In this document: positions 1 through 64,000 of the stretch, piece by piece
Layout: each line of letters starts with the position of its first letter
Position numbering within the stretch: position 1 is the first letter of the stretch
Source: Amphiscolops sp. MND2022
Taxonomy: Eukaryota
Direction: 5' to 3'
Assembly (NCBI GenBank): GCA_964187785.1
Contig: OZ076409.1
Coordinates: 66,032,001 to 66,096,000, forward strand
Length of the DNA: 64,000 nucleotides
Notes under the pieces: model-generated
Told to the model about the DNA's origin: nothing
What the model saw: the letters and a program-made list of their open reading frames with translations, nothing else
Database searches by the model: none
Position numbers and translations under genes: made by a program

Positions 1-2063
1 TTCCTGGGTTTTTTGTTCACTGTCGAGTTATCTCTACGTTCGTACCAGAAGTTATCTATCACGTTCTACTTTTCTGGTGCAGTCAGGTCACTGACTGGAT
101 GTACTACGTTCTCATCCAAAGATCGGTGGGCCATTTGCATTTCCAAGTCGAAAGCAGTAGCTTCGTAGATCAGCCATTGGGAGTTGCCCTTGTATCCAGT
201 GTAGGCCATAGATACTTCACATAAGAATGCTGGGTAGGAGGTCTCGCAGGGACGCCATGTTGTTGCACTGATCCGCCGGTTTGGTGCCACTATGTGAAAG
301 CAGAGATTTTGTTCATACTCTGCCTCCGTCACTAGATAATGAAATTGTTGCAAAGGTCTTGGCAGATACATTTGGCCAGGCGGAGAGACAAAGATGACTC
401 CTGCCGTTGATTTCCTGCTGTTGACAGCACGGGCTTTGTTGGTTATCGCATCAACTTAGGCAGTCACTTCGTCTGTCATGAATCCTTGTCACTCTCTGAT
501 GTCCTAGTTCGAAAAATTTTAGCGTACCGTACAGTGCGAGGTGGTCTATCACGTTGCAGTAGATGAGCAGTGGGGAAAGGGGATGGTTGCCGCGGCTGTC
601 GGACCGAAGAGTTTGCATGTCACCTCGATCATGTCTCCTATCGGCTTTCCTCCTATCGGCAAGCTCGCTTTGTGCTCATTTTGATGTTCGAGGGTAGTGG
701 TCTGACGTAAGGGGGATCATATTTTTGCAAATCATTGCGCAAACCATGGAAGGTAACGGCCTGGGAAAAATACTAGCTTCTGGCGGAGATCGTGAGCGCC
801 AATTGTTGATCTCTCTAGGGTTCTCACAGTTTCTGGATCCCCTTTGCTCGTAGCTATATCGAACACCTGCGAACGCCGGATCGAACATCTGCGAACACCG
901 GTCGGACCGTTCGATGGTGGCGTGAATTTCTCGCTGTAGACGCACTGCATCCCTAGATGCCATATCTAGCTGCTGCCAATCATATGGCAAAAGCAATTCA
1001 CTTGTCAACCAAACCCTTCTAGCCGTCAGCTGTTGTGTGATCGAGTTGTTCGGAGTTCGATTTCTGTCGACCTGCTCCTTTGCTCTCTTGCTCTTGTTGG
1101 CATTTATTTTAGTTCTCAGGTCTGTAGGAGCCTTAGCTGCTTGGTTTTCAGCACGTTGGTGTTGCCGTCGCGCTCCTTCAGTTGTGGATCCTTTTGGTAA
1201 CTTATCAGGTGTTCTGGATAATCTCTAAGAGCATCGCCTCTCGATGTGGAGGGTGTCACCACATTATACGAGTATCGAATTGTTACTGTCATAGAATATC
1301 GATCATGCACTGCAAGTTGCAGAGGATGATTGGTATCCTGTGGAAGTTCGATGGTTTGTCTGTTTGGTTTGTCTGTACCATGTCTACTTGCACCCCTTCT
1401 TCTACTTCCCCCTGAAAAGCGGAAGGCAGCATGATGTTGGAGCTTGGCTGCTCCAATAGGCGGACGCCTGTGGATGCCTGAGGCACATGTGGGGTGAGTA
1501 TCGGTTGTGATACCACGTGCAGAATACAGTGAAATTGTGGCATGGCTTGAGGTGGGGTTGTGGGTAAAATGCCTTGAGTGGCGGATGCAGGTTGTGAAGC
1601 TAGGCGCGGTTGAATGGTTGCATCCTCAGAGAGCGTTCTTGATCCATCGAAGGCCTAATAGGCTCTCCATATGTTGAATGAGATATGGGATCACCAACGC
1701 CATGGGTCAGGTCGTACCCATGCCAGATCTTGAAACCGCGCGGAGCGCACGAGCGACGCGATACCATGGATACCGCATGGACCAAGTCCGGATAGTCTAC
1801 CTCAGGTTAGGGAAAGAGGACAAAAGTGAAAAACAGGCATAAGAGAGAGATAAAAAGATTTTTCGTACACATACTCAAACAAAATTTAATTTAAGCCAAG
1901 GTCATTAAACTCTAACCTCTAGCGGACGAAGACAAAGACGGCGAAGATCAAAAGCAATGAACTTCATTCTAGTTAAAATAGGATTAAAACAAGGCCACAG
2001 GCCTACCCAGCGGTTAGCCACCATGTTATTCTTTTCCTATACACTATTAATTCTTGTTAACAC

Positions 2064-3200
2064 CTATGCTATCGACATGTAAACTCTGTCATGAAAAACT
2101 ATCTCTTTGTTCGAATCTAGAAAATGACCTTCTAGTGTAGAGTGCCGTGTTGGTAAGATGTATATCGACCTTTTTGGATTGTAGATTGGAAAGTGTACTT
2201 GTGAGGTTGCGTTACGACTAAACTTGTTCACCAGGTCAACTAGGTACAGATGTAGAACATCGTGGAACAAAGGATGTTTAATTGATGCTCTGGTAAACAA
2301 CAGAAGGATGTCATTGTTCCATGGTGCTTGCAAGTGCATAGCTTTACCTAAAGGTGATTTTTGTATTGAAAATATGTTCTTGTACTCTCTAATGACGTAA
2401 GGTGGCATGGCTGAGTGGGATACTAAATCAGCTGGGCAACACAATACAAAAGTGCCTGTAGTATATCCGAACTATCGTAGGTGATCCAAAACAGATGGTT
2501 TGGTCTGATCTTTGGCTGCGTGATCAACGATTTTCCCGTAGCGTCATTCAGATCTTTGTCAGGTGGTCGTATCAAATGTCCAAAGATTGCTCTTCGATCT
2601 TGCCACAAAGTGCGACGTAGCGGGCGATCACCCATGTTAGTACAGGACTATTCGCGTACAACGGAAAGTGCTTCGAGCAATGTTATTGGTTTTTCAAATA
2701 CGTATGGTTATTCAATAAGCGGATTCTGGCTTCACGACAGAAGTTTATAGCTAATAGCTGTAACCAATGTCGACTGAGGAACGTTCCGCGAAATATATCA
2801 GCTAAGTGAAAACAAAGCGTGTTATCGAACTCCACGAGTGTACGTAATTTTTCTAGACAAATTAACAGAGTTTCCTGCGTCAATGGTAATAATTCATCTC
2901 GGGAGGTGACTAATAACCATCAACCAGCGGTTGGGTGATACACATCTACAGGAATGGTGGTCACGCCATATTGCTTCCATTGCTGAAGCGCGTTGATACA
3001 GCGTACCATTGCTATTTTTGTGTTTTCCGATCCACATTTCCAAACACCATCATTGGTGGGAGTGGGGGAATGATAGCAGCTAACGTGAATTCCAATCCAC
3101 TCTTATCATGCCATGTCAACTCTTTAAAACGATAGTTAGGACAATCTGCAGATGATGTTTTGTGCATTGATTTCAAAGTATTTTCCAATGAAGGAACCAC
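2064..3200 (-). pseudogene. Extra ORF downstream of integrase; contains a divergent macrodomain-like region (OARD1/TARG1 type), possibly two
   Basis: Across one frameshift: WITYDSSDIL..TFVLCCPADLVSHSAM...ILLLFTRASIKHPLFHDVLHLYLVDLVNKFSRNATSQVHFP, which follows the OARD1 pattern ITYVKGDLF..SLAHCISEDC...YYLITK..HKPTYENLQKSLEAM..GVTDLSMP. A similar segment WLLVTSRDELLPLTQETLLICLEKLR lies at ~2840-2920. Confidence 0.45.
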
Positions 3201-4325
3201 ACCTGGTGCAATGCTGGAGTATGTTTTCTCTACACTTATCAGTATGCTCTGTATCAGTATGCTATGGAACGTCTTGGTTGTTGGACTGAATTAGAAGAAT
3301 TTCATGATGGGGATATTCTAATGTTTTTATGTCAACTAAGATATGGGCAGGAGCATCCGCTCCTCGGGCCAATCTCTCGCCCGGTGTTCTTGCTTCAACT
3401 AGGTTGACGCAACTACAGTTACGGAAATGGCAGGTTCCACACCTATATCGTCGTGCTCTATTGTATCTCAGCTAATAAGGCGGTGCTTTTGAAGACGTTG
3501 CTTGTTCAGAATCCAGTTGATCTAGTGACGAAGTCTCTGGTGTTTTTGGTAATGTCATCGCGCAATGTAATTTTCTCGACTGCGCTATGGATCCACCTCG
3601 ACATCATGATCCTCTCTCTGATCGAGTGCATGGCCTGATTGATCTTGCTGTTGCTCTACTTGAAAAGTTGTACTTCCTCGTCTGCGACCTGGAGGTCTGC
3701 CTCTTGGTCTACTTCTCCTATTGACAGTTTGATCTGGTGTAGGAGACCTTCCTTGGTCTTGTTCTGGTGATAGGTCTTCCTCGTGAGTTTCCTCCTGATG
3801 CTCGTTTCCTACAGTGTGTTCTGATCCTATTGAGTTCCCAGCTTGGGAACTGAGTAACGGGAAGTTGCTGAGTGTGTCCGTTAGTGCTGGAATAGACAAC
3901 AATGGTCTGTGCGTGGGTTCAGGCAAAAATTCTTCTTGATCTGAAAACAGCGGTTCTAAATTATCTAGTTCGGGCGGGAAAAACTAGTGGTTGCCGCGTC
4001 TCTACTGCAAGTAGCTCAACAGGCTCGTGATCTGATTCAGAATCAGATGGATATCCTAAGTGACTGAATCGCCTACGAGGAATTCCTCGCCCCATGGCTG
4101 TCTGAGTACGCGTTTGAATTGTTCAGGGGGGACAGACCTGGTTGGTTCCATTTCGAATGATGCCTCTGGCTATTTTTCGGGAAAAAAAAATGAGTCACGC
4201 GAGATGTCCAGTGTAATTTCTTCATGAATATCCTCTACATACGGGTCTGAAACAATGGCCACGTTCTGGTTTAACCCAAAGGGTTGATGTGCTGCACCAA
4301 TACCACGGCGCGAGGACGTGTTTCC

Positions 4326-5300
4326 TCAGGCGCTCACAACGAACTTTCGGCCGGTATCCAGTACGTTAAACCTTCCATAGTGTAATACGTCAGTGACTTT
4401 TTGAGGTCCACGCCAGGCACAAAAAAGTTTACGGGTTCCACCCTTGGGAAGTATGTGACAGACAAACCAAACAGCGTTGCCCACAGAGTAAGCCTTTGCT
4501 TTCAAATGTCCGTCAAACACTTGATTCTGTCGCACTTGAGCTTGGTGTGTGTTCCTACGAATAAGTTCATGGATTTCCTGCTGTTTGGCTAACACGTGCG
4601 CTATAATATCTTCTTTATACTCAAAACAGTGAAAATCGGGTTGTTGCGTGTCTCGAGGAAATTTAGGCACCCAATACTATGTGCTCATCTCAGTTCAAAA
4701 TCTTGTGTACACACGGAGCACAGTAAGCAATTTTCGGTTTTATCGTTCAATGAGACCATTGCCTCTGAGGTGAGCAGCGGGAGACGTTACTTTGGTTACT
4801 TGTGAGTCTTTTATCAGTGTTTGTGCAATCTCAGCCGTGAAGTTGGTCGCATTATCAGACTGCAAGATGGCAGGGGTGCCATGCCTGGCAAACCATTTGT
4901 TCAAATATTTCTTCGCTGTTGTCTAGGCATCGTCCTCGTCATAAACACTTAGGATTGCTTCTGCGAACTTAGTAAGATGGTCTAAAATGACTAGTGGTCC
5001 GTTGATTCATGATATGGTCTTGAAAAACTTCAATTGATCAATCTGTAATAAGTCAATAAAATTGCTGCTGTTAAGGCTTAATAAAGGATACCAAGGATAC
5101 CCAGCGGAATGCCTCGTCCGCTGACAAAACAAACAGCGTTGAATGTAGTTGACAACATCGCGCTTGATACCTGGACACAAAGTCATGTTGGTAGAGTTGA
5201 AGCATGACAATCACAAACGGCCGCACGTGCATTGCACGTCGCTGTGGAAAGTAGTTTACACACAGAATATCGTGGAGATTCACAAACAGCACGTCCTTCT
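4326..5300 (-). pseudogene. Gypsy integrase (disrupted)
   Basis: PGIKRDVVNYIQRCLFCQ zinc finger; ILDHLTKFAEA, HGTPAILQSDNATNF and GNGLIER DDE core; WRGPQKV (GPY/F-like) C-terminus. Confidence 0.85.
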
Positions 5301-5745
5301 TTCGGCGTTAGCATCGCTTCGCGAAATCCTGCACGTCTTCTGGGATCACGACATTGTTCAATGACTCGTTCTTCATGAGTTTCCCCAGTGTCAGTTGTAA
5401 ATCCCTGTTTTGTGCTAATTGGGGGTGTTTCAGACCACGCGTGGTTGCTTGATGCACATGTAGGTCGCTTCCGATTAACCTGAGGACGTCGGCGTGTTCC
5501 TGACACGGCGTAGGCAATCTACGCAATGCTGGGTTGCTATCAGTGCTGTCAAGATGTGCCGGCGGCCCATTGGTTGTTGCACTGAGGATACAATTCGGCC
5601 TATCATTTCCTTCGCTGTGGGTGTCCTTTCCCATTGTACCTTTGGGGAAAATGGTATGGAACTCAAAACTGAACTTGTATTGGTTCTTCTTTTGGTCACT
5701 TTTTCTTGATGTACAACACGTTCCAGGTGATTCGGTACGAAATTT

Positions 5746-7153
5746 CTATGTTCCATTGTATGGCAACGTGGGGAGGTCTTCACAGTCTTTCTGGGACTTG
5801 AAACTGAATCCTTTGCTCGCTTCATGTAAAGTTTCCAAAATTTTCTCTGAATGCTTGTAGTCATTGGTCCTCTTGCTAAGACCGTCTGCATTTCTGTGTT
5901 GCGCGCGTTGTTTATGAATCCTCTCGAAGTGATATAGATCGAGACGCGCAATCCAGCGTTCAATCGTGTCTTGATCTACGGAGTACGTCTTCAGCCATGA
6001 AAGAGCTTGGTTGTCCTGGCGAAGCGTGAATTCTCGACCTGCAAGTTTCGAATGGAGTTTCTCAAAAAAATAGAATACTGCGAACATTTCCAATTTCGGA
6101 GCGCCATATTTCAATTGTCTTCGTAATATTGCTACCATAAACGATTGGACTGAGGATGACTTTTCCATTATACTCTTGTTCTGGGTGTAGAAATCCGACT
6201 ATCGCAACTTCAGTGACATCCCAATCCAATACAAAACGTCTGCTTCGTTTGGCGCAGACAAAACTGTGACAACAGCTAATGCCTGTTTCACTGAGTCAAA
6301 CGCTTGTCTAGCAGCACTGTATCTTAGCAGCATGAAAAGGAATGAAGTCTCAGTAGTAGTTAGCAAACACGAGGGAGCTTTGCAGCTCCTCGTCGTTCCC
6401 CGTAGGCATCCAGTCCAACATCTTGCTGACCACTTCTGGGTCTGGCTTTATCCTTTCGGCTGAAAGTACTCTTCCAAGGTATTTAGTTTCTGTGCGCATG
6501 AAATCACACTTCTCGGCTCGCATCTTTAAACCTGCCTCTCTGAGACAATCAAACACTTCGCTAATTCTCAGCAAATGTCTTCGATGGCTCAGTCGCGATT
6601 GCTATGTCGTCGATGTACGCCATAGCGAATCTCCCGTGTCGCTGTTAAAGCTTCTGCAGAGCTCTGGTTAACCGCTGGCTTCAGGTGGTTCATGCAATAC
6701 ATAGCCCGAAGGGCATACGCCGCCATTCGAATAAGCCAAGCTTACACGCGAACTCATTGTTCAGAGATCACGCTTTTTCAACAGAATCTGCCCAAAGGCC
6801 CACGCTAGATCGATGCTAGTGAATATTCTGGCATTCCCAATTGATGAGAGGCTCTCGTTGATTCTTGGCAGCGGGAAAGCATCCTTCACCGTCACATCAT
6901 TTAGCGAACTGAAGTCAGAACAGAAGCGAAGATCCCCCGATTTGTTCTTTACCATGACTATCCCACTACCCCACGGCGAGTAGGAGGGTTGTATCAGACC
7001 AAGGGCTGGTAAGTTTTGCACTTGCTGATTAGCTACCGCAGCTGTATCAGGGGACATTCGCATAGTTCCTTCTCGGTGTGGTACAGCCTCCAGCTCAAGT
7101 TCGATTCGATGTTTTGCACTTTTGCTCTTTCCTTCGTCAGCTTTGTTCTTCAT
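5746..7153 (-). pseudogene. Gypsy reverse transcriptase and RNase H (disrupted)
   Basis: SPWGSGIVMVKNKSGDLRFC, DAFPLPRI, SIDLAWAFGQI, AYIDDIA (~6600-6622), KCDF..TKYLG; RNase H YGAPKLEMFAV, FTLRQDNQALSWL, HRNADGLS. Confidence 0.9.
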
Positions 7154-7979
7154 GAAAAGTTCTTCGCACTCATTTAAGATATTGTTAACTTCTCCTTCGC
7201 CTTTCCCCCCCCCAAAAAAAAAGAAAGGACGGAAGAGAGGTTTGGGCCTTGAATTGGCTTTAGCATTTGTGGATCTGTCCTTTTACGTTTCTTAATTTCC
7301 GATAGACATAACCATGAAGACAAAAAATTCTGTGCAAAGGAACTAAATTCGGAACGAGTGTCATATAAATTCAATTTCAATTCCCCATGCACCTTGTTTA
7401 CCAAGTCAACTGCAAGCTTCGTAGCTTCGATATTGACTTCAAACGAAACAGAGTTCAACACAAAATTGGTGAGCACCGCTTTACCGGCTACAGTGGGTTT
7501 ATCCACTCCTACCCTCTCTTTTCGAGTTTGGTTTTTGAGGGCTAAGAATAATACACCGCCTTCTCTCACGGAAGTTAGTATATCTTCCTAAACAAACGAT
7601 GAGAATGACTTGATGTTATGATGGTGCACCAGTACATCACGAAAGTGAAACTCATTAGGCTGCTGCGTTTTGATCTTTGCACGCACTACTTTTCGCTCAA
7701 AAAGGCCCTGGAATGACTTTCTCAGCAGAAGGGACAAACAAGGCTTCTTGGTCACTGGCTTCATGGACTGCTTTGAAGATACTAGGTGATTTAGGGTCTC
7801 GGATGGTTACCCTCTTGGCAGTCAGTTCATACAGCACGTACGCAAGAAATCGCGACCAAGGAGGAAGTCCTCGGAGCCTATGAGGTGAACAATGACGACA
7901 AATTTGATCTTTAGGGTATCCCCGCCTAGTTGGAACTTGCATCCTCGGCATTACCGACGGTGTTGATGCTCTTGCCATT

Positions 7980-8110
7980 GGCAGCATACAAGTCGACGTC
8001 ATACGGCAACAAGCTCAGTGCATGTGGTGTCGCGATTATGCACTAAGTGAAAGAATGGAGACTCCGGATCCAGTGTCTATCATGCCAAATAAGGTATCGG
8101 TTTTTGTAGG
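7980..8110 (-). pseudogene. Retroviral-type aspartic protease fragment
   Basis: Reverse complement of 8041-8100 reads DTLFGMIDTGSGVSILSLS (D-T-G active site). Confidence 0.75.
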
Positions 8111-9039
8111 GTAGTACCGAACGCAACAACCAACGAGGTCTTCTCATTAATCCGAGCCTCTCCTTGTCCATCCTGTACCCCTATGTGGTAGCAGCGCAAT
8201 TCTGCGGAAAGTGTCCTTCCGGGACAACAATCGCGTCGAACTTCATGTCGACGCTGTCGAGGTTGATTGCTATGAGAATTGGCTCAATTGTTTTGACTTT
8301 TTGTTTCAATGCTAGCTTTGTTTCATCTTGCCTTGCGAAATGTGGCAAGGTTCTGGATGTTATTTTGAGATCCGTGTTTTGACACAGTTCCTCTTTCAAT
8401 TGGGATAATGTTAGATTCAAGCGCGTTTTTTGTTCTGCTGACAGAAGCAAGTGACTCGGTAAAGTCATGTTCCGGGGCTTCAATCGTTGTGAGGATCTGT
8501 TTCTCACCTCAAGTCACGACTACGGGACGCGAAGGGCCTCCTGCTTCCGCTATCCATATCACCCTAATCTGGTTGTCTGAGTCGGGAATCGTTACCGGGG
8601 CGTACCACGTAGCTCTTGCCTGGTCACCCGTTTTTGCATTTTTGGGCGCCATTCACTCCGATGCCTCTTGGCCCGCACGGCTGCAGTCGATGCAGAGCGT
8701 TACCGTTCCCCTGCACTAGTAAGGCCGCAGGCAAGATGTCGTTCGTTTATGCCTTGTGGGTTAGAGGGGTATGTCAATTCGCAAGCGAGGTTTGTGTGAC
8801 TCGAGTTGACTTGCTGTTGCACTTGTTTTCATGCTCGATGCATCAAAAACCAATCAGCTACAAAATGTCATGGATCGCCGCAAATGAAGCACGCTCTAGG
8901 TGGTTGTTGTCGATGAGCCATTGGCTGCTGAAGTACCTGTTGTGCGTTAGGTAGAGGCGGAGGAGCGGACGGCTGTTGGTTTTGATTTGGTTCGTTTTGC
9001 GGAGGACCGTATAGTTGCGAGGACGCCAGTGGTAGATTA

Positions 9040-10200
9040 TCTATTCTTGCAATGCGTTGAGTTCTAGGCTCTCTTTCTAGGTGTGCTACAGTCTCTTCAT
9101 ATATCCCGTTCTACAGACGGGCCATGTTGACAGATCGTTTCATTTCTGAATGCATTTTGGCGTTCACCAAGCTGTCAATCACGCTTTTTGCGTTTCCATC
9201 AAAGATTTTTTTCAGCGCCTTGGTTGTTCCAAGAAATACGGCAACTTCATGGTTTTAGGGTCAAAAATGACCCTATGCGTTTTGTGTTTTGCCGTAGTTT
9301 GTGATTCCGGTTTCACGAATTTCCTCCGGAATATGAACAATACGTCCTCTAAAGTTTGACGGTTGATTGAGTTTAAGTTCCTGAATGTCTGCAAGGCTCC
9401 TTTCCTCAGCAATGAGTGGAAATGATTAATTTGCATTTGTTCTGCCATTGCAGGTTCCATTTTAATCATCGTGTGGAACAAGTCCTCGAAAAGCTCGAAT
9501 TTCTCGCCCTTTCCATCAAATCTTATTGGTGTTGTCGTGACTGGTCTAATCGTCATTGATTGTGGTTTGTTCTGCAGGATCTAGGACTGGCAGATTCGTA
9601 TCCAAAAAGACATTGTCGCTCGATTCTAGTCTCTACAGGTTCGGGTTTGAGTGGATTCGTCCTGTCAGGATTTCAGGAATGTGCCGTTGGGTGTCGGTAG
9701 CTCCTGTCACCATGTAAGGACTCGGGTCATCCGTGTCTCTTAGGTCTAGGCAGACCTAGAGTCTTTTTTTGTGATTTTGTTTTCAACCCAGTTGTCTCAA
9801 TATTGTTCTCCTGGTTATTCGATGACGAACCAGACTCAGTGTCCCTATTCTCTGAAGGTGTAAAACTCATCATCTCTGAATCTCTGGAATCACTCTTTCA
9901 AAAATCGCCTAACTAATCGCTCAATTTATCTGGCAATCCATCATGGGCATCATGGCATCCATTTCTTGCGAGAGTCTCATGATGTTTTCATTTGAAAACG
10001 TTTATCTTGATTCCACAATAATAACTTGCCTAGGAGATTGGCCCCCATGGCCAACATTTCTAATATCAATTTCATTGGAGGGTTTTGTTCTAAAATGCAA
10101 ATCGATTCCGAGTTCGTCGTTGTGTTGGCTAATTCCCTTTGTATGTGATTTACATTCTCACTTCCAAGTAAAACGTCCATATTTTCGAAATCGGACATCA
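9040..10200 (-). pseudogene. Retrotransposon gag (disrupted)
   Basis: RFDGKGEKFELFEDLF...INHFHSLLRKGALQTF...LEDVLFIFRRKFVKP capsid-like region, continuing through frameshifts to ...IYEETVAHLERE. Confidence 0.7.
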
Positions 10201-11789
10201 AGTCCTTCTCTCTTGCCTTTCTAGGTTCCGCCTTTTGTTTTTTTTTGTAGATGGCATTAAAATTGTACGAGAGAGTAATACTTTTTCGAAACTAAACATT
10301 TTAGAATTTTTAATTTTTACAATCAGGTTAATCAGTCAAATTGTGTCAGAGCCTTCTGGAAAGCTCTATATTTACTCCCAGAAGGATGACATTCCATTTC
10401 GGAGAAGTCATCGTACTAAAAATAGAATTACTTCACCTATAATAAGAAACAAAACTATAAATAGTAGCAAGACGTATGAACATCAAAGCACAGGCGGGCG
10501 GCAACCTTTGTTTATGTGGACATACAGACCATATAAACGTGATATCAACATAGCAACGTATATACATGTAATCCTGATTATTGAACAGCTACATGCAATT
10601 TATATGCAAAAGTCATAGCAATCGGGCCATAAGCGGCGGAATGTATTTCTGTATATTGCTTTAGTGAATGAATTTCATGATCAGTGTCAATTATTTCATG
10701 CTTGGGGCGAATAAAGGAAAATTCCCCTCTTGTACCGTACTATTCTCATTTTTGTCAAATGAGCGACTTGTGGTCCAATTGCCTTTAATTGTACGGATCA
10801 CTAGCACGCGTAGCCGTACAAGGCCTTTAATTAAATGGAGCACCGCAATAATGAATGGACGGTTCTGATTGATTGAAAAGTAAATTAAACGCATCGTCCG
10901 CAGCGACAGGCAAGGAAACATTTGAGCACGTTTCCTTTGCCTGTACGCCTTGGTGTCCAATTAAATTACAAATAAATCAATAGTATATGTATAAAATGAG
11001 AAAACGCTCATGTATAATTACATGTATATTTGAAAAACCAAATTCGAATGATCGCTATAAATTAGAAGAGTTTTGGTTTCAAAGTTTCGTAGGTCTATTC
11101 CAGGACGGCCTGTCGGGCTTCCTTAGTCGAGAGGGATTGTCCCAGGAGAGTGTTATATTGATTGTATGAGATGGAATACCAGCTTCCATCGCATGCGGCA
11201 GCCCGCGATACGCCTACCCAAAAAATGCCGGTTTCCTCAAGAAATTATGGCGAGGGGGCTTGATCAATGAAAGGCTTTTACCTTCACTTTTACGAAAATA
11301 ATGTTACTGTTAATGCCAAAAAACAAGAAACCTCAGCAAACTACATTCCCTGAGCAAATAGGTTCTAATCGGTATTTTGGATCCTGGAACAAGATGGGGC
11401 AACCCCCATACGGCAGTTCGACAAACCTTTTTTGAATCAATATGGAGGAGTACAGTTTCTGCAGCCCCCGCCAATTTCTCCAGATCCATTGGCATTCGAA
11501 AACTTCTGACAGATCCTTGAACATGAAATTGAAAAGAAAAAACCCAGACGAATTTGGACAATTTGCGCCAGGCAAAATGTAACATTCGAGTTGAGTAAGA
11601 TGGAACCTGCAAAAAGTATAAAAAGTGTTTACAAAATGGAGGCAAGCTGGCAGATAAAAACGACGATGAACAGACAGAAAAAAGCTAAATCTTTTCAACG
11701 GCATCATAGCGAACTTTTTTTTTCTATCCGCACGAACTGACCAAAATAGTTCTTAAAAGTTCTACAAAATATTATGGTGTCAAATTGCA

Positions 11790-12333
11790 CCATTTGGTCT
11801 AGCGAACTGGACCAAAATGGTTTTACCTGTTTTTCCGCGTAACATACCATACCGGGCGAGACCAAAGAGTCCCCCCTTTCAATTTTTTTCGGCACTGCGA
11901 GACATTTTTTTCGGAATTTTTTTCCTCAAAGGGTCCCCCTGCATTTTTTTGATGCTTTGCGACAGAATGGATGTTGGAAAATCCCAAAAGGTTCCTCCTT
12001 TCAGTTTTTTTCGGCATTGTGAGATTTTTTCCCGAATAAAAAAATTCTCCTCAATTTTTTCATGTTTTGCGACGAAATGGATGTTGAAAAACCTCAAAGG
12101 GTCCCCCCTTTCAGTTTTTCGGCATTGTGAGACGTTAGCGCGCCAAGGGCTCGCGCTAGCGGGCCCCGGCGCGCCACTCGGTCCATTTTTTTAGTATGTA
12201 ATTTTTTCAAAAAAAATAATTTCGAAAAATTTTCGATTTTCGAGTACTGTAAAAGAATACTTGACACTTGGAAGTCTTTTTGCGATTTTTGAGCCTTGGA
12301 TATGGCGCCGACTTGGGCCGGTCCCGGCTTGTT
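11790..12333 (+). mobile_element. Helentron/HINE-like dispersed repeat, 3' portion
   Basis: Internal GGGTCCCCCTTTCA-T-rich-CGGCA(C/T)TG motifs; 3' end GAGCCTTGGATATGGCGCCGACTTGGGCCGGTCCCGGCTTGTT shared with the other copies. 5' boundary approximate. Confidence 0.6.
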
Positions 12334-12384
12334 GTTTCCTCATATTAGCTTTTCTTCGAGTCATAGATCAAGTTACCGTTCTCA

Positions 12385-13268
12385 TTTTTAGTCGGCACAT
12401 TTTATCAAAATGAGCCCGACTATTACAGTGGCAAGTTTTTTTTCTTTTTTTTCGTCAGACCACAGAATGTATGCGTAGTGGACACTTTTTCAGAAATACT
12501 AAACTACTGGATCGGCAAACGGGGAGCGCATTTAAGATAGTGCAAAGGGTCCCCCCTTTCAGTTAATCAATTTTTATTGTAAGATACAAAAGCGGACGAG
12601 ACTATAGGATCCCCCCTTTGAGTTTTTTTGGCACTGTGCGACTTTTTTTCGAATTTTTTTGTCTCCAAAGAGTCCCCCTTCAAATTTTTTGATATTTTAC
12701 AGCAAACTGAAGTTTCAAAGAGCCCAAAGGATCTCCCCTTTCAAATTTTTCGGCACTGTGAGACTGGCTCAAAATTCTTATTCATCGATTTTCCGTTTTT
12801 GTTCGAAATTTTTTTAATGTCTCGAAAGGGTCCCCCTTCAATTTATTAAAATAATTTGCGACATAATAGATATTTAAAAATCCCAAAGGGTCCCCTCTTT
12901 TAGATCTTTTGGCACTATGAGACTGTTCAACATTGTCATTTTTTGTCTGAAATTAGGTTTTCTAAATATATATCTACCAATAGTTTTTTCCAAAACTGTC
13001 CGAAACTTGGACGTAATATCCTGAGTAAAGCGCTATATCCGAATTTTTGACGTTATATCCAAATTATATTCCGTTTTACCAAGGAGGGGGCGGGTGTTCG
13101 AGAAGCGCCACCATTTGTCCCAGCACGCTATATCCGAAGTTTGAGACATTACACCCCGCAACAAATTGATTTTCAAAAAACCCAAAGGATCCCCCTTTAA
13201 CAATTTCAAAAAGTTTGAGCTTTTTGAGCTTTAGATATGGCGCCGACTTTAGACGTTCCCGTCTTGTT
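12385..13268 (+). mobile_element. Helentron/HINE-like non-autonomous element
   Basis: 5' TTTTTAGTCGGC...CCCGACT stem-loop; 3' GGCGCCGACT inverted repeat, then hairpin GACG-TTCC-CGTC and TTGTT. Confidence 0.65.
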
Positions 13269-14066
13269 TTGTCATGTGCTTTTTGTAATAGTTTATGTGC
13301 AATTGATAATACGATATAGAATAAAATCTTTTTACTTAACCTCTCTTAGAACTAAGAATACTCTACCAATTCTTGTAAGCCAGAGAGATCATGAAATCTT
13401 GATACTCACGGTAAAGATAACCAGGGCGTTGAGAAAGTGTAATGAAATTTGTTGAAAACATTTACAAAAAACGTTTAAAATTATATGATTAACCAATCAG
13501 AAGAACGTCGTTAAAAAAATCAAATAAACGTCGTAAAAAATATCAATGAGACGCGTTTTCCTTACCAGGAGAAAGAAAAAAATGAAAATAAATTCCATGG
13601 AGGCATATTTAAGAGATAACCTTTTGAGTACAAGTTCTATTTATTTATCGTGACGATTTTCAATAGTGTTCCGTCGGCATTTTTTAATCTGCAGCAATTT
13701 CATAGGACTTCAGTTGGCGAAGTTCCTTTGCTAACACATTGTGTGTTTTTCAGCTCATTAGGGTAACCTTTGTCGACACACGGAAAATAATTTAGCATCA
13801 GAATTGTTATTCAGCATCAACGCTACGCGTGAAAATATATCAAATACCATTTATTATTCATTCCCTTTAGAGTTTGAAAAAAGGACTCGCGGTAAATTTT
13901 TGCCGCCTGAAACTTCAAAAGCTTCGTTGCAATTTTTTCGCAAGCTGGCAGAAATTATTCTTTTGAACTTTACAGTGCTTAGAACGAAGAATAATTAGAA
14001 AGCGAGGACTCAATAGTATTATTGATGGAAAACCCTATAGGCGGGGGTTTCCCTATCTGATTCTCT

Positions 14067-14106
14067 TATCTGCTTCTCTTCAATTATAATTGAAGAGAAG
14101 CAGATA
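14067..14106. repeat. Perfect 40-bp palindrome
   Basis: TATCTGCTTCTCTTCAATTATAATTGAAGAGAAGCAGATA is its own reverse complement. Confidence 0.95.
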
Positions 14107-15771
14107 TATAAGTACAATAGAGGTCAAGACCTTTTTGAATTCACAGTTTGGAAACTTTTTTGAATCAAAAATACCAATTTCATTATTTCAACAAAACCAT
14201 TTTCTTCCGGAATTTCATTAGCTCTAAATTTCAACCAAATTAACGTGAATTGATGATAAATTAAAACTTGTTCAAAATTTGCATTGTTGAATGTTGAATA
14301 CTTCTGTAGAAATCTCACATCGAAGAGCCGTTTTATGGTAGCTTTCATTCGCTCAAAAAATGCAATATCTTCCGAATAAAATAAGATCATCTTTGGATGC
14401 ATTTTTCAAACAGATGTCTTCTTTTGTGGGTATTAAAGCATTCAAAACTCACTTGTTAATCTTGTCATAATCATGTCACAGAAAATAACGACATTAAGTG
14501 AATAAAAAGTGCGTTTCTAAGAAACAATCGAAATCTCCAGCTCAAATACCCTTAGCGTAATTAATTAGCAGCTTCTAAAGATTCGTCAGGTAACTGCTCT
14601 CGTCAGTACAAAGCATTAGTTTAAAAATAGAAAAAAGCTTGAACTCTTTCAATTTATAAGAGCTCCCAGTTCATAAATTTAGGAGCCTCCTTTCTCATTA
14701 GGCATGTCACCAGTGAACGTGCAAACAGGTCGTAAACAATAAAGAGGTAAACAAATGAAACAGATGGGGCAGAAAAAGAGGAGACGGTGAGATATTAATA
14801 TTTCCTCAAGTTGCCACTGAGAAGGACGATAAGAATGAAATTATAAAGAAGAAGGCGGAGAGTGAGTATAAATTAGGCGGTCGGATAAGTTTGCACAAAA
14901 GATAGACTCTCGGATTATACTAATTGCGCCTAATAGGGCTTTTCTGAAGGGTGGAAGTAATTTAGCAGTCTTCCATTTTTCAGGATAACTTTATAAAGCT
15001 ATAGCTGTTCAAAAAGGGAAATGATTATAGCATTCACATTTACCATACTAACTGTGGTAGATTTAAGCAGTGCCCGAACGCAATGGAATGCGGGTTCAAG
15101 AACAGGGATCGAAGAAGTTCACGCAACGTTTAGTCAATTTCACGCCGCATTCCACGGGAAAAAGCCAGATTTCACGCTGAAGTTCATTGAAAACATTCAC
15201 TTGACCCCCAGAGAAAACTATGGACAAAAAATCTCTTTTACTTATATTAGATTTTAAAAAAAGCAATTTCACATCAAAATTCGTGTAATTAACTTTTATA
15301 TATTTAAGAAAAAAATCTGTACCGCCTCAAAATCTAAGGACTTCCATCATGCAAATATCTGAAAGAAAACGGTATGGTAAACTCTCAAAAAATTCAGAAC
15401 ATTCCGTAACCTACTGGTAGTAAATCTTGAAGAATTATATTGCAGTTTGCACAATTGGAATTGAGATCGAAAATATTTCCCACAATGGTACCGACACGAT
15501 CACGTTGTTTTCATATTTTGATTGCTCATCTACTCATCTGATTCAATCACCGCTTCTCAGAGAGCACACTGAAGTTGCCGCTAGTTTACAGTATACATTG
15601 TGAACAAAGCCAATTCGCATTAAAATGGAGCGGTACAATCGATAACATCTTGGTTGCTTTAATTTTTGAAGAATTTTTCAAGCAGCTTGATAACAGCTCG
15701 AATATAACAAGGAAATAATGGCACATAAAAATTTCCGTAACAAAATGAAGTTGCTGGGTGTTTTAAAAAGG

Positions 15772-16203
15772 TATGCGGAAAACTCGTCGAAAACAACTCG
15801 CAGAATGCAACTCGTCGAAAACAACTCGTCGAAATTCAAGGACAGAAAACTGGTCGAAAATTATTTCGTCGAATAATAATTGAGTGCCGACTCGTCGAAT
15901 AATTACGGATTACACATAGGGATGATCCAGTGGTATTATGGATTCATTTTCGTTGATTGATACGTGAAATTTGCAGTTTTACGCATAATATAGCTTTTTA
16001 GTTAAACAATTACTTCACATTTATAGTTTACAGTACTTCATAATAATTTGAAACTTTATAACACGGTATGATCACAAGGTTAGGGTTATATTTGCCTGAG
16101 ATTATTATCTGTTTTTGCGACGAGTTTTCCGCCAAGTATTTTCGGCCAGTTGTTTTCGGCGAGTTGTTTTCAACGAGTTGCTTTCGACGAGCTTTCATAG
16201 ATT
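15772..16203. mobile_element. MITE-like element with long imperfect TIRs built from AACTCGTCGAA motifs
   Basis: Left end repeats AACTCGTCGAAAAC; right end repeats the complement GTTTTCG(A/G)CGAG(T/C)T. TSD not resolved. Confidence 0.6.
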
Positions 16204-17066
16204 CGTTTAAAAGAAACATGCAAAATGTTTTGTTGTTAGCAAACGCGTTGTTGTTGTTGTTGTCCCCAAGTACGAAAACAGGACGGGAAAAAACAATTGT
16301 CGGTGTTTCGGAATAGCTCATAATGCTCATAATCGAAGTACATCAAAACTTGAAGGATTTTACTTTGAACAACTCTCAGTCTCACGATTGTCAAAATGTG
16401 GTAGACAGCGTCTAGATTTTAGTAACTGATAAACTGGTAAAAAGCAAAATGCAAAGAAAGTAAATTAGATGCTAATATTTGCGTCAATATTACGATACAC
16501 TATACAGGATCACAATATATGAATCAAAATTATCTTCAAAATGAGAGAAACTGTTCAAATTTATAAGTATATTTTTTGGGTTTCATAGAGTAACATTAGA
16601 AGTTTCGATTGATGTTTTTGATTTCATTCAATTTTGTTGTTAGATGAAATTTCATCGTTCCACAATTCCTCTTTCCGGTCATGAACCAATTTAAAGAATC
16701 TTTGGAGGCAATTACAGCTGTGTGAAGATCATTAGGGAGGTCATTTCCTGCACCTAAATTGAATGAATCAACATCTAATCTATCAAAAACAGTTCCATAC
16801 AATGTTGAAAATCTTTTTAAAATATCGTTACCTTCTGAGCAGTAGTTGTTGAGATCTTTGAAAGTGAAGTAGCAACTTCATCTTTGAAAGACCCTGAAAT
16901 CGCATCAAAACAACTTGTTTCCCTGTTGTACGCAAATAAACGGCGCAGCGAGCACGATAGGTTCCAGTTTCGGTTATGTAGTTCATCTTGCATGAGTTCG
17001 CAGGTGAGAAATTTCAGGACCGGGACAGATGGTTAGAATTGTTTGACGCCGTTCAACTATACTCAG

Positions 17067-17255
17067 TCTGTGCTATTGTCGACAACTATTACTGGCGCTT
17101 CTTCAACTTGTATACTCTTTGAGCAAATACTTGTCTTGTGCTGACACTGCTTCAAATTGACGAGCAAGTAATCAGCACAATCTTAAGACGCGTATTCGCT
17201 CAAAAAGAGTACAACTTGAAGAACAGCCAGTAATATCATTGGACAATAGTACAGA
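17067..17255. repeat. Imperfect ~190-bp foldback (MITE-like)
   Basis: TCTGTGCTATTGTC...TATTACTGGC..TTCTTCAA..TTTGAGC.AATAC mirrored by GTATTCGCTCAAA..TTGAAGAA.GCCAGTAATA..GACAATAGTACAGA. Confidence 0.7.
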
Positions 17256-17489
17256 ATGCTAGAAAAACTGAAAACTTTTTGTTTCAGTGGCATATCTGAA
17301 AGTAAGAAAGGCAAAATTATTCAACTGTCGGAAGAACAGAAACACTGATCACATAGAGAGCATAAGTAGAACGATGAGTCAAGCAAACGGGCAGTCTAGA
17401 AAAAGAGTGATTGCGATTTTGAAAAAAAAACAAGAGCAGCTAGAACGATGCAAGACATGACAAAGAGCTCGAAGCCCAGCATGCAGGGG

Positions 17490-17800
17490 ATGTTGTGAAG
17501 ATTATTGAAATGCACGTTTGATAGGCGTCCTTTCCATTCGTTTCTCGCTATTGGGTCACCAGTGACCTTACTCACGAACGCACATAAGAACAATGTGTTG
17601 AAAGCAATACAAAATCAAGCCGCTAAACCTCGATAATTACGTGCAAATCAACAGTAACCAAGACATGTTCCTCGGAGGGGTATACGGTGAAGGAGAAGCA
17701 GCAACAAAGAAGCTGAATAGAGGAAGAACACTGATTGCTGAGAATGGTGTGCGAACTGTGATAGGATGTGAGTGGCTAAAAGGACTGTGCATCCAATTGA
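17490..17800 (+). pseudogene. Relic of retrotransposon aspartic protease
   Basis: FHSFLAIGSPVTLLT (degenerate LDTGSP) followed, after a frameshift, by ...LIAENGVRTVIGCEWLKGL (ILGRDWL-like). Confidence 0.4.
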
Positions 17801-18515
17801 AGACCAGCTGTTGTTCGTGACTTTTGCTAGAAAAAGTCTGGTAGACAGGTGCCTTAGTAGCAGGATAACGTGAGTTCAGATCCTGCGCTTGAGAAATTTT
17901 TTTGCTTGCAAAGGTACTTGATAGACTTTTTTGGCACTACGCTACTTTTTGCAGTGTTTTAAGCGACGGTCTCCTTTACGTTTTCGCGGAAACGAAGTGC
18001 TTTCCGAACACAGATGTAGACCTCAGGGGTTTTAGCAAGTCCTAACTGTAACACTTTGTATTTTGATCTTGTGGGGCAGACGAGAGTATTCGGAATGAAT
18101 GTGGAAAAGACTAATGACTGTTCGGCTCTGTGCGTCTCTTGCCAATTTCTTTATTGTCATTAGAACTTGGTTTTTTGTTTTTTTATTTTTTCAGTTTTCA
18201 AAACTCGTTTTTCGAAATTGAATGGTCAACGTTTTGGTAACTTCGTAGCTGTGCGAATATCCGAATTATAAAATTTAGCTTTACATATTGCTTATAGTTT
18301 CTTTACTCTCGGCCCGCATTGGGAAGATTTGTGATCAAACAGTACGAAAAGTTTTACAGTGCTACTGCGCCTATCATTTTGTTACGTTTGCGAACGGCTT
18401 TGAAGTTTGCAAAGAGGTTTTTCACCAATTTGTCACGCATTTGGCTACCTGATTGGCGTCGTTTAAGCGTTGAACAAATGTGTACGGACTACTTCGAGGA
18501 GCTTAAATTGGAATA

Positions 18516-18900
18516 CTATGTGTTACGACTAACTAACGGAGTGTTGTTCAAAGCAGTCGTTTTAGATCTTATGGCGGTTGAAGTAGGCATAGCAAGAGCG
18601 TTTTCTTCGTCAAAATCGGAGTTTTTTCTATTTTGCATCTCAGGAGCATTCTTTGCGTTAGAAGTTACTAGCTTTAGCTCCTCTTTCTTATTTTCAGCTA
18701 GTAATTTTGTCAAGTCGGACATAATTCATCTCCTAAGTGACGTTTTAATCTCGTCAACGTTCTTAGAATGGAGTATTGGGGATTTGATGGTAATAGCAAC
18801 AGGGTTCTCAACGGTGTTAATTTCAGCTTCGGGTAGCTCAAACTCGCCTGAGACCAGTTGCTTCACTGCTTTTCTTTTCTGGCTTCTAGTAGTCATTTTC
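18516..18900 (-). pseudogene. Probable gag N-terminal relic of an LTR retrotransposon
   Basis: MTTRSQKRKAV... start followed by coiled-coil-like VDEIKTSLRR*IMSDLTKLLAENKKE; in-frame stop; truncated. Confidence 0.4.
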
Positions 18901-21900
18901 TTTGAAACTGATGGTTTGCCAGTTTGAACTTGCAAGGAAATGATGTTAATAACAATGCAAAACGGTGGTTGCATTTATCAAAAAAGGCTAACAAGGTAAC
19001 TGAAACTATTTAGAGAACTTACCGTATTTATACGTTCCGAGCACCATTTGTTCCTCACCTAAAAATTACTTGGTATCCTAAAAATTGGGTTTATTCACTG
19101 CAGATTCCTATTATTTCATATCATTTCAGTCCGGTGACCTAATTACAGGTATCATACTTCCTAGTTGCGTCGGGAATACATCATTGAAATCATTTTCATT
19201 CCTCTCAAAAATGGCGGCGAAATTAACGTCCGCTTGAGTTTTTGACAATGAAGGCACGCTAACACATCCTAAATTCCCAACTAAGAGAGCTGAAGATTTA
19301 GGGAAAAGAATGAGAGCCAGAAATGGCGAATTAGTCGAAGCAGAGGAAAAACTGTTCCAAAGAAAGATATCAGATTAACATTAGGCAGGGAAAATGATAC
19401 TGGAAGGAGAATATCGCCTAACTATAAACTGTTGAATCATTGACTCAACGGAGACCTTACGGTCAACAAACTTCACACATTGCTTTAAAATAGTAGTCAA
19501 AACACCAATTTTATGAAACTGTACATTGTTTTATTAAATGGCAATTAATATTCGCAGTTTATTGTATCAAACGAGAACAGTGGCACTGCATTTGATTGGG
19601 AGAAGAAACGTTCGTTTCTGACAGTTCCCCTTATATTGTCACCGTTAACCTTACCTCGCATTTTCAATTTTAATTGTGAAATCGGAGATAGAGTATACTC
19701 AAATCTGAAAGATGTGTATGATGAACGAGAACACCAAAGGCCACGTATTTTTAACGTGTTCTTCCAAATAGCACTGTGATTTTGTTGGAAAAAACTAGAA
19801 CGTATGATCCACTCTATATGCAGTCAATTAATCAGTGGTAGTTTCACGTTTCACCTTACAATAAAGCCTTCTTAAGTTAATTACGATCTTTATACGAGAC
19901 TCATGAACTTCATCATTTCCCGTAAAACCTCCTTTCATTTTTAGTGTTTCAATTTTCGCCCTAATAGAGACAGTTTTTATATGAAAGGTAGCGTCAACGT
20001 GTGTATTAAGATTAGCTATGGCTGACCAAGGGTTGACGGAGAGAATACGACAAGTTCGGAAATCCTTCCAATTATCTTTTTGATGACGTCACAAAAACCA
20101 ATCTTATTGGCTCGAGTGCAAACATACTGCTGTAGATGCGACGTCAGTGGTCCGTTGAGATATCACTTTTGGAAATTGAATTTGTGGTAAGACGCTTTCA
20201 TTACGTTGTGAATATTGCGTAGATTACATACTTGTAATCTTAGGATATTAACAAAAGCTCCAGATCTATTATACTGTTTTAAGTACATATATTATCTCTT
20301 TTATCTGTAATAACTAGTTGTTTTTGGATGTATGTTCTTCGTTGATATTGGGGAATGAATGTTGTTTTTGTTTTCCTCTTTAGATTGGATGAGCAGATGA
20401 ATGAATATCCTTTTCTGGTTCGTGTATGATTCATTGTTTGGATCGCTATGAAAATGTTCAAATATCAGAACCGGAAATGTAATAATGTGAAATCATCAAG
20501 TTGTCATACCGGAAGTTCATTAGTAAATTGTCTAGGATGAAAATGTTTCATTTCACGTCAATCTTTCGTTAGCTATTCGTTATGTTAAAATTCTACTGCT
20601 GTAGCGTATTTGGCTGTAATGTAAGGAAAATTTCAACTAACTTAGCAGTCCTGCGGTAAATTCGTGCTGGCAGTGAGTACACCAGTTGGGAGCGGGCTGT
20701 GACACTGAGAGTTTGTTCTTCAAAGTATTGTTTGCAGTCAAGCTTGACACCGGTTTCTCCTGATAAAAAAACGGACGCATTTTAAGTTTTAATTTCACTT
20801 CGGAAACAATTTTAGAAAAAATGAAACTTTTTAATGCACCTGGTCAAAACCACATTGTGAAGCAGCAAAAGGCTTGTTTATGTCGCGTTTTACCACAAAG
20901 CCTGTCTTTACCACTGAATTTCCTGTTTTACACAAACGACCATCAGCACATAGTGTTCTTTAGATCAGAGTAATGTTTTTTTTCGTTTGTTCAAACTGTG
21001 TTACACATTTCAGTCGGTTTCAAATTGTTGCAGTGTTGTTTCAAATAAAAAATTGTCTGCCGTGGGATGAATCCTTGACAGTTTTGAAATGTCGTTGTCG
21101 GACGGCAAACCTTTGAGGACGTTAACGGGTTTTCAGAAACGATCTCACTTGTGATCTCAAACCGCTTACTCACAAACTTACCTCGAGTCAAGTGAACCAC
21201 CATGCTCTGTGCAGGTTTTAATTGTGGCTTCATGAACTTTTACAGTAGCTGTACTAGTTTCGACGACTCAGTGCCGTTGAAGTTGTCACGTAGATGCGCC
21301 AAGACTTTGGTCCACCCCATAGGCGTTCGCTCTTTATCTCGTTATCATAATGATGCTGAGACTGCTCAAGCACTGTAATAAATGCAACGCTTAAGTCCAC
21401 TGGGCCGTTGTCCGTTTCTTTCAATGCATTAAGCAACATGTTCGCTAAAACGAATCCCAAAAATTGCTACGGTCACACGGCAAAATCATCCCCTCCGCAG
21501 AAATATTTCTCCAACCCTCACAAACTAGTATTAGGTAGAAGGGATGCAGTCGAAACCAAAAGTTGGGCAATTAAAATGTGAAGCCACAAATATAAAATAA
21601 GATGAATCAGTTGAGAAAGAAACAGTGCTCCAAAAAGTGCGAAGGTAAAAAGTAGACGCTGATAGGAAAAACAAAATCGGAAAACAATGAATAAAGCAAA
21701 AAAACGATGAGCGAAACGAAAACAAAAAAATCAAATCAACTCCTCATAGACTTGCTGCGCCCAAAACTTCTTTTTGCTACTGCTTGGAATTCACTGCTGA
21801 ATCTGTTCACCACGAGGAAATATTTCTTTTGAATTTTTAAAGTTGTCAAGTTCCTTTTCAATAAAATGAAAAATTCCACTGCGATGTTTAGAGTCTGGTA

Positions 21901-23770
21901 TTTTCTTCACAAGCAACAGCACAAAGACTGTTAAATTGAAAATACGTTCAATTCTCTTCTGCCTGAGTCTAGTACCGTTAATCGATTTTTGACACTAATT
22001 GATAAAGCATTATTCGTTTTTCGTCAACGTGAGTCTGAGAAAGCAAATTGAGAAAAGACATTATCTTCTGCTGATACCCTCTGTTGACTCGTAGGGTCGT
22101 TATAAGTCCAAGACCACCTATCGGGAAATCCTCTTTTGTTTTGTGCACCAAAAACATCCAAAATTTTCCTTGTTTTTAAAAATAGTTTCATCGATTGCCA
22201 ATGACAAGTTTGAGAATTTGTCCTCATCTGAAACGTACATGTGAGGGAGGTGATACGGGTAATTAATTTGAAAGTTGGCACCGTACAGAACCTCCGGCAA
22301 AGTAATATTTGAATATTAAGTCTAGACTGTTCTAATTCCGAAGCCAGAGTGTACTGTATAGGAGATCAAAGTGCGAAATGGAAGAAGGGGTTCGATTCGT
22401 TTCGGTTTTACTCTAGAGTCTAGATAGTTTTTTGGGTTACTGTACTTGCATTGACGCTCATGTAAGCGTCAGCTCGGTTTCATTTACCTGGGGTTTAACA
22501 ACAATTTTGTCAGAAAATCCACGCAGCAATTCCAAGACGTCAAAAGATACAACGCTTTCAAGAAAACACGTTGCCAATTCATCAGAGCCAGTGACCAGCA
22601 AAATTAAGAAAAGCAATAAACGACAGCATATAGTAATGATTTCCCCTATGAAAAGTTAGACGTTTTCGACAAAGCAGTTGCAAAGATGAGCCAGTCCGCT
22701 TTTGCTAATTTCGAGAAACTGACTCCCAGTATACATGAGTGGCTCTAGAAGCAAACACGACCCAGAAGATACAAACTTGTTCTTTCCAAAAATCGAACAC
22801 TTCCGTGGTAGTTTATAGATGAAAAAATCATTCGGTATCCACATTCCCATAAAATCTCAATTTAATGTCTTCAACACAGCCATAGGGACTCTTTAATTCG
22901 AACTTTTAACGACGGGGAGGCTGACGTAGTTTTCAACTCCTTGTACCAGGAATGTTGACGTCAAGAGTCGGCTGCAGAAAACCCGAAAGTGATGCTGCTG
23001 ATAACCGGAGTATTCAATGATTTGCCACAAGATGATATCGGATCCCAGTTTGCTGACTACTACACTGACTTGAAAGCCAGCAAATTTGTGAAGCAAAACA
23101 AAGCTTGCATGGACCGCTGAAATTGATCTTTGAAAATTGCGATGATGCTAGAAGAATGCGTCTGAGGGCTTTTCTCTGGGTTCCATATCCTTAATGTCCA
23201 TTATATTCCTGCATACAGGAAGTCAAATGAAATTTTTCCGATGCTTTTAATTGACCAAAAATCTGCTATATCAATTCCAGGTTCCAGTCTGGTATCAAAT
23301 CGGACAACAGTTCAGGGGGCCATCCATTCAATGTGTGATCGAACAAAAAGCAGGAGGCAAAATATGCTAAATGTGAGAGTAGACACAATGACGAATACAA
23401 TCGATTCGAACGCTACCAACGTCAAGTCGCTTTGTATACTAGTCCAGGGGATTGAGTCTCTCAACCGGATGGTCAAAATGTCCTGCAGATAATGGATAAG
23501 CCTTGTTTAACGCTGACGGAGCTCAAAACATCATGAGCGAGAGGCGAAACTGATTAGCATTGGAATTTCATTCCGTAAAACATAAACACCATTTTATCAT
23601 TTATTCGAAACCACTAAACGACCGGACAAGGCTTTAAAAACCTAGTCGAGTGCTCTCAGAATCAGTGCTCTATAGCAAAATCAACGAGTGTAACGGCCTA
23701 TCAATGCGCGTAATGTGAGAAAAGTGTAAAACTTCCAAAAAAAATATTCGCGCTCTGATTGGACAAAAAT

Positions 23771-23796
23771 CGAACTAGCAGGATCCTGCTAGTTCG
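23771..23796. repeat. Perfect 26-bp palindrome
   Basis: CGAACTAGCAGGATCCTGCTAGTTCG is self-complementary. Confidence 0.9.
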
Positions 23797-25746
23797 TACC
23801 GGCATGTGTATCGTAATGCTCTTCAAACAAAATGACGTTCTCAAGAGGAATAATTCGATAGCGTTTTTTCAGTCGCTATGATTGGCTGTTTGAAGCTTCT
23901 AGTGAGCATGTATTAGACGGAAAGTCAAAGAGGGGAGGCTTTTGGAATTGCGGAAAAACAAAACCTGATCGGCATTTTTTGGACGTCAAAATTGGCAACA
24001 TTTTCAATGAGGAGATTTTCCGCAAACAAACAACGACGGGTTTCTTATCACGGTTGACGACTTTGCTGATGATCAATGATGGGCAAGAAACGTTTCTGTG
24101 TGCTGTTAATGGTTCTGGATTATTTGTTCGGTCTTTGTTGAAAAAGGGGTGAATTTCCTGGAAAATGTCGCAATTATAGTAAAAATGATCTAGAACAGCT
24201 ATGGACTGCACTCACAGATTCAATTACAGAATTCAGCAAACGCCACATCCCTATCGAGCACAAACATAGCAAACCTTTCTGGTGTAAAGAACTGTCATCG
24301 GTCAGGCTAAGTGAACTCGGAAAACATCCAGGTGCCCAGCGAGACCTTCAGGAAACGTTCAAGATCTAGGGCATTAGAAGACATCCAAAATCTACTGCCC
24401 AATAGAAACCATTGAATCAAGAGAGAGTTTTGAACATATTGCAAATGATTTTTCACGCCCGATAATGACGCGATTGGCTCTGCGAAACGGACCAACGGAA
24501 AGTTAGTTGTCACGGACGATAAGATTACTTAAGGGTTCTAAGAAGCCGTTTAAGGAAACAGAACTTTGGTGCCAGCCACTAACATCAGGTTTGTAACCAC
24601 ACGCATTTCAGCATTGTCGACAATTAAAACGCTCACGAGTCGCTCCATGAAAACATCACGGTCGAACAAGTTGAAGCTGCATTGAAGAGTTCATCAACGC
24701 TTGAGAATCAGAAACCAACCACTTTTAAACGCTTGATCCTTGATTTTTCCTATATCCGTTGGAATCCTTCTCCGTGGCTTTGGAACCAGTACATGGTATG
24801 TAACGGCAAGCTGTTATCGGTCGCTTAACACGTTAACAGAGGTGGAGGAACCTGCAGGAATGGGTGAATCGCTCGGGACAGGCGCCCATCGCCACAGATC
24901 CATTTTGCCTCCAGGGGTGAAATAAGTCCCGGGGCCGCGGGTGCTTCGACGAATACTGTCCAACCGGTCCTAGTCTTTGATTGCTAATAGTAACGGGCAT
25001 CTTTCTGGCTCTCTAAAGACCACCGCTTAACTAGCATATAAAAACAATGCCAAGAATAAGGTAAATTTCCAGTTCCAGGGTGACATGTGAATAAGATCTA
25101 AAATTGGGGAATAAGATCTAAACTAGCGCTAACGCTACTGAATACAGCCAAAATCACTGAAAATACATGAAAACAGGCACGAATATGGCAAACCACACAG
25201 CTACAAGCTGGGGCGCAGGGGCTCCAAGCACCAAACAAGGATCTTTAGGCGAAAAGACTCATTTTTACGGTTTCCGCTACATAGGGTAGCATAATGCTGA
25301 AAATCGATAAAACCGGTGTTAGCACCTCAAAAAGAGTCTATTTTCGGATGTTCTTGCCGTCTCTGGCTTCTGTCATGGCGGCGCGCCCGTGTTTTTGCTC
25401 ATTCTTGCTCTTTGTTGTCGAAGTACCTGCCAATTTCGTGGAAACAGCGAAAAGAGCAATCACATGCTCAGTGCCACGTCACACATCGGATTAGAATTTT
25501 TGACAAAATTTCTGAACATGTCAAAGTTGCAAAATCGGTTGATATTGCTGTACCAGAGCTTGCCGTTACAGTACCTTCATTTACCAACCAGATGAAACTA
25601 GTTTCAGACCATGGATTTTTTCAAGTCTCTTTGATAGACAATTAGAAAACCACAGTAAGGTTTTCGAAAAGAACACAGTACAGGCCAATTGCTCATCCGA
25701 TGATGTCTCGAGCTGAAAGTTGCCACAATGTTAAAGGCCCAGCGTG

Positions 25747-26150
25747 TTTTTAGTCGGCGCTTTTGAAGCAAAGTGCCCGACTCTTACAGTGGGTAGTTTT
25801 TTAATACAAAACCGACGTCCAGAACCTCGAAAACATACAAAGGATCCGAACTTTGGCTATCTTGGTGTTTTTAACTTGAACTTGAAATTTTTTTACTACA
25901 CCATCTCTTCAATTTTTTGAAATTTTGCAACAGAGTGGATGTTAAAAAAATCCCAAAGCGTCCCCTAATGCCTCCAAATGCCGCCAAAAAATTTTCTAAT
26001 GCCTCCAAATGCCCCCCCTTCAATTTTTTCATATGTGGCAACTACCTGGAGTTTTAAAAAGCCCAAAGGGCCCCCCCTTATTACAATATAAAAACTTTGC
26101 GCTTTTTGAGCCTTAAATATAGTGCCGACGTTGGCCGTTCCCAGCTTGTT
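25747..26150 (+). mobile_element. Helentron/HINE-like non-autonomous element
   Basis: 5' TTTTTAGTCGGCGC...CCCGACTCTTACAGTGG; 3' GAGCCTTAAATATAGTGCCGACGTTGGCCGTTCCCAGCTTGTT. Confidence 0.65.
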
Positions 26151-26669
26151 CAAACGCTGACCAGCAAAGACAGAGTATCAGGTAGAACGGCCCGGATTCT
26201 GCTGACTCACGTTCGGAGACGTCAATCTTTAATTGAAATCAGTGAACACAAGACTCAGCAGTAGTTGCATGTAACTGTTACTGCAGTTTTTGTCCATGCT
26301 GAAAGTTGCATTGCTTCAAATATTTCCCTAAGAAGAGGTATTTTCGATGAAGTTTTTTTTCATTGAGCATTAGGATCTGTTGATATAAAGAGTTGAATTG
26401 ATCCATCAGAAGTCGTTTATCGGACATTGCCGGTCGAATTTACTACAACGCAAGGTACCTTTAATTACTTACGCATAGTGCCTCACATGCAGGAATGAAG
26501 CAGAACGGAGAAACAACTATACCTGCGGCTGGTTTTGACGAAGGCTGACATGGAGTGGGTGTGTATCGCCTCGGAAGGAGGAAAACCGCGTCATACAGTC
26601 GGTAATTTAATTTCAATAATGGCGGGTGTAGCACTAACTTGTAGTACTTTGTCTTCTGCTGTTCGAGAC

Positions 26670-27005
26670 CTATTGTATGAGTTCGGCGGTCAAATTAGTC
26701 CCGTGAGGCAATCCTGGCGTTTCTACCCTGATTCGAAGTTCTCGAACCAAATGGGCATCCGTCCTGTAATGAGAGAGGATCTCAAGAGACCCTTTAGTTT
26801 TGAGCGGCAACTCAACCTGGCAGACACTACAGCGCCATTTGTGAGGATTGTTGGCAGAATCAATTAATGCAGTAACGAAGAACATGAAACCCGGGTGCTT
26901 TTTATTCATTGTCCCAGTCAATTGAATCCGCGGTCTTGGCCGCTTTGAAGCAGAATGTTGATCCCTTTGGGGATTGTGAGACAAACTCAGCTCTCTAGCA
27001 CGCAT
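26670..27005 (-). pseudogene. BED-like zinc-finger fragment, probable DNA transposon relic
   Basis: WRCSVCQVELPLKTKGSLEILSHYRTDAH (C-x2-C...H-x5-H). Confidence 0.4.
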
Positions 27006-30000
27006 TTGTCTTCTTTCTCGACGGGATTTCCCTACCGGGGAGTGATTTGGTCTTCGGTAGTGCTAGCGCGGGTCCCCATACGCGAGAATTCGATTTTGGT
27101 CCCACTAGTTTATGTTCCTGTGGTTGTGCCTTGAGTCCTGGGTGCAGGTGTAGTGAATTGTTACATCAACTTGGAGCTGATAGAAGTATTCACTTGGGAA
27201 ACCAAAATCTGCATACGTTGTTCCAAAACCATTAAACCAAAACTAGTAACGTAGCTACCAGCAAAAGGAAACTGTGAGTCAGTTGGTTTTTACAACAGGC
27301 GCCTGAGTTACAAGTGATGAAGTCAGGAGTGTTGGATTGAGGAGTACGATTCAGGAAACTTGATAAGGGGGAAAGACAAGTTTTCCCAATCAGGAGACAT
27401 TTCCAGAAAAACTTCTTGGCACGCCTTCATAGCCTGTTTTCTCCAATTGATTAGATATTGGCGGTGGAAGAGTTTCGCCGCTATCTTCTTGCTGGGAAAT
27501 AGTGTTTTCATGAGAACTGGCGGCTAGGAAGCTGACAGCAGTCTCAGTAGGATGTCTGCTTGAATCCAAAGTTGCATGCTTCTACCATAAAAAGCTACCT
27601 TATCCTGTTAGTATCGACGAAAGCTCTTGGATCTTCTTGACAACCTGTTTGATGATCGGGAAAAGAATGATGCGGCGGATTTCCAGAAGGAAGTAACCGG
27701 GTCAGATCGACGTTGTAAACTGGAGTTTGAGCTGGGGGATTAGTATCGAGAATAGCTGAAATACATACGAAATCAGAAAATCTGGAAATCAGGACAGCCA
27801 AAAAGAATTGACTGTTTAAAATAGTGATAGCCTGATCAACGCTAACTTAAAACATACAGAACTAATTCGAAAGAATTGTTCACGACTTGAAACAGGAAAT
27901 CCGGAATTCAACCTGTGGATGGTTGGTGAAAGCTGAAATTTCGTCCAAAAATCTGAACAGGATATCCGAATATGCCTATGATGATTTAGTGAAGTCAAAA
28001 TTTCGGATGTTTTCATTCCATTTTTATAAAATGGTAGAAAGAAGTCTAGAATTACGGACCTTGTGTTGGCTGCTCATTTCTGTCTTGGCTGGGCTGTTTA
28101 TTTTCCATCTGGGTAAAGCAATCAAAGTACTGATAAGGAGAAATCTTCAAAGATAAAACGCAGAATAGAGGAACGAAATAAAATTGAAGATCGGACAATC
28201 TGTTAATGTCTGGAAGACGAAGGAATTGTGTTAATCAAAGGAGGTTGACGATGAAAAGGCGTAACTAATGAAAGGTTGTACGTAACTGTAATGTAAATGA
28301 GTATCTGAACTAAACAAAGTAGAGAAACTATTGAAATGCTGAAAGAAGATAGAAAAAAAAGAAAATGGAATTTTTTTGAAACTCCCGTACTCTAAAATTC
28401 TTGCAACAAATGACGATTACTATAAAAACTCGGAAAATTGAAGCGAAGATTTAAATGCAAACAGAAGAGCAACAACGAAAGCGTGGCAGTTAATGCAAAG
28501 GCAATAAACCAAAGTGCAGATGCCAGTTGCGCAAAGTTTGCGATCTATCTTGAACCTAATTTGTTGGGAAAGATGCATGAGACTTGGAATTATCTGCCAG
28601 TATGACCACGTTAATAATGCATATGTTGCCAGTAAACAAATTCAGCCCATGCGGCAGAATCTGTAAAGCAGCATAATACCATTATGCGGAAATCACAACG
28701 AAACATCATCTTGATGCAAAGCAGTATAATAGTTTGTACGGGGATTTATAGCCAACGAACCTATGAATTCAAGGTCAGATGCGGAATGTTTCGAAGAACG
28801 GCATGATGTCGTTATGCAAAATAGAACAAAAAACAGCATATAAAGACAGATTTTGCTCTAGAGCCCTTTTCCTTGCCTAGCCTGGACGACAGTTTCAGAA
28901 GAGCCCCTGCTGCTTTAATCGACATGCCGACAGCATTCATGGGAGCTGCAGGAGCGGCATTATTTACACGTAGTCACGAAATGGAAACCACCTTCGAACA
29001 TCACATTCAAACGAGGGGGCGACCATCGAGAACGATCTGATGGACCAATTAGATGGGATTTCAAACGTGTCTCCACTGTCGTTCATTGAGTCATCTGAAG
29101 ACGAGATGGATCCGCCCTACGGAGCAGAGTTTGCGAATGTAGATAGAAACTCCTGTGGGAGACCAGTGCAAAGAGTTTCGCTTAGCACAAGACAACAGCA
29201 GATGGTAAGACCGACGGTAATCAACACTTATGTGAAACCAGCGCCTTCACAGCAGCTATACCATGTCGCAAAGAGTTCAGGAGCCGATTAGACTTTCATT
29301 GCCGCCAGCTAATTACCTTCCTATGTCTTTGCTATTTTATCCAAATAGTTAAATTAACCGTAACTCCAATCCGAATGAACATAGAAACCAGATGCCAACG
29401 GATCAGCAAGGATTTCTACATAGTAGAACCCACTATGCCCAGCCAGTGCTACAGATGAAACTTTTAGTTATGCCAGAGTTGTCTGGTTACCGTGCTGGCT
29501 GTAATAAAACTTACGATCAAATTGCAGTTGAAACTCTGACCCATTACTTGGCATGGTCAGAATACCGAGACGAGTCAATTCGTAACCGGATTGTAAGATC
29601 GCATTGTAGATGGATTTTGAGGCGGCGTTGATATGCATCAAAAATGTTGGACTGTCGCCGGGTTACCCGTACGAGACCTCCGGGGTGCAACATGGGTGAA
29701 GCAAACACCGCCACTTGCAGCTATTAGGATCAACAACTTAGACAAAGAGGAAAGAATGATAAACAATTAAAACTTTGTGATCAATTCGAAACATTTTTGT
29801 TCTTCTGTTCTTTCAAAATGTTACCGTTGATCTATTTGTTTCAATCTGAACGATGGTAATTATTGTTATAGATTCTTTCACCCAGAAGGTGCGTTGATCA
29901 ATTGAAACAATCAAAAGAGTAACGTTTCTGTTACCTGATCTAAAACTGAACCCCTATTTTTACTACCATCAATGTATTAGTCAGTCTATATGATATGTAT

Positions 30001-30129
30001 ATGCAAGATGCTTTGAAAACAACCATAAGTAGATTGTTCGAAAGCAGTACGATGATCCAACTAAAAAGCATCATAATACATTCACACGTGCTCGTGAATA
30101 CAAATTATACTGTTTTTTGCGGTTTGTAT

Positions 30130-30500
30130 AATACAGCATATGCGGTACTATTAACAAAACAGCACAATGATCGCGTACGTACTGAGGTTTATGGTTTATA
30201 CTATGTTATGAGGTATTATTGACGAAACAGCATAATGATTACTCATACACTGATGCTTATGCTTTGTACTGTACTATGCGGTATTAGCAATAGAACAGCG
30301 TATGTGGTAACTCCGCAAGAACAGCATGCCGTTCGGACTTAGAAACAGCATATGCGGAAATCCCTTGGAAACAGCATATGCGGAACTTTGGCAGAAACAG
30401 CATAATGTTATCACTTGAAAACAGCATCAATACTTGTACAGCGTTGCTAGCACATTATACTGCATTATGCGGGTTTCATGAAGCAGCATATGCAGGATTA
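30130..30500 (+). repeat. Degenerate minisatellite-like cluster of AACAGCAT(ATGCGG) motifs
   Basis: About ten AACAGCAT-like copies, ~26-bp spacing at 30290-30430. Related motifs occur at 28640-28845. Confidence 0.6.
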
Positions 30501-31339
30501 TGATGATAATCCAGCAAAATTTGCAAAATATTTTATAGTGATTAGCAATTGCTACTGGTCTATGTTTAGACCTTGTAGGGATGTGATGTAAAGAATAATT
30601 TTTATTCTGACCCTTGAAACATGACGTTATGATGATTAAGTAACAATGGTGGTCATGCTACTAAAAAATAACACTCAATAAGATCACTTGAGAAGAGACC
30701 CTCTTTGTCAGTTTTCCATCACAATCATTCGAAAAAAGACCTCCACACAATACAGTCACTCACTTTGTCAAACAACCCCATAATTCCCAATCTTTGCAGT
30801 ATTTTTTCTGTAAAGATAACTCCTACAATTTCGTTTCAATCGATTCCTTTGAAATTCAAAGATTTACGCACACAACTTTGCTTTTTATCATGGGAGACAA
30901 AAAAAACAGACGATTAAGGAGAGTAAAAACAATAAAAGAAGCAAAGTACTGAATAATCTTCACATTAGCTTGAGTGTTGTGATAAACTTATTATATAGAT
31001 ATGGCAATGATCCGAATATAAGACAACTGGACAACCTCCTTGACGCTTTTTTTATTGGTTTGTCGCAATAAGAACTATCACAACTCGCAGTGATAATTCC
31101 GTTGATAATTCATTTTTTCAATTCAAGGTTTTGTTTCAAACACTCATTGCTTGACAGTGGTGGTTGTTTTTCGGTGAGATTGACACACACTCAAATGTGG
31201 TATTCCTGCAAATGGTTAGGTTTCGAGGTTGAGCTTCGATGGAAAACAACGGAACGTACGATGCTTTCGAGTGTCTGAAGCACTCATGGTTGATAGAATA
31301 GAAAGGGTAAATTAAAGGCTTTGCAACGGATGGATCCAT

Positions 31340-33729
31340 ATAAAATGCGTCAATTTATCAAGCATGGAGGCCCGGAGCCTTGCCGAATTTAATTGTTGGA
31401 GGTGCTCTTTAGTGAACACCTTCATCCAGTGTCTTGCTGATAACTTTAGACCAGACACCTTTTTTAATTCAAGCGTCGTTCACTTGAAAAAAGTTCCTAG
31501 AAATTCACGGATCCCCCAAGCTGAAAACTTGATAAATTATTACTGAAATTTGCGAAACCCCATCAAATGTTTCCTTGTGGTGCTTATTGCTCGCGTCTTC
31601 AAGCTGTTTTTGGAAAGAAAGCACCTCGAGGAGGTAAATGTCAGAGGTCATCACTCAGTGTAATTATCAACAAGCGTGTTTTGGATGGTGTCATTGAGAA
31701 AAACCCGACTATTTGCACTAAACAAGACGAAGGCCGAATCAGAATGGCGAAGACAAGATTGCAGATTTCACGGTCGACAACTACGCAACCCTCAACTTGA
31801 AACATCCGCAGAAACAAAGTTGCTCTATTCCATACACAGATTTTGATCGTTTTCCACACTCGGAGTTTTTCATCCAAAAGGCCCTCATGTCCTTCCCCAA
31901 CGGATCATGTGCATATTTGGATGACATTTCGCCCTAAACTTTGAAAGACCTGATTGCCGTGTCGAATGAGCAAACTGGACTGAACGTTCTCAGACCCTTA
32001 CCAAATTTTGTTGATGTGATTCTCCAAGAAAAAGTACCTTTCGAACTTCGACCGTACTTCTTTGGTGCGAAACTATTTGCGCTTGAAAAGCCCGATGGAG
32101 GACTTTGTCCAGTTGCTTAAGGCAATAATTTCCGCCAGTTGTCCGCAAAATGTGCCGGTTACCATAACTTCGATTCAAGTCAAGAAAAGATACGGAAGTC
32201 GACAAGTAGTGTAGGTACCAAATGTGGCATTGAATTGGCCTCACATGTTTTCCGTTGTCTGATAAAACGCTTCAGCCCAAAGAAATCGTAATCTTGAAAA
32301 TTGACTTCGAAAACGTTTTCAATTCGATAAACCCGACAATTCATGCTCGACAAAAACTTTTGAAATACAACCTGAAGATTACAAGTATTCACACGCAGCG
32401 TACACTCACAGCCTTTTATACGGCAATTCAGTGATCAAATCTTGTGAAGGGACCCAGCAAGGAGATGCTGAGTATCCAGTGTTTTTGCGGATTCCATTCA
32501 GGATCTAATTGCCAGTTTGAAGTCGAAAATAAGTTTATGGTACCTCGATGATGGAAATTTGAGTGACGATTACAGAACAGTTCTGAAGATCTCAAAAGTA
32601 TTGTTGAAGCGGAAAAAAACGATAAGAGTCCAATTAAATCCTTGAAATGCAATTTTTTTTACTTGATGACATCACTGAAAACCACGATCTTGCCGCAAAA
32701 TCGGCCCCAGGATTAAAATACCAAAGAAAAATGTATTTGTCATTCTTGGTCCAACGCTCGCTCTGAAGTCGAAAACAGATTTATTGGAAAAGAAAAACAC
32801 CTAATTGGAAACGTTAATTGAATTGTTCAAAAACTGGATGCGCATAATGTTTTTTTAATGTTGAACAATTGCTTCAGTCTTCAACAATACATGTTTTAAT
32901 CATCCAGCTCTCTAGGAATACTTTGACAAAACCGTACCTGACGGGCTTTCCGAAGTGTGAAACGTGAATTTCGAGTATTTTGAGTACTCAGCTGGCTCTG
33001 AGCGTTCTAATGGGCTGTCTTGGAGTTTCTTCTGCATCATTTGTAGCACTTTCTGCTTTTTTGACCTTAGTTTTTAGTGAAAGTGACTTCTCTCACGACA
33101 ATTTTCTTGGAAACCTTCCAGGATGTGTTGTTAACAAAAGCGCTTGAGAAATGGTTTAGTTTGACGAATGAACAGGAAAGTTCGCTCGACGGAATTTAGA
33201 AAAATTTGATGCAACCTGTCTATTTCAAAACCGCCCAAGACTTTGAATTTTATCAACACTCATCAGATTCGGGTCTCAATGGCTGAACGTCGTGCATTGT
33301 AAGAACCTAGGCAAGAAACTTGATAATCAGCAACTTCGGATTTCAGTTGGTTTACGTCTCGGAGCCAACATTTGTGTTGCGCATACGTGCCACTGTGGTA
33401 AAAGAGTTGAACGGGACGGTTTACACGGTCTTTCTTGCACCAAGAGTGCTGGTCGCTTCTCACGTCATGCTACTCTCAATTCTCTCATAAAGCAGACGTT
33501 GGGACCTCTCGACGGTGTTACTATGATTCCTTGGGAAATGGGTAAACAGCAGGTGCGGGATGTCACGGTTGTGGACGCTCTTGCACCCAGTCGCCTGAAT
33601 CAAGGCTCTTTTTGTAACCCGGGAACCACCGCCACCGAGGCTGAAGCGCGTTAAATTAGGAAGTATTGCGAATTAATAGACAATGGATACATTTTTCAAC
33701 CGGTGGCCTTGGAAGTACAGGTTTCTTTA
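31340..33729 (+). mobile_element. CRE-like non-LTR retrotransposon (RT + restriction-like endonuclease), 5' part, pseudogenised
   Basis: RPYFFGAKLFALEKPDGGLCPVA, LKIDFENVFNSI, GTQQGD (~32450), WYLDDG (~32540), HTCHCG..DGLHGLSC..RH zinc motif, DGVTMIPW..DVTVVD, YIFQPVALE. Confidence 0.85.
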
Positions 33730-33860
33730 GGGTGGGCGAAAATAGGTCGAAGGAACGGGATCGAAAATCAGAATTAGTCCTCAGGTCGACATACCAAATT
33801 TTTGAATGGGATCGAAACAATTCGGATCGAAATTTTCATGACGTAGTCAGATATGTTCAC

Positions 33861-34008
33861 TGTCGTGGGGGAAAACACTACTTGCAGGAAGTTTCTATTC
33901 GATAAGCATTCATCTGAAGTATACATACAACAATTAGGTTAACATAAATAACACAACGACATTATATAACAGTATTAATAACTACATATATATATTACAT
34001 TCAAAACA
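33861..34008 (-). repeat. 3' LTR
   Basis: Direct repeat of 38439-38586, preceded on the minus strand by a polypurine tract. Confidence 0.95.
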
Positions 34009-34030
34009 CTCCTTCCCGCTTCGAAAGTCT

Positions 34031-35140
34031 CTAGTTCATAGCCGACACAAAGTCGCTTAGGTATGTAGGAGGTTTCATGTTCCTAGCCGAGCGTCGCAAG
34101 GTGGCAGCGGGAGAGTCCGGGCTGAATTGAGATTCCTTTATTGGTTCCACAGATTTACGTGGTTCACCTTCGGTTCTGATGTCAGGACCCGATGTTCTGA
34201 TGTCTACATCGGTCTCCTTGTCTTTGTATTGACCTGCTGGTTGTGAGGTCGTTCCTTCATTGTCAATATCCGGCGGTCGTCGAGAGAGGTCACTTGTAGA
34301 AACAGTGTCAGCTCGCCCATCGCCAAAGGAGACTCGTGCAAGGTGAGGGGAGATGACTTCGGATATCTGTACAGGCACAACGGGAGCTTGGTCTTTCGCC
34401 CTTACAAATTTCCGGAGGTACGCGGGAGCGTCTGCTCTGAGCCAAGGTGCGCTACTGGAGGGACGGATCAGCGGCTCGCCGCGTTTGAAACAGAAGAAGC
34501 GATCATGAGGGCTCTCCTTGGTTACGGTATTGATAAGTGTCCGAATCGACAAGAGCGCTGATGGTAGGACACTTTCCCAGTCAGTTAGTGGGCGGTTTGT
34601 GGAGTGTAGCAGGCACTGAACTGCTTTCCACACAATTCCGTTGTAGCGCTCGTTTTGGCCATTGCCCTGGGGGTGGTAGGGCGTAGTTTTGGAGGTCGCA
34701 ACTCTATTTTGGCGGCAGAAGTTTTGGAATTCCGATGAGACGAACTGTGTGCCCCGGTCAGAGTGAATGAACCCAGGTGTTCCGAAGATGGCAAAAAGTG
34801 TTGAAAGACACTTGATGACGCTACTAGACGTGATGTTCTGGAGAGGGAAGGCGAAGGGAAACCTGCTAAACTCATCCACCACTGTGAGAAGCTATTGGTT
34901 TTTGGTTCTAGTCATTAGTTTGGGGCCAACAATGTCGATTGATAGTCGCTCCCAAGGTTTGGAGGATCGAATAAGATCGCTGCCGGGGGGTCGCAAAAAG
35001 CGCGGTTTCCATAGAACGCACGTTTTGCAGTTTTCGGTAACCTTTTTGCCTCATCTAAAGATATTGGAACTTTGTGTCTTTGAATGTATTCGTACAGTCG
35101 GGTCACTCCTGGATGTGCAAGTGTTTCGTGTAGGGTTTTA
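34031..35140 (-). pseudogene. Integrase (frameshift near 35045, stop near 34895)
   Basis: HETLAH...CKTC zinc finger across the frameshift; SIDIVGP, VVDEFSRF, IHSDRGTQF, GNGQNER. Confidence 0.9.
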
Positions 35141-36714
35141 CAGTTGGGCTGTAGGGACGCTAATCGAGACAGGGCGTCAGCTGACACGTTCTGACAACCT
35201 CTCTGGTAGCCTATCTCGAAGTTGTATTCCGAAAGTTCCAGGCGCCAGCGAATCAGTTTGTCATTCTTCACTCTGGAAGAGTTGGGTACAAATATGAAGG
35301 AGAGGGCCTTTTGATCGGTGCGAACTAGAACCCGTGACGTCCGTAACAGGTCTGAGAAACGGAGGAAGCCTTCCAAGATAGCCATAGCTTCCCGTTCAAC
35401 CACCGAGTACGCCATTTCGCTATGTTTAAGAGTTCTCGAGAAGAAACCGACAGGTTTGTCGTTTTGAGTGAGTGTCACTCCGATACCGGTCCCGGATGCA
35501 TCGGTTTGGAGAACGAGAGGCTCGTTTGCCCGGGGCAGCCAAAGTACGGCAGAGGTAACTTCTTTCTTGAGAGTTGCGATAGCCAGCCGAGAAGCTTGAT
35601 TGAGCGGAAAGGCCAGTTGTTTCTGTGTTGCGAGCAGGGTAGCAACCTTATTTGAGTAGTCTGCAATCCACTTTGCGTTGTATGCAAAGAACCCAAGAAG
35701 GCGTTTCAACTGTGACGAGTTTTCGGGGATAGGGAAATCCATCAGTGTCTTGATTTGGCTCGGATCGGGGCGTTTAGAGCCAGCTCCCACGATGTGACCG
35801 AGCATTGGTACTGTCTTACAGCCAAAAACGCACTTAGCTTTGTTCAGTGTCAGACCCTCAATCTCGGCCGCTTTCAGGAAGTTCTTCAGATTTTCTTGGT
35901 GTTCCTCCTCGGATCTGCCTCCGATGATCACATCGTCAAGATATGGGTGCGTTCGCTTCAGGTTGTGCCGGCGTACAAAGGCTGTCATTTCTCGTTGAAA
36001 TGCGGCTACAGCGTTCGTGACGCCAAAGGGAAGTCTTGTGAACTCAAAAAGTCGTCCGTTCACTTCAAACGCGGTGAATGACATGTCCTTGCGATGGAGG
36101 GGGATTTGATGATACGCAGACTTCAAGTCGATTTTCGAAAAAGTAGTGTTCTTGGCTGCTTGGTCAAGCAGGTCTTGCATATTTGGAAAGGGGAAGGCGT
36201 CTTTGGACGTATGACGATTAATTGTCTGAGAATAGTCGATCACCATCTGTGGCTTGGGTCCGTCCCTAACGACAAAGGCTTGAGCCCGCCAGGGAGACGT
36301 GGAAACTTTGATTATGCCTTCAGCGAGCATTCGGTTAACTTCTGACTCCATGAAGGCGACGTCTTGTGGTTTGTGACGACGCGATTTTGTAGCAATCAGT
36401 TTGGCACTATAAACTGTTTTGGAAAGTATGGTCGGAGGGGCAATTTTCATCGCCGGGAACTCCAATTCCTTGAGCCCGGCAGATATAACCGTCTCTGGTC
36501 GATCACCGCCGAATTCCAGTCTCACAGAGTGATGTTGTCGGAGAACGTCAAGCCCGAAATTAACATCCGCAACGAGGGGTTTTGCGACAGTGAAGAGAAC
36601 TTGGTAGGTCTTTTGGTTTACCTCAATTTTAGCTTTAGCGGTGCCTGACGTAATCAGAGAGTCGCCATTTGCCAAGGCAGTGACCTTCGCTTCGCGCGGA
36701 CATTCAGGTCTCAT
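34915..36714 (-). CDS. pol: protease C-half, reverse transcriptase, RNase H
   Basis: SPWRAQAFVV, KIDLKSAYHQI, LPFGVTNA, YLDD, LQTDASG, EREAMA, RTDQKAL, NVSADALSR. Disconnected from gag by two TGA codons and a frameshift at ~36690-36730. Confidence 0.9.
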   Translation of the reverse strand: MRPECPREAKVTALANGDSLITSGTAKAKIEVNQKTYQVLFTVAKPLVADVNFGLDVLRQHHSVRLEFGGDRPETVISAGLKELEFPAMKIAPPTILSKTVYSAKLIATKSRRHKPQDVAFMESEVNRMLAEGIIKVSTSPWRAQAFVVRDGPKPQMVIDYSQTINRHTSKDAFPFPNMQDLLDQAAKNTTFSKIDLKSAYHQIPLHRKDMSFTAFEVNGRLFEFTRLPFGVTNAVAAFQREMTAFVRRHNLKRTHPYLDDVIIGGRSEEEHQENLKNFLKAAEIEGLTLNKAKCVFGCKTVPMLGHIVGAGSKRPDPSQIKTLMDFPIPENSSQLKRLLGFFAYNAKWIADYSNKVATLLATQKQLAFPLNQASRLAIATLKKEVTSAVLWLPRANEPLVLQTDASGTGIGVTLTQNDKPVGFFSRTLKHSEMAYSVVEREAMAILEGFLRFSDLLRTSRVLVRTDQKALSFIFVPNSSRVKNDKLIRWRLELSEYNFEIGYQRGCQNVSADALSRLASLQPNCKTLHETLAHPGVTRLYEYIQRHKVPISLDEAKRLPKTAKRAFYGNRAFCDPPAAILFDPPNLGSDYQSTLLAPN

Positions 36715-36725
36715 TTGGCAGCTGT

Positions 36726-37643
36726 TCAGGCGCTGATAAAGGAGCCCGTGGATCCGGTATCAATCATTGCTTGAACTTGTTCATTTCTTCCGGCAAATTT
36801 GAGGCTGACATTCAGAGTGGCACGGGATATGCCAGTACTGCACAAAACGGCGGCAGTCTCGGGTTCATCATCAGATGAATGTTGTAAGACAGCAGCGGTC
36901 GATCTACATTCCGAAGCCCAGTGTCCTGCTTTCGAGCATTTGTGACAAGTGTCCTTTTTGGCTGGGCACTTTGAGCGTGGATGCTGTTTTAGACCGCAGA
37001 ACTGACAGCGTGGACGAGGCTTGTTCGAAACCTGTTGGGCAGCGGAGTTGCCGGGCCGATCAGGTTGCCGTCGAGTTGTCTGGGAGAACGGCTTGGTTGC
37101 TGCTACAGTTGAAGATTCGGCACTTCTGAAAGATTTGGAAAAGTCACTGGATAGTTCGATAGCACAAGCAAGCGATATGCAGCTGTCAATGTCGGCCTTG
37201 GAGTCTTCCAGTTCCAATAGTTTTGCCCGAATGTCGTCAGACCTGAGACCTGATATTAAAGCGTCTCGTACTAGATAGTCTTTATGTGCTTGGACGGTCA
37301 AGCTGGTGCATTCGCAGTCTTCAACAAGACGTTTCAGCCTTCCTGAAAATTGTACGATAGATTCGTCGTCCTTTTGACTGGCACTGAGCTTTTGATGACG
37401 GGCAAAGAGAACACTCGTGGGCTTCAGAAACTGTCTGTCCAATGTTCTCAGGGCGTCTGCAAACGTTGCAGAGCTTTCGAGGAGAGTGAAATAGTCGGAG
37501 CTGACAAATGTACGAAGAAAAACTAATTTTTCAGCATCTTCGGTTGTGCCATTGATGCGTAAGCCGTCCTCGAAACATTTCTTCCACCATTTCCATTTCT
37601 CGGGAGAAGGATTTGATGGCAAGTCGGGTAGTTTGAACTTCAT
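36726..37643 (-). CDS. gag with two CCHC knuckles plus protease active site
   Basis: CQFCGLKQHPRSKC and CHKCSKAGHWASEC; AMIDTGSTGSFIS. Confidence 0.92.
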   Translation of the reverse strand: MKFKLPDLPSNPSPEKWKWWKKCFEDGLRINGTTEDAEKLVFLRTFVSSDYFTLLESSATFADALRTLDRQFLKPTSVLFARHQKLSASQKDDESIVQFSGRLKRLVEDCECTSLTVQAHKDYLVRDALISGLRSDDIRAKLLELEDSKADIDSCISLACAIELSSDFSKSFRSAESSTVAATKPFSQTTRRQPDRPGNSAAQQVSNKPRPRCQFCGLKQHPRSKCPAKKDTCHKCSKAGHWASECRSTAAVLQHSSDDEPETAAVLCSTGISRATLNVSLKFAGRNEQVQAMIDTGSTGSFISA

Positions 37644-37679
37644 GGGCGTTAGAAGAGGGAATACAGCGCATAGACAATT

Positions 37680-37805
37680 GCTACGAGGAACTTAAGAAAG
37701 TACCGTTGTAGCAGAATCAGGCGATAGCTACGAGGAACTTAAGGAAGTACCGTAGTAGCGGAATGGTCGATAGCTACGAGGAACTTAAAGAAGTACCGTA
37801 GTAGC
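37680..37805 (-). repeat. Three tandem 33-bp hairpin-forming repeats between ORF0 and gag
   Basis: GCTACGAGGAACTTAARRAAGTACCGTWGTAGC at 37680-37712, 37727-37759 and 37773-37805; linkers of 14 and 13 bp. Confidence 0.9.
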
Positions 37806-37852
37806 TTAAACAGGAAAGTCGCTTACCTGAAGACAAGTCCAGCTTACGTGAC

Positions 37853-38419
37853 TTAGCGCGGGCAGGCGCAATGACCTCGAGGGCACTCGTATGTTCGGGG
37901 GTGACCTTGTTTGTCGATCTGGGGGCAGAAGGCTTTCCGAAGTACTCGGTTCTTCAAGATGGACGGAATTCCACTAATGGCCATAGGCTCTAGGTGGATG
38001 TCGTCTAGGGTAGTGTGTTTTTCGACGCAGTAAATGCTTCGAGATATGCCTCTGTAAAGCCAACGGCGATCGTTGTTGTCTTCTAGGAGTCGATTCAAGG
38101 CTTTGGCCTGGTCAGGAATGTTTAGCCGAGGAGGAACCGCGATAACGAAGACTCTGAGTGCAACTTCAGATGCTGCTACGGCAAGGTCAGAGATGTTCCT
38201 GGCAACAGTTCGAGTGGTGTCGGTTGGTAAGTCGTTGCCTCCGATGAAGAATACAATCAGATCAAACCGACCTTTCGCAGGTAAGAAAGGTCTCACGTCT
38301 CCAACTCGGGCACATGGTAGGACGAGAATATTGAAGTTAGGGAACGACAGGTTCCTTCCTTGTGAATCAGTAATAATCAGGTTACGAGTGGGTGAGGTCT
38401 TGAAGAGGTGATAACGCAT
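37853..38419 (-). CDS. ORF0: SGNH/GDSL hydrolase-fold protein inside the LTR element, upstream of gag
   Basis: Open 188-aa ATG ORF; block I LIITDS19, block II LPCA, block III FIGGN62DL, block V D139DIH142L; Cys/His-rich C-terminus. Confidence 0.8.
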   Translation of the reverse strand: MRYHLFKTSPTRNLIITDSQGRNLSFPNFNILVLPCARVGDVRPFLPAKGRFDLIVFFIGGNDLPTDTTRTVARNISDLAVAASEVALRVFVIAVPPRLNIPDQAKALNRLLEDNNDRRWLYRGISRSIYCVEKHTTLDDIHLEPMAISGIPSILKNRVLRKAFCPQIDKQGHPRTYECPRGHCACPR

Positions 38420-38438
38420 GAAGATTATCGAATAGAAT

Positions 38439-38586
38439 TGTCGTGGGGGAAAACACTACTTGCAGGAAGTTTCTATTCGATAAGCATTCATCTGAAGTAT
38501 ACATACAACAATTAGGTTAACTTAAATAACACAAAGACATTATATAACAGTAATTATAACTACATATGTATATTACATTCATAACA
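38439..38586 (-). repeat. 5' LTR
   Basis: Direct repeat of 33861-34008; TATTTAAG at 38521-38528 (minus strand) about 30 nt upstream of an Inr-like TTCAGAT. Confidence 0.95.
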
Positions 38587-38809
38587 TTCACATACCCCTA
38601 GTGCCCTGAATGCAGAAGCGAAGCGATGCGGAGCGACGTGTCATATGGCCATGCCTCAATGTTGCTACTTGGCGAAGGGAGCGAAGCGACCGAGCCACAC
38701 AACAAATACGATAAAATTCGACCGCATTCCATTCGATCCCTGCAATTCGCTCAAAAGGTTCGACCTCTGTCCTTCCGACCAGAAAAATTCGACCTATTTA
38801 CAGCCACCC

Positions 38810-38997
38810 GTTTCTTTAGGCGAGAGCAGTGAAATTTTCATCACGCGTCTCTAAAATGCTCTGTCGTTCGCACGATGATCAACGAGCTGGCAGCTTTTTG
38901 AAGCAGCGGATTTGAATGGCTCTTCAGATTGGCAATGCGGCCTGTGTTCTAGGAACTGTGAGCGACAGAGATGCGTTTGAAGAAATTTATTACATAG
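38810..38997 (+). mobile_element. CRE-like non-LTR retrotransposon, 3' end (continuation of 31340-33729)
   Basis: Reading resumes after the TSD: SLGESSEIFITRL...RAGSFLKQRI*MALQIGNAACVLGTV, the typical RLE-clade C-terminus. Confidence 0.8.
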
Positions 38998-39137
38998 TTT
39001 TTTTTAAAAAAAACTCATTGCAGCTTTTGAAAAAAATTCTACCGGTCGACTGCGGTAGTGGCTGGTATGAGTAGTTTGTTGGTTGTTATTTGTGCTACTG
39101 GGATAGTGGCCAGTATGGGGTTCCCTACGTTCGTTGC

Positions 39138-39222
39138 AGACCACGGGTGTGTGTCTTCTCCGCCCAACATGATGATACACATGGCACTTGATTGATGACA
39201 AAGATCCATGATATCTGATAGA
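39138..39222 (+). repeat. Dispersed repeat; uninterrupted version of the sequence split at 42946-42982 / 43901-43952
   Basis: ACCACGGGTGTGTGTCTTCTCC...ATGATACACATGGCACTTGATTGATGAC...ATCTGATAGAG is contiguous here but separated by ~920 bp at 42.9-43.9 kb and 44.8-45.8 kb. Confidence 0.75.
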
Positions 39223-40753
39223 GTAAAAAAATTTTAGGTTTTGCGCGATTTAAGTTTTGATTTTTCAAGCAACAGGAACGATTTCTTTGAATTCGTTTTC
39301 TACGTCTTCCAAAAAAAACGTGCATATATCACTGTACACTTGAAACATACATAGCGTTGTTTAACATGATGGAATTCAAAATTTTGATGTTCATACTATT
39401 TTGGAATTGATACAGAACGTTTCAATGAAAACTATTCAATTAAGCCTTTCCGTTGAAGACAATATTTTGAGGCCGAAGGAAACCAATTGATTTAATTGAA
39501 TGAGCAGTCATTGTGATTAGCGCAAAAGGTTTACTCTCAACAGTATCTGTTTTCTGTCTTATTGTTCACTGCAAAGTGTGTAACTGCGTCATTTTGCCCA
39601 AACGAAAACAGGCACCTTTCCATTTTGTAAAACATCACCAAACGCTTTGGATCGGTGGTGACAGTGGATGTAAATTCCGTTTTTGCTCAGACGGAACGAA
39701 CGTAGAAACGAAAACAATATATCCAAGGTTGGTGCTACACTTATGCTCCTATTGTCTTTCAATTTGATACTTTCAATTTGACCTCGAAATGGAGCATCTG
39801 TATTACTTGACTTTTTGTCATGCATTCTGTCCAAAGAATGATAGCCAAACAAAAACATCAAGCTCTTGAGATTCCAAAAGGTGAAGGATTCTTTTCGAAT
39901 ATCCAGAGTTCTTAATAAAGCATTCGTTTCAAATGTCACGCAGTGCACCATCTCTTTTAAAGCACTGTCCTTTTCCATGTGATTTCAAACAGGCAAAAAG
40001 AACGCATGAACCACGTTCTCCAGTTTCCCCGCAAAAAAGCGATTTCTTTGGAGTTACTAATTCATTTCACCGGTTGAAAACTTGGGTGCTTGAAATGGCC
40101 GCTTTCAAAGAGTGATCACAAGGGAAATCTGAAGGCAGGTCCTGTCAATAAATATTATGTTGCTCTGCAAGCGAATTGACTGGAGTTGTCAAAGACTGTT
40201 CTCACAGACACCTTCTATCAGAAAAAGTTTGTCCTAACGTTCGAAGTGCCAACAGAACCAACCTTTTTGAATAACGAAAAACCTATTTCCCTTCATGTCA
40301 TTCTATTCTGTGTTTAGCTACTATTTTAGGAAACTGGAAACGTTTGACTTGACCAACGTTTCGGATTGTCGCACCAGTATTGATACCAAATTGGGCGAAG
40401 AGAAGTCGTAGACTTGATGATTCTTTTCTGTCCCGTTGATTTAATCTGTCGATTTTACAAAGTGTTTAGAGAGTAAATTGCATTTCCCCTGAATGTGAAA
40501 AAATGTGACTTTGACAACTTTTGAAGAAATAAATTTGATAGGGTCACCTTGTCTGTGAGATGAGCTGTCACGAAAATATCAATTTCTGTTTTCAAATTTT
40601 CATTGACAACTAATCTAACTTTGTTCGACTATCTTCGATGATGCAACGATCAACTATTAATCTGTACTCGTGAGAAAAAACATCTGCCAGCCCATAAACA
40701 GTTGGAAAAAGTTTTGGAATCAATGTAAACTAAATCAAGAATAAAAATAAAAA

Positions 40754-40792
40754 GGAAAACGTTTTCGATGTAACAACATCATCATCAGTCTG
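40754..40792 (-). ncRNA. Minimal hammerhead-ribozyme-like motif at the Penelope 3' end
   Basis: Minus strand: CUGAUGA-U-GAUGU(UGUU)ACAUC-GAAA-ACGU-UUUC, i.e. conserved core, stem II and palindromic stem III. Stem I is weak. Confidence 0.6.
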
Positions 40793-40929
40793 AAAATAAA
40801 AATATATCAGTAATAAACAGCTTCCATGACGAGCTGTGAGATTATAAAATAATTTAAATAAAATAAAACAAAGTCCTTTGAACAGATGATTAATCACCAC
40901 AATATTATTCAATTTCTGCATCGAAGCTC

Positions 40930-42790
40930 TCACAACTTGACTGTAAGGGGGCGGCTGGTGTACTCCTCTTTCCCATTAATCTCAGGTCGTAACATAGCAA
41001 TATAAAGTGACTCCAACGTAACAAGAGTAGAAACATTGTAATGTTTATCAATAATTTTCAAATCGTAGGATTGCAACGAACCACAAGTGCGTAGATGCTG
41101 TCCAATTGGTGCCTTCTCCTTAAGATGCTCATTTACACGGGTTTTCAAATGCCTGTACGTCTGCCCGACATAGCAAGCATTACAGCTTGAACATGTAAAT
41201 TGGTAAATAACCCTGCTGCTGAGCTCCTTTGGAGTAGCTGGCTTCAAACTGGGCAATGCTGTCTTTAATTTTCTTGTCGTAAAAATAACATTCACGGGAG
41301 CAGCTTTTCTGATCTTCTCGCCCAATTTATCAGACAGTTTACCTCGATATTGCAAAATCAATACTTTTCGTTCATTTTTGTCTTTTTTGTTTTTGGTTTC
41401 CGAGGGTTCGGCTGATGGTACTTTCTCCCTCAGAATCTTCTCCAAAGTGTGTCGAACTATTGGGTTAAAGAAGGATGGAGGGTACTGATTAGCCTCCCAG
41501 ATTTCCTTGGCTCGGGTCAATCCGTCGTGAAATTTCTGCCAAGTTGAGCAAGCATTGTGAATGCGGTGCACCATACCTTGAATTGTGTTCCTTTTGTATC
41601 TCTGTGGAGCACACGCATGGTAAGACAAGCAAAGCCCTGTATCTGTAGGTTTTTGGTACCAGCCAGAAGTAAGCGGGCCATCTCTTCTCTCAATGACCAT
41701 ATCTAGAAAAGGTAATTGGGAGTCTGATTCTTTCTCAACAGTAAACTTCAGATTGGGATGTAAGCTATTTATTCTCCCGAGTAGGTCTTCGATTTCTTCT
41801 TCCTTAATTGAGCGCAAAATATCGTCCATGTACCTGTGGAATAATCTAGATGGTTCTTCCTGCCTTTGGGAGAGTTCCACTCTACACCCACAATGCCAAG
41901 TTCCCCTCGGAATCGATCTAATATATTTCACTGACCATCCAAGGCATGCTCTGTGGTACCAAAAAGCACATCGGTTGCATTGCACAGAATACCCTCTAGC
42001 GGTGACTCTTTTCCCACATTTCCCGCACGGGTCCTTTTCGCTCACTGAACATGTTTCTTCTTTTGATTTTTTTTCTTCCAGGCAGTCAATAGGGCCACCA
42101 AGAAATGGCTCAAAGGATTTCAACTATATGTTCGCTAGGAAAACAGCGAGCTTGGAACCGATCGCTAAACCATCTACCTGTTCAAACCACTCTTGGCCCA
42201 CTTGAAATTTCACATTTTTCACATCCACTTTCATAAGTTCCACAAAAATGCTCTTTTCGATTTGCTGTGGGCTATTGCTGTATATTTTGTCCGCTGCTAA
42301 TGCTATAGCCTCATCCACGGTGACATTTGTATACAGGCTAACAACATCCAGAGAAATCAGCACCTCGTCTTCTAAGTGCACTGTGTTGATGTCCTCTTTT
42401 ATTTTCTGTGTCGATGTCTCTATCCCTGCGCCTTCTACATCTTCTATAAGCTCAGCCAGGGCTGATGTCATAGCAACTCCCTGGTAGCGATAACACTGGT
42501 CTGAGTGGTTTTCCCTTTTTGTGTATCTTCGCTAGCCCATAGAGTTTGGCAGGCTGAGCTCCGCAGCTTCTAGAACGGTCGTAGAATTTTTGATCGATTT
42601 TGCCGTCCTTGAGAAATGCATTTAGTTTTCCATTTAATTCTCTTTCCGCTTTCAGTAAAATATCGTGTCCAATCCCTTGTAGTTTTTTGAACTGTGGCCC
42701 GTCCATGAGTTTCGTCAATTTTTCGTTGTAAAGTTCATCACTCATGACACAGAAACCCAAACCTTTATCAAAAGGCACAGTTATTGGGTT
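40930..42790 (-). mobile_element. Penelope-like element (RT + GIY-YIG endonuclease), 5'-truncated, with one stop and one frameshift
   Basis: PFDKG, LYGLAKIHK..PLRPV, SLDVVSLYTNV, QVDGLAIGS, RYMDD, LPFLD, YQKPTDTG; GIY-YIG VIYQFTCSSCNACYVGQT..RVNEH..LESLYI..IN. Confidence 0.95.
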
Positions 42791-42982
42791 ATCTCGTAGA
42801 AAATTATTTCTCTACCCCCTGTTACTCAACTAAAGCCTGTACGTGGCCAACTAAAGAAACGTTCGACCCCTTCAACTGACTTGTCCTTTCGACGACGCGC
42901 GCCAAATACAATCTACCGGCGCCACCACATGCTGGATGTCTCATGTACCACGGGTGTGTGTCTTCTCCCCCCATAATGATAC

Positions 42983-43900
42983 GGTATGGAACCAGCGTGT
43001 AGAATCTAGTTTGTATAAAAGTGAGGCCCAGTTTGTTGAATTTTTTCTACAAACTGGATTCTACAAAATGGGGTCAGGGACATTTCGTCACCAGCCATTT
43101 GGGCGACAATATGGCGTCGATCACATGGGCGACAAAAGTGTCGACCAAATGGGTTGATCAAATTGATCAATTAACTGATATGTTTGAAGAGGTTAGCATA
43201 TTTGTTGTATGGCTCGGTCGCTTCGCTCCCTTCGCGAAGTAGCAACATTGAGGCATGGCCATTTGGCACGTCACCCAGCTTCTCTCCTGCATTTAGGGCA
43301 CTAGGGGTATGTGAACATATTTGGCCATTTAGTCTACGGGACATTTGGGCATTATTGTCGGCGAAATGGGTTGAAATTTTTGTCGCCCAAATGGCTGGTG
43401 ACGAAACGTCCCTGCCCCACAAAGTTAGGTCCAGTCTGTAGAATACCAGTTTGTAGAATTCTGGAATTGAACCAAAACGATAAGACCAATAATGTAGGAA
43501 CGATGCAAAGCATAGAACGTGCCTCGGATATGTCCTCATTTCCGCTGGTGCCCCGCGGCCCCTGGGGGCCGCTTATGTTCCCATCTTGCTAAGCGAGGTC
43601 GAACAGGAGCAAAGACCTAGTGGGAACGGAGATCGCGAAGCGATCGTAGTGGGAGCTGGTATTTGCGACGGTGAGGGTGAGCGTGCATACACCGGATATG
43701 TCCCACATTTCAGTTTTTAGATCTTATTCTTTTAGATCTTAGGCGGTGGAGCTCTCAAGATCTCGTGTGAAGGATGTCCAGTTTGTAGAATATAATGATC
43801 CAGTTTGTAGAATTCAATGATCCAGTTTGTAGGAAAAAAAATTCTACAAACTGGACCACATAGGACCGGTTTGTAGAATTCTACAAACTGGACCTAATTC
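42983..43900. mobile_element. Composite TIR-type insertion rich in CCAGTTTGTAGAAT motifs (second copy 44844-45761)
   Basis: Interrupts the repeat seen intact at 39138-39222, with ATGATAC on both sides; inverted pair TTAGGTCCAGTCTGTAGAAT (43425) / ATTCTACAAACTGGACCTAA (43897). Confidence 0.6.
43071..43418. mobile_element. MITE with ~39-bp TIRs (second copy 44932-45279)
   Basis: GGGTCAGGGACATTTCGTCACCAGCCATTTGGGCGACAA / TTGTCGCCCAAATGGCTGGTGACGAAACGTCCCTGCCCC; degenerate ACAAA(A/G)T flanks. Confidence 0.8.
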
Positions 43901-44581
43901 GATGATACACATGGCACTTGATTGATGACGGAGATCCATTATATCTGATAGAGGAAAAAAACTCATGTATCAGTTTAATTTACAAATAGGAACCACGGAT
44001 TTTTACAATAAGCCTGAATTATTTTTATTATTATGATTTCGAAACAGGGCCAGGGATGTCCTCCCAGTTTTTAGCTTCATATTTTCCACCTGGCAGGTTT
44101 CTGAGTTTTGATGTTATATGGTATCAAAGTAGTTCCATAAATAACACAGAAGTCTGCTTTTCAATCCATTGGCACGTTCAAATTCAATGTTTCTGGGTAA
44201 ATGATAGTTTCAGATTGTCTGTAGTTGTTCAGGCATCAACTTTTTGCCAAACAAATAGCCATTGGCTATCTTAATATTGTTTATCGATTCACTTCTCAAT
44301 GAAGGTTTAGTATTATGTACCAGCTGTTTGAACGCAACATCCGTGGCAATGCAATGATATGTTTACTCGTGCCCAAGAAAATTGATCTTGCAAAGTAGAT
44401 CTATGTAGTTGAATATTTCGTAGTGCTAATCGTTGAAACTCGAATTGTTTTGCTATTGGCCTACTCTAAAATTTGTTCATACTTCAGATAGAAATGATGA
44501 CGATATAATAAATGCACATGAACATGGACCACAGATCTTTGACTATGGCGGAGAAAGATAGATAACCCACGTTGAAAGCAA

Positions 44582-44739
44582 ATGGCCACTGAAAAACAAG
44601 AGTGTCAGAAGGCGCATGACGTGACCAAAGTTGTCGTTCGATGTATTCCAGCAACACTAACTGAACAAGAACTTCTTGACTTGTTCACTGAATGGACTGA
44701 TCATATCGAGTCTTATTACCTGTTGAAAAATGTTGCGAG
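44582..44739 (+). other. UPF3: Duplicate copy of UPF3 coding exon 1 with intact ATG and GT donor
   Basis: MATEKQECQKAHDVTKVVVRCIPATLTEQELL...; differs from 46443-46600 by one R/C codon; donor AG|GTAAAT at 44740. Confidence 0.8.
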
Positions 44740-46442
44740 GTAAATAAAATCTGGTTCGATTATATAATCAAATTTTTTGGCGCCACCACATGCTGGATGT
44801 CTCATGTACCACGGGTGTGTGTCTTCTCCCCCCATAATGATACGGTATGGAACCAGCGTGTAGAATCTAGTTTGTATAAAAGTGAGGCCCAGTTTGTTGA
44901 ATTTTTTCTACAAACTGGATTCTACAAAATGGGGTCAGGGACATTTCGTCACCAGCCATTTGGGCGACAATATGGCGTCGATCACATGGGCGACAAAAGT
45001 GTCGACCAAATGGGTTGATCAAATTGATCAATTAACTGATATGTTTGAAGAGGTTAGCATATTTGTTGTATGGCTCGGTCGCTTCGCTCCCTTCGCGAAG
45101 TAGCAACATTGAGGCATGGCCATTTGGCACGTCACCCAGCTTCTCTCCTGCATTTAGGGCACTAGGGGTATGTGAACATATTTGGCCATTTAGTCTACGG
45201 GACATTTGGGCATTATTGTCGGCGAAATGGGTTGAAATTTTTGTCGCCCAAATGGCTGGTGACGAAACGTCCCTGCCCCACAAAGTTAGGTCCAGTCTGT
45301 AGAATACCAGTTTGTAGAATTCTGGAATTGAACCAAAACGATAAGACCAATAATGTAGGAACGATGCAAAGCATAGAACGTGCCTCGGATATGTCCTCAT
45401 TTCCGCTGGTGCCCCGCGGCCCCTGGGGGCCGCTTATGTTCCCATCTTGCTAAGCGAGGTCGAACAGGAGCAAAGACCTAGTGGGAACGGAGATCGCGAA
45501 GCGATCGTAGTGGGAGCTGGTATTTGCGACGGTGAGGGTGAGCGTGCATACACCGGATATGCCCCACATTTCAGTTTTTAGATCTTATTCTTTTAGATCT
45601 TAGGCGGTGGAGCTCTCAAGATCTCGTGTGAAGGATGTCCAGTTTGTAGAATATAATGATCCAGTTTGTAGAATTCAATGATCCAGTTTGTAGGAAAAAA
45701 AATTCTACAAACTGGACCACATAGGACCGGTTTGTAGAATTCTACAAACTGGACCTAATTCGATGATACACATGGCACTTGATTGATGACGGAGATCCAT
45801 TATATCTGATAGAGGAAAAAAACTCATGTATCAGTTTAATTTACAAATAGGAACCACGGATTTTTACAATAAGCCTGAATTATTTTTATTATTATGATTT
45901 CGACACAGGGCCAGGGTTGTCCTCCCAGTTTTTAGCTTCATATTTTCCACCTGGCAGGTTTCTGAGTTTTGATGTTATATGGTATCAAAGTAGTTCCATA
46001 AATAACACAGAAGTCTGCTTTTCAATCCATTGGCACGTTCAAATTCAATGTTTCTGGGTAAATGATAGTTTCAGATTGTCTGTAGTTGTTCAGGCATCAA
46101 CTTTTTGCCAAACAAATAGCCATTGGCTATCTTAATATTGTTTATCGATTCACTTCTCAATGAAGGTTTAGTATTATGTACCAGCTGTTTGAACGCAACA
46201 TCCGTGGCAATGCAATGATATGTTTACTCGTGCCCAAGAAAATTGATCTTGCAAAGTAGATCTATGTAGTTGAATATTTCGTAGTGCTAATCGTTGAAAC
46301 TCGAATTGTTTTGCTATTGGCCTACTCTAAAATTTGTTCATACTTCAGATAGAAATGATGACGATATAATAAATGCACATGAACATGGACCACAGATCTT
46401 TGACTATGGCGGAGAAAGATAGATAACCCACGTTGAAAGCAA

Positions 46443-49400
46443 ATGGCCACTGAAAAACAAGAGCGTCAGAAGGCGCATGACGTGACCAAAGTTGTCGTTC
46501 GATGTATTCCAGCAACACTAACTGAACAAGAACTTCTTGACTTGTTCACTGAATGGACTGATCATATCGAGTCTTATTACCTGTTGAAAAATGTTGCGAG
46601 GTAAATAAAATCTGGTTCGATTATATAATCAAATTTTTTGGAGGACCCTTCAAAATGTTTTTGTAATAGCATGGATCAGTCTGAAATGTGTCGCTTCTAC
46701 ATGGGATTCAAAGATCTGCAGAAAGCTCTCGCTTTTCATGGAAACTTTGACGGCTATATCTTGAATGATACCAGACTGGTTGTGGAGTTGGCGCCTTACC
46801 CGAGACTTCCAAAAGCATCTCGTTGGAAGGTAGATGCTAAACAGGGTAGCATTGACCAAGGTAATTTTTAATCTTCGATACAAAACATCCGCCTTGATTT
46901 TAACAAAACTTGATCTGGCCATAATAATTTCAAGACGCAGAATATCTGGCATATGTGGAAACATACGAGTCTGAAAGTCCCTCGAAACAGAGTGCTCAGT
47001 CAAATCAAGAGCAACTGCTGATAGAGATGGAGAAACGAAAAGAAGCTAGAGCTTCCAATCAAAATGAAGTCACTCCTCTCATTCAGTCCATCATTGACAG
47101 CCGCACTGTAAGATACACATTTGTTTTTAATTGGTTATCCGAGGCCATGATGAATAAATATGTATTTTCAAACAAAGTATGAATATGCACATATAAAAAA
47201 CGTTATGGATATGTATTTTTGTGCGTTCAAAAATGAAATTGAGCTTCAACTTTGTTGATTGCACTGGTTTCTGTTTTTTTTTCGTTCATTCAAGTCATTT
47301 GAGTTCATTTTGGGTTATGTTTTCCGTTATCGGAGTTGAGTTATTTCATCATTCTTGCACATAACAGAAAAAAAAACGCGTAATTATTGAAGCTTTTTGA
47401 AAACCTCAAGTGTAATAACAGCCGTAAAGCTGGCGTTCCATTTGAGAAAAATCCCATTGTGCCAAAAAATCGAAGGTTTACTCAACTAAAAACCAAAGGT
47501 AAGACTTTTTTGTAATATGGGCACATAAAGTATTATCAACCTACCGGCCTATGGTTTCGGCGCGCTTAGTCCTTTTTGAGTAACAGTAAAGTGAAAAAAT
47601 AATAATAATGACAATATAAGACCCTTTGGTGAGAAAAATTCGAAAGAAATCTCGAAGTGAGGCCCTTTGATATTTTGTAATTTTAAGGGCGGACCCTTTT
47701 TATCAATTTGGCCTTATTTAAACCTTTGCCGAAAAGTAGAACTTTTGTAGAATTTGTTGTCAGTTAAATCGATTGAAATGAAATAGAAAAAGTGCAAAGC
47801 CACTATAATTGCCGGTCTGTCTTTCATACAGCGCCGACTAAAATTGAATGCAGAAAATTAGAGGAGTTGGGAGTGCTTTGACAAAATCTTGAGCATTCTT
47901 TGTAGAGCTGCACTGCAACTTGTGTTCTTGATAATTGATTTTTTTCTTTTTTGGTCTCTTTTAAATCCTTCTTTATATTCAATAAATTTTAAAAACATAT
48001 AGACCGTACGCATCGAAACGTGTAATGGTCTACGTATGTATGGTCCAGGTTACAGAGGGAGCTTGTCAAAAAGGTGTGGAATGTGTCGAACAAAACACCG
48101 GATCGCAAAGTAGATGCTCGTCTATATAACAGCGTATTTAAATCGAGTTGCTCGTTATGAAATTATTGAGAGCTTGAGAGCCTCCCCTCTTCAACGATTG
48201 CGCTCATAGAGGACTCGACCTGGATGACCGTGTGTTTAAGAGATCTACATCCTCTAATAAACAGAATTGAACTCCTCGAAAGTGCAAAACTAACCTTCGT
48301 CCTGATAAATCCTACGACATCAGCGTATGGCTCGGAAGTTGTGTCGCTGAGCTTGACCGTGAGTCTTGTGATGATTTTCGATGCGGACGGTCCGGTTCCT
48401 CCTGTAGTCGCGAAGACGAGTGAGCTGGAAGAGCTCTTTTCGATATTCATGATACGTTGCTAGTATATGCGTTTCCTGCTTGAATTTGTTTCGGACAGGA
48501 GTTAGCGAGCGGTTGAAGATTGACATCGAAGGTTTTTGAATAGAAAAGTCTGTTTGCTTTGATGTCTAATCTAGCTTCATCTTCAGTGCTCGTTGATTTA
48601 TTATCGAAGATCTCGCCTTCTAACGGCTGAAGTTTCGGTTCGATTTCAACATCGTTGCAGACGTCTCCTAGGAGCTTAGCGAATGTGTCGCGAATTTCAT
48701 TGTGCCGCATTTGGTTATATCCGCCTGTTGCACAGTGTAAAGCCTGTGATATAACAAAAGGTTCACCGCATGCACACAAAATACTGAGATTTTTCGCTTC
48801 CCTTCCATATCGGAGAGCTAAGCCGTCTCTGAATCGATTTGTTTAGGGCGAGGCCATATTTCTGCAGAGAAAGCGCGTTGAACCAACTAGAGGCTCCTTT
48901 TACTGAGGACAGCTTAACTCGCCCTCAGTTACGACCTCTTCCAGTTTTTCAATTTTCGTGATGTTTTGTAATTTGTCTCTTGAGTTCGCGAGTACTGTGA
49001 ATTTTCCGCGGCTAGGGACTCCACTCCGTTCAGACATTCACTCAAGGCGACCGATCGTGAATAGTCCCCGGTGCGGCCATCGGATGAGAGGATGTTGAGA
49101 CCATTTTTTAGATGGAGTGAGAAGAGCAAACGCTGCTCTTCTGTGTGAGCGGTCTTTCCAGTGAGCGCAGTAGCAGTTTTTCCGAGATGGTCTTTTCTGT
49201 TTCTTTAGTAAAGGCTCCATGTCGGGTGTGGTTTGGGAGAGAAACGAGAATTTGTTCTGTATACCTTGTCTAAAGGCGTGGTATACCTTTTGCGGCGATT
49301 GTCGGGCGTGAGTGGCGAGCTTTTAGACTTGGTGCTGGTATTCAGTGGTGACGTTTTCTGAATTCGTTGCACGCTGCTTCGGAGCGTATTGTGGAACCTA

Positions 49401-52400
49401 GCACTCTGTGTCCGGGAACAATCTCTATGTCGATATCAAGTCGAACTAGTTTTTTCTCTTGAAGTTTTTGTTTGATAATAAGGTTGCTTTTCGTTAGCTC
49501 ATATGCAAATGCTGGGCCATGTTTTTGTAATTTGTTTTGCAACGTGACGAGTGATTCCAGTGTTCCTTCAGAGTTTCTGTCATCGGCGTACCACTTTTGG
49601 GTTACCATGTCATCTTTAAGCAAATCGATGAGTTGTAACAGTGCAACTCCGTACATCGCCATTGCAAGTGGGTCGCCTTGTGTTGTTCCTTTCTGTGATA
49701 GTATCGTTTTCGCGTTTACAAACAAAAGAGAGGGTGATTCGTAGGAGTTTCTAGGCGCGTTAATGTGCGTGAAGGTGCTTGATAATTGATTGTTCTTAAT
49801 TCAGCGGTTGAGAATTTCCATTTTCTCATGGGGAAGTATGAAAGGAGGATCCAAAGAGGAAAGTTCCTAAATTGAGTTCACGCAATATAATTTTATTGTT
49901 TTGATCATTCTTTTCTGCTGGGAGAACTCAACGTTATTGAATTGCTTTTTGTTGTTTTTAGTCGGCGTTTTCGAAGAAAATCCCGACTCCTACAGTGGCT
50001 AGTTTTTTTTCGTCAGTTCAACGCGTAACGTCCACTTTTTGTGCATTATAATGCACATTTACCAACTTTTACCATATGTACTTAATACTTCATTTTCAAC
50101 GCATCCAAAGCGTCTAACATGAGAAAAAGCGTCCCCCTTTTAAATTTTCGGCACTATTCGACTTACCGGAAACTTCGAAAAAAACAAAAAAATTCGGAAA
50201 TTTTTTTTTCTCAATTTTTAGTTTTTTGAGAGCTTTTGTTGTCTCCAGTTGTAGAAAAAGTGGTTTTCGAGTCTTTTTGAGCCTTAGATATGGCGCCGAC
50301 TTGGGCCGTTCCCGGCTTGTTCTCAATTATTTGGTTATGATAAGTTTGTTTGTTAGCCCCCTATTTAACGAGGGACCAGTCTAACAACAAGTTGAGGCGG
50401 TGTCATCACGCTACGGAGCATCCTTACGAGCTCCTTACGCTGTCATTAACGGTCCAATTGGTATAATTTGGAAAAATTTCGACCACTGGCGGACTAATTT
50501 TTTTTTGAAAAACCGAAATGCAAGTCAAGATAATCACAAAAGGTTCATCCTCAAGATAAGCACCAGTGTCGGTTTGTCGTAAATCAAGACAGCTTTCCCC
50601 GTGTACAGTCGCAGCAATAGATGCATCGACTTCTAACTGGCGACGATTGTTTCGGCAGCTTTTCTTTGCTTCATACTCAATCTTTCTGCAAATATCCTCA
50701 GTGAATTTGAGCATTTTTCGGTTAAATAGTGAATCTGTCGAAAAACTATTTTCAGAGCTCTAATTAGTTGTTTCTCTGAAGATGTGTGAAGAGCATTGCT
50801 AGTTGATAAGAGGAAATCAGTGTTTGGAAGGAATACAAGAGTATGAAATAGGTTCGACAATTTTTTTGGTTGATTCTTGCTAATTTGCTAAATTTTCATT
50901 TTATATCAGTTTTGGATTGTTTCTATACCCCATAATGATTAGTTTTTGCACATGACGAAGTCAATGTGCATTGCAGTCCAGCTAAGTAAGTTTTTTTTCC
51001 ACTATAGTCAACTTCATAATGAGCGCCTTTTAGATAAAAGCCAAAACCCCAGAGAGATTCGAACCTGCAGCCTCCCGATTGCACGGCATAAGTGTTGACC
51101 ACTGTGCCATAGGGACGTTATTGAACTGTTGAATATATACGCATGCGATTAAAATAATATATACGCATATTAAAATAATCGATGTCTTCGTCATGTGTTG
51201 CGAAGCACCGCTTCGCCTCTGTGTTAAACCTTTTATTTAGCTGCGGGTTTCAGCCACGGAGCCAGGATAGTTTTCGCCTGAGGTTTTATTTTCAGCCGCG
51301 GCTTTCAATGCCGAAGTTTGACGAAAGTTTCGAAGGTCGGTAACTGAGTTGTTTCATGGACGATTTTTGTAACCAAATCAATTTGTGCTCATTCGAAGAT
51401 TTTTTGAAATGTTTTGTTTATCAGTCCAGTTGATCTTAACAGAAAATCCACACTTTTCGAACATACTTATCGACCCCCGCTTTTCAGCCGATTCCCAATT
51501 GTTTCTCAACATTTTTCGAATTGTCAGAATTTTCCTGGACGAAAAGATGCGTTTTTAGTCGGCGCACTTTTAAGGAAATATGCCGACTATTACAGTGACC
51601 AGTTTTTTCTCACATGCGAATGGTCCGCTTTTCAACAGTTTAGAGATTGTTCACGCCGCCGCCAGTAGCAATGCACACTTTCCCAAGCAGACGGCCGTCG
51701 GTTGGATGTCTGCCGATGACTGAATGTATTTGTTCGCAAACCCCTGGGTCACCCCTTTGGGTTTTTTGGCAGTGTGCGATTTTTTTTTCATTTCATCAGT
51801 GGGTCCCCTCTTCGGTTTTTCTCGAGTTTCAACTTCCAAAAAGATGTTTATCAAGACTAACGCTTCTCATCTTTGCGTTTTTCAGCACTGTGTGACCTTT
51901 TTAAATGTTCATCAGCAATTAGTGTTATTTTGATGTTTTCATTGAACAAAGCGTTTCTGGAGACCCCGTGTCGCTCCTTCGGATATTTTAACACTCTGAC
52001 ACTTATGAAAATTTACTTGACACTAGAAAACTTTGAGACTTTGCGCTTTTTGAGCTTCAACAGGGGCACCGACTTTTGAAGTTCGTTCCAGTCTTGTTCA
52101 ATTTTTGTTCAGAAGTATCAACCAATTTGTGCCTTAATCTTTTCCAAATTTCATTCAGTTAGGCTAGAAGTTTGAGCGCATTGCGCAAACATATGCGAAG
52201 CACTGTTTTCCTCTGCTAATTACTTGGGGGCGATCTTGTGTTCACTTGTATTCCCATCATAGAGAATGTACGGTATGCCGTTTCATGTGCGAATACGTCC
52301 TTTCTACGTACACGATCTCTAGTTTCTTGAAGATTAATTAATCGATTGGCGGTTACTTGATTTTTCTATTGCATATCTGAATTGTTCGTTTCAGCGGAAA

Positions 52401-55400
52401 GATGACTTCACTATAAAGGTGCGTCAAGAAGAAAGGCGAAAGCGTGAACGCGAGGCTGAAATAGCGGCGAAAAAGAAGCGAGACGAAGAGAGAAGAAAGA
52501 TGTTGGACAAGAGAGAAGCAATTCTGAAAGAGCAGCGAGATAAAGAAGTGTGTATCAGTTGAATTATTCTGCATTTGTTGCACCAAATTATAGTTAAATC
52601 AACCAGCTTACTTTGTTTGATCATTTCATGTTAGAGCATGTCGACTGAAACTCGATAATTTTAACAAATGATGCGAAATCTACAGTTTCATAAATCTATC
52701 TATTCAACTGAGCATGTTCATGGCATTCTCACAATCATGAACATAAGTAGGGATTGAGAAGATAAGATTCAATTTCATTGAGTTTTGGAAAAACAACAAG
52801 ATGTATTTAAAAGCTCCCGAATAGGACGTAAAAGGAGCAAAGAGATGCTTTTCGAGTTTACGCCCTTTGAATCCAAGTTGAAACCAATGAATTCCAATCA
52901 ATGATGAAAATGACCCTTGTAGATGTTTTTATTGATTAGTTATAGAACAGTTCTAAAAGTTGTTTGCTGTCAATAATGTAGAGTAATGTAATATTTGTTA
53001 TTTTGTTTGTCAAGGCGACATTTTCCAGAGAATAATGATGCTTTTTTGTTCAAAATTTAGAAACGCGGCAAATTTCAAAAGGCTGAGGAGAAAAACGCTG
53101 AACGCGAGAAAATAAGCAAAGCTCGCACGACTGATTCTCAAAGTGAGGAGAAATCTCTGTCTGAAAAGGGAGACGGGGATGATACTCTTGAGAAAGGAGG
53201 ACTAGCGGGAGAAACCAGTAAAGCGGAGAAGACCATGAATAGTTCCGAAGAATCCAGGAATGAGACAACCAAGGTCCCTGCAACTTCTCGTGCATCCCGC
53301 TTGAAGGTTGGTTGCAATCTGTTCTGCAGAGTTTTATGCTGTTTCTGTTGACGTGTTCATTGTGACCTGACCTGTTACAGGATCTTCCGTCCATCAAGTA
53401 TTACACTCCAGCTGCTAAGGCAGCCAAAGCTGCTTCTTCAACTGAGCCAGGTTATTTTTCAAGGTTCCTCGAAGCGTATTACAGTCAACTCCGGTTGTTT
53501 TTGGTATTTCTGTGTAAGCGGGAATAATAAAATACTAGAATCATTTTTTTCGGATCAGCCAATCTTACAATCAGTACAAAATATCTTGACTAGGCGAAAT
53601 GGATTCTGTTAGCAGTAAGCGATCGCTTGTTGTTTTATGCAATTGATCGTTCGCTGCGAACTTTTCAAAAGTTGATTTTACCTAGCAGCATTGACTTTTA
53701 TTAGAGAATAATTTTTATTCATGTAACGGAGCTTTATCTCGGATTTGAATTTTTTCAGTGAAACTTATTTGGATTGATTTTTTGCTAAATCCAGAAATTA
53801 GGGTTGTTTTCTAAAAATTTACTCTGAATTAAATGTCTGCAAATTTCTCTAATGAGATTTTATGACAAAGAAATTTTCAATTTTTAAAACTAGTACTTTT
53901 GATTTTTTTTTTGGAATTTTTTGCTTTTGCCGAAATATTTCAGCTCCAAAGGAGGTCAAGCGTGCAGGAGTCTTAGTTCCCTATAACCGAAATTTGTTAT
54001 AGGCAACAATTTTTTTTCTGATGTTTGAAAAATCGTTCGTGCACAAAACTCATCAAAATTACATAGAAAACGCGAAGTTGGAATAAGCTTGCGGTATTCA
54101 TTTCCCTGAGATTCGAATGATTAGGTGTAAACGACATAATGATGTCTGACTTAGCCTATGCATCGTAGTTATTTCGTTGACTGTATCATCTTGACGAAAT
54201 TCAAAAAGTACTTTTCGTGTGTCAACCAGAAGGATTTTAAGAGTGTCCCCTTTGATATATTTTAGATATCGATATCTCCACAAGCCCGAATGGTCACCAT
54301 TTGCATTTTTCTAACTTGAAGTCTTATTTTTTCTCTGGAAGAATTCAAGAAACGTCGAATTTTATTTTGCTTTTTAAGTCTCTTGTGCCAGTCTTTCTAT
54401 AATGTAATCTTGATGATAAAATATCGCTGTGTTTTCAGTGCCCGAAGAACGTTCATATTCCTTCCTCAACAGAGACATTGAAGACAATGAGAACACTGGA
54501 CGAGAACGAGGCGGTGGTGGTGGCAAACGAGGCTTCGGTCGTCGAGGAGGAGGTCCTGCTTCAGGCCGAGAAATCAAACCTTCTAGGGGCATGCATAATG
54601 GGGGCCCCACTTATTCCTCCCGCGGTGACAAGAAACGGGACCGAGACAACAGGAAAGATTCGAATCATTCCAGCCAGGACACATCTGTCTCTGTTGAAAC
54701 GCCTGATAAAGGGAAAGAAAAGGAAGAAGATAGGAAAGAACGGAAGGATGAATCAACAACAGAGGATGGTGTCATCGGCAAAGATACCCCTGACCAGGCT
54801 AAGTCTACTACCGAAGGCGAACCGAAAAAGCAGCCTTGTATTGTTAAGTACCCCAGAGATGCACCTTCGGATGGTAAGGGCGGCAAAAACAGAGACGGAC
54901 CTCCAAAATCGAAGGGAAAACAAAACCGACGTCAAGGAGCTGCTGATGACTGGGGAATATACGATGACTCGAGGCAGGGTAGTCATGGACAGTACTATGA
55001 TTGTCCTCCCGCTTTCTATTCCAGTTCTTGGTCGCGAGGTGGGGGAAAAGGTGGCGGAGGGTCTCATCATGGAAGCTACTCCTCAAGAAATGGAGGCGGG
55101 GGTTATAACCAACGCCAATATGATTATGGATACGGCCATAACCGCAATTCGTATGACTTCGACCGTTATGTTGATAGACCTCCTTCATCTTCGGGTGGTC
55201 AATCTGGAAAAGGTGGTCCCCAGAAAGCTCCTCCCCCGGAGAAAATTAACCGTGGAAGCAAAGCATTCGCTGGTGAAAGTAAACCCGCCGCCGTTTTTGA
55301 GTCAGCCGAGAGAAGTTTGAAAAAAGCAGAAGATGGTGGCAAGCCTCCTCGTTTCAGTGACAAGCGAAGAGCTACTGCATTGGCGGGCAACCAAAACTCA

Positions 55401-55418
55401 GTTAACGCTGATCCGTAG
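46443..55418 (+). CDS. UPF3: Regulator of nonsense transcripts 3 (UPF3/Smg-4); join(46443-46600,46670-46860,46935-47107,52395-52547,53061-53306,53381-53450,54439-55418), 1971 nt, 656 aa
   Basis: All introns GT-AG and phase-consistent. RRM-like TKVVVRCIPATLTEQEL...RFYMGFK...FDGYIL..VVELAPY..DAKQGSIDQDAEYLAYVETY; TPLI motif; charged coiled coil; EJC-binding-like RLKDLPSIKYYTP; AATAAA at 55495-55500. Confidence 0.88.
47416..47843 (-). mobile_element. Helentron/HINE-like element (reverse orientation) in UPF3 intron 3
   Basis: CACTATAAT..GCCGG...GCGCCGACTAAAA is the reverse complement of the family 5' end. Left boundary approximate. Confidence 0.5.
48163..49790 (-). mobile_element. Second CRE-like non-LTR retrotransposon, 5'-truncated and degenerate, in UPF3 intron 3
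   Basis: SQKGTTQGDPLAMAMYG, WYADD, GHRVLGS; CACG...ALHC..GG....RHNEIRD, EPKLQPL, ARLDI, LVFATTGG, RTKVSFAL..S...IRG. Confidence 0.85.
49955..50321 (+). mobile_element. Helentron/HINE-like non-autonomous element
   Basis: 5' TTTTTAGTCGGCG...CCCGACT; 3' GGCGCCGACTTGG-GCCG-TTCC-CGGC-TTGTT. Confidence 0.7.
50943..51225 (+). mobile_element. Second HINE-like family carrying an antisense tRNA-like cassette
   Basis: 5' TTTTTGCACATGACGAAGTCAATGTGCA stem-loop; 3' CTTCGTCATGTG inverted repeat; hairpin GCGAAGC-ACC-GCTTCGC; ends TGTGTT. Confidence 0.6.
51045..51116 (-). pseudogene. tRNA-derived sequence (pseudo-tRNA / SINE head)
   Basis: A box TGGCACAGTGG and B box GGTTCGAATC at tRNA spacing, followed by TTTT; D and T stems poorly paired. 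Confidence 0.7.
51552..52098 (+). mobile_element. Helentron/HINE-like non-autonomous element
   Basis: 5' TTTTTAGTCGGCGC...TGCCGACTATTACAGTG; 3' GGCACCGACT...GTCTTGTT. Confidence 0.6.
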
Positions 55419-57811
55419 TGTGTGTGATTGCGGAAGGCGGTCGAGGTGTGAGTCAACAACACGAGAAGCAAGAGACTGTTGAAAGCGAGTGTTCAATAAA
55501 ACTTCATATACAGTGAAAGGCGTGCTTCATCGGCAGTTATACGAAAAACAACGAATATCTCTGGTTCCAAGCAAGGGGTCGGAATTCCGTGAAGAACTGA
55601 ATCCAAATGACCGTGGGTTCCACGTTACGATTCTGCAGTGAACTCATTTGGACGAAGTTTCGAGTGTCCTCAACAGACCCAAAATGGAAATTTCAATAGC
55701 CGCTTGGTCAAGATTCAGAAAACAATCCCCTTAAATTTCAGAGTTGCTTTGTTGCGTTGAAGAAAGACGTCTTCAATCAAAACAAATCTAACTCAAATGT
55801 TATTTCCCATCACAAATTTGCGTTATATTTGTCCCAGCTGAAAATAATTGAGTTTTTATGTGTAGTCTTTTTGGACAGAAGCTAACTCGCTAGCGAAACA
55901 TGAGAAAGCAGCCGTTGAGTATTATGATCCTGGAAACCGTTAACATTCGATCCGCCCGTTTTTGACTTGGGTTCAAAGCAGTTTCATTTTTTGTCATTTT
56001 GAGAAAAGTACAAATACAGTGACTTGATACACTTCGGTACCAAAACGTTCAAAGAGTTCAATAACGAAAATTTTCAAGCGCAGTCCTTCAAATTTCGATC
56101 AGAATATTACAACAGTATTTTTGAAAGCGAATAAAAGTTATATCATTTGGCACATTGAATTTTGACATTTTTCGAAAAGTTTCATGCATGACTCTTCTAT
56201 AACTTGCATATAACATTTTCTGAAAACGTTCGAGATATGACACCGCAAAATGCGGATATTAAATTTTGATTCCGTAAAGTAATTGCATTAGTTCACTGAA
56301 AGCTTTGATAATCAAAAGGATGAATGCAAGGAGTCATCACTCCCTAGTATTTTTTACTCGAATCCAGAGGTTTATTCTTCATTGAAGTGACAAAATTAAT
56401 TGTCCAAGATTTGAGTCATTTGCACTTTTTTGCATAAATTCGAGGGATTTTTTGGAAAACACCGTTAAACTTCCGGGTAATTCCCGCACTGAACTATTTC
56501 AGCAACAAACATTCAAAGAGTAAACCGTTTTACCTGATCTTCATTTTTGGAAACTTTTTCAAAGAAAAAATCAGCTGTCTTCATAAATACAAATGATACA
56601 GAAGGCTTAAAAACTTGCAGGAAAAAGTGCCATCATTCGATATATATTGAAACTTGATGAAACGGAGGAGGAGATAGATTAAAATGGCACCAAGATCTAA
56701 CTGATCAGGATTTCCTGCACTTGTTGTCCAGGACTCTATCAATTAGACAGCTTCAATGCTGACACTGGACCACGTCACCGAAGATGCTGACGAGCAACAA
56801 TGGTAAGTATATATTAACTATTTTCAGGAAAAAAAAACAGAAAAACAAAAAAATAAATTCCTTTGTTTTATTGACAATGAACTTGCTTTGTATCTTACAA
56901 TATTTGAATCAACAAACATCACCTTATTTATCTGAATTCTGGGATCCAGATTTTCTGGCTTGAAATAGCTGTACTGTATCCCCTTCAACGCCAGCTTCTC
57001 TCTGGTTTCTGATATTATATTTTGTTAACTGGTGATTGGAGAAACCAATAATAACATATCATTGGGCACTTACTGATTCTAAGCAATTTTCAAAAGTTTA
57101 GATATTACCACAACTGCATATATGAAACGATTTTTCGTCGTTGATTTCTGTTGAAGGAACTCCATCTTCAGAGTATAGAATTGGAGTAGAGCAAATATGG
57201 TTTTTAAAAAACGCCGACAGATGATTTTTATTGAAAACAATTCATATTGATTTCAAAAAATATATCCGTGCGCGATCCTGAATTCAATTAGAACTCTGCA
57301 TATTAACAACGGTATCTACAAAGATGCTCAATTCTGTTTAAGGCTAAGTCTACGCATGATTACACATGATAAAATTCCCTACTCAGGATTATATATGGAA
57401 AGTTCCCGGAGAGAAACAAAACCAGGAAATAAGTGAAATCCAACGAAATTGATGAATTACATTCTTCAAGTTGGATTATTGGAAAGTGAATTCGATCAAC
57501 CGAACATAATGATGACTGACTTAGCCTATGCATCGTAGTTATTTCGTTGACTGTATCATCTTGACGAAATTCAAAAAGTACTTTTCGTGTGTCAACCAGA
57601 AGGATTTTAAGAGTGTCCCCTTTGATATATTTTAGATATCGATATCTCCACAAGCCCGAATGGTCACCATTTGCATTTTTCTAACTTGAAGTCTTATTTT
57701 TTCTCTGGAAGAATTCAAGAAACATTGAATTTTATTTTGCTTTTTGAGTCTCTTCTTGTGCCAGTATTTCTATAATGTAATCTTGATGATAAAATATCGC
57801 GGTGTTTTCAG

Positions 57812-58788
57812 TGCCCGAAGAACGTTCATATTCCTTCCTCAACAGAGACATTGAAGACAATGAGAACACTGGACGAGAACGAGGCGGTGGTGGTGGCAAA
57901 CGAGGCTTCGGTCGTCGAGGAGGAGGTCCTGCTTCAGGCCGAGAAATCAAACCTTCTAGGGGCATGCATAATGGGGGCCCCACTTATTCCTCCCGCGGTG
58001 ACAAGAAACGGGACCGAGACAACAGGAAAGATTCGAATCATTCCAGCCAGGACACATCTGTCTCTGTTGAAACGCCTGATAAAGGGAAAGAAAAGGAAGA
58101 AGATAGGAAAGAACGGAAGGATGAATCAACAACAGATGATGGTGTCATCGGCAAAGATACCCCTGACCAGGCTAAGTCTACTACCGAAGGCGAACCGAAA
58201 AAGCAGCCTTCTATTGTTAAGTACCCCAGAGATGCACCTTCGGATGGTAAGGGCGGCAAAAACAGAGACGGACCTCCAAAATCGAAGGGAAAACAAAACC
58301 GACGTCAAGGAGCTGCTGATGACTGGTGAATATACGATGACTCGAGGCAGGGTAGTCATGGACAGTACTACGATTGTCCTCCCGCTTTCTATTCCAGTTC
58401 TTGGTCGCGAGGTGGGGGAAAAGGTGGCGGAGGGCCTCATCATGGAAGCTACTCCTCAAGAAATGGAGGCGGGGGCTATAACCAACGCCAATACGATTAT
58501 GGATACGGCCATAACCGCAATTCGTATGACTTCGACCGTTATATTGATAGACCTCCTTCATCTTCGGGTGGTCAATCTGGAAAAGGTGGTCCCCAGAAAG
58601 CTCCTCTCCCGGAGAAAATTAACCGTGGAAGCAAAGCATTCGCTAGTGAAAGTAAACCCGCCGCCGTTTTTGAGTCAGCCGAGAGAAGTTTGAAAAAAGC
58701 TGATGGTGGCAAGCCTCCTCGTTTCAGTGACAAGCGAAGAGCTACTGCATTGGCGGGCAACCAAAACTCAGTTAATGCTGATTCGTAG
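57812..58788 (+). pseudogene. UPF3: Second copy of UPF3 terminal exon with premature stop
   Basis: Acceptor TTTTCAG retained; GGA>TGA at 58327-58329. Confidence 0.8.
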
Positions 58789-61179
58789 TGTGTGTGATTG
58801 CGGAAGGCGGTCGAGGTGTGAGTCAACAACACGAGAAGCAAGAGACTGTTGAAAGCGAGTGTTCAATAAAACTTCATATACAGTGAAAGGCGTGCTTCAT
58901 CGGCAGTTATACGAAAAACAACGAATATCTCTGGTTCCAAGCAAGGGGTCGGAATTCCGTGAAGAACTGAAACCAAATGACCGTGGGTTCCACGTTACGA
59001 TTCTGCAGTGAACTCATTTGGACAAAATTTCGAGTGTCCTCACTAGACCCAAAATGGAAATTTCAATAGCCGCTTGGTCAAGATTCAGAAAACAATCCCC
59101 TTAAATTTCAGAGTTGCTTTGTTGCGTTGAAGAAAGACGTCTTCAATCAAAACAAATCTAACTCAAATGTTCTTTCCCATCACAAATTTGCGTTATATTT
59201 GTCCCAGCTGAAAATAATTGAGTTTTTATGTGTAGTCTTTTTGGACAGAATCTAACTCGCTAGCGAAACATGAGAAAGCAGCCGTTGAGTATTATGATCC
59301 TGGAAACCGTTAACATTCGATCCGCCCGTTTTTGACTTGGGTTCAAAGCAGTTTCATTTTGTGTCATTTTGAGAAAAGTACAAATACAGTGACTTGATAC
59401 ACTTCGGTACCAAAACGTTCAAAGAGTTCAATAACGAAAATTTTCAAGCGCAGTCCTTCAAATTTCGATCAGAATATTACAACAGTATTTTTGAAAGCGA
59501 ATAAAAGTTATATCATTTGGCACATTGAATTTTGACATTTTTCGAAAAGTTTCATGCATGACTCTTCTATAACTTGCATATAACATTTTCTGAAAACGTT
59601 CGAGATATGACACCGCAAAATGCGGATATTAAATTTTGATTCCGTAAAGTTATTACATTAGTTCACTGAAAGCTTTGATAATCAAAAGGATGAATGCAAG
59701 GAGTCATCACTCCCTAGTATTTTTTACTCGAATCCAGAGGTTTATTCTTCATTGAAGTGACAAAATTAATTGTCCAAGATTTGAGTCCTTTGCACTTTTT
59801 GCATAAATTCGAGGGATTTTTTGGAAAACACCGTTAAACTTCCGGGTAATTCCCGCACTGAACTATTTCAGCAACAAACATTCAAAGAGTAAACCGTTTT
59901 ACCTGATCTTCATTTTTGGAAACTTTTTCAAAGAAAAAATCAGCTGTCTTCATAAATACAAATGATACAGAAGGCTTAAAAACTTGCAGGAAAAAGTGCC
60001 ATCATTCGATATATATTGAAACTTGATGAAACGGAGGAGGAGATAGATTAAAATGGCACCAAGATCTAACTGATCAGGATTTCCTGCACTTGTTGTCCAG
60101 GACTCTATCAATTAGACAGCTTCAATGCTGACACTGGACCACGTCACCGAAGATGCTGACGAGCAACAATGGTAAGTATATATTAACTATTTTCAGGAAA
60201 AAAAACAGAAAAACAAAAAAATAAATTCCTTTGTTTTATTGACAATGAACTTGCTTTGTATCTTACAATATTTGAATCAACAAACATCACCTTATTTATC
60301 TGAATTCTGGGATCCAGATTTTCTGGCTTGAAACAGCTGTACTGTATCCCCTTCAACGCCAGCTTCTCTCTGATTTCTGATATTATATTTTGTTAACTGG
60401 TGATTGGAGAAACCAATAATAACATATCATTGGGCACTTACTGATTCTAAGCAATTTTCAAAAGTTTAGATATTACCACAACTGCATATATGAAACGATT
60501 TTTCGTCGTTGATTTCTGTTGAAGGAACTCCATCTTCAGAGTATAGAATTGGAGTAGAGCAAATATGGTTTTTAAAAAACGCCGACAGATGATTTTTATT
60601 GAAAACAATTCATATTGATTTCAAAAAATATATCCGTGCGCGATCCTGAATTCAATTAGAACTCTGCATATTAACAACGGTATCTACAAAGATGCTCAAT
60701 TCTGTTTAAGGCTAAGTCTACGCATGATTACACATGATAAAATTCCCTACTCAGGATTATATATGGAAAGTTCCCGGAGAGAAACAAAACCAGGAAATAA
60801 GTGAAATCCAACGAAATTGATGAATTACATTCTTCAAGTTGGATAATTGGAAAGTGAATTCGATCAACCGAACATAATGATGACTGACTTAGCCTATGCA
60901 TCGTAGTTATTTCGTTGACTGTATCATCTTGACGAAATTCAAAAAGTACTTTTCGTGTGTCAACCAGAAGGATTTTAAGAGTGTCCCCTTTGATATATTT
61001 TAGATATCGATATCTCCACAAGCCCGAATGGTCACCATTTGCATTTTTCTAACTTGAAGTCTTATTTTTTCTCTGGAAGAATTCAAGAAACATTGAATTT
61101 TATTTTGCTTTTTGAGTCTCTTCTTGTGCCAGTATTTCTATAATGTAATCTTGATGATAAAATATCGCGGTGTTTTCAG

Positions 61180-62156
61180 TGCCCGAAGAACGTTCATATT
61201 CCTTCCTCAACAGAGACATTGAAGACAATGAGAACACTGGACGAGAACGAGGCGGTGGTGGTGGCAAACGAGGCTTCGGTCGTCGAGGAGGAGGTCCTGC
61301 TTCAGGCCGAGAAATCAAACCTTCTAGGGGCATGCATAATGGGGGCCCCACTTATTCCTCCCGCGGTGACAAGAAACGGGACCGAGACAACAGGAAAGAT
61401 TCGAATCATTCCAGCCAGGACACATCTGTCTCTGTTGAAACGCCTGATAAAGGGAAAGAAAAGGAAGAAGATAGGAAAGAACGGAAGGATGAATCAACAA
61501 CAGATGATGGTGTCATCGGCAAAGATACCCCTGACCAGGCTAAGTCTACTACCGAAGGCGAACCGAAAAAGCAGCCTTCTATTGTTAAGTACCCCAGAGA
61601 TGCACCTTCGGATGGTAAGGGCGGCAAAAACAGAGACGGACCTCCAAAATCGAAGGGAAAACAAAACCGACGTCAAGGAGCTGCTGATGACTGGGGAATA
61701 TACGATGACTCGAGGCAGGGTAGTCATGGACAGTACTACGATTGTCCTCCCGCTTTCTATTCCAGTTCTTGGTCGCGAGGTGGGGGAAAAGGTGGCGGAG
61801 GGCCTCATCATGGAAGCTACTCCTCAAGAAATGGAGGCGGGGGCTATAACCAACGCCAATACGATTATGGATACGGCCATAACCGCAATTCGTATGACTT
61901 CGACCGTTATTTTGATAGACCTCCTTCATCTTCGGGTGGTCAATCTGGAAAAGGTGGTCCCCAGAAAGCTCCTCTCCCGGAGAAAATTAACCGTGGAAGC
62001 AAAGCATTCGCTAGTGAAAGTAAACCCGCCGCCGTTTTTGAGTCAGCCGAGAGAAGTTTGAAAAAAGCTGATGGTGGCAAGCCTCCTCGTTTCAGTGACA
62101 AGCGAAGAGCTACTGCATTGGCGGGCAACCAAAACTCAGTTAATGCTGATTCGTAG
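61180..62156 (+). other. UPF3: Third copy of UPF3 terminal exon, open reading frame intact
   Basis: Acceptor retained, ORF open to TAG at 62156, AATAAA downstream; 3-nt deletion and several substitutions relative to copy 1. Confidence 0.8.
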
Positions 62157-64000
62157 TGTGTGTGATTGCGGAAGGCGGTCGAGGTGTGAGTCAACAACAC
62201 GAGAAGCAAGAGACTGTTGAAAGCGAGTGTTCAATAAAACTTCATATACAGTGAAAGGCGTGCTTCATCGGCAGTTATACGAAAAACAACGAATATCTCT
62301 GGTTCCAAGCAAGGGGTCGGAATTCCGTGAAGAACTGAAACCAAATGACCGTGGGTTCCACGTTACGATTCTGCAGTGAACTCATTTGGACAAAATTTCG
62401 AGTGTCCTCAACAGACCCGAAATGGAAATTTCAATAGCCGCTTGGTCAAGATTCAGAAAACAATCCCCTTAAATTTCAGAGTTGCTTTGTTGCGTTGAAG
62501 AAAGACGTCTTCAATCAAAACAAATCTAACTCAAATGTTCTTTCCCATCACAAATTTGCGTTATATTTGTCCCAGCTGAAAATAATTGAGTTTTTATGTG
62601 TAGTCTTTTTGGACAGAATCTAACTCGCTAGCGAAACATGAGAAAGCAGCCGTTGAGTATTATGATCCTGGAAACCGTTAACATTCGATCCGCCCGTTTT
62701 TGACTTGGGTTCAAAGCAGTTTCATTTTGTGTCATTTTGAGAAAAGTACAAATACAGTGACTTGATACACTTCGGTACCAAAACGTTCAAAGAGTTCAAT
62801 AACGAAAATTTTCAAGCGCAGTCCTTCAAATTTCGATCAGAATATTACAACAGTATTTTTGAAAGCGAATAAAAGTTATATCATTTGGCACATTGAATTT
62901 TGACATTTTTCGAAAAGTTTCATGCATGACTCTTCTATAACTTGCATATAACATTTTCTGAAAACGTTCGAGATATGACACCGCAAAATGCGGATATTAA
63001 ATTTTGATTCCGTAAAGTTATTACATTAGTTCACTGAAAGCTTTGATAATCAAAAGGATGGATGCAAGGAGTCATCACTCCCTAGTATTTTTTACTCGAA
63101 TCCAGAGGTTTATTCTTCATTGAAGTGACAAAATTAATTGTCCAAGATTTGAGTCCTTTGCACTTTTTTGCATGAATTCGAACAAACTAATTCGAGGGAT
63201 TTTTTGGAAAACACCGTTAAACTTCCGGGTAATTCCCGCACTGAACTATTTCAGCAACAAACATTCAAAGAGTAAACCGTTTTACCTGATCTTCATTTCT
63301 TCATTTTTGGAAACCTTTCAGAGAAAAAATCAGCTGCCTTCATAAATACAAACGATACGGAAGACTTAAATACTTGCAGGAAAAAGTGCCATCATTTGAT
63401 ATATATTGAAGTTTGATGAAATAGAGAAGGAGATAGATTAAAATGGCACCAAGATCTAACTGATCAGGATTTCCTGCACTTGTTGTCCAGGACTCTATCA
63501 ATTAGACAGCTTCAATGCTGACACTGGACCACGTCACCGAAGATGCTGACGAGCAACAATGGTAAGTATATATTAACTATTTTCAGGAAAAAAAAACAGA
63601 AAAACAAAAAAATAAATTCTTTTGTTTTATTGACAATGAACTTGCTTTGTATCTTGAAATATTTGAATCAACAAACATCACCTTATTTATCTGAATTCTA
63701 GGATCCAGATTTTCTGGCTTGAAATAGCTGTACTGTATCCCCTTCAACGCCAGCTTCTCTCTGGTTTCTGATATTATATTTTGTTAACTGGTGATTGGAG
63801 AAACCAATAATAACATATCATTGGGCACTTACTGATTCTAAGCAATTTTTCAAAAGTTTAGATATTACCACAACTGCATATATGAAACGATTTTTCGTCG
63901 TTGATTTCTGTTGAAGGAACTCCATCTTCAGAGTATAGAATTGGAGTAAAGCAAATATGGTTTTTAAAAAACGCCGACAGATGATTTTTATTGAAAACAA

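Follow-up and report, generated by a model that had tools for sequence, protein, structure and literature searches.

The Ty3/gypsy LTR retrotransposon on the minus strand of the window (the whole stretch of 64,000 nucleotides of Amphiscolops sp. DNA that was analysed) probably starts reverse transcription without a tRNA, by self-priming from a fragment cut from the front of its own RNA, a reading to which we assign a probability of about 0.8 from sequence comparison. A preliminary description of this DNA had proposed tRNA-independent priming in a gypsy element outside the chromoviruses, and the proposal is now supported by the covariation of primer site and LTR across families, by the behaviour of control elements with a TGG site and by copies in which the primer site is extended.

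Transcription would begin in the LTR near position 38517, as one copy and a TATATAA motif at -29 suggest, and part of the RNA is trans-spliced to a 31-nt host leader at 38492/38491, as leader-LTR junctions in DNA copies show. An arm of the LTR, which is complementary to the primer-binding site and covaries with it, would pair with that site in vivo, whether or not the RNA carries the leader, and a cut at 38471/38470, by RNase H if the analogy with Tf1 holds, would liberate a 3'-OH, so that the freed front end would take the role of a tRNA and be extended by reverse transcriptase. Such a primer, about 47-52 nt in length, would be paired over its last 12-15 nt only, and from it a strong-stop DNA of ~33 nt would be made and then transferred to the 3' repeat. 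The extended copies suggest that plus-strand synthesis would copy the primer into the site, so that arm and site stay matched, and that it would occasionally reach the first base of the RNA and so generate such copies. Among the points against self-priming are that the normal halt 12-15 nt into a longer primer lacks an explanation and that the overlap available for strand transfer is short.

Architecture of the element and its primer-binding site

The element is 4.7 kb long, has its hairpin at its left end and lies, like all of its features given below, on the minus strand. The order gag-protease-reverse transcriptase-RNase H-integrase, two TG..CA LTRs, a purine tract and a target duplication are all found, as in Ty3/gypsy elements generally, and its reverse transcriptase matches that of Ty3 at only 153 bits. 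The 5' LTR (38439-38586) and the 3' LTR (33861-34008), each of 148 nt, are identical at 142 of 148 positions and are flanked by the target-site duplication GTGAA (upstream 38587-38591, downstream 33856-33860); as this measures 5 bp, assignment to a group with 3-bp duplications was rejected. ORF0 (37853-38419, 188 aa), which resembles SGNH/GDSL hydrolases, is followed by gag with a CCHC knuckle and the start of the protease (36726-37643), by the end of the protease, reverse transcriptase and RNase H (34915-36759), by the integrase core and tail, without a chromodomain (34031-34891), and by the polypurine tract (34009-34022). Frame breaks interrupt gag, pol and integrase in the window copy, one lying toward pol and another ahead of the integrase core. 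Three repeats of 46-47 nt separate ORF0 from gag (37670-37814). Elsewhere in the window a minus-strand frame at 40930-42123 carries a PHD-like finger, the end of a reverse transcriptase and a GIY-YIG-like motif and appears by eye to be Penelope-like, and at 54134-64000 a 3.37-kb unit is present in three tandem copies that are 94-100% alike. Long tandem arrays with tRNA-Lys(TTT) and tRNA-Arg(TCT) genes, in units of about 193 and 300 bp, occur in the genome (L031-L060).

The 5' LTR is followed by a single A (38438), identical in all ten families compared, and then by a putative primer-binding site of 13 nt that has no TGG (38425-38437). Positions 38437-38425 are the perfect reverse complement, at 13 of 13 nt, of the LTR arm at 38483-38471, which is the predicted 3' part of the self-primer and holds AATAGA at 38477-38472. 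Between them lies a loop of 32 nt (38439-38470), which is formed by the end of R and U5, contains a GT-rich tract and is the predicted template of the strong-stop DNA. None of 2000 dinucleotide shuffles of the window LTR attained 13 nt of complementarity, and the match is therefore not ascribed to chance; the fold of the hairpin has a z of -2.92, with one of 200 shuffles equally good, and the pairs between arm and site have probabilities of 0.77-1.0 in the ensemble predicted for a context of 190-220 nt. Both the lack of a tRNA site and the 13-nt pairing with the element's own LTR, as first described, are thus borne out.

A comparison of the site with host tRNAs, which had been suggested as a check, yielded a best match of 5-7 nt among 31 tRNA and leader loci, the tRNAs being those of the Lys and Arg arrays and so part of the full set, and an Rfam search of the LTR region gave no match under E 1 and two at chance level (E 1.3 and 7.5). 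Since half-tRNA priming is described for copia lineages in the text available from PMC6317226, a tRNA half or fragment might be supposed to prime here as it does in some of these, the match to the LTR being incidental. With such poor matches this is very unlikely, and the seven distinct pairing cores described below would each need a fragment of their own that was also equal to the LTR of the element concerned.

The stem was also said to continue past an internal loop in a helix of five base pairs, AUGAA with UUCAU. The helix is present in the window copy, but all five of its pairs are kept in only two of 30 copies of the same family (family A) and four of the five in 27 of 30. Within arm and site proper, the alignment of family A has 20 mismatches among 390 pair cells, 11 of them at the outermost pair, and a double change from G-C to A-U in two of the 30 copies, which as evidence of compensation is tempered by its consisting of two CpG-type transitions within one subfamily.

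A coupling of the stem to the translation of ORF0 had been put forward as well, and in the window copy the ORF0 AUG (38419-38417) does overlap the extended stem, here a helix of 4-5 bp, whilst the first AUG lies 18-38 nt past the LTR in all ten families. However, ORF0 is found in families A and C only, two of the ten, and the hairpin in all of them; the fifth pair is seldom kept, as noted, and the flanking helices differ between families. It is hardly credible on these counts that the stem serves to control ORF0 translation, and ORF0 is not needed for the hairpin. The product of ORF0, 40% identical between the window and family C, is probably an SGNH hydrolase common to these two families only, as judged from its sequence and a structure model. 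Its match to the SGNH/GDSL Pfam family in the window copy (E 0.0055) is below the cut-off, as are the Pfam matches in eight of the 13 rows of an ORF0 alignment in which S19, G60, N62 and H142 are nearly invariant; the model has a pLDDT of 78 (38 when built from a single sequence) and matches the PAF-acetylhydrolase fold at E 0.004, with no match under 0.001. Rotifer Vesta LTR elements and CR1/L2/RTEX retroelements likewise have an accessory SGNH/GDSL hydrolase-like ORF, according to part of PMC5408684, but ORF0 here lies between primer site and gag and in two sister families only.

Covariation of arm and primer site across families

Relatives were drawn from other loci of the same genome and from contigs of other hosts in genome collections. 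Ten families had a readable LTR end, which was established by comparison of two LTRs in six of them (the window, L062, L063, L092, L078 and L086) and by a hairpin scan just upstream of gag, without a second LTR, in the other four (L093, L082, L083 and L091); four clade loci with unreadable LTR ends were left out (L084, L087, L094 and L095). Every one of the ten shows CA, then A, then 12-15 nt perfectly complementary to its own LTR, and in each the paired stretch starts exactly 1 nt past the CA, with at most 3 of 2000 shuffles as good. The best match of every site is to the LTR of its own family, and cross matches extend over 2-8 nt outside one group of four families; these four have a common core of 10-11 nt, which leaves seven distinct cores among the ten families. 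In reverse transcriptase the window family is at most 58% identical to the others. Compensatory change among related families had been named as a check on the pairing, and it is found in the form of these 12-15 nt helices, kept in 10/10 families with seven different cores. Small extra helices in the predicted folds, for which the comparison is the three-duplex "pretzel" of the Tf1/sushi group, vary from family to family.

A TGG primer site is absent from all ten families, and the sites for tRNA-Leu, -Ser or -Arg that characterise Mag elements were not encountered in them. In the controls, which were 11 gypsy elements of the TGG type from the same genome, TGG stands within 3 nt of the LTR and the match to the LTR is 3-5 nt long, with none of the 11 exceeding 5. 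One further control was dropped with its LTR end unresolved (L178), and as two pairs are near-identical (L162/L166 and L164/L168) the 11 represent about nine distinct elements.

The arm ends 23-50 nt before the end of the LTR across the ten families and holds AATAAA or ATTAAA in five of them, the window arm having AATAGA instead. Pairing of arm and site in the 5' LTR may also mask a poly(A) signal, and it might be argued from the arm's position in all families, and from the hexamer at its end in five, that the hairpin is regulatory only, hiding the poly(A) signal of the 5' LTR, and that priming is left to some small RNA of the host, to part of a tRNA or to a protein. We consider this quite unlikely. 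The constant start 1 nt past the CA is where priming must occur, half of the arms have no canonical hexamer, there is no second candidate primer site and, in two copies considered below (L112 and L107), the arm together with the sequence preceding it has been copied into the site.

A quick tree built from RT-RNase H, with 27 rows, unites the ten families in one clade (SH-aLRT 93), the sister of which is a TGG lineage (SH-aLRT 99), and a quick tree of 51 rows left the sister fork unresolved; the rows of these trees include no chromovirus or Mag references. The search for a chromodomain was negative for the window and, at E 1, for seven of seven full-length relatives, and the domains listed for 120/120 homologues among the matches shown likewise include none. 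Homologues occur among nematode, insect, tunicate and fish records; the viral contigs searched yielded no relative of the clade, and metagenome contigs yielded one distant element with no LTR. Such LTR retrotransposons are also contained in records with bacterial titles (L082-L091), most likely as contamination from host animals. The clade may resemble Cigr-1.

Extended primer sites, spliced leader and transcription start

The 31-nt leader has 1904 exact genomic matches, is encoded by tandem genes with a GT donor and an Sm-like site, and is identical to a leader published for an acoel (PMC9911081, in the part available), so that it can be attributed to the host. Arrays of these spliced-leader RNA genes lie at G000:C1:15.3-16.4 Mb (L130-L148, L181-L209), in a unit of about 904 bp comprising leader, GT donor, hairpins and Sm-like site. 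Many dispersed repeats headed by the full leader joined to other sequence (L119-L129, L210-L239) constitute retroelement or retrocopy families, some of which have a downstream stretch complementary to the leader. The window itself has a 24-nt copy of the leader (30975-30998, 23/24) that has no donor GT and may mark the front of an old retrocopy.

During replication of the retroviral type the primer is copied back into the primer site. Pattern searches of the genome for LTR-site junctions of families A-E brought to light mis-copied insertions, in which the site is prolonged as the mirror of the sequence 5' of the arm. They account for three of 36 junctions in family A (L107, 47 nt; L109; L110, 116 nt), to which a variant is added (L243), one of six in family C (L112) and one of two in family E (L117, 36 nt), with none in families B (0/4) and D (0/3). 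A tighter version of a leader-pattern search gave 45 matches; one of the 30 examined, L112, has an upstream complement, and from the remaining 15 one was recognised as family A and retrieved. Every extension starts at the arm's last base and most finish with a jump into internal sequence.

The only copy unexplained by DNA fold-back is L112. It has two identical normal LTRs with the native acceptor, and its 5' LTR is followed by the 14-nt site, 2 nt and then the leader in reverse, complete at 31 of 31 bases down to its start. The leader-arm junction of family C occurs once in the genome and hence no DNA template for L112 was found. As far as its sequence goes, L112 would most simply be a DNA copy of an RNA primer, a trans-spliced RNA end of which every base between the first one and the cut was copied; alternatively, it could have arisen by a plus-strand jump onto co-packaged RNA. 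In L107 the extension reaches as far as LTR nt 70 (38517), beyond which stand two Cs that are absent from donor and landing site, and reverse transcriptases add untemplated Cs at a capped RNA end. L107, L109 and L117 fit either RNA primer copying or DNA fold-back. The extensions of L110 and L243 continue into U3, and these two copies were rejected as primer evidence, being DNA fold-backs; L110 (1360-1625, minus strand) is a mini-insertion of LTR, primer site and the inverted first 116 nt of the LTR with a 5-bp duplication, and is an integrated fold-back cDNA.

Self-priming might also use an arm located in the RNA's 3' repeat, once this had been trimmed back after the poly(A) signal, or one supplied by another RNA molecule. 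Both repeats contain the arm, which adjoins the predicted 3' end, and DNA copies do not distinguish an intramolecular from an intermolecular priming event. These arrangements seem to us unlikely, since L112 bears a spliced leader, a mark peculiar to 5' ends, and the extension of L107 stops at the inferred start and goes no further into U3; a second molecule may nevertheless lend its 5' end as the primer, which would be a variant of the reading preferred here, in which the primer is the cut-off 5' end of the element's own RNA.

The arm had been placed near the predicted 5' end of the transcript, behind a TATA-like TATTTAAG and a start near 38485-38496. To judge indirectly from the copied primers of L107 and L112, which reach 33-34 nt 5' of the arm, it does not form the extreme 5' end of the RNA in the way that it does in Tf1. 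As a promoter TATTTAAG (38528-38521) was rejected, since it is private to the window copy (1/30 family copies) and absent from the element's own 3' LTR, and the conserved motif is TATATAA, a candidate TATA box at 38546-38540, 29 nt before LTR nt 70 (TATATAAT in 26/30 copies). What the proposed start position holds is the leader acceptor, at 38492/38491. Native transcription more likely starts near 38517, because the extension of L107, a single copy, ends there and TATATAA lies 29 nt upstream. From this point a stretch of 26 nt (38492-38517), similar over its first 12-13 nt to how the host spliced leader begins at its 5' end, leads to the acceptor AG (38492-38493). Exactly here three family A insertions have the leader joined, fused at 38492/38491 in both LTRs, and these may possibly go back to a single event. 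They form a leader-LTR subfamily, at G000:C3:81.37 Mb, C4:71.61 Mb and C8:14.64 Mb (L149-L154, L244, L245), in which the leader replaces LTR nt 70-95. The sister lineage of the TGG type (L081, L096) also has a pyrimidine tract and AG upstream of its poly(A) signal, and the acceptor may therefore predate self-priming.

Comparison with known systems

Tf1 of fission yeast is the only element for which self-priming has been shown, with predictions extending to the chromoviruses related to it and to a single copia lineage of plants. No report of it in a non-chromovirus gypsy clade of animals was met with in the literature searched, outside which lie subscription journals and Repbase/GyDB, where a prior note is possible; nor did that literature include a paper linking spliced leader, retrotransposon, self-priming and reverse transcription together. 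By a narrow balance we favour a wider proposal, in which an animal-wide gypsy clade would have dropped tRNA priming independently of Tf1/sushi, the primer would be the element's own capped 5' fragment of ~47-52 nt, an acceptor in the LTR would add the leader to the primer in trans-splicing hosts, and the arm would double as a poly(A) signal. If this is true, a widespread animal clade with a tRNA-primed sister would represent a further, derived origin and would speak against hairpin priming being simply ancestral, an existing idea (PMC3601003, in part). The extended copies indicate, from genome sequence alone, what the primer is and where its 3' and 5' ends lie, and so supply exact coordinates for RNA tests; they also tie host trans-splicing to retrotransposon replication, and mis-copied insertions offer a general way to read the primers and start sites of LTR elements.

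The Mag lineage, as summarised in Table 1 of PMC3286476, has short LTRs, a length of 4-5 kb, mostly a 5-bp duplication and one or two ORFs, with primer sites that match tRNA-Leu, -Ser or -Arg. Compared by description, the clade is like it in short LTRs, compact size and 5-bp duplication, but the Mag tRNA sites are missing here. Cer1 of Caenorhabditis elegans is a gypsy element the RNA of which can be trans-spliced to the host leader, although, in the portion of PMC3315495 available, its full-length RNA is not; it differs in having a tRNA-Pro site, whereas the present clade shows a trans-spliced end at the primer site. For the TAR copia elements of plants (Houba, Osr-1) and for Tcn1, self-priming has likewise been predicted, from a match of at least 10 nt between site and 5' LTR, and TAR shows that it arose more than once (PMC6317226, in part); these differ from the present clade in superfamily or chromovirus status, in their plant hosts and in having no leader.

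The closest parallel is with Tf1 and Tf2 of Schizosaccharomyces pombe, Tj1 and the Tf1/sushi chromoviruses, which have a site complementary to their own LTR and use no tRNA (PMC7175516, PMC4600332 and bioRxiv 2022.12.06.519325, each in part); in Tf1 the RNA's initial 11 bases pair with the primer site and are released by RNase H cleavage (PMC7175516). The clade is like these elements in its own-LTR primer site, the lack of a tRNA and the geometry, but has neither the chromodomain of Tf1 nor, apparently, its use of the first 11 bases. By one account, the Tf1 primer is reportedly not removed. The arm here, unlike that of Tf1, follows a trans-splice acceptor at a distance of 8 nt and the inferred start at about 34 nt, it overlaps the position of the poly(A) signal, and only 23-50 nt remain between it and the end of the LTR; the sister lineage, moreover, is one with a TGG site. 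What the sequences present is probably a known mechanism in a new form, with unusually direct genomic evidence for the identity of the primer.

Follow-up and report, generated by a model that had tools for sequence, protein, structure and literature searches.

The 64-kb window (the whole stretch of DNA analyzed here, 64,000 nt) holds on its minus strand a Ty3/Gypsy retrotransposon of ~4.7 kb, which runs from LTR to LTR between 38586 and 33861. The 5' LTR (38439..38586; 148 nt, TG...CA) is paired with a 3' LTR (33861..34008; 148 nt) at 6 mismatches, and the insertion is flanked by a target-site duplication, GTGAA, whose left copy (38587..38591) and right copy (33856..33860) were recognized by flank comparison and, for the left copy, by reference to an uninterrupted host repeat near 43190-43400 that has the five bases once. 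This host repeat matched the left flank over ~130 nt and the right flank over merely five further bases. Read 5' to 3' on the strand of the element, the 5' LTR is followed by 1 base, a 13-nt primer-binding site (PBS; 38425..38437), 5 bases and the ATG of ORF0, a 188-aa frame for a predicted SGNH/GDSL-fold protein (37853..38419). Downstream of ORF0 are a splice-donor-like site (37821..37829), three 47-nt hairpin units (37670..37814), gag (36726..37643; CCHC knuckles, continuing into the start of the protease), pol (34031..36725; protease, RT, RNase H plus integrase) and a polypurine tract read from the sequence (34009..34022). ORF0 lies on the gag-pol strand between the 5' LTR and the gag ATG at 37643, which confirms the arrangement given in a preliminary description of this DNA, and the spacer between ORF0 and gag (about 209-216 nt) holds the three 47-nt units.

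Pfam domains occurred in the element in the Ty3/Gypsy arrangement (zf-CCHC, RVT_1, RT_RNaseH, rve), the protease motif DTG precedes the RT in pol, and the best matches of the RT region against PDB include Ty3 Gag-Pol (E 3e-48). By its LTRs, target duplication, polypurine tract and gene order the element is a Ty3/Gypsy LTR retrotransposon. In the integrase frame rve was the sole Pfam match at E ≤ 0.1, with no chromodomain match. Past the integrase stop come the purine tract and the LTR; the esterase ORF sits upstream of gag instead. No env was found in the element by open frames and Pfam. Within the 64-kb window there was neither a second ORF0 copy nor a tRNA gene, and pol had no relatives in viral_contigs.

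Three lesions disable the gag-pol region of this copy: one frame change near 36726 (protease), which breaks gag, a second near 35040 (zinc finger of the integrase) and, at 34894-34892, an in-frame stop. Two sister sequences (P0312 and P0295) encode gag-PR-RT in a single frame. The preliminary description had set the open ORF0 against the broken gag-pol, and both halves of that observation hold; the openness is no evidence of selection, because at three breaks per 3,613 nt a 567-nt frame stays open by chance with a probability of 0.62. The window copy is a decaying insertion whose own ORF0 may be impaired.

The PBS is not of the TGG tRNA type. Its 13 nt pair without mismatch with LTR nt 104-116 (38471..38483), the predicted self-primer segment, and the fold of the pair is far better than that of shuffled sequences (z -5.3; 0 of 200 shuffles as good), in line with the self-priming stem described earlier. 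A predicted self-primer has been defined as at least 10 nt of LTR complementarity located 0-5 nt past the 5' LTR (PMC6317226, in its available text); here the complementarity spans 13 nt and begins 1 nt past the LTR. Judging from read-through proteins, one stem pair combines an LTR G with a PBS C in P0015, P0051 and P0356, as it does in the window copy, whereas P0008 and P0011 would have A and T at these sites. As deduced from the amino acids, this is probably a single G-C to A-U covariation event; both sites are CpG, so independent decay of the pair is possible. With an RNA start slightly further upstream, the stem would cover part of the ORF0 AUG, which might couple priming to translation.

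Each 47-nt unit of the spacer closes with a pyrimidine-rich TAG and folds better than shuffles (z -3.1 to -4.3), and a single unit is present in the sister read-through P0010. The hairpin array noted earlier therefore stands at the level of its three units, but not as a fold of the ~216-nt spacer as a whole, which is no better than shuffles (z -1.1). No Rfam match was obtained in the leader or the spacer at E ≤ 1. The units are putative signals, possibly for packaging or translation.

Several other features were observed in the window. A repeat related to the insertion target of the Gypsy element occurs in two copies 1,861 nt apart (42905-46135), and a copy of this 1.86-kb repeat lies between two UPF3-like exons (44582-44740 and 46629-46868, plus strand; PF03467, E 5e-4 and 2e-10). 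This split gene marks the host as a eukaryote, which judging from the transposons present is probably an animal. A Penelope-like element (40930-42811, minus strand) has a PHD finger (PF00628, E 1e-4) apparently inside its RT, between the RT motif (frame 42124-42531) and YMDD, after which GIY-YIG follows; an insertion at that place in a Penelope-like RT would be unusual. Three near-identical tandem units of ~3.37 kb each occupy 54134-64000, each with a Gly/Arg-rich open frame of 305-332 codons and no Pfam match. Decayed retroelement fragments (Gypsy-like pol and LINE-like RT pieces) were found at 1100-7600 (minus strand), 33247-33651 (plus strand) and 48450-49800 (minus strand).

The ORF0 protein and its family

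The 188 open codons of ORF0 (38419-37853, minus strand) encode the blocks TDS (S19), GGND (N62) and DDIH (D139, H142), and position 36 in block II is Cys in the window copy. An AlphaFold2 model computed from the family alignment (pLDDT 91.3, pTM 0.89) gave 45 Foldseek matches at E ≤ 0.001, and those listed are SGNH-type; the ZfL2-1 esterase (4c1b) ranked 24th (E 4e-4). By VIA-align the top match was a sialic acid esterase (Z 16.4; 158 residues aligned at an rmsd of 2.3 A), followed by PAF acetylhydrolase (Z 15.7), and the OSK domain (5a4a) came 30th (Z 12.4), under active enzymes. The SGNH fold covers residues 1-167. Sequence-level matches were fainter: the Pfam GDSL match of the window ORF0 (E 0.0055) reached 17.7 bits against a curated cut-off of 32.9, among the 36 family members in the alignment 25 match PF13472 at E ≤ 0.1, the best of them at 1.5e-8, and blocks III and V align with the GGND and DxxH of 2vpt at a weak score (E 0.24). 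A PDB sequence search gave 0 matches with alignment A1 and non-significant matches alone with alignment A3; matches to InvG in this search, also non-significant, were taken as chance. The predicted structure makes it nearly certain that ORF0 has an SGNH fold, which bears out the assignment originally made from its motifs.

The modeled protein is globular, and by hydropathy (in place of a dedicated predictor) it has no evident signal or membrane segment; the highest 19-residue hydropathy was 0.65-1.75 across 20 subfamilies. The family proteins are basic (pI 8.4-10.5). Beyond the fold lies a His/Cys tail (H173, C179, C184 and C186; 37856..37906), delimited by conservation in the full-length family proteins, that is a possible zinc site, as judged from the residues.

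A word search returned 36 relatives of ORF0 (42-95% identity), all from ENA. A profile search over 1.84 billion representatives gave 366 matches at E ≤ 0.001, of which 164 reach E ≤ 1e-10; those listed are the best 150 of the 366. For family counts, 358 sequences (gag proteins included) were reduced to 294 that match the profile and to 109 that are full length, with the other 185 profile-matching sequences excluded; at 75% identity the 109 proteins form 20 subfamilies. S19 is present in 109/109 and the complete Ser-Asp-His triad in 100/109; H4 (104/109), C179 (102/109) and C186 (101/109; counts summed from the table) are likewise conserved. A search of 7,993 candidates for longer, fused forms of ORF0 turned up none, a result of little weight, and there were no ORF0 relatives in viral_contigs or genome_contigs.

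Two substitutions mark the window copy. The Cys in block II had been listed among the features of the protein, and it is indeed there, but it is private to this copy and not a family trait: Gly stands at position 36 in 21 of the 25 full-length proteins of the window's subfamily and in nearly all other subfamilies. At position 146 the window copy alone in its subfamily has Met. All five motif residues are intact in 17/25 full-length proteins of the subfamily. Such private changes, in the window copy and in sisters, are explained by decay after insertion.

Selection was read from a comparison of the window ORF0 with a relative encoded on a metagenome contig (L001). The two share the same residue at 84 of 185 codons (45% identity), with codon-position identities of 0.57, 0.63 and 0.26 and with pS 0.92 and pN 0.39; the 5' part of the relative on a second contig (L002) gave the same codon-position pattern in comparisons. 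Synonymous sites are saturated while amino acids are conserved, and the ORF0-family protein is therefore under purifying selection, where neutral evolution had been named beforehand as the outcome that would count against a function. The view that ORF0 is a neutral passenger, or a mere regulatory upstream ORF with an irrelevant product, could draw on the private changes and the 17/25 count above, but it is largely refuted by this pattern between subfamilies and by the retention of triad and tail across 27-52% identity, and we regard it as extremely improbable. ORF0 is almost surely a real selected gene, and the family very likely contains an active enzyme.

Two distant subfamilies (P0194 and P0197) are without the His/Cys tail and have a normal Met content; these SGNH relatives are possibly a source lineage or a gene of another element. 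In the family tree this tail-less pair stands apart from a single clade that unites the types of the window, L001 and L002. The midpoint root of the tree serves for drawing alone, and because the backbone is open (7 of 26 inner branches are starred) we do not read a direction of transfer from it.

Sister copies appear to keep ORF0 at the position predicted for them. Eleven sister proteins run from the same LTR/PBS into ORF0, six run from ORF0 into the spacer, and P0324 runs from the spacer towards gag. As a proxy for linkage we also compared contig sizes, with the clusters represented by 15/30 and 15/29 members and with the window's own contig, P0034, and the gag matches P0307, P0309 and P0320 excluded: of 57 contig sizes for close ORF0 relatives, 17 recurred among the contig sizes for gag relatives, compared to 1 of 53 for other subfamilies (Fisher p 5e-5). 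These two lines of sequence evidence support the conserved placement. In addition, P0309 (a diverged gag, 66%) and the diverged ORF0 P0086 come from contigs of the same size, a hint of a second Gypsy family with its own version of ORF0.

Relatives in other retroelements and expression

The two metagenome contigs place relatives of ORF0 in other kinds of element. L001 reads, in order, an integrase end with DUF5641 (E 3e-8), ~660 nt, the ORF (865-1461) and a TGG-type (tRNA) PBS near 1541. We take DUF5641 to be a domain linked to BEL/Pao elements, and judged by its domains and their order L001 is a BEL/Pao element carrying an ORF0 relative at the LTR position. The ORF lies most simply inside the LTR, because it stands between the integrase end and the PBS. 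In each of two clusters from the L001 subfamily, a pair of members lies on equal-sized contigs (182/186 and 182/198 residues identical), which agrees with an ORF inside the LTR. In L002 a frameshifted ORF0 relative precedes a frame nearest to the L1-type cluster Transposase_22 (0.86); this neighbor is likely a LINE ORF1, a reading we treat as a lead only. After the esterase stop of L001, a 30-nt segment from GTAAGT to TTGCAG (1500-1529) resembles a very short intron.

These contigs alter the earlier picture in two ways. The accessory esterase had been ascribed to one Gypsy lineage, and L001 places a relative of it within a BEL/Pao element. The esterase, the self-priming stem and the hairpins had also been joined into one distinct module; they are not one unit, because L001 has a tRNA-type PBS and no array of the 47-nt type behind its ORF.

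The coding regions of the relatives are free of internal start codons. The L001 ORF has 0 internal ATGs in any frame against 5.2 expected from dinucleotides (p 0.006), and the L002 ORF has 0 against 10.4 (p 3e-5); a single ATG lies between 364 and 1585 in L001 and none between 945 and 1764 in L002. In the window ORF0 the deficit is not significant (2 internal ATGs compared to 6.2 expected, p 0.05), and both ATGs fall at private codons (36 and 146). Gag DNA, with 13 internal ATGs and 13 expected, has no deficit. Across all full-length proteins internal Met accounts for 18 of 21,120 residues, or for 10 of 3,893 (0.26%) with one protein per subfamily, as compared to 2.0% in pol, 1.5% in the tail-less outgroup esterases and 0.45% in the Gag proteins of this family. 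As Gag is also Met-poor, the count from proteins carries less weight than that from DNA, which rests on two loci. T occupies -3 at the ORF starts of the window, L001 and L002; in the latter two, the ATG that follows carries A at -3 together with G at +4.

The lack of internal ATGs together with a weak start followed by a strong one in L001 and L002 suggests leaky scanning, and in rice tungro bacilliform virus (RTBV) a weak first start with an AUG-free region leads to scanning as far as the third ORF (PMC3542737). ORF0 and Gag would be translated from one RNA: a share of the ribosomes would initiate at the weak ORF0 AUG, and the rest would scan the AUG-poor region as far as the next gene. From these sequence features we consider leaky scanning past ORF0 probable. 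The window copy fits less well than L001 and L002, in that its gag AUG carries C at -3, a weak context, and that at 37671, 28 nt before the gag start, there is an out-of-frame ATG. For the expression step alone, cis- or trans-splicing between ORF0 and gag might act instead of leaky scanning. Donor-like sites do occur 27 nt past the ORF0 stop in the window and 39 nt past the ORF in L001 (none past the L002 ORF), and acceptor-like sites precede the next gene at all three loci, but such short motifs are frequent by chance, a cis-splice from the window donor, which sits past ORF0, would leave ORF0 in place, and splicing would not need the removal of ATGs from all three ORF frames. We therefore give splicing a minor chance compared to scanning.

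Function of ORF0

Our proposed explanation is that ORF0 is a conserved SGNH-fold gene ahead of Ty3/Gypsy gag encoding an active cytosolic esterase, expressed by leaky scanning, whose basic protein would bind acidic membranes and hydrolyze esters in the manner of the zebrafish ZfL2-1 esterase; its target would be a host lipid or acyl ester at particle-assembly membranes. The ZfL2-1 enzyme slowly hydrolyzes pNP acetate and butyrate and binds acidic phospholipids (PMC3905857, available text). Since the elements that share this family have structural proteins unrelated to one another, a host substrate is likelier than an element-specific one. As a joint explanation of enzyme, expression and target, this reading has roughly an even chance; by analogy, a lipid or membrane taken alone as the target of ORF0 would be slightly favored at best.

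A less probable use of the same enzymatic activity is counter-defense, in which ORF0 would deacylate a host silencing or restriction factor, or a signaling molecule, and so shield any retroelement that carries it. The presence of one family in Gypsy, BEL/Pao and perhaps LINE elements suggests that the target belongs to the host, small-ester deacetylases such as PAF acetylhydrolase and sialate O-acetylesterase are among the closest folds, and the 5' position may give early expression. On the other side, the basic surface equally suits membranes, and the ZfL2-1 esterase is reported to be inactive on acetylated histone peptides (PMC3905857, available text); we would give counter-defense perhaps one part in five of our confidence.

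Replacement of Env is less plausible again. Here the enzyme would remodel membranes and so let particles pass between cells, such as out of the soma into the germline, an idea that the preliminary description had raised and that accords with the missing env, with a proposal of Env-free transmission for Drosophila MDG1-group elements that have a small ORF upstream of gag (PMC11952523, in part) and with the naming of membrane penetration as a possible GDSL role in the available text of Rodriguez et al. The same authors hold GDSL ORFs lacking TM or coiled-coil parts to be unlikely env-like proteins, and the ORF0 model is soluble and globular, with hydropathy maxima (0.65-1.75) unlike those of the transmembrane sORF2, so that an env role is disfavored and we regard it as unlikely.

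Least tenable among the roles considered for the protein is that of a non-catalytic, OSK-like RNA-binding domain recognizing the hairpin array or the genomic RNA, which had likewise been suggested. The match of 5a4a to the ORF0 model (Z 12.4), the basic pI and the hairpins adjoining ORF0 in the window element are compatible with such a domain. However, the triad is kept in 100/109 proteins and S19 in all 109, active enzymes rank above OSK in VIA-align, no hairpin array follows the L001 ORF, and with the ZfL2-1 esterase no binding of oligo-A RNA was seen (PMC3905857, available text); we consider RNA binding in place of catalysis very doubtful.

Returning to the esterase reading, a wider and more speculative proposal would make the small His/Cys-tailed SGNH lineage a 5' plug-in cassette, built for leaky scanning and attacking a host lipid or defense factor, that is exchanged among the Gypsy, BEL/Pao and LINE elements of one host; it would provide an enzyme-based route over membranes or past silencing without Env. 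We put this forward as a tentative idea with a low probability. Why several classes of retroelement keep an esterase is a standing question (PMC3905857 and PMC5408684, as far as their available text goes). The ORF0 family is small and stand-alone, has catalytic residues intact in 20 subfamilies and is common to elements with unrelated shell proteins, and for this reason the question becomes testable with one soluble protein, with a host-side substrate indicated. The ATG-free design in turn suggests a simple way in which an accessory gene can be placed before the first gene of any retroelement without blocking that gene.

Comparison with known systems

The following comparisons draw on the available parts of the papers cited. 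SGNH proteins had been placed outside the standard Ty3/Gypsy gene set; ORFs of this type have been published for LTR elements (Vesta ORF3; PMC5408684) and for Ngaro-like elements, where the enzyme class is thus no novelty. A stand-alone SGNH ORF upstream of a Gypsy gag was not found in the open literature, and the layout may already be held in Repbase, GyDB or supplements; the available part of PMC2774666 has nothing on esterases or self-priming. The parts of the system are known, and the placement, the tail, the ATG-free design and the sharing with BEL/Pao were not found in the literature searched.

With respect to translation, in RTBV ORFs I-III, as for ORF0, the first start is weak and the coding region upstream lacks AUGs, which permits scanning to a later ORF, but RTBV is a plant pararetrovirus with unrelated proteins, and scanning is demonstrated there and deduced here. 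With respect to priming, Tf1/sushi elements likewise have a PBS that complements their own LTR: in Tf1 the pairing with the PBS spans 11 bases and the primer is excised by RNase H (PMC7175516), compared to 13 nt in the window element, where the complementarity is read from sequence alone and the integrase frame has no chromodomain match. With respect to position, accessory ORFs between the Gypsy 5' LTR and gag are known from the MDG1 group of Drosophila (sORF1/sORF2; PMC11952523) and from plant Ty3/Gypsy elements (PMC6317226). MDG1 sORF2 differs in being a short transmembrane FAST-like protein, and in the available text no esterase is named among the plant 5' ORFs. The OSK domain has the SGNH fold without the catalytic triad and is described as non-catalytic (PMC3905857), whereas the ORF0 family keeps the triad.

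Ngaro-like elements of Xenopus (DIRS order; 10.1101/2021.08.05.455354) also carry an extra stand-alone SGNH ORF of unproven function in a gag/RT retroelement; they differ as tyrosine-recombinase elements without LTRs, in which the ORF follows YR. The esterases of ZfL2-1 and of CR1/RTEX/Penelope elements resemble ORF0 in SGNH fold, 5' position in the RNA, basic character and intact triad. In the non-LTR element ZfL2-1 the esterase makes up ORF1p together with a fused coiled coil, whereas ORF0 stands alone beside a true gag, and 4c1b is not closer to it than are bacterial and mammalian enzymes. Vesta of bdelloid rotifers has, like the window element, a separate ORF with intact GDSL catalytic residues in an LTR element lacking a canonical env, and there too the ORF type is common to unrelated retroelement classes, GDSL ORFs being present in Vesta and Athena (PMC5408684) and in Terminons (PMC6431247). 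Compared by description, Vesta ORF3 lies downstream of pol in a dUTPase element and measures ~1.3 kb as amplified, whereas ORF0 is 567 nt long, lies upstream of gag, ends in a His/Cys tail and is ATG-poor.

Follow-up and report, generated by a model that had tools for sequence, protein, structure and literature searches.

Why does a PHD finger lie inside the reverse transcriptase (RT) of a Penelope-like element (PLE), and what might it do there? The window, the whole 64,000-nucleotide stretch of DNA that was analysed, carries one copy of such an element at 40703..42810 on the minus strand, and its PHD insert and RT motifs all lie on that strand. The first-pass annotation had proposed that a chromatin-reading module sits between RT motif B and the catalytic RYMDD, and that it may steer target-primed insertion. 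The sequence comparisons described below indicate that the PHD insertion is real, conserved and clade-defining. A role in histone reading and in the steering of insertion may follow from its conserved surface and is discussed after the distribution and predicted structure of the finger.

The element copy and its PHD insert

The window copy is 5'-truncated at ~42810, and its 3' end at 40703 is fixed in the family. It is 95–98% identical to copies on C13, C4, C12 and C496, with the 3' end common to all of them; the copy on C13 reaches further 5' and has the upstream pseudo-LTR. At least five further copies of this family span part of the finger. A DKG motif lies upstream of the RT core (VPFDKGLGF, 42761..42769, in frame 42452-42811), and BLAST traces against the L083 and L005 copies reveal a frameshift at 42467..42468, where 8 bases are missing. 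The same 8-base gap at 42467/8 is seen against a contig of run X1. Motif A of the RT (SLDVVSLY, 42331..42354) was located by six-frame translation and has a weak RVT_1 match. Motif B (42124..42171, with GLAIGS at 42171-42154) ends in a premature TAG at 42126-42124, a codon that is open in other copies. Past this TAG, the open frame runs through the finger to motif C (RYMDD, 41821..41835), in which the catalytic aspartates are intact, and then to a C-terminal GIY-YIG endonuclease whose Cys and His residues are of the CCHH type (40930..41211; ORF stop at 40932-40930). The endonuclease scores 25.2 bits against Pfam PF01541 (cut-off 22.6) and shares its ORF with the insert. The linker between RT and endonuclease lacks Cys in the window copy. 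With its 5' truncation, frameshift and premature stop, this copy is dead.

The 3' pseudo-LTR occupies 40703..40929, and its segment 40703-40912 is repeated upstream and inverted in the C13 copy. It contains a hammerhead-like core (~40755-40790) in which CTGATGA and GAAA are separated by a hairpin. This arrangement is found at the same place in four families, with hairpin sequences that differ between families. No hammerhead match was returned by Rfam, and the folding z-score of the core is 0.01. The original assignment of the element as Penelope-like is borne out by the telomerase-like RT of an intact relative (P0002), the GIY-YIG domain in the same ORF, the pseudo-LTRs and the 5' truncation. 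Elsewhere in the window, a 1861-base unit is duplicated head to tail at 42918-46641 with 99.8% identity, beginning ~110 bases past the 5' break of the element; it represents either a recent duplication or an assembly artefact. Frames for a Ty3/gypsy-type gag (zinc knuckle) and pol (RT, RNase H) are located at 34915-37691, also on the minus strand.

The insert consists of an N-terminal linker of variable length and sequence (42028..42099), the finger proper (41884..42027) and a C-terminal linker (41854..41883). The span from motif B to motif C is 113 amino acids in the window copy, and exactly 33 amino acids in 83 of 110 proteins with both motifs and in the PHD-less families of this genome. The in-frame insert is therefore 80 amino acids long, in agreement with the first reading of ~80. 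The zinc ligands fall in the blocks CGKC (42027-42016), CNRC (41979-41968), HRAC (41955-41944) and WHCGC (41898-41884), with spacings exactly as originally described (CGKC-x12-CNRC-x4-H-x2-C-x15-WHCGC), giving a C4HC3 pattern that ends in CxC. The Pfam search suggested at that time gives a PF00628 score of 26.7 bits for the insert alone (E 5.6e-6; cut-off 24), which it passes; the score is 22.6 bits, below the cut-off, within the 397-aa ORF and 27.5 bits in P0002. RING and C1 domains were considered as the identity of the insert and rejected on their lower scores. Many of the PHD-bearing protein matches are marked by a newer Pfam family, PF27108.

Across 16 aligned families the eight zinc-ligand positions, with CxC as a variant of the last pair, are invariant or nearly so, and a chance pattern is rejected on that basis. 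A single-copy accident was likewise rejected, as the insert recurs across many copies and families. In the same 16 families the finger shows 42% identity and a pN/pS of 0.49, and the flanking RT motifs show 47–55% identity and a pN/pS of 0.36–0.44. Values for the N-terminal linker (10%, 0.89) and the C-terminal linker (11%, 0.90) are quite different; all of these ratios are rough because pS is saturated. The comparison indicates that purifying selection acts on the finger and not on the linkers. The charged linkers remarked upon in the first reading are real in the window family, but at 10–11% identity they are not conserved across families.

Distribution and origin of the finger

A protein search of the 1.07-Gb genome, in which 150 of 532 candidates were scored, identified at least 114 distinct PHD stretches adjoining motif B and/or motif C (loci L001-L174). 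These fall into at least 30 groups at 80% nucleotide identity, at least 21 of them with two or more copies. Stop-free frames containing RT, PHD and endonuclease are present in three families (895 aa; 905 and 890 aa; 853 aa). PHD-less sister families with intact ORFs of 817–818 aa exist in the same genome. On one 39-kb contig (C1820, locus L048), 14 PHD-bearing units of a family other than that of the window copy are arranged head to tail with a period of ~2743 bases, several of them with 853-aa open frames.

Relatives are also found in other genomes. In the protein collection, 16 of 109 matches with both motifs have a B-C span of 95–121 aa. Two of these 16 match this genome at 99–100%, while the other 14 show only 42–74% identity to the best fetched locus. 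A direct search with one of the proteins, P0007, found a best match in this genome of only 49%, and it is therefore likely to come from another species. The finger of P0004 and its cluster ends in C-x2-H rather than C-x-C or C-x2-C. The only named record, XP_063722202.1 from the acoel Symsagittifera roscoffensis, belongs to the 90% cluster of the PHD-bearing P0078; it ends at motif B, so the presence of the finger in this species is deduced from its cluster mates. Look-ups of other clusters yielded no additional named host. A profile search of 1.84 billion representatives recovered motif B followed by a PHD in 67 of the best 150, many of which are decayed fragments. Two RT+PHD clusters in the ESM Atlas (65 and 215 members, score 0.75) are a lead only, their Cnidaria label depending on one member in each. 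The possibility raised at the outset that the insert is unique to this dead copy can be set aside, given its recurrence in this genome, the intact ORFs and these relatives.

Phylogenies of the RT, computed with the insert removed, place the PHD-bearing sequences together. All 27 PHD rows lie on one side of a branch in a quick 81-row tree (SH-aLRT 100), as do all 25 in a careful 49-row tree (97/90), both rooted on distant, unlabelled PLE RTs. The trees left out 11 proteins without a B-C match, 4 short proteins, one fused protein and near-duplicates, together with about half (81-row tree) or most (49-row tree) of the close PHD-less rows. One clade of PHD-bearing RTs makes a single gain the simplest reading, and on this evidence the ancestor of the lineage likely acquired the finger once, between motifs B and C. 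No PHD-less row appears among the 25–27 rows of the clade in either tree, although losses could be missed because the searches favoured PHD-bearing copies. The last pair is CxC in 18 of 26 PLE fingers; in the 49-row tree this form occurs in families branching near the base of the clade, and CxxC in a nested group.

The best non-PLE match follows a 2A-like peptide, as in LINEs, for 19 of the 26 PLE fingers, and is another repeat of this genome for the remaining 7. None of 14 comparison PHDs of this genome is the best match to any of the 26. These sets are biased: it was the PLE profile that retrieved the LINE-type rows, and the comparison PHDs were the top Pfam scorers. The comparison set has no Pygo-like host gene, and so a host donor of the finger may have been missed. 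The finger may have been captured from a LINE-type PHD module; a 54-column PHD tree gave no order for PLE and LINE fingers, and transfer may have run in either direction. That the closest PHDs found are in LINEs suggests module swapping between retrotransposons.

Several loci of this genome carry such PHDs in LINE contexts. At L049 (1-4125, minus strand), L050, L147, L150, L158 and L160, single-ORF APE LINEs have a PHD that ends in WHCG(C) and comes directly after a 2A-like motif, with a 1375-aa open frame containing APE and RT at L049. At L123 (1654-1845, minus strand), as well as L120, L135 and L164, a CxC-ended PHD follows in frame after an apparent LINE ORF2 C-terminus, which is presumably RTE-like. 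The best non-PLE match to the window finger is of this L123 type. In this genome, retrotransposon proteins carry the CxC module at three separate positions.

Predicted structure and possible function

The AlphaFold model of P0002 (875 aa, 136-row alignment) has a mean pLDDT of 90.5 and a pTM of 0.84. Its finger is modelled at a pLDDT of 76–88 and its linkers at 47–58, with residues 478–487, equivalent to the N-terminal linker, below 50 and the C-terminal block 541–550 at 58. The beta-hairpin of motif C (E558-561/E564-570) reaches 91–96. The best Foldseek row for this model is the TERT structure 3du5, and the top nine VIA rows are all telomerases (Z 14.4–15.5), the best of which (Z 15.5) aligns over residues 155–709, flanking the insert on either side (rmsd 5.7, 385 aligned). 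Whether the palm closes around a looped-out domain, a check proposed with the first reading, is thus answered by a prediction on an intact relative: the palm of an intact telomerase-like RT is predicted to close around the finger, looped out on flexible linkers. The window finger is itself predicted to fold as a PHD, with a mean pLDDT of 81.8 and the helix before the last Cys pair kept. Every Foldseek row listed for it is a PHD-containing chain (probability 1.00), the best being Pygo (TM 0.62, rmsd 2.4, E 5.5e-3); Foldseek is the sole source of this structural match.

The B-C loop of RT probably faces away from the catalytic cleft. A PHD-less PLE protein, P0040, has an unrelated 25-aa insert in the same loop (span 58), which suggests that the loop is generally permissive. 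On the P0002 model, a telomerase-like RT can accommodate an entire folded domain in its B-C loop. The RVT_1 match of P0002 is above the cut-off and reaches only up to motif B. The insert splits the RT profile match in this way, and such elements can therefore escape annotation.

Pygo is also the best solved profile match to the PLE fingers (E 8e-10). The available part of one study describes the Pygopus PHD as an H3K4me2/3 reader in which mutation of W366, V350 and A356 abolishes or nearly abolishes H3K4me binding (PMC2726290). Equivalents of W366 and V350 are kept in all 24 parsed PLE fingers (of 26; two were unparsable), and the A356 equivalent is small (S/A/G) in 23 of the 24. The walls of the pocket are poorly kept, Y341 being aromatic in 5 of 24 fingers and D352 being Asp in 1 of 24; the window family has neither, with D and A at the respective positions. 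At the D352 position, 10 of 24 have Arg or Lys. The net charge is +8 for the window finger and at least +4 for 13 of the 26, with a median of +3.5 as opposed to -2 for the 14 other PHDs of the genome; four of the 26 have a charge of -2 or lower, and one family is at -7. Typical H3 readers bind via a negatively charged site, according to the text available for PMC10124903. The pocket Trp is absent from all 14 other PHDs sampled in this genome, which indicates that the PHD fold does not need it. It is, however, present in 24 of 26 LINE-type PHDs, and so could have come with the donor module. Prediction of a complex between the window finger, the unmodified H3 tail of this genome (1-30) and two zinc ions gave a score of 0.01, uninformative either way.

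Inspection of 3' flanks by eye found no shared target motif or microsatellite, and the GC and CpG of the flanks do not differ between 36 PHD-bearing and 7 PHD-less copies (p 0.37 and 0.74). CpG is not depleted in the window tiles and element flanks, where observed/expected is 0.95–1.0; a ratio near 1 makes this comparison a poor proxy. The PHD-bearing copies at L063 (1-4700) and L025 abut long ACT/TAC trinucleotide arrays, and the other flanks seen are without such a preference.

The explanation that best accommodates these observations, and to which an even chance is assigned, is that the finger gained by the ancestor acts as a tethered reader of histone tails. Suspended by flexible linkers from a polymerase that remains intact, as the predicted fold implies, the finger would bind the tail of histone H3, most plausibly K4-methylated. 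Such binding may keep the RT-endonuclease attached to chromatin while target-primed insertion proceeds, and the expected effect would be on chromatin access or dwell time rather than on sequence choice. Chromatin reading and the steering of insertion, as proposed in the first reading, may both apply, but this is weakened by a pocket that matches only half of that of Pygo, by the basic charge of the finger and by flanks free of bias. The intact PHD-less sister families imply that the finger is not needed for transposition as such.

Other roles for the finger must be set against this one. A basic clamp on nucleosomal or target DNA, or on element RNA, could aid priming or processivity with no reading of histone marks. 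The position of the finger inside the polymerase itself would suit this role, as would the +8 charge of the window family, the high median and the Arg or Lys at the D352 site. However, charge varies across families, to the point of being negative in some, while the Trp and Val of the pocket are invariant, and long free linkers suit a tether better than a fixed clamp; the clamp is judged improbable. The same low probability is given to binding of a non-histone protein, whether a second copy of the element protein or a host factor involved in entry into the nucleus, remodelling of chromatin or evasion of silencing. Pygo, the closest solved PHD, contacts a protein partner through a second face (PMC2726290), the model retains the helix that precedes the last Cys pair, and the CxC module recurs in three protein contexts. 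However, the invariant surface residues fall on the histone pocket in the Pygo alignment, and no result here points to any partner.

The finger might instead be a tolerated passenger in a permissive loop, retained only because the RT would suffer from an insert that does not fold. The zinc ligands and core would be conserved in this case too, and both the intact PHD-less sisters and the lack of a difference between flanks are compatible with it. It is nonetheless rather improbable, as the invariant Trp is dispensable for the fold, and as no loss has been seen among the 25–27 rows of the clade even though linker lengths change freely. By far the least probable reading, and one that is largely refuted, takes the insert for an intron or nested fragment peculiar to dead copies and outside the active protein. 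None of five RNA contigs (from the only run found, share 0.05) spans the insert, and the window copy is dead, as this reading would have it. However, the insert is in frame and stop-free in the 16 aligned families and in full-length ORFs, and conservation is higher at its first (0.54) and second (0.60) codon positions than at the third (0.36). The contrast in pN/pS between finger and linkers also argues against an intron.

The finding bears on how Penelope-like elements choose their insertion sites. The tethered reader of H3 tails can be extended to a broader but doubtful proposal, in which an animal Penelope-like clade carries a working histone-mark reader in the palm of its telomerase-like RT and chooses chromatin for insertion. 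Chromoviruses carry chromodomains, and the finger would be their counterpart among target-primed elements. In the same proposal, Penelope and LINE elements would exchange the PHD module, the acquisition of which would have helped the clade to radiate into dozens of families. Intact PHD-bearing and PHD-less sister families in one genome form a natural controlled pair for the role of a PHD in a retrotransposon. An in vitro system for Penelope-like elements is called for in the available text of PMC8557442.

Relation to known elements and PHD fingers

By its architecture, compared with the published description as far as it is available (PMC8557442), the window element appears to be Penelope/Poseidon-like. 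It shares with that clade an RT followed by a C-terminal GIY-YIG endonuclease with CCHH, the absence of a CX2-5CxxC linker zinc finger and the presence of the DKG motif, as well as pseudo-LTRs, 5' truncation and tandem and inverted copies. Intact relatives have GPKH at the likely position of the N-terminal GxKF/Y, a part that the window copy lacks. The 80-aa PHD insert in the palm sets this lineage apart. Assignment to the Neptune, Nematis or Hydra clades was rejected, as the window linker has no Cys finger and the DKG and CCHH-type residues are present; the Hydra clade is described as having DKT and no CCHH in the portion of the same source available (PMC8557442). Assignment to the Naiad/Chlamys clade was rejected because an N-terminal endonuclease would be expected there, and that of the window element is C-terminal.

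The closest PHDs found for the PLE fingers are those of the APE-type LINEs, in which a 2A-like peptide, PHD, APE and RT form one ORF (Odon et al. 2013, PMC3708506, in the part available), and the fingers of L049 and L150 end in the same WHCGC. However, that finger is N-terminal to the endonuclease and outside the RT, in another class of retrotransposon. Pygopus is the nearest solved PHD by both profile and fold, and its W366, V350 and small residue at A356 have their equivalents in the PLE fingers. The PLE fingers differ from it in mostly lacking Y341 and D352, in a mostly basic surface, in the CxC form of the last pair in the majority, and in having no known partner such as BCL9.

The nearest precedent for the insertion itself is found in the Chlamys PLEs of green algae, of which five families have PHD insertions, placed either between RT2a and RT3(A) or within the endonuclease, according to the accessible text of Craig et al. 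2021 (PMC8557442). Like the window lineage, these Penelope-like elements carry the PHD within their one ORF, and some of the families have it within the RT. However, the Chlamys endonuclease as described there is N-terminal and lacks CCHH, and the elements possess an insertion-in-fingers domain. In the window lineage the endonuclease is C-terminal and bears CCHH, the PHD sits between RT4(B) and RT5(C) and characterizes an entire clade, and the one cluster member with a species name comes from an animal. The two gains were probably independent. The first-pass annotation knew of no standard Penelope architecture with a PHD in the RT palm. The Chlamys insertions are an earlier example of a PHD within the RT of a Penelope-like element, and that statement holds in a narrower form: neither a PHD insertion at the B-C site nor an animal case was found in the literature searched, which lay outside most subscription journals, Repbase and Dfam. 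What this lineage adds to the PHD already known from Penelope-like RTs is the B-C insertion site, in an animal lineage with a C-terminal endonuclease.
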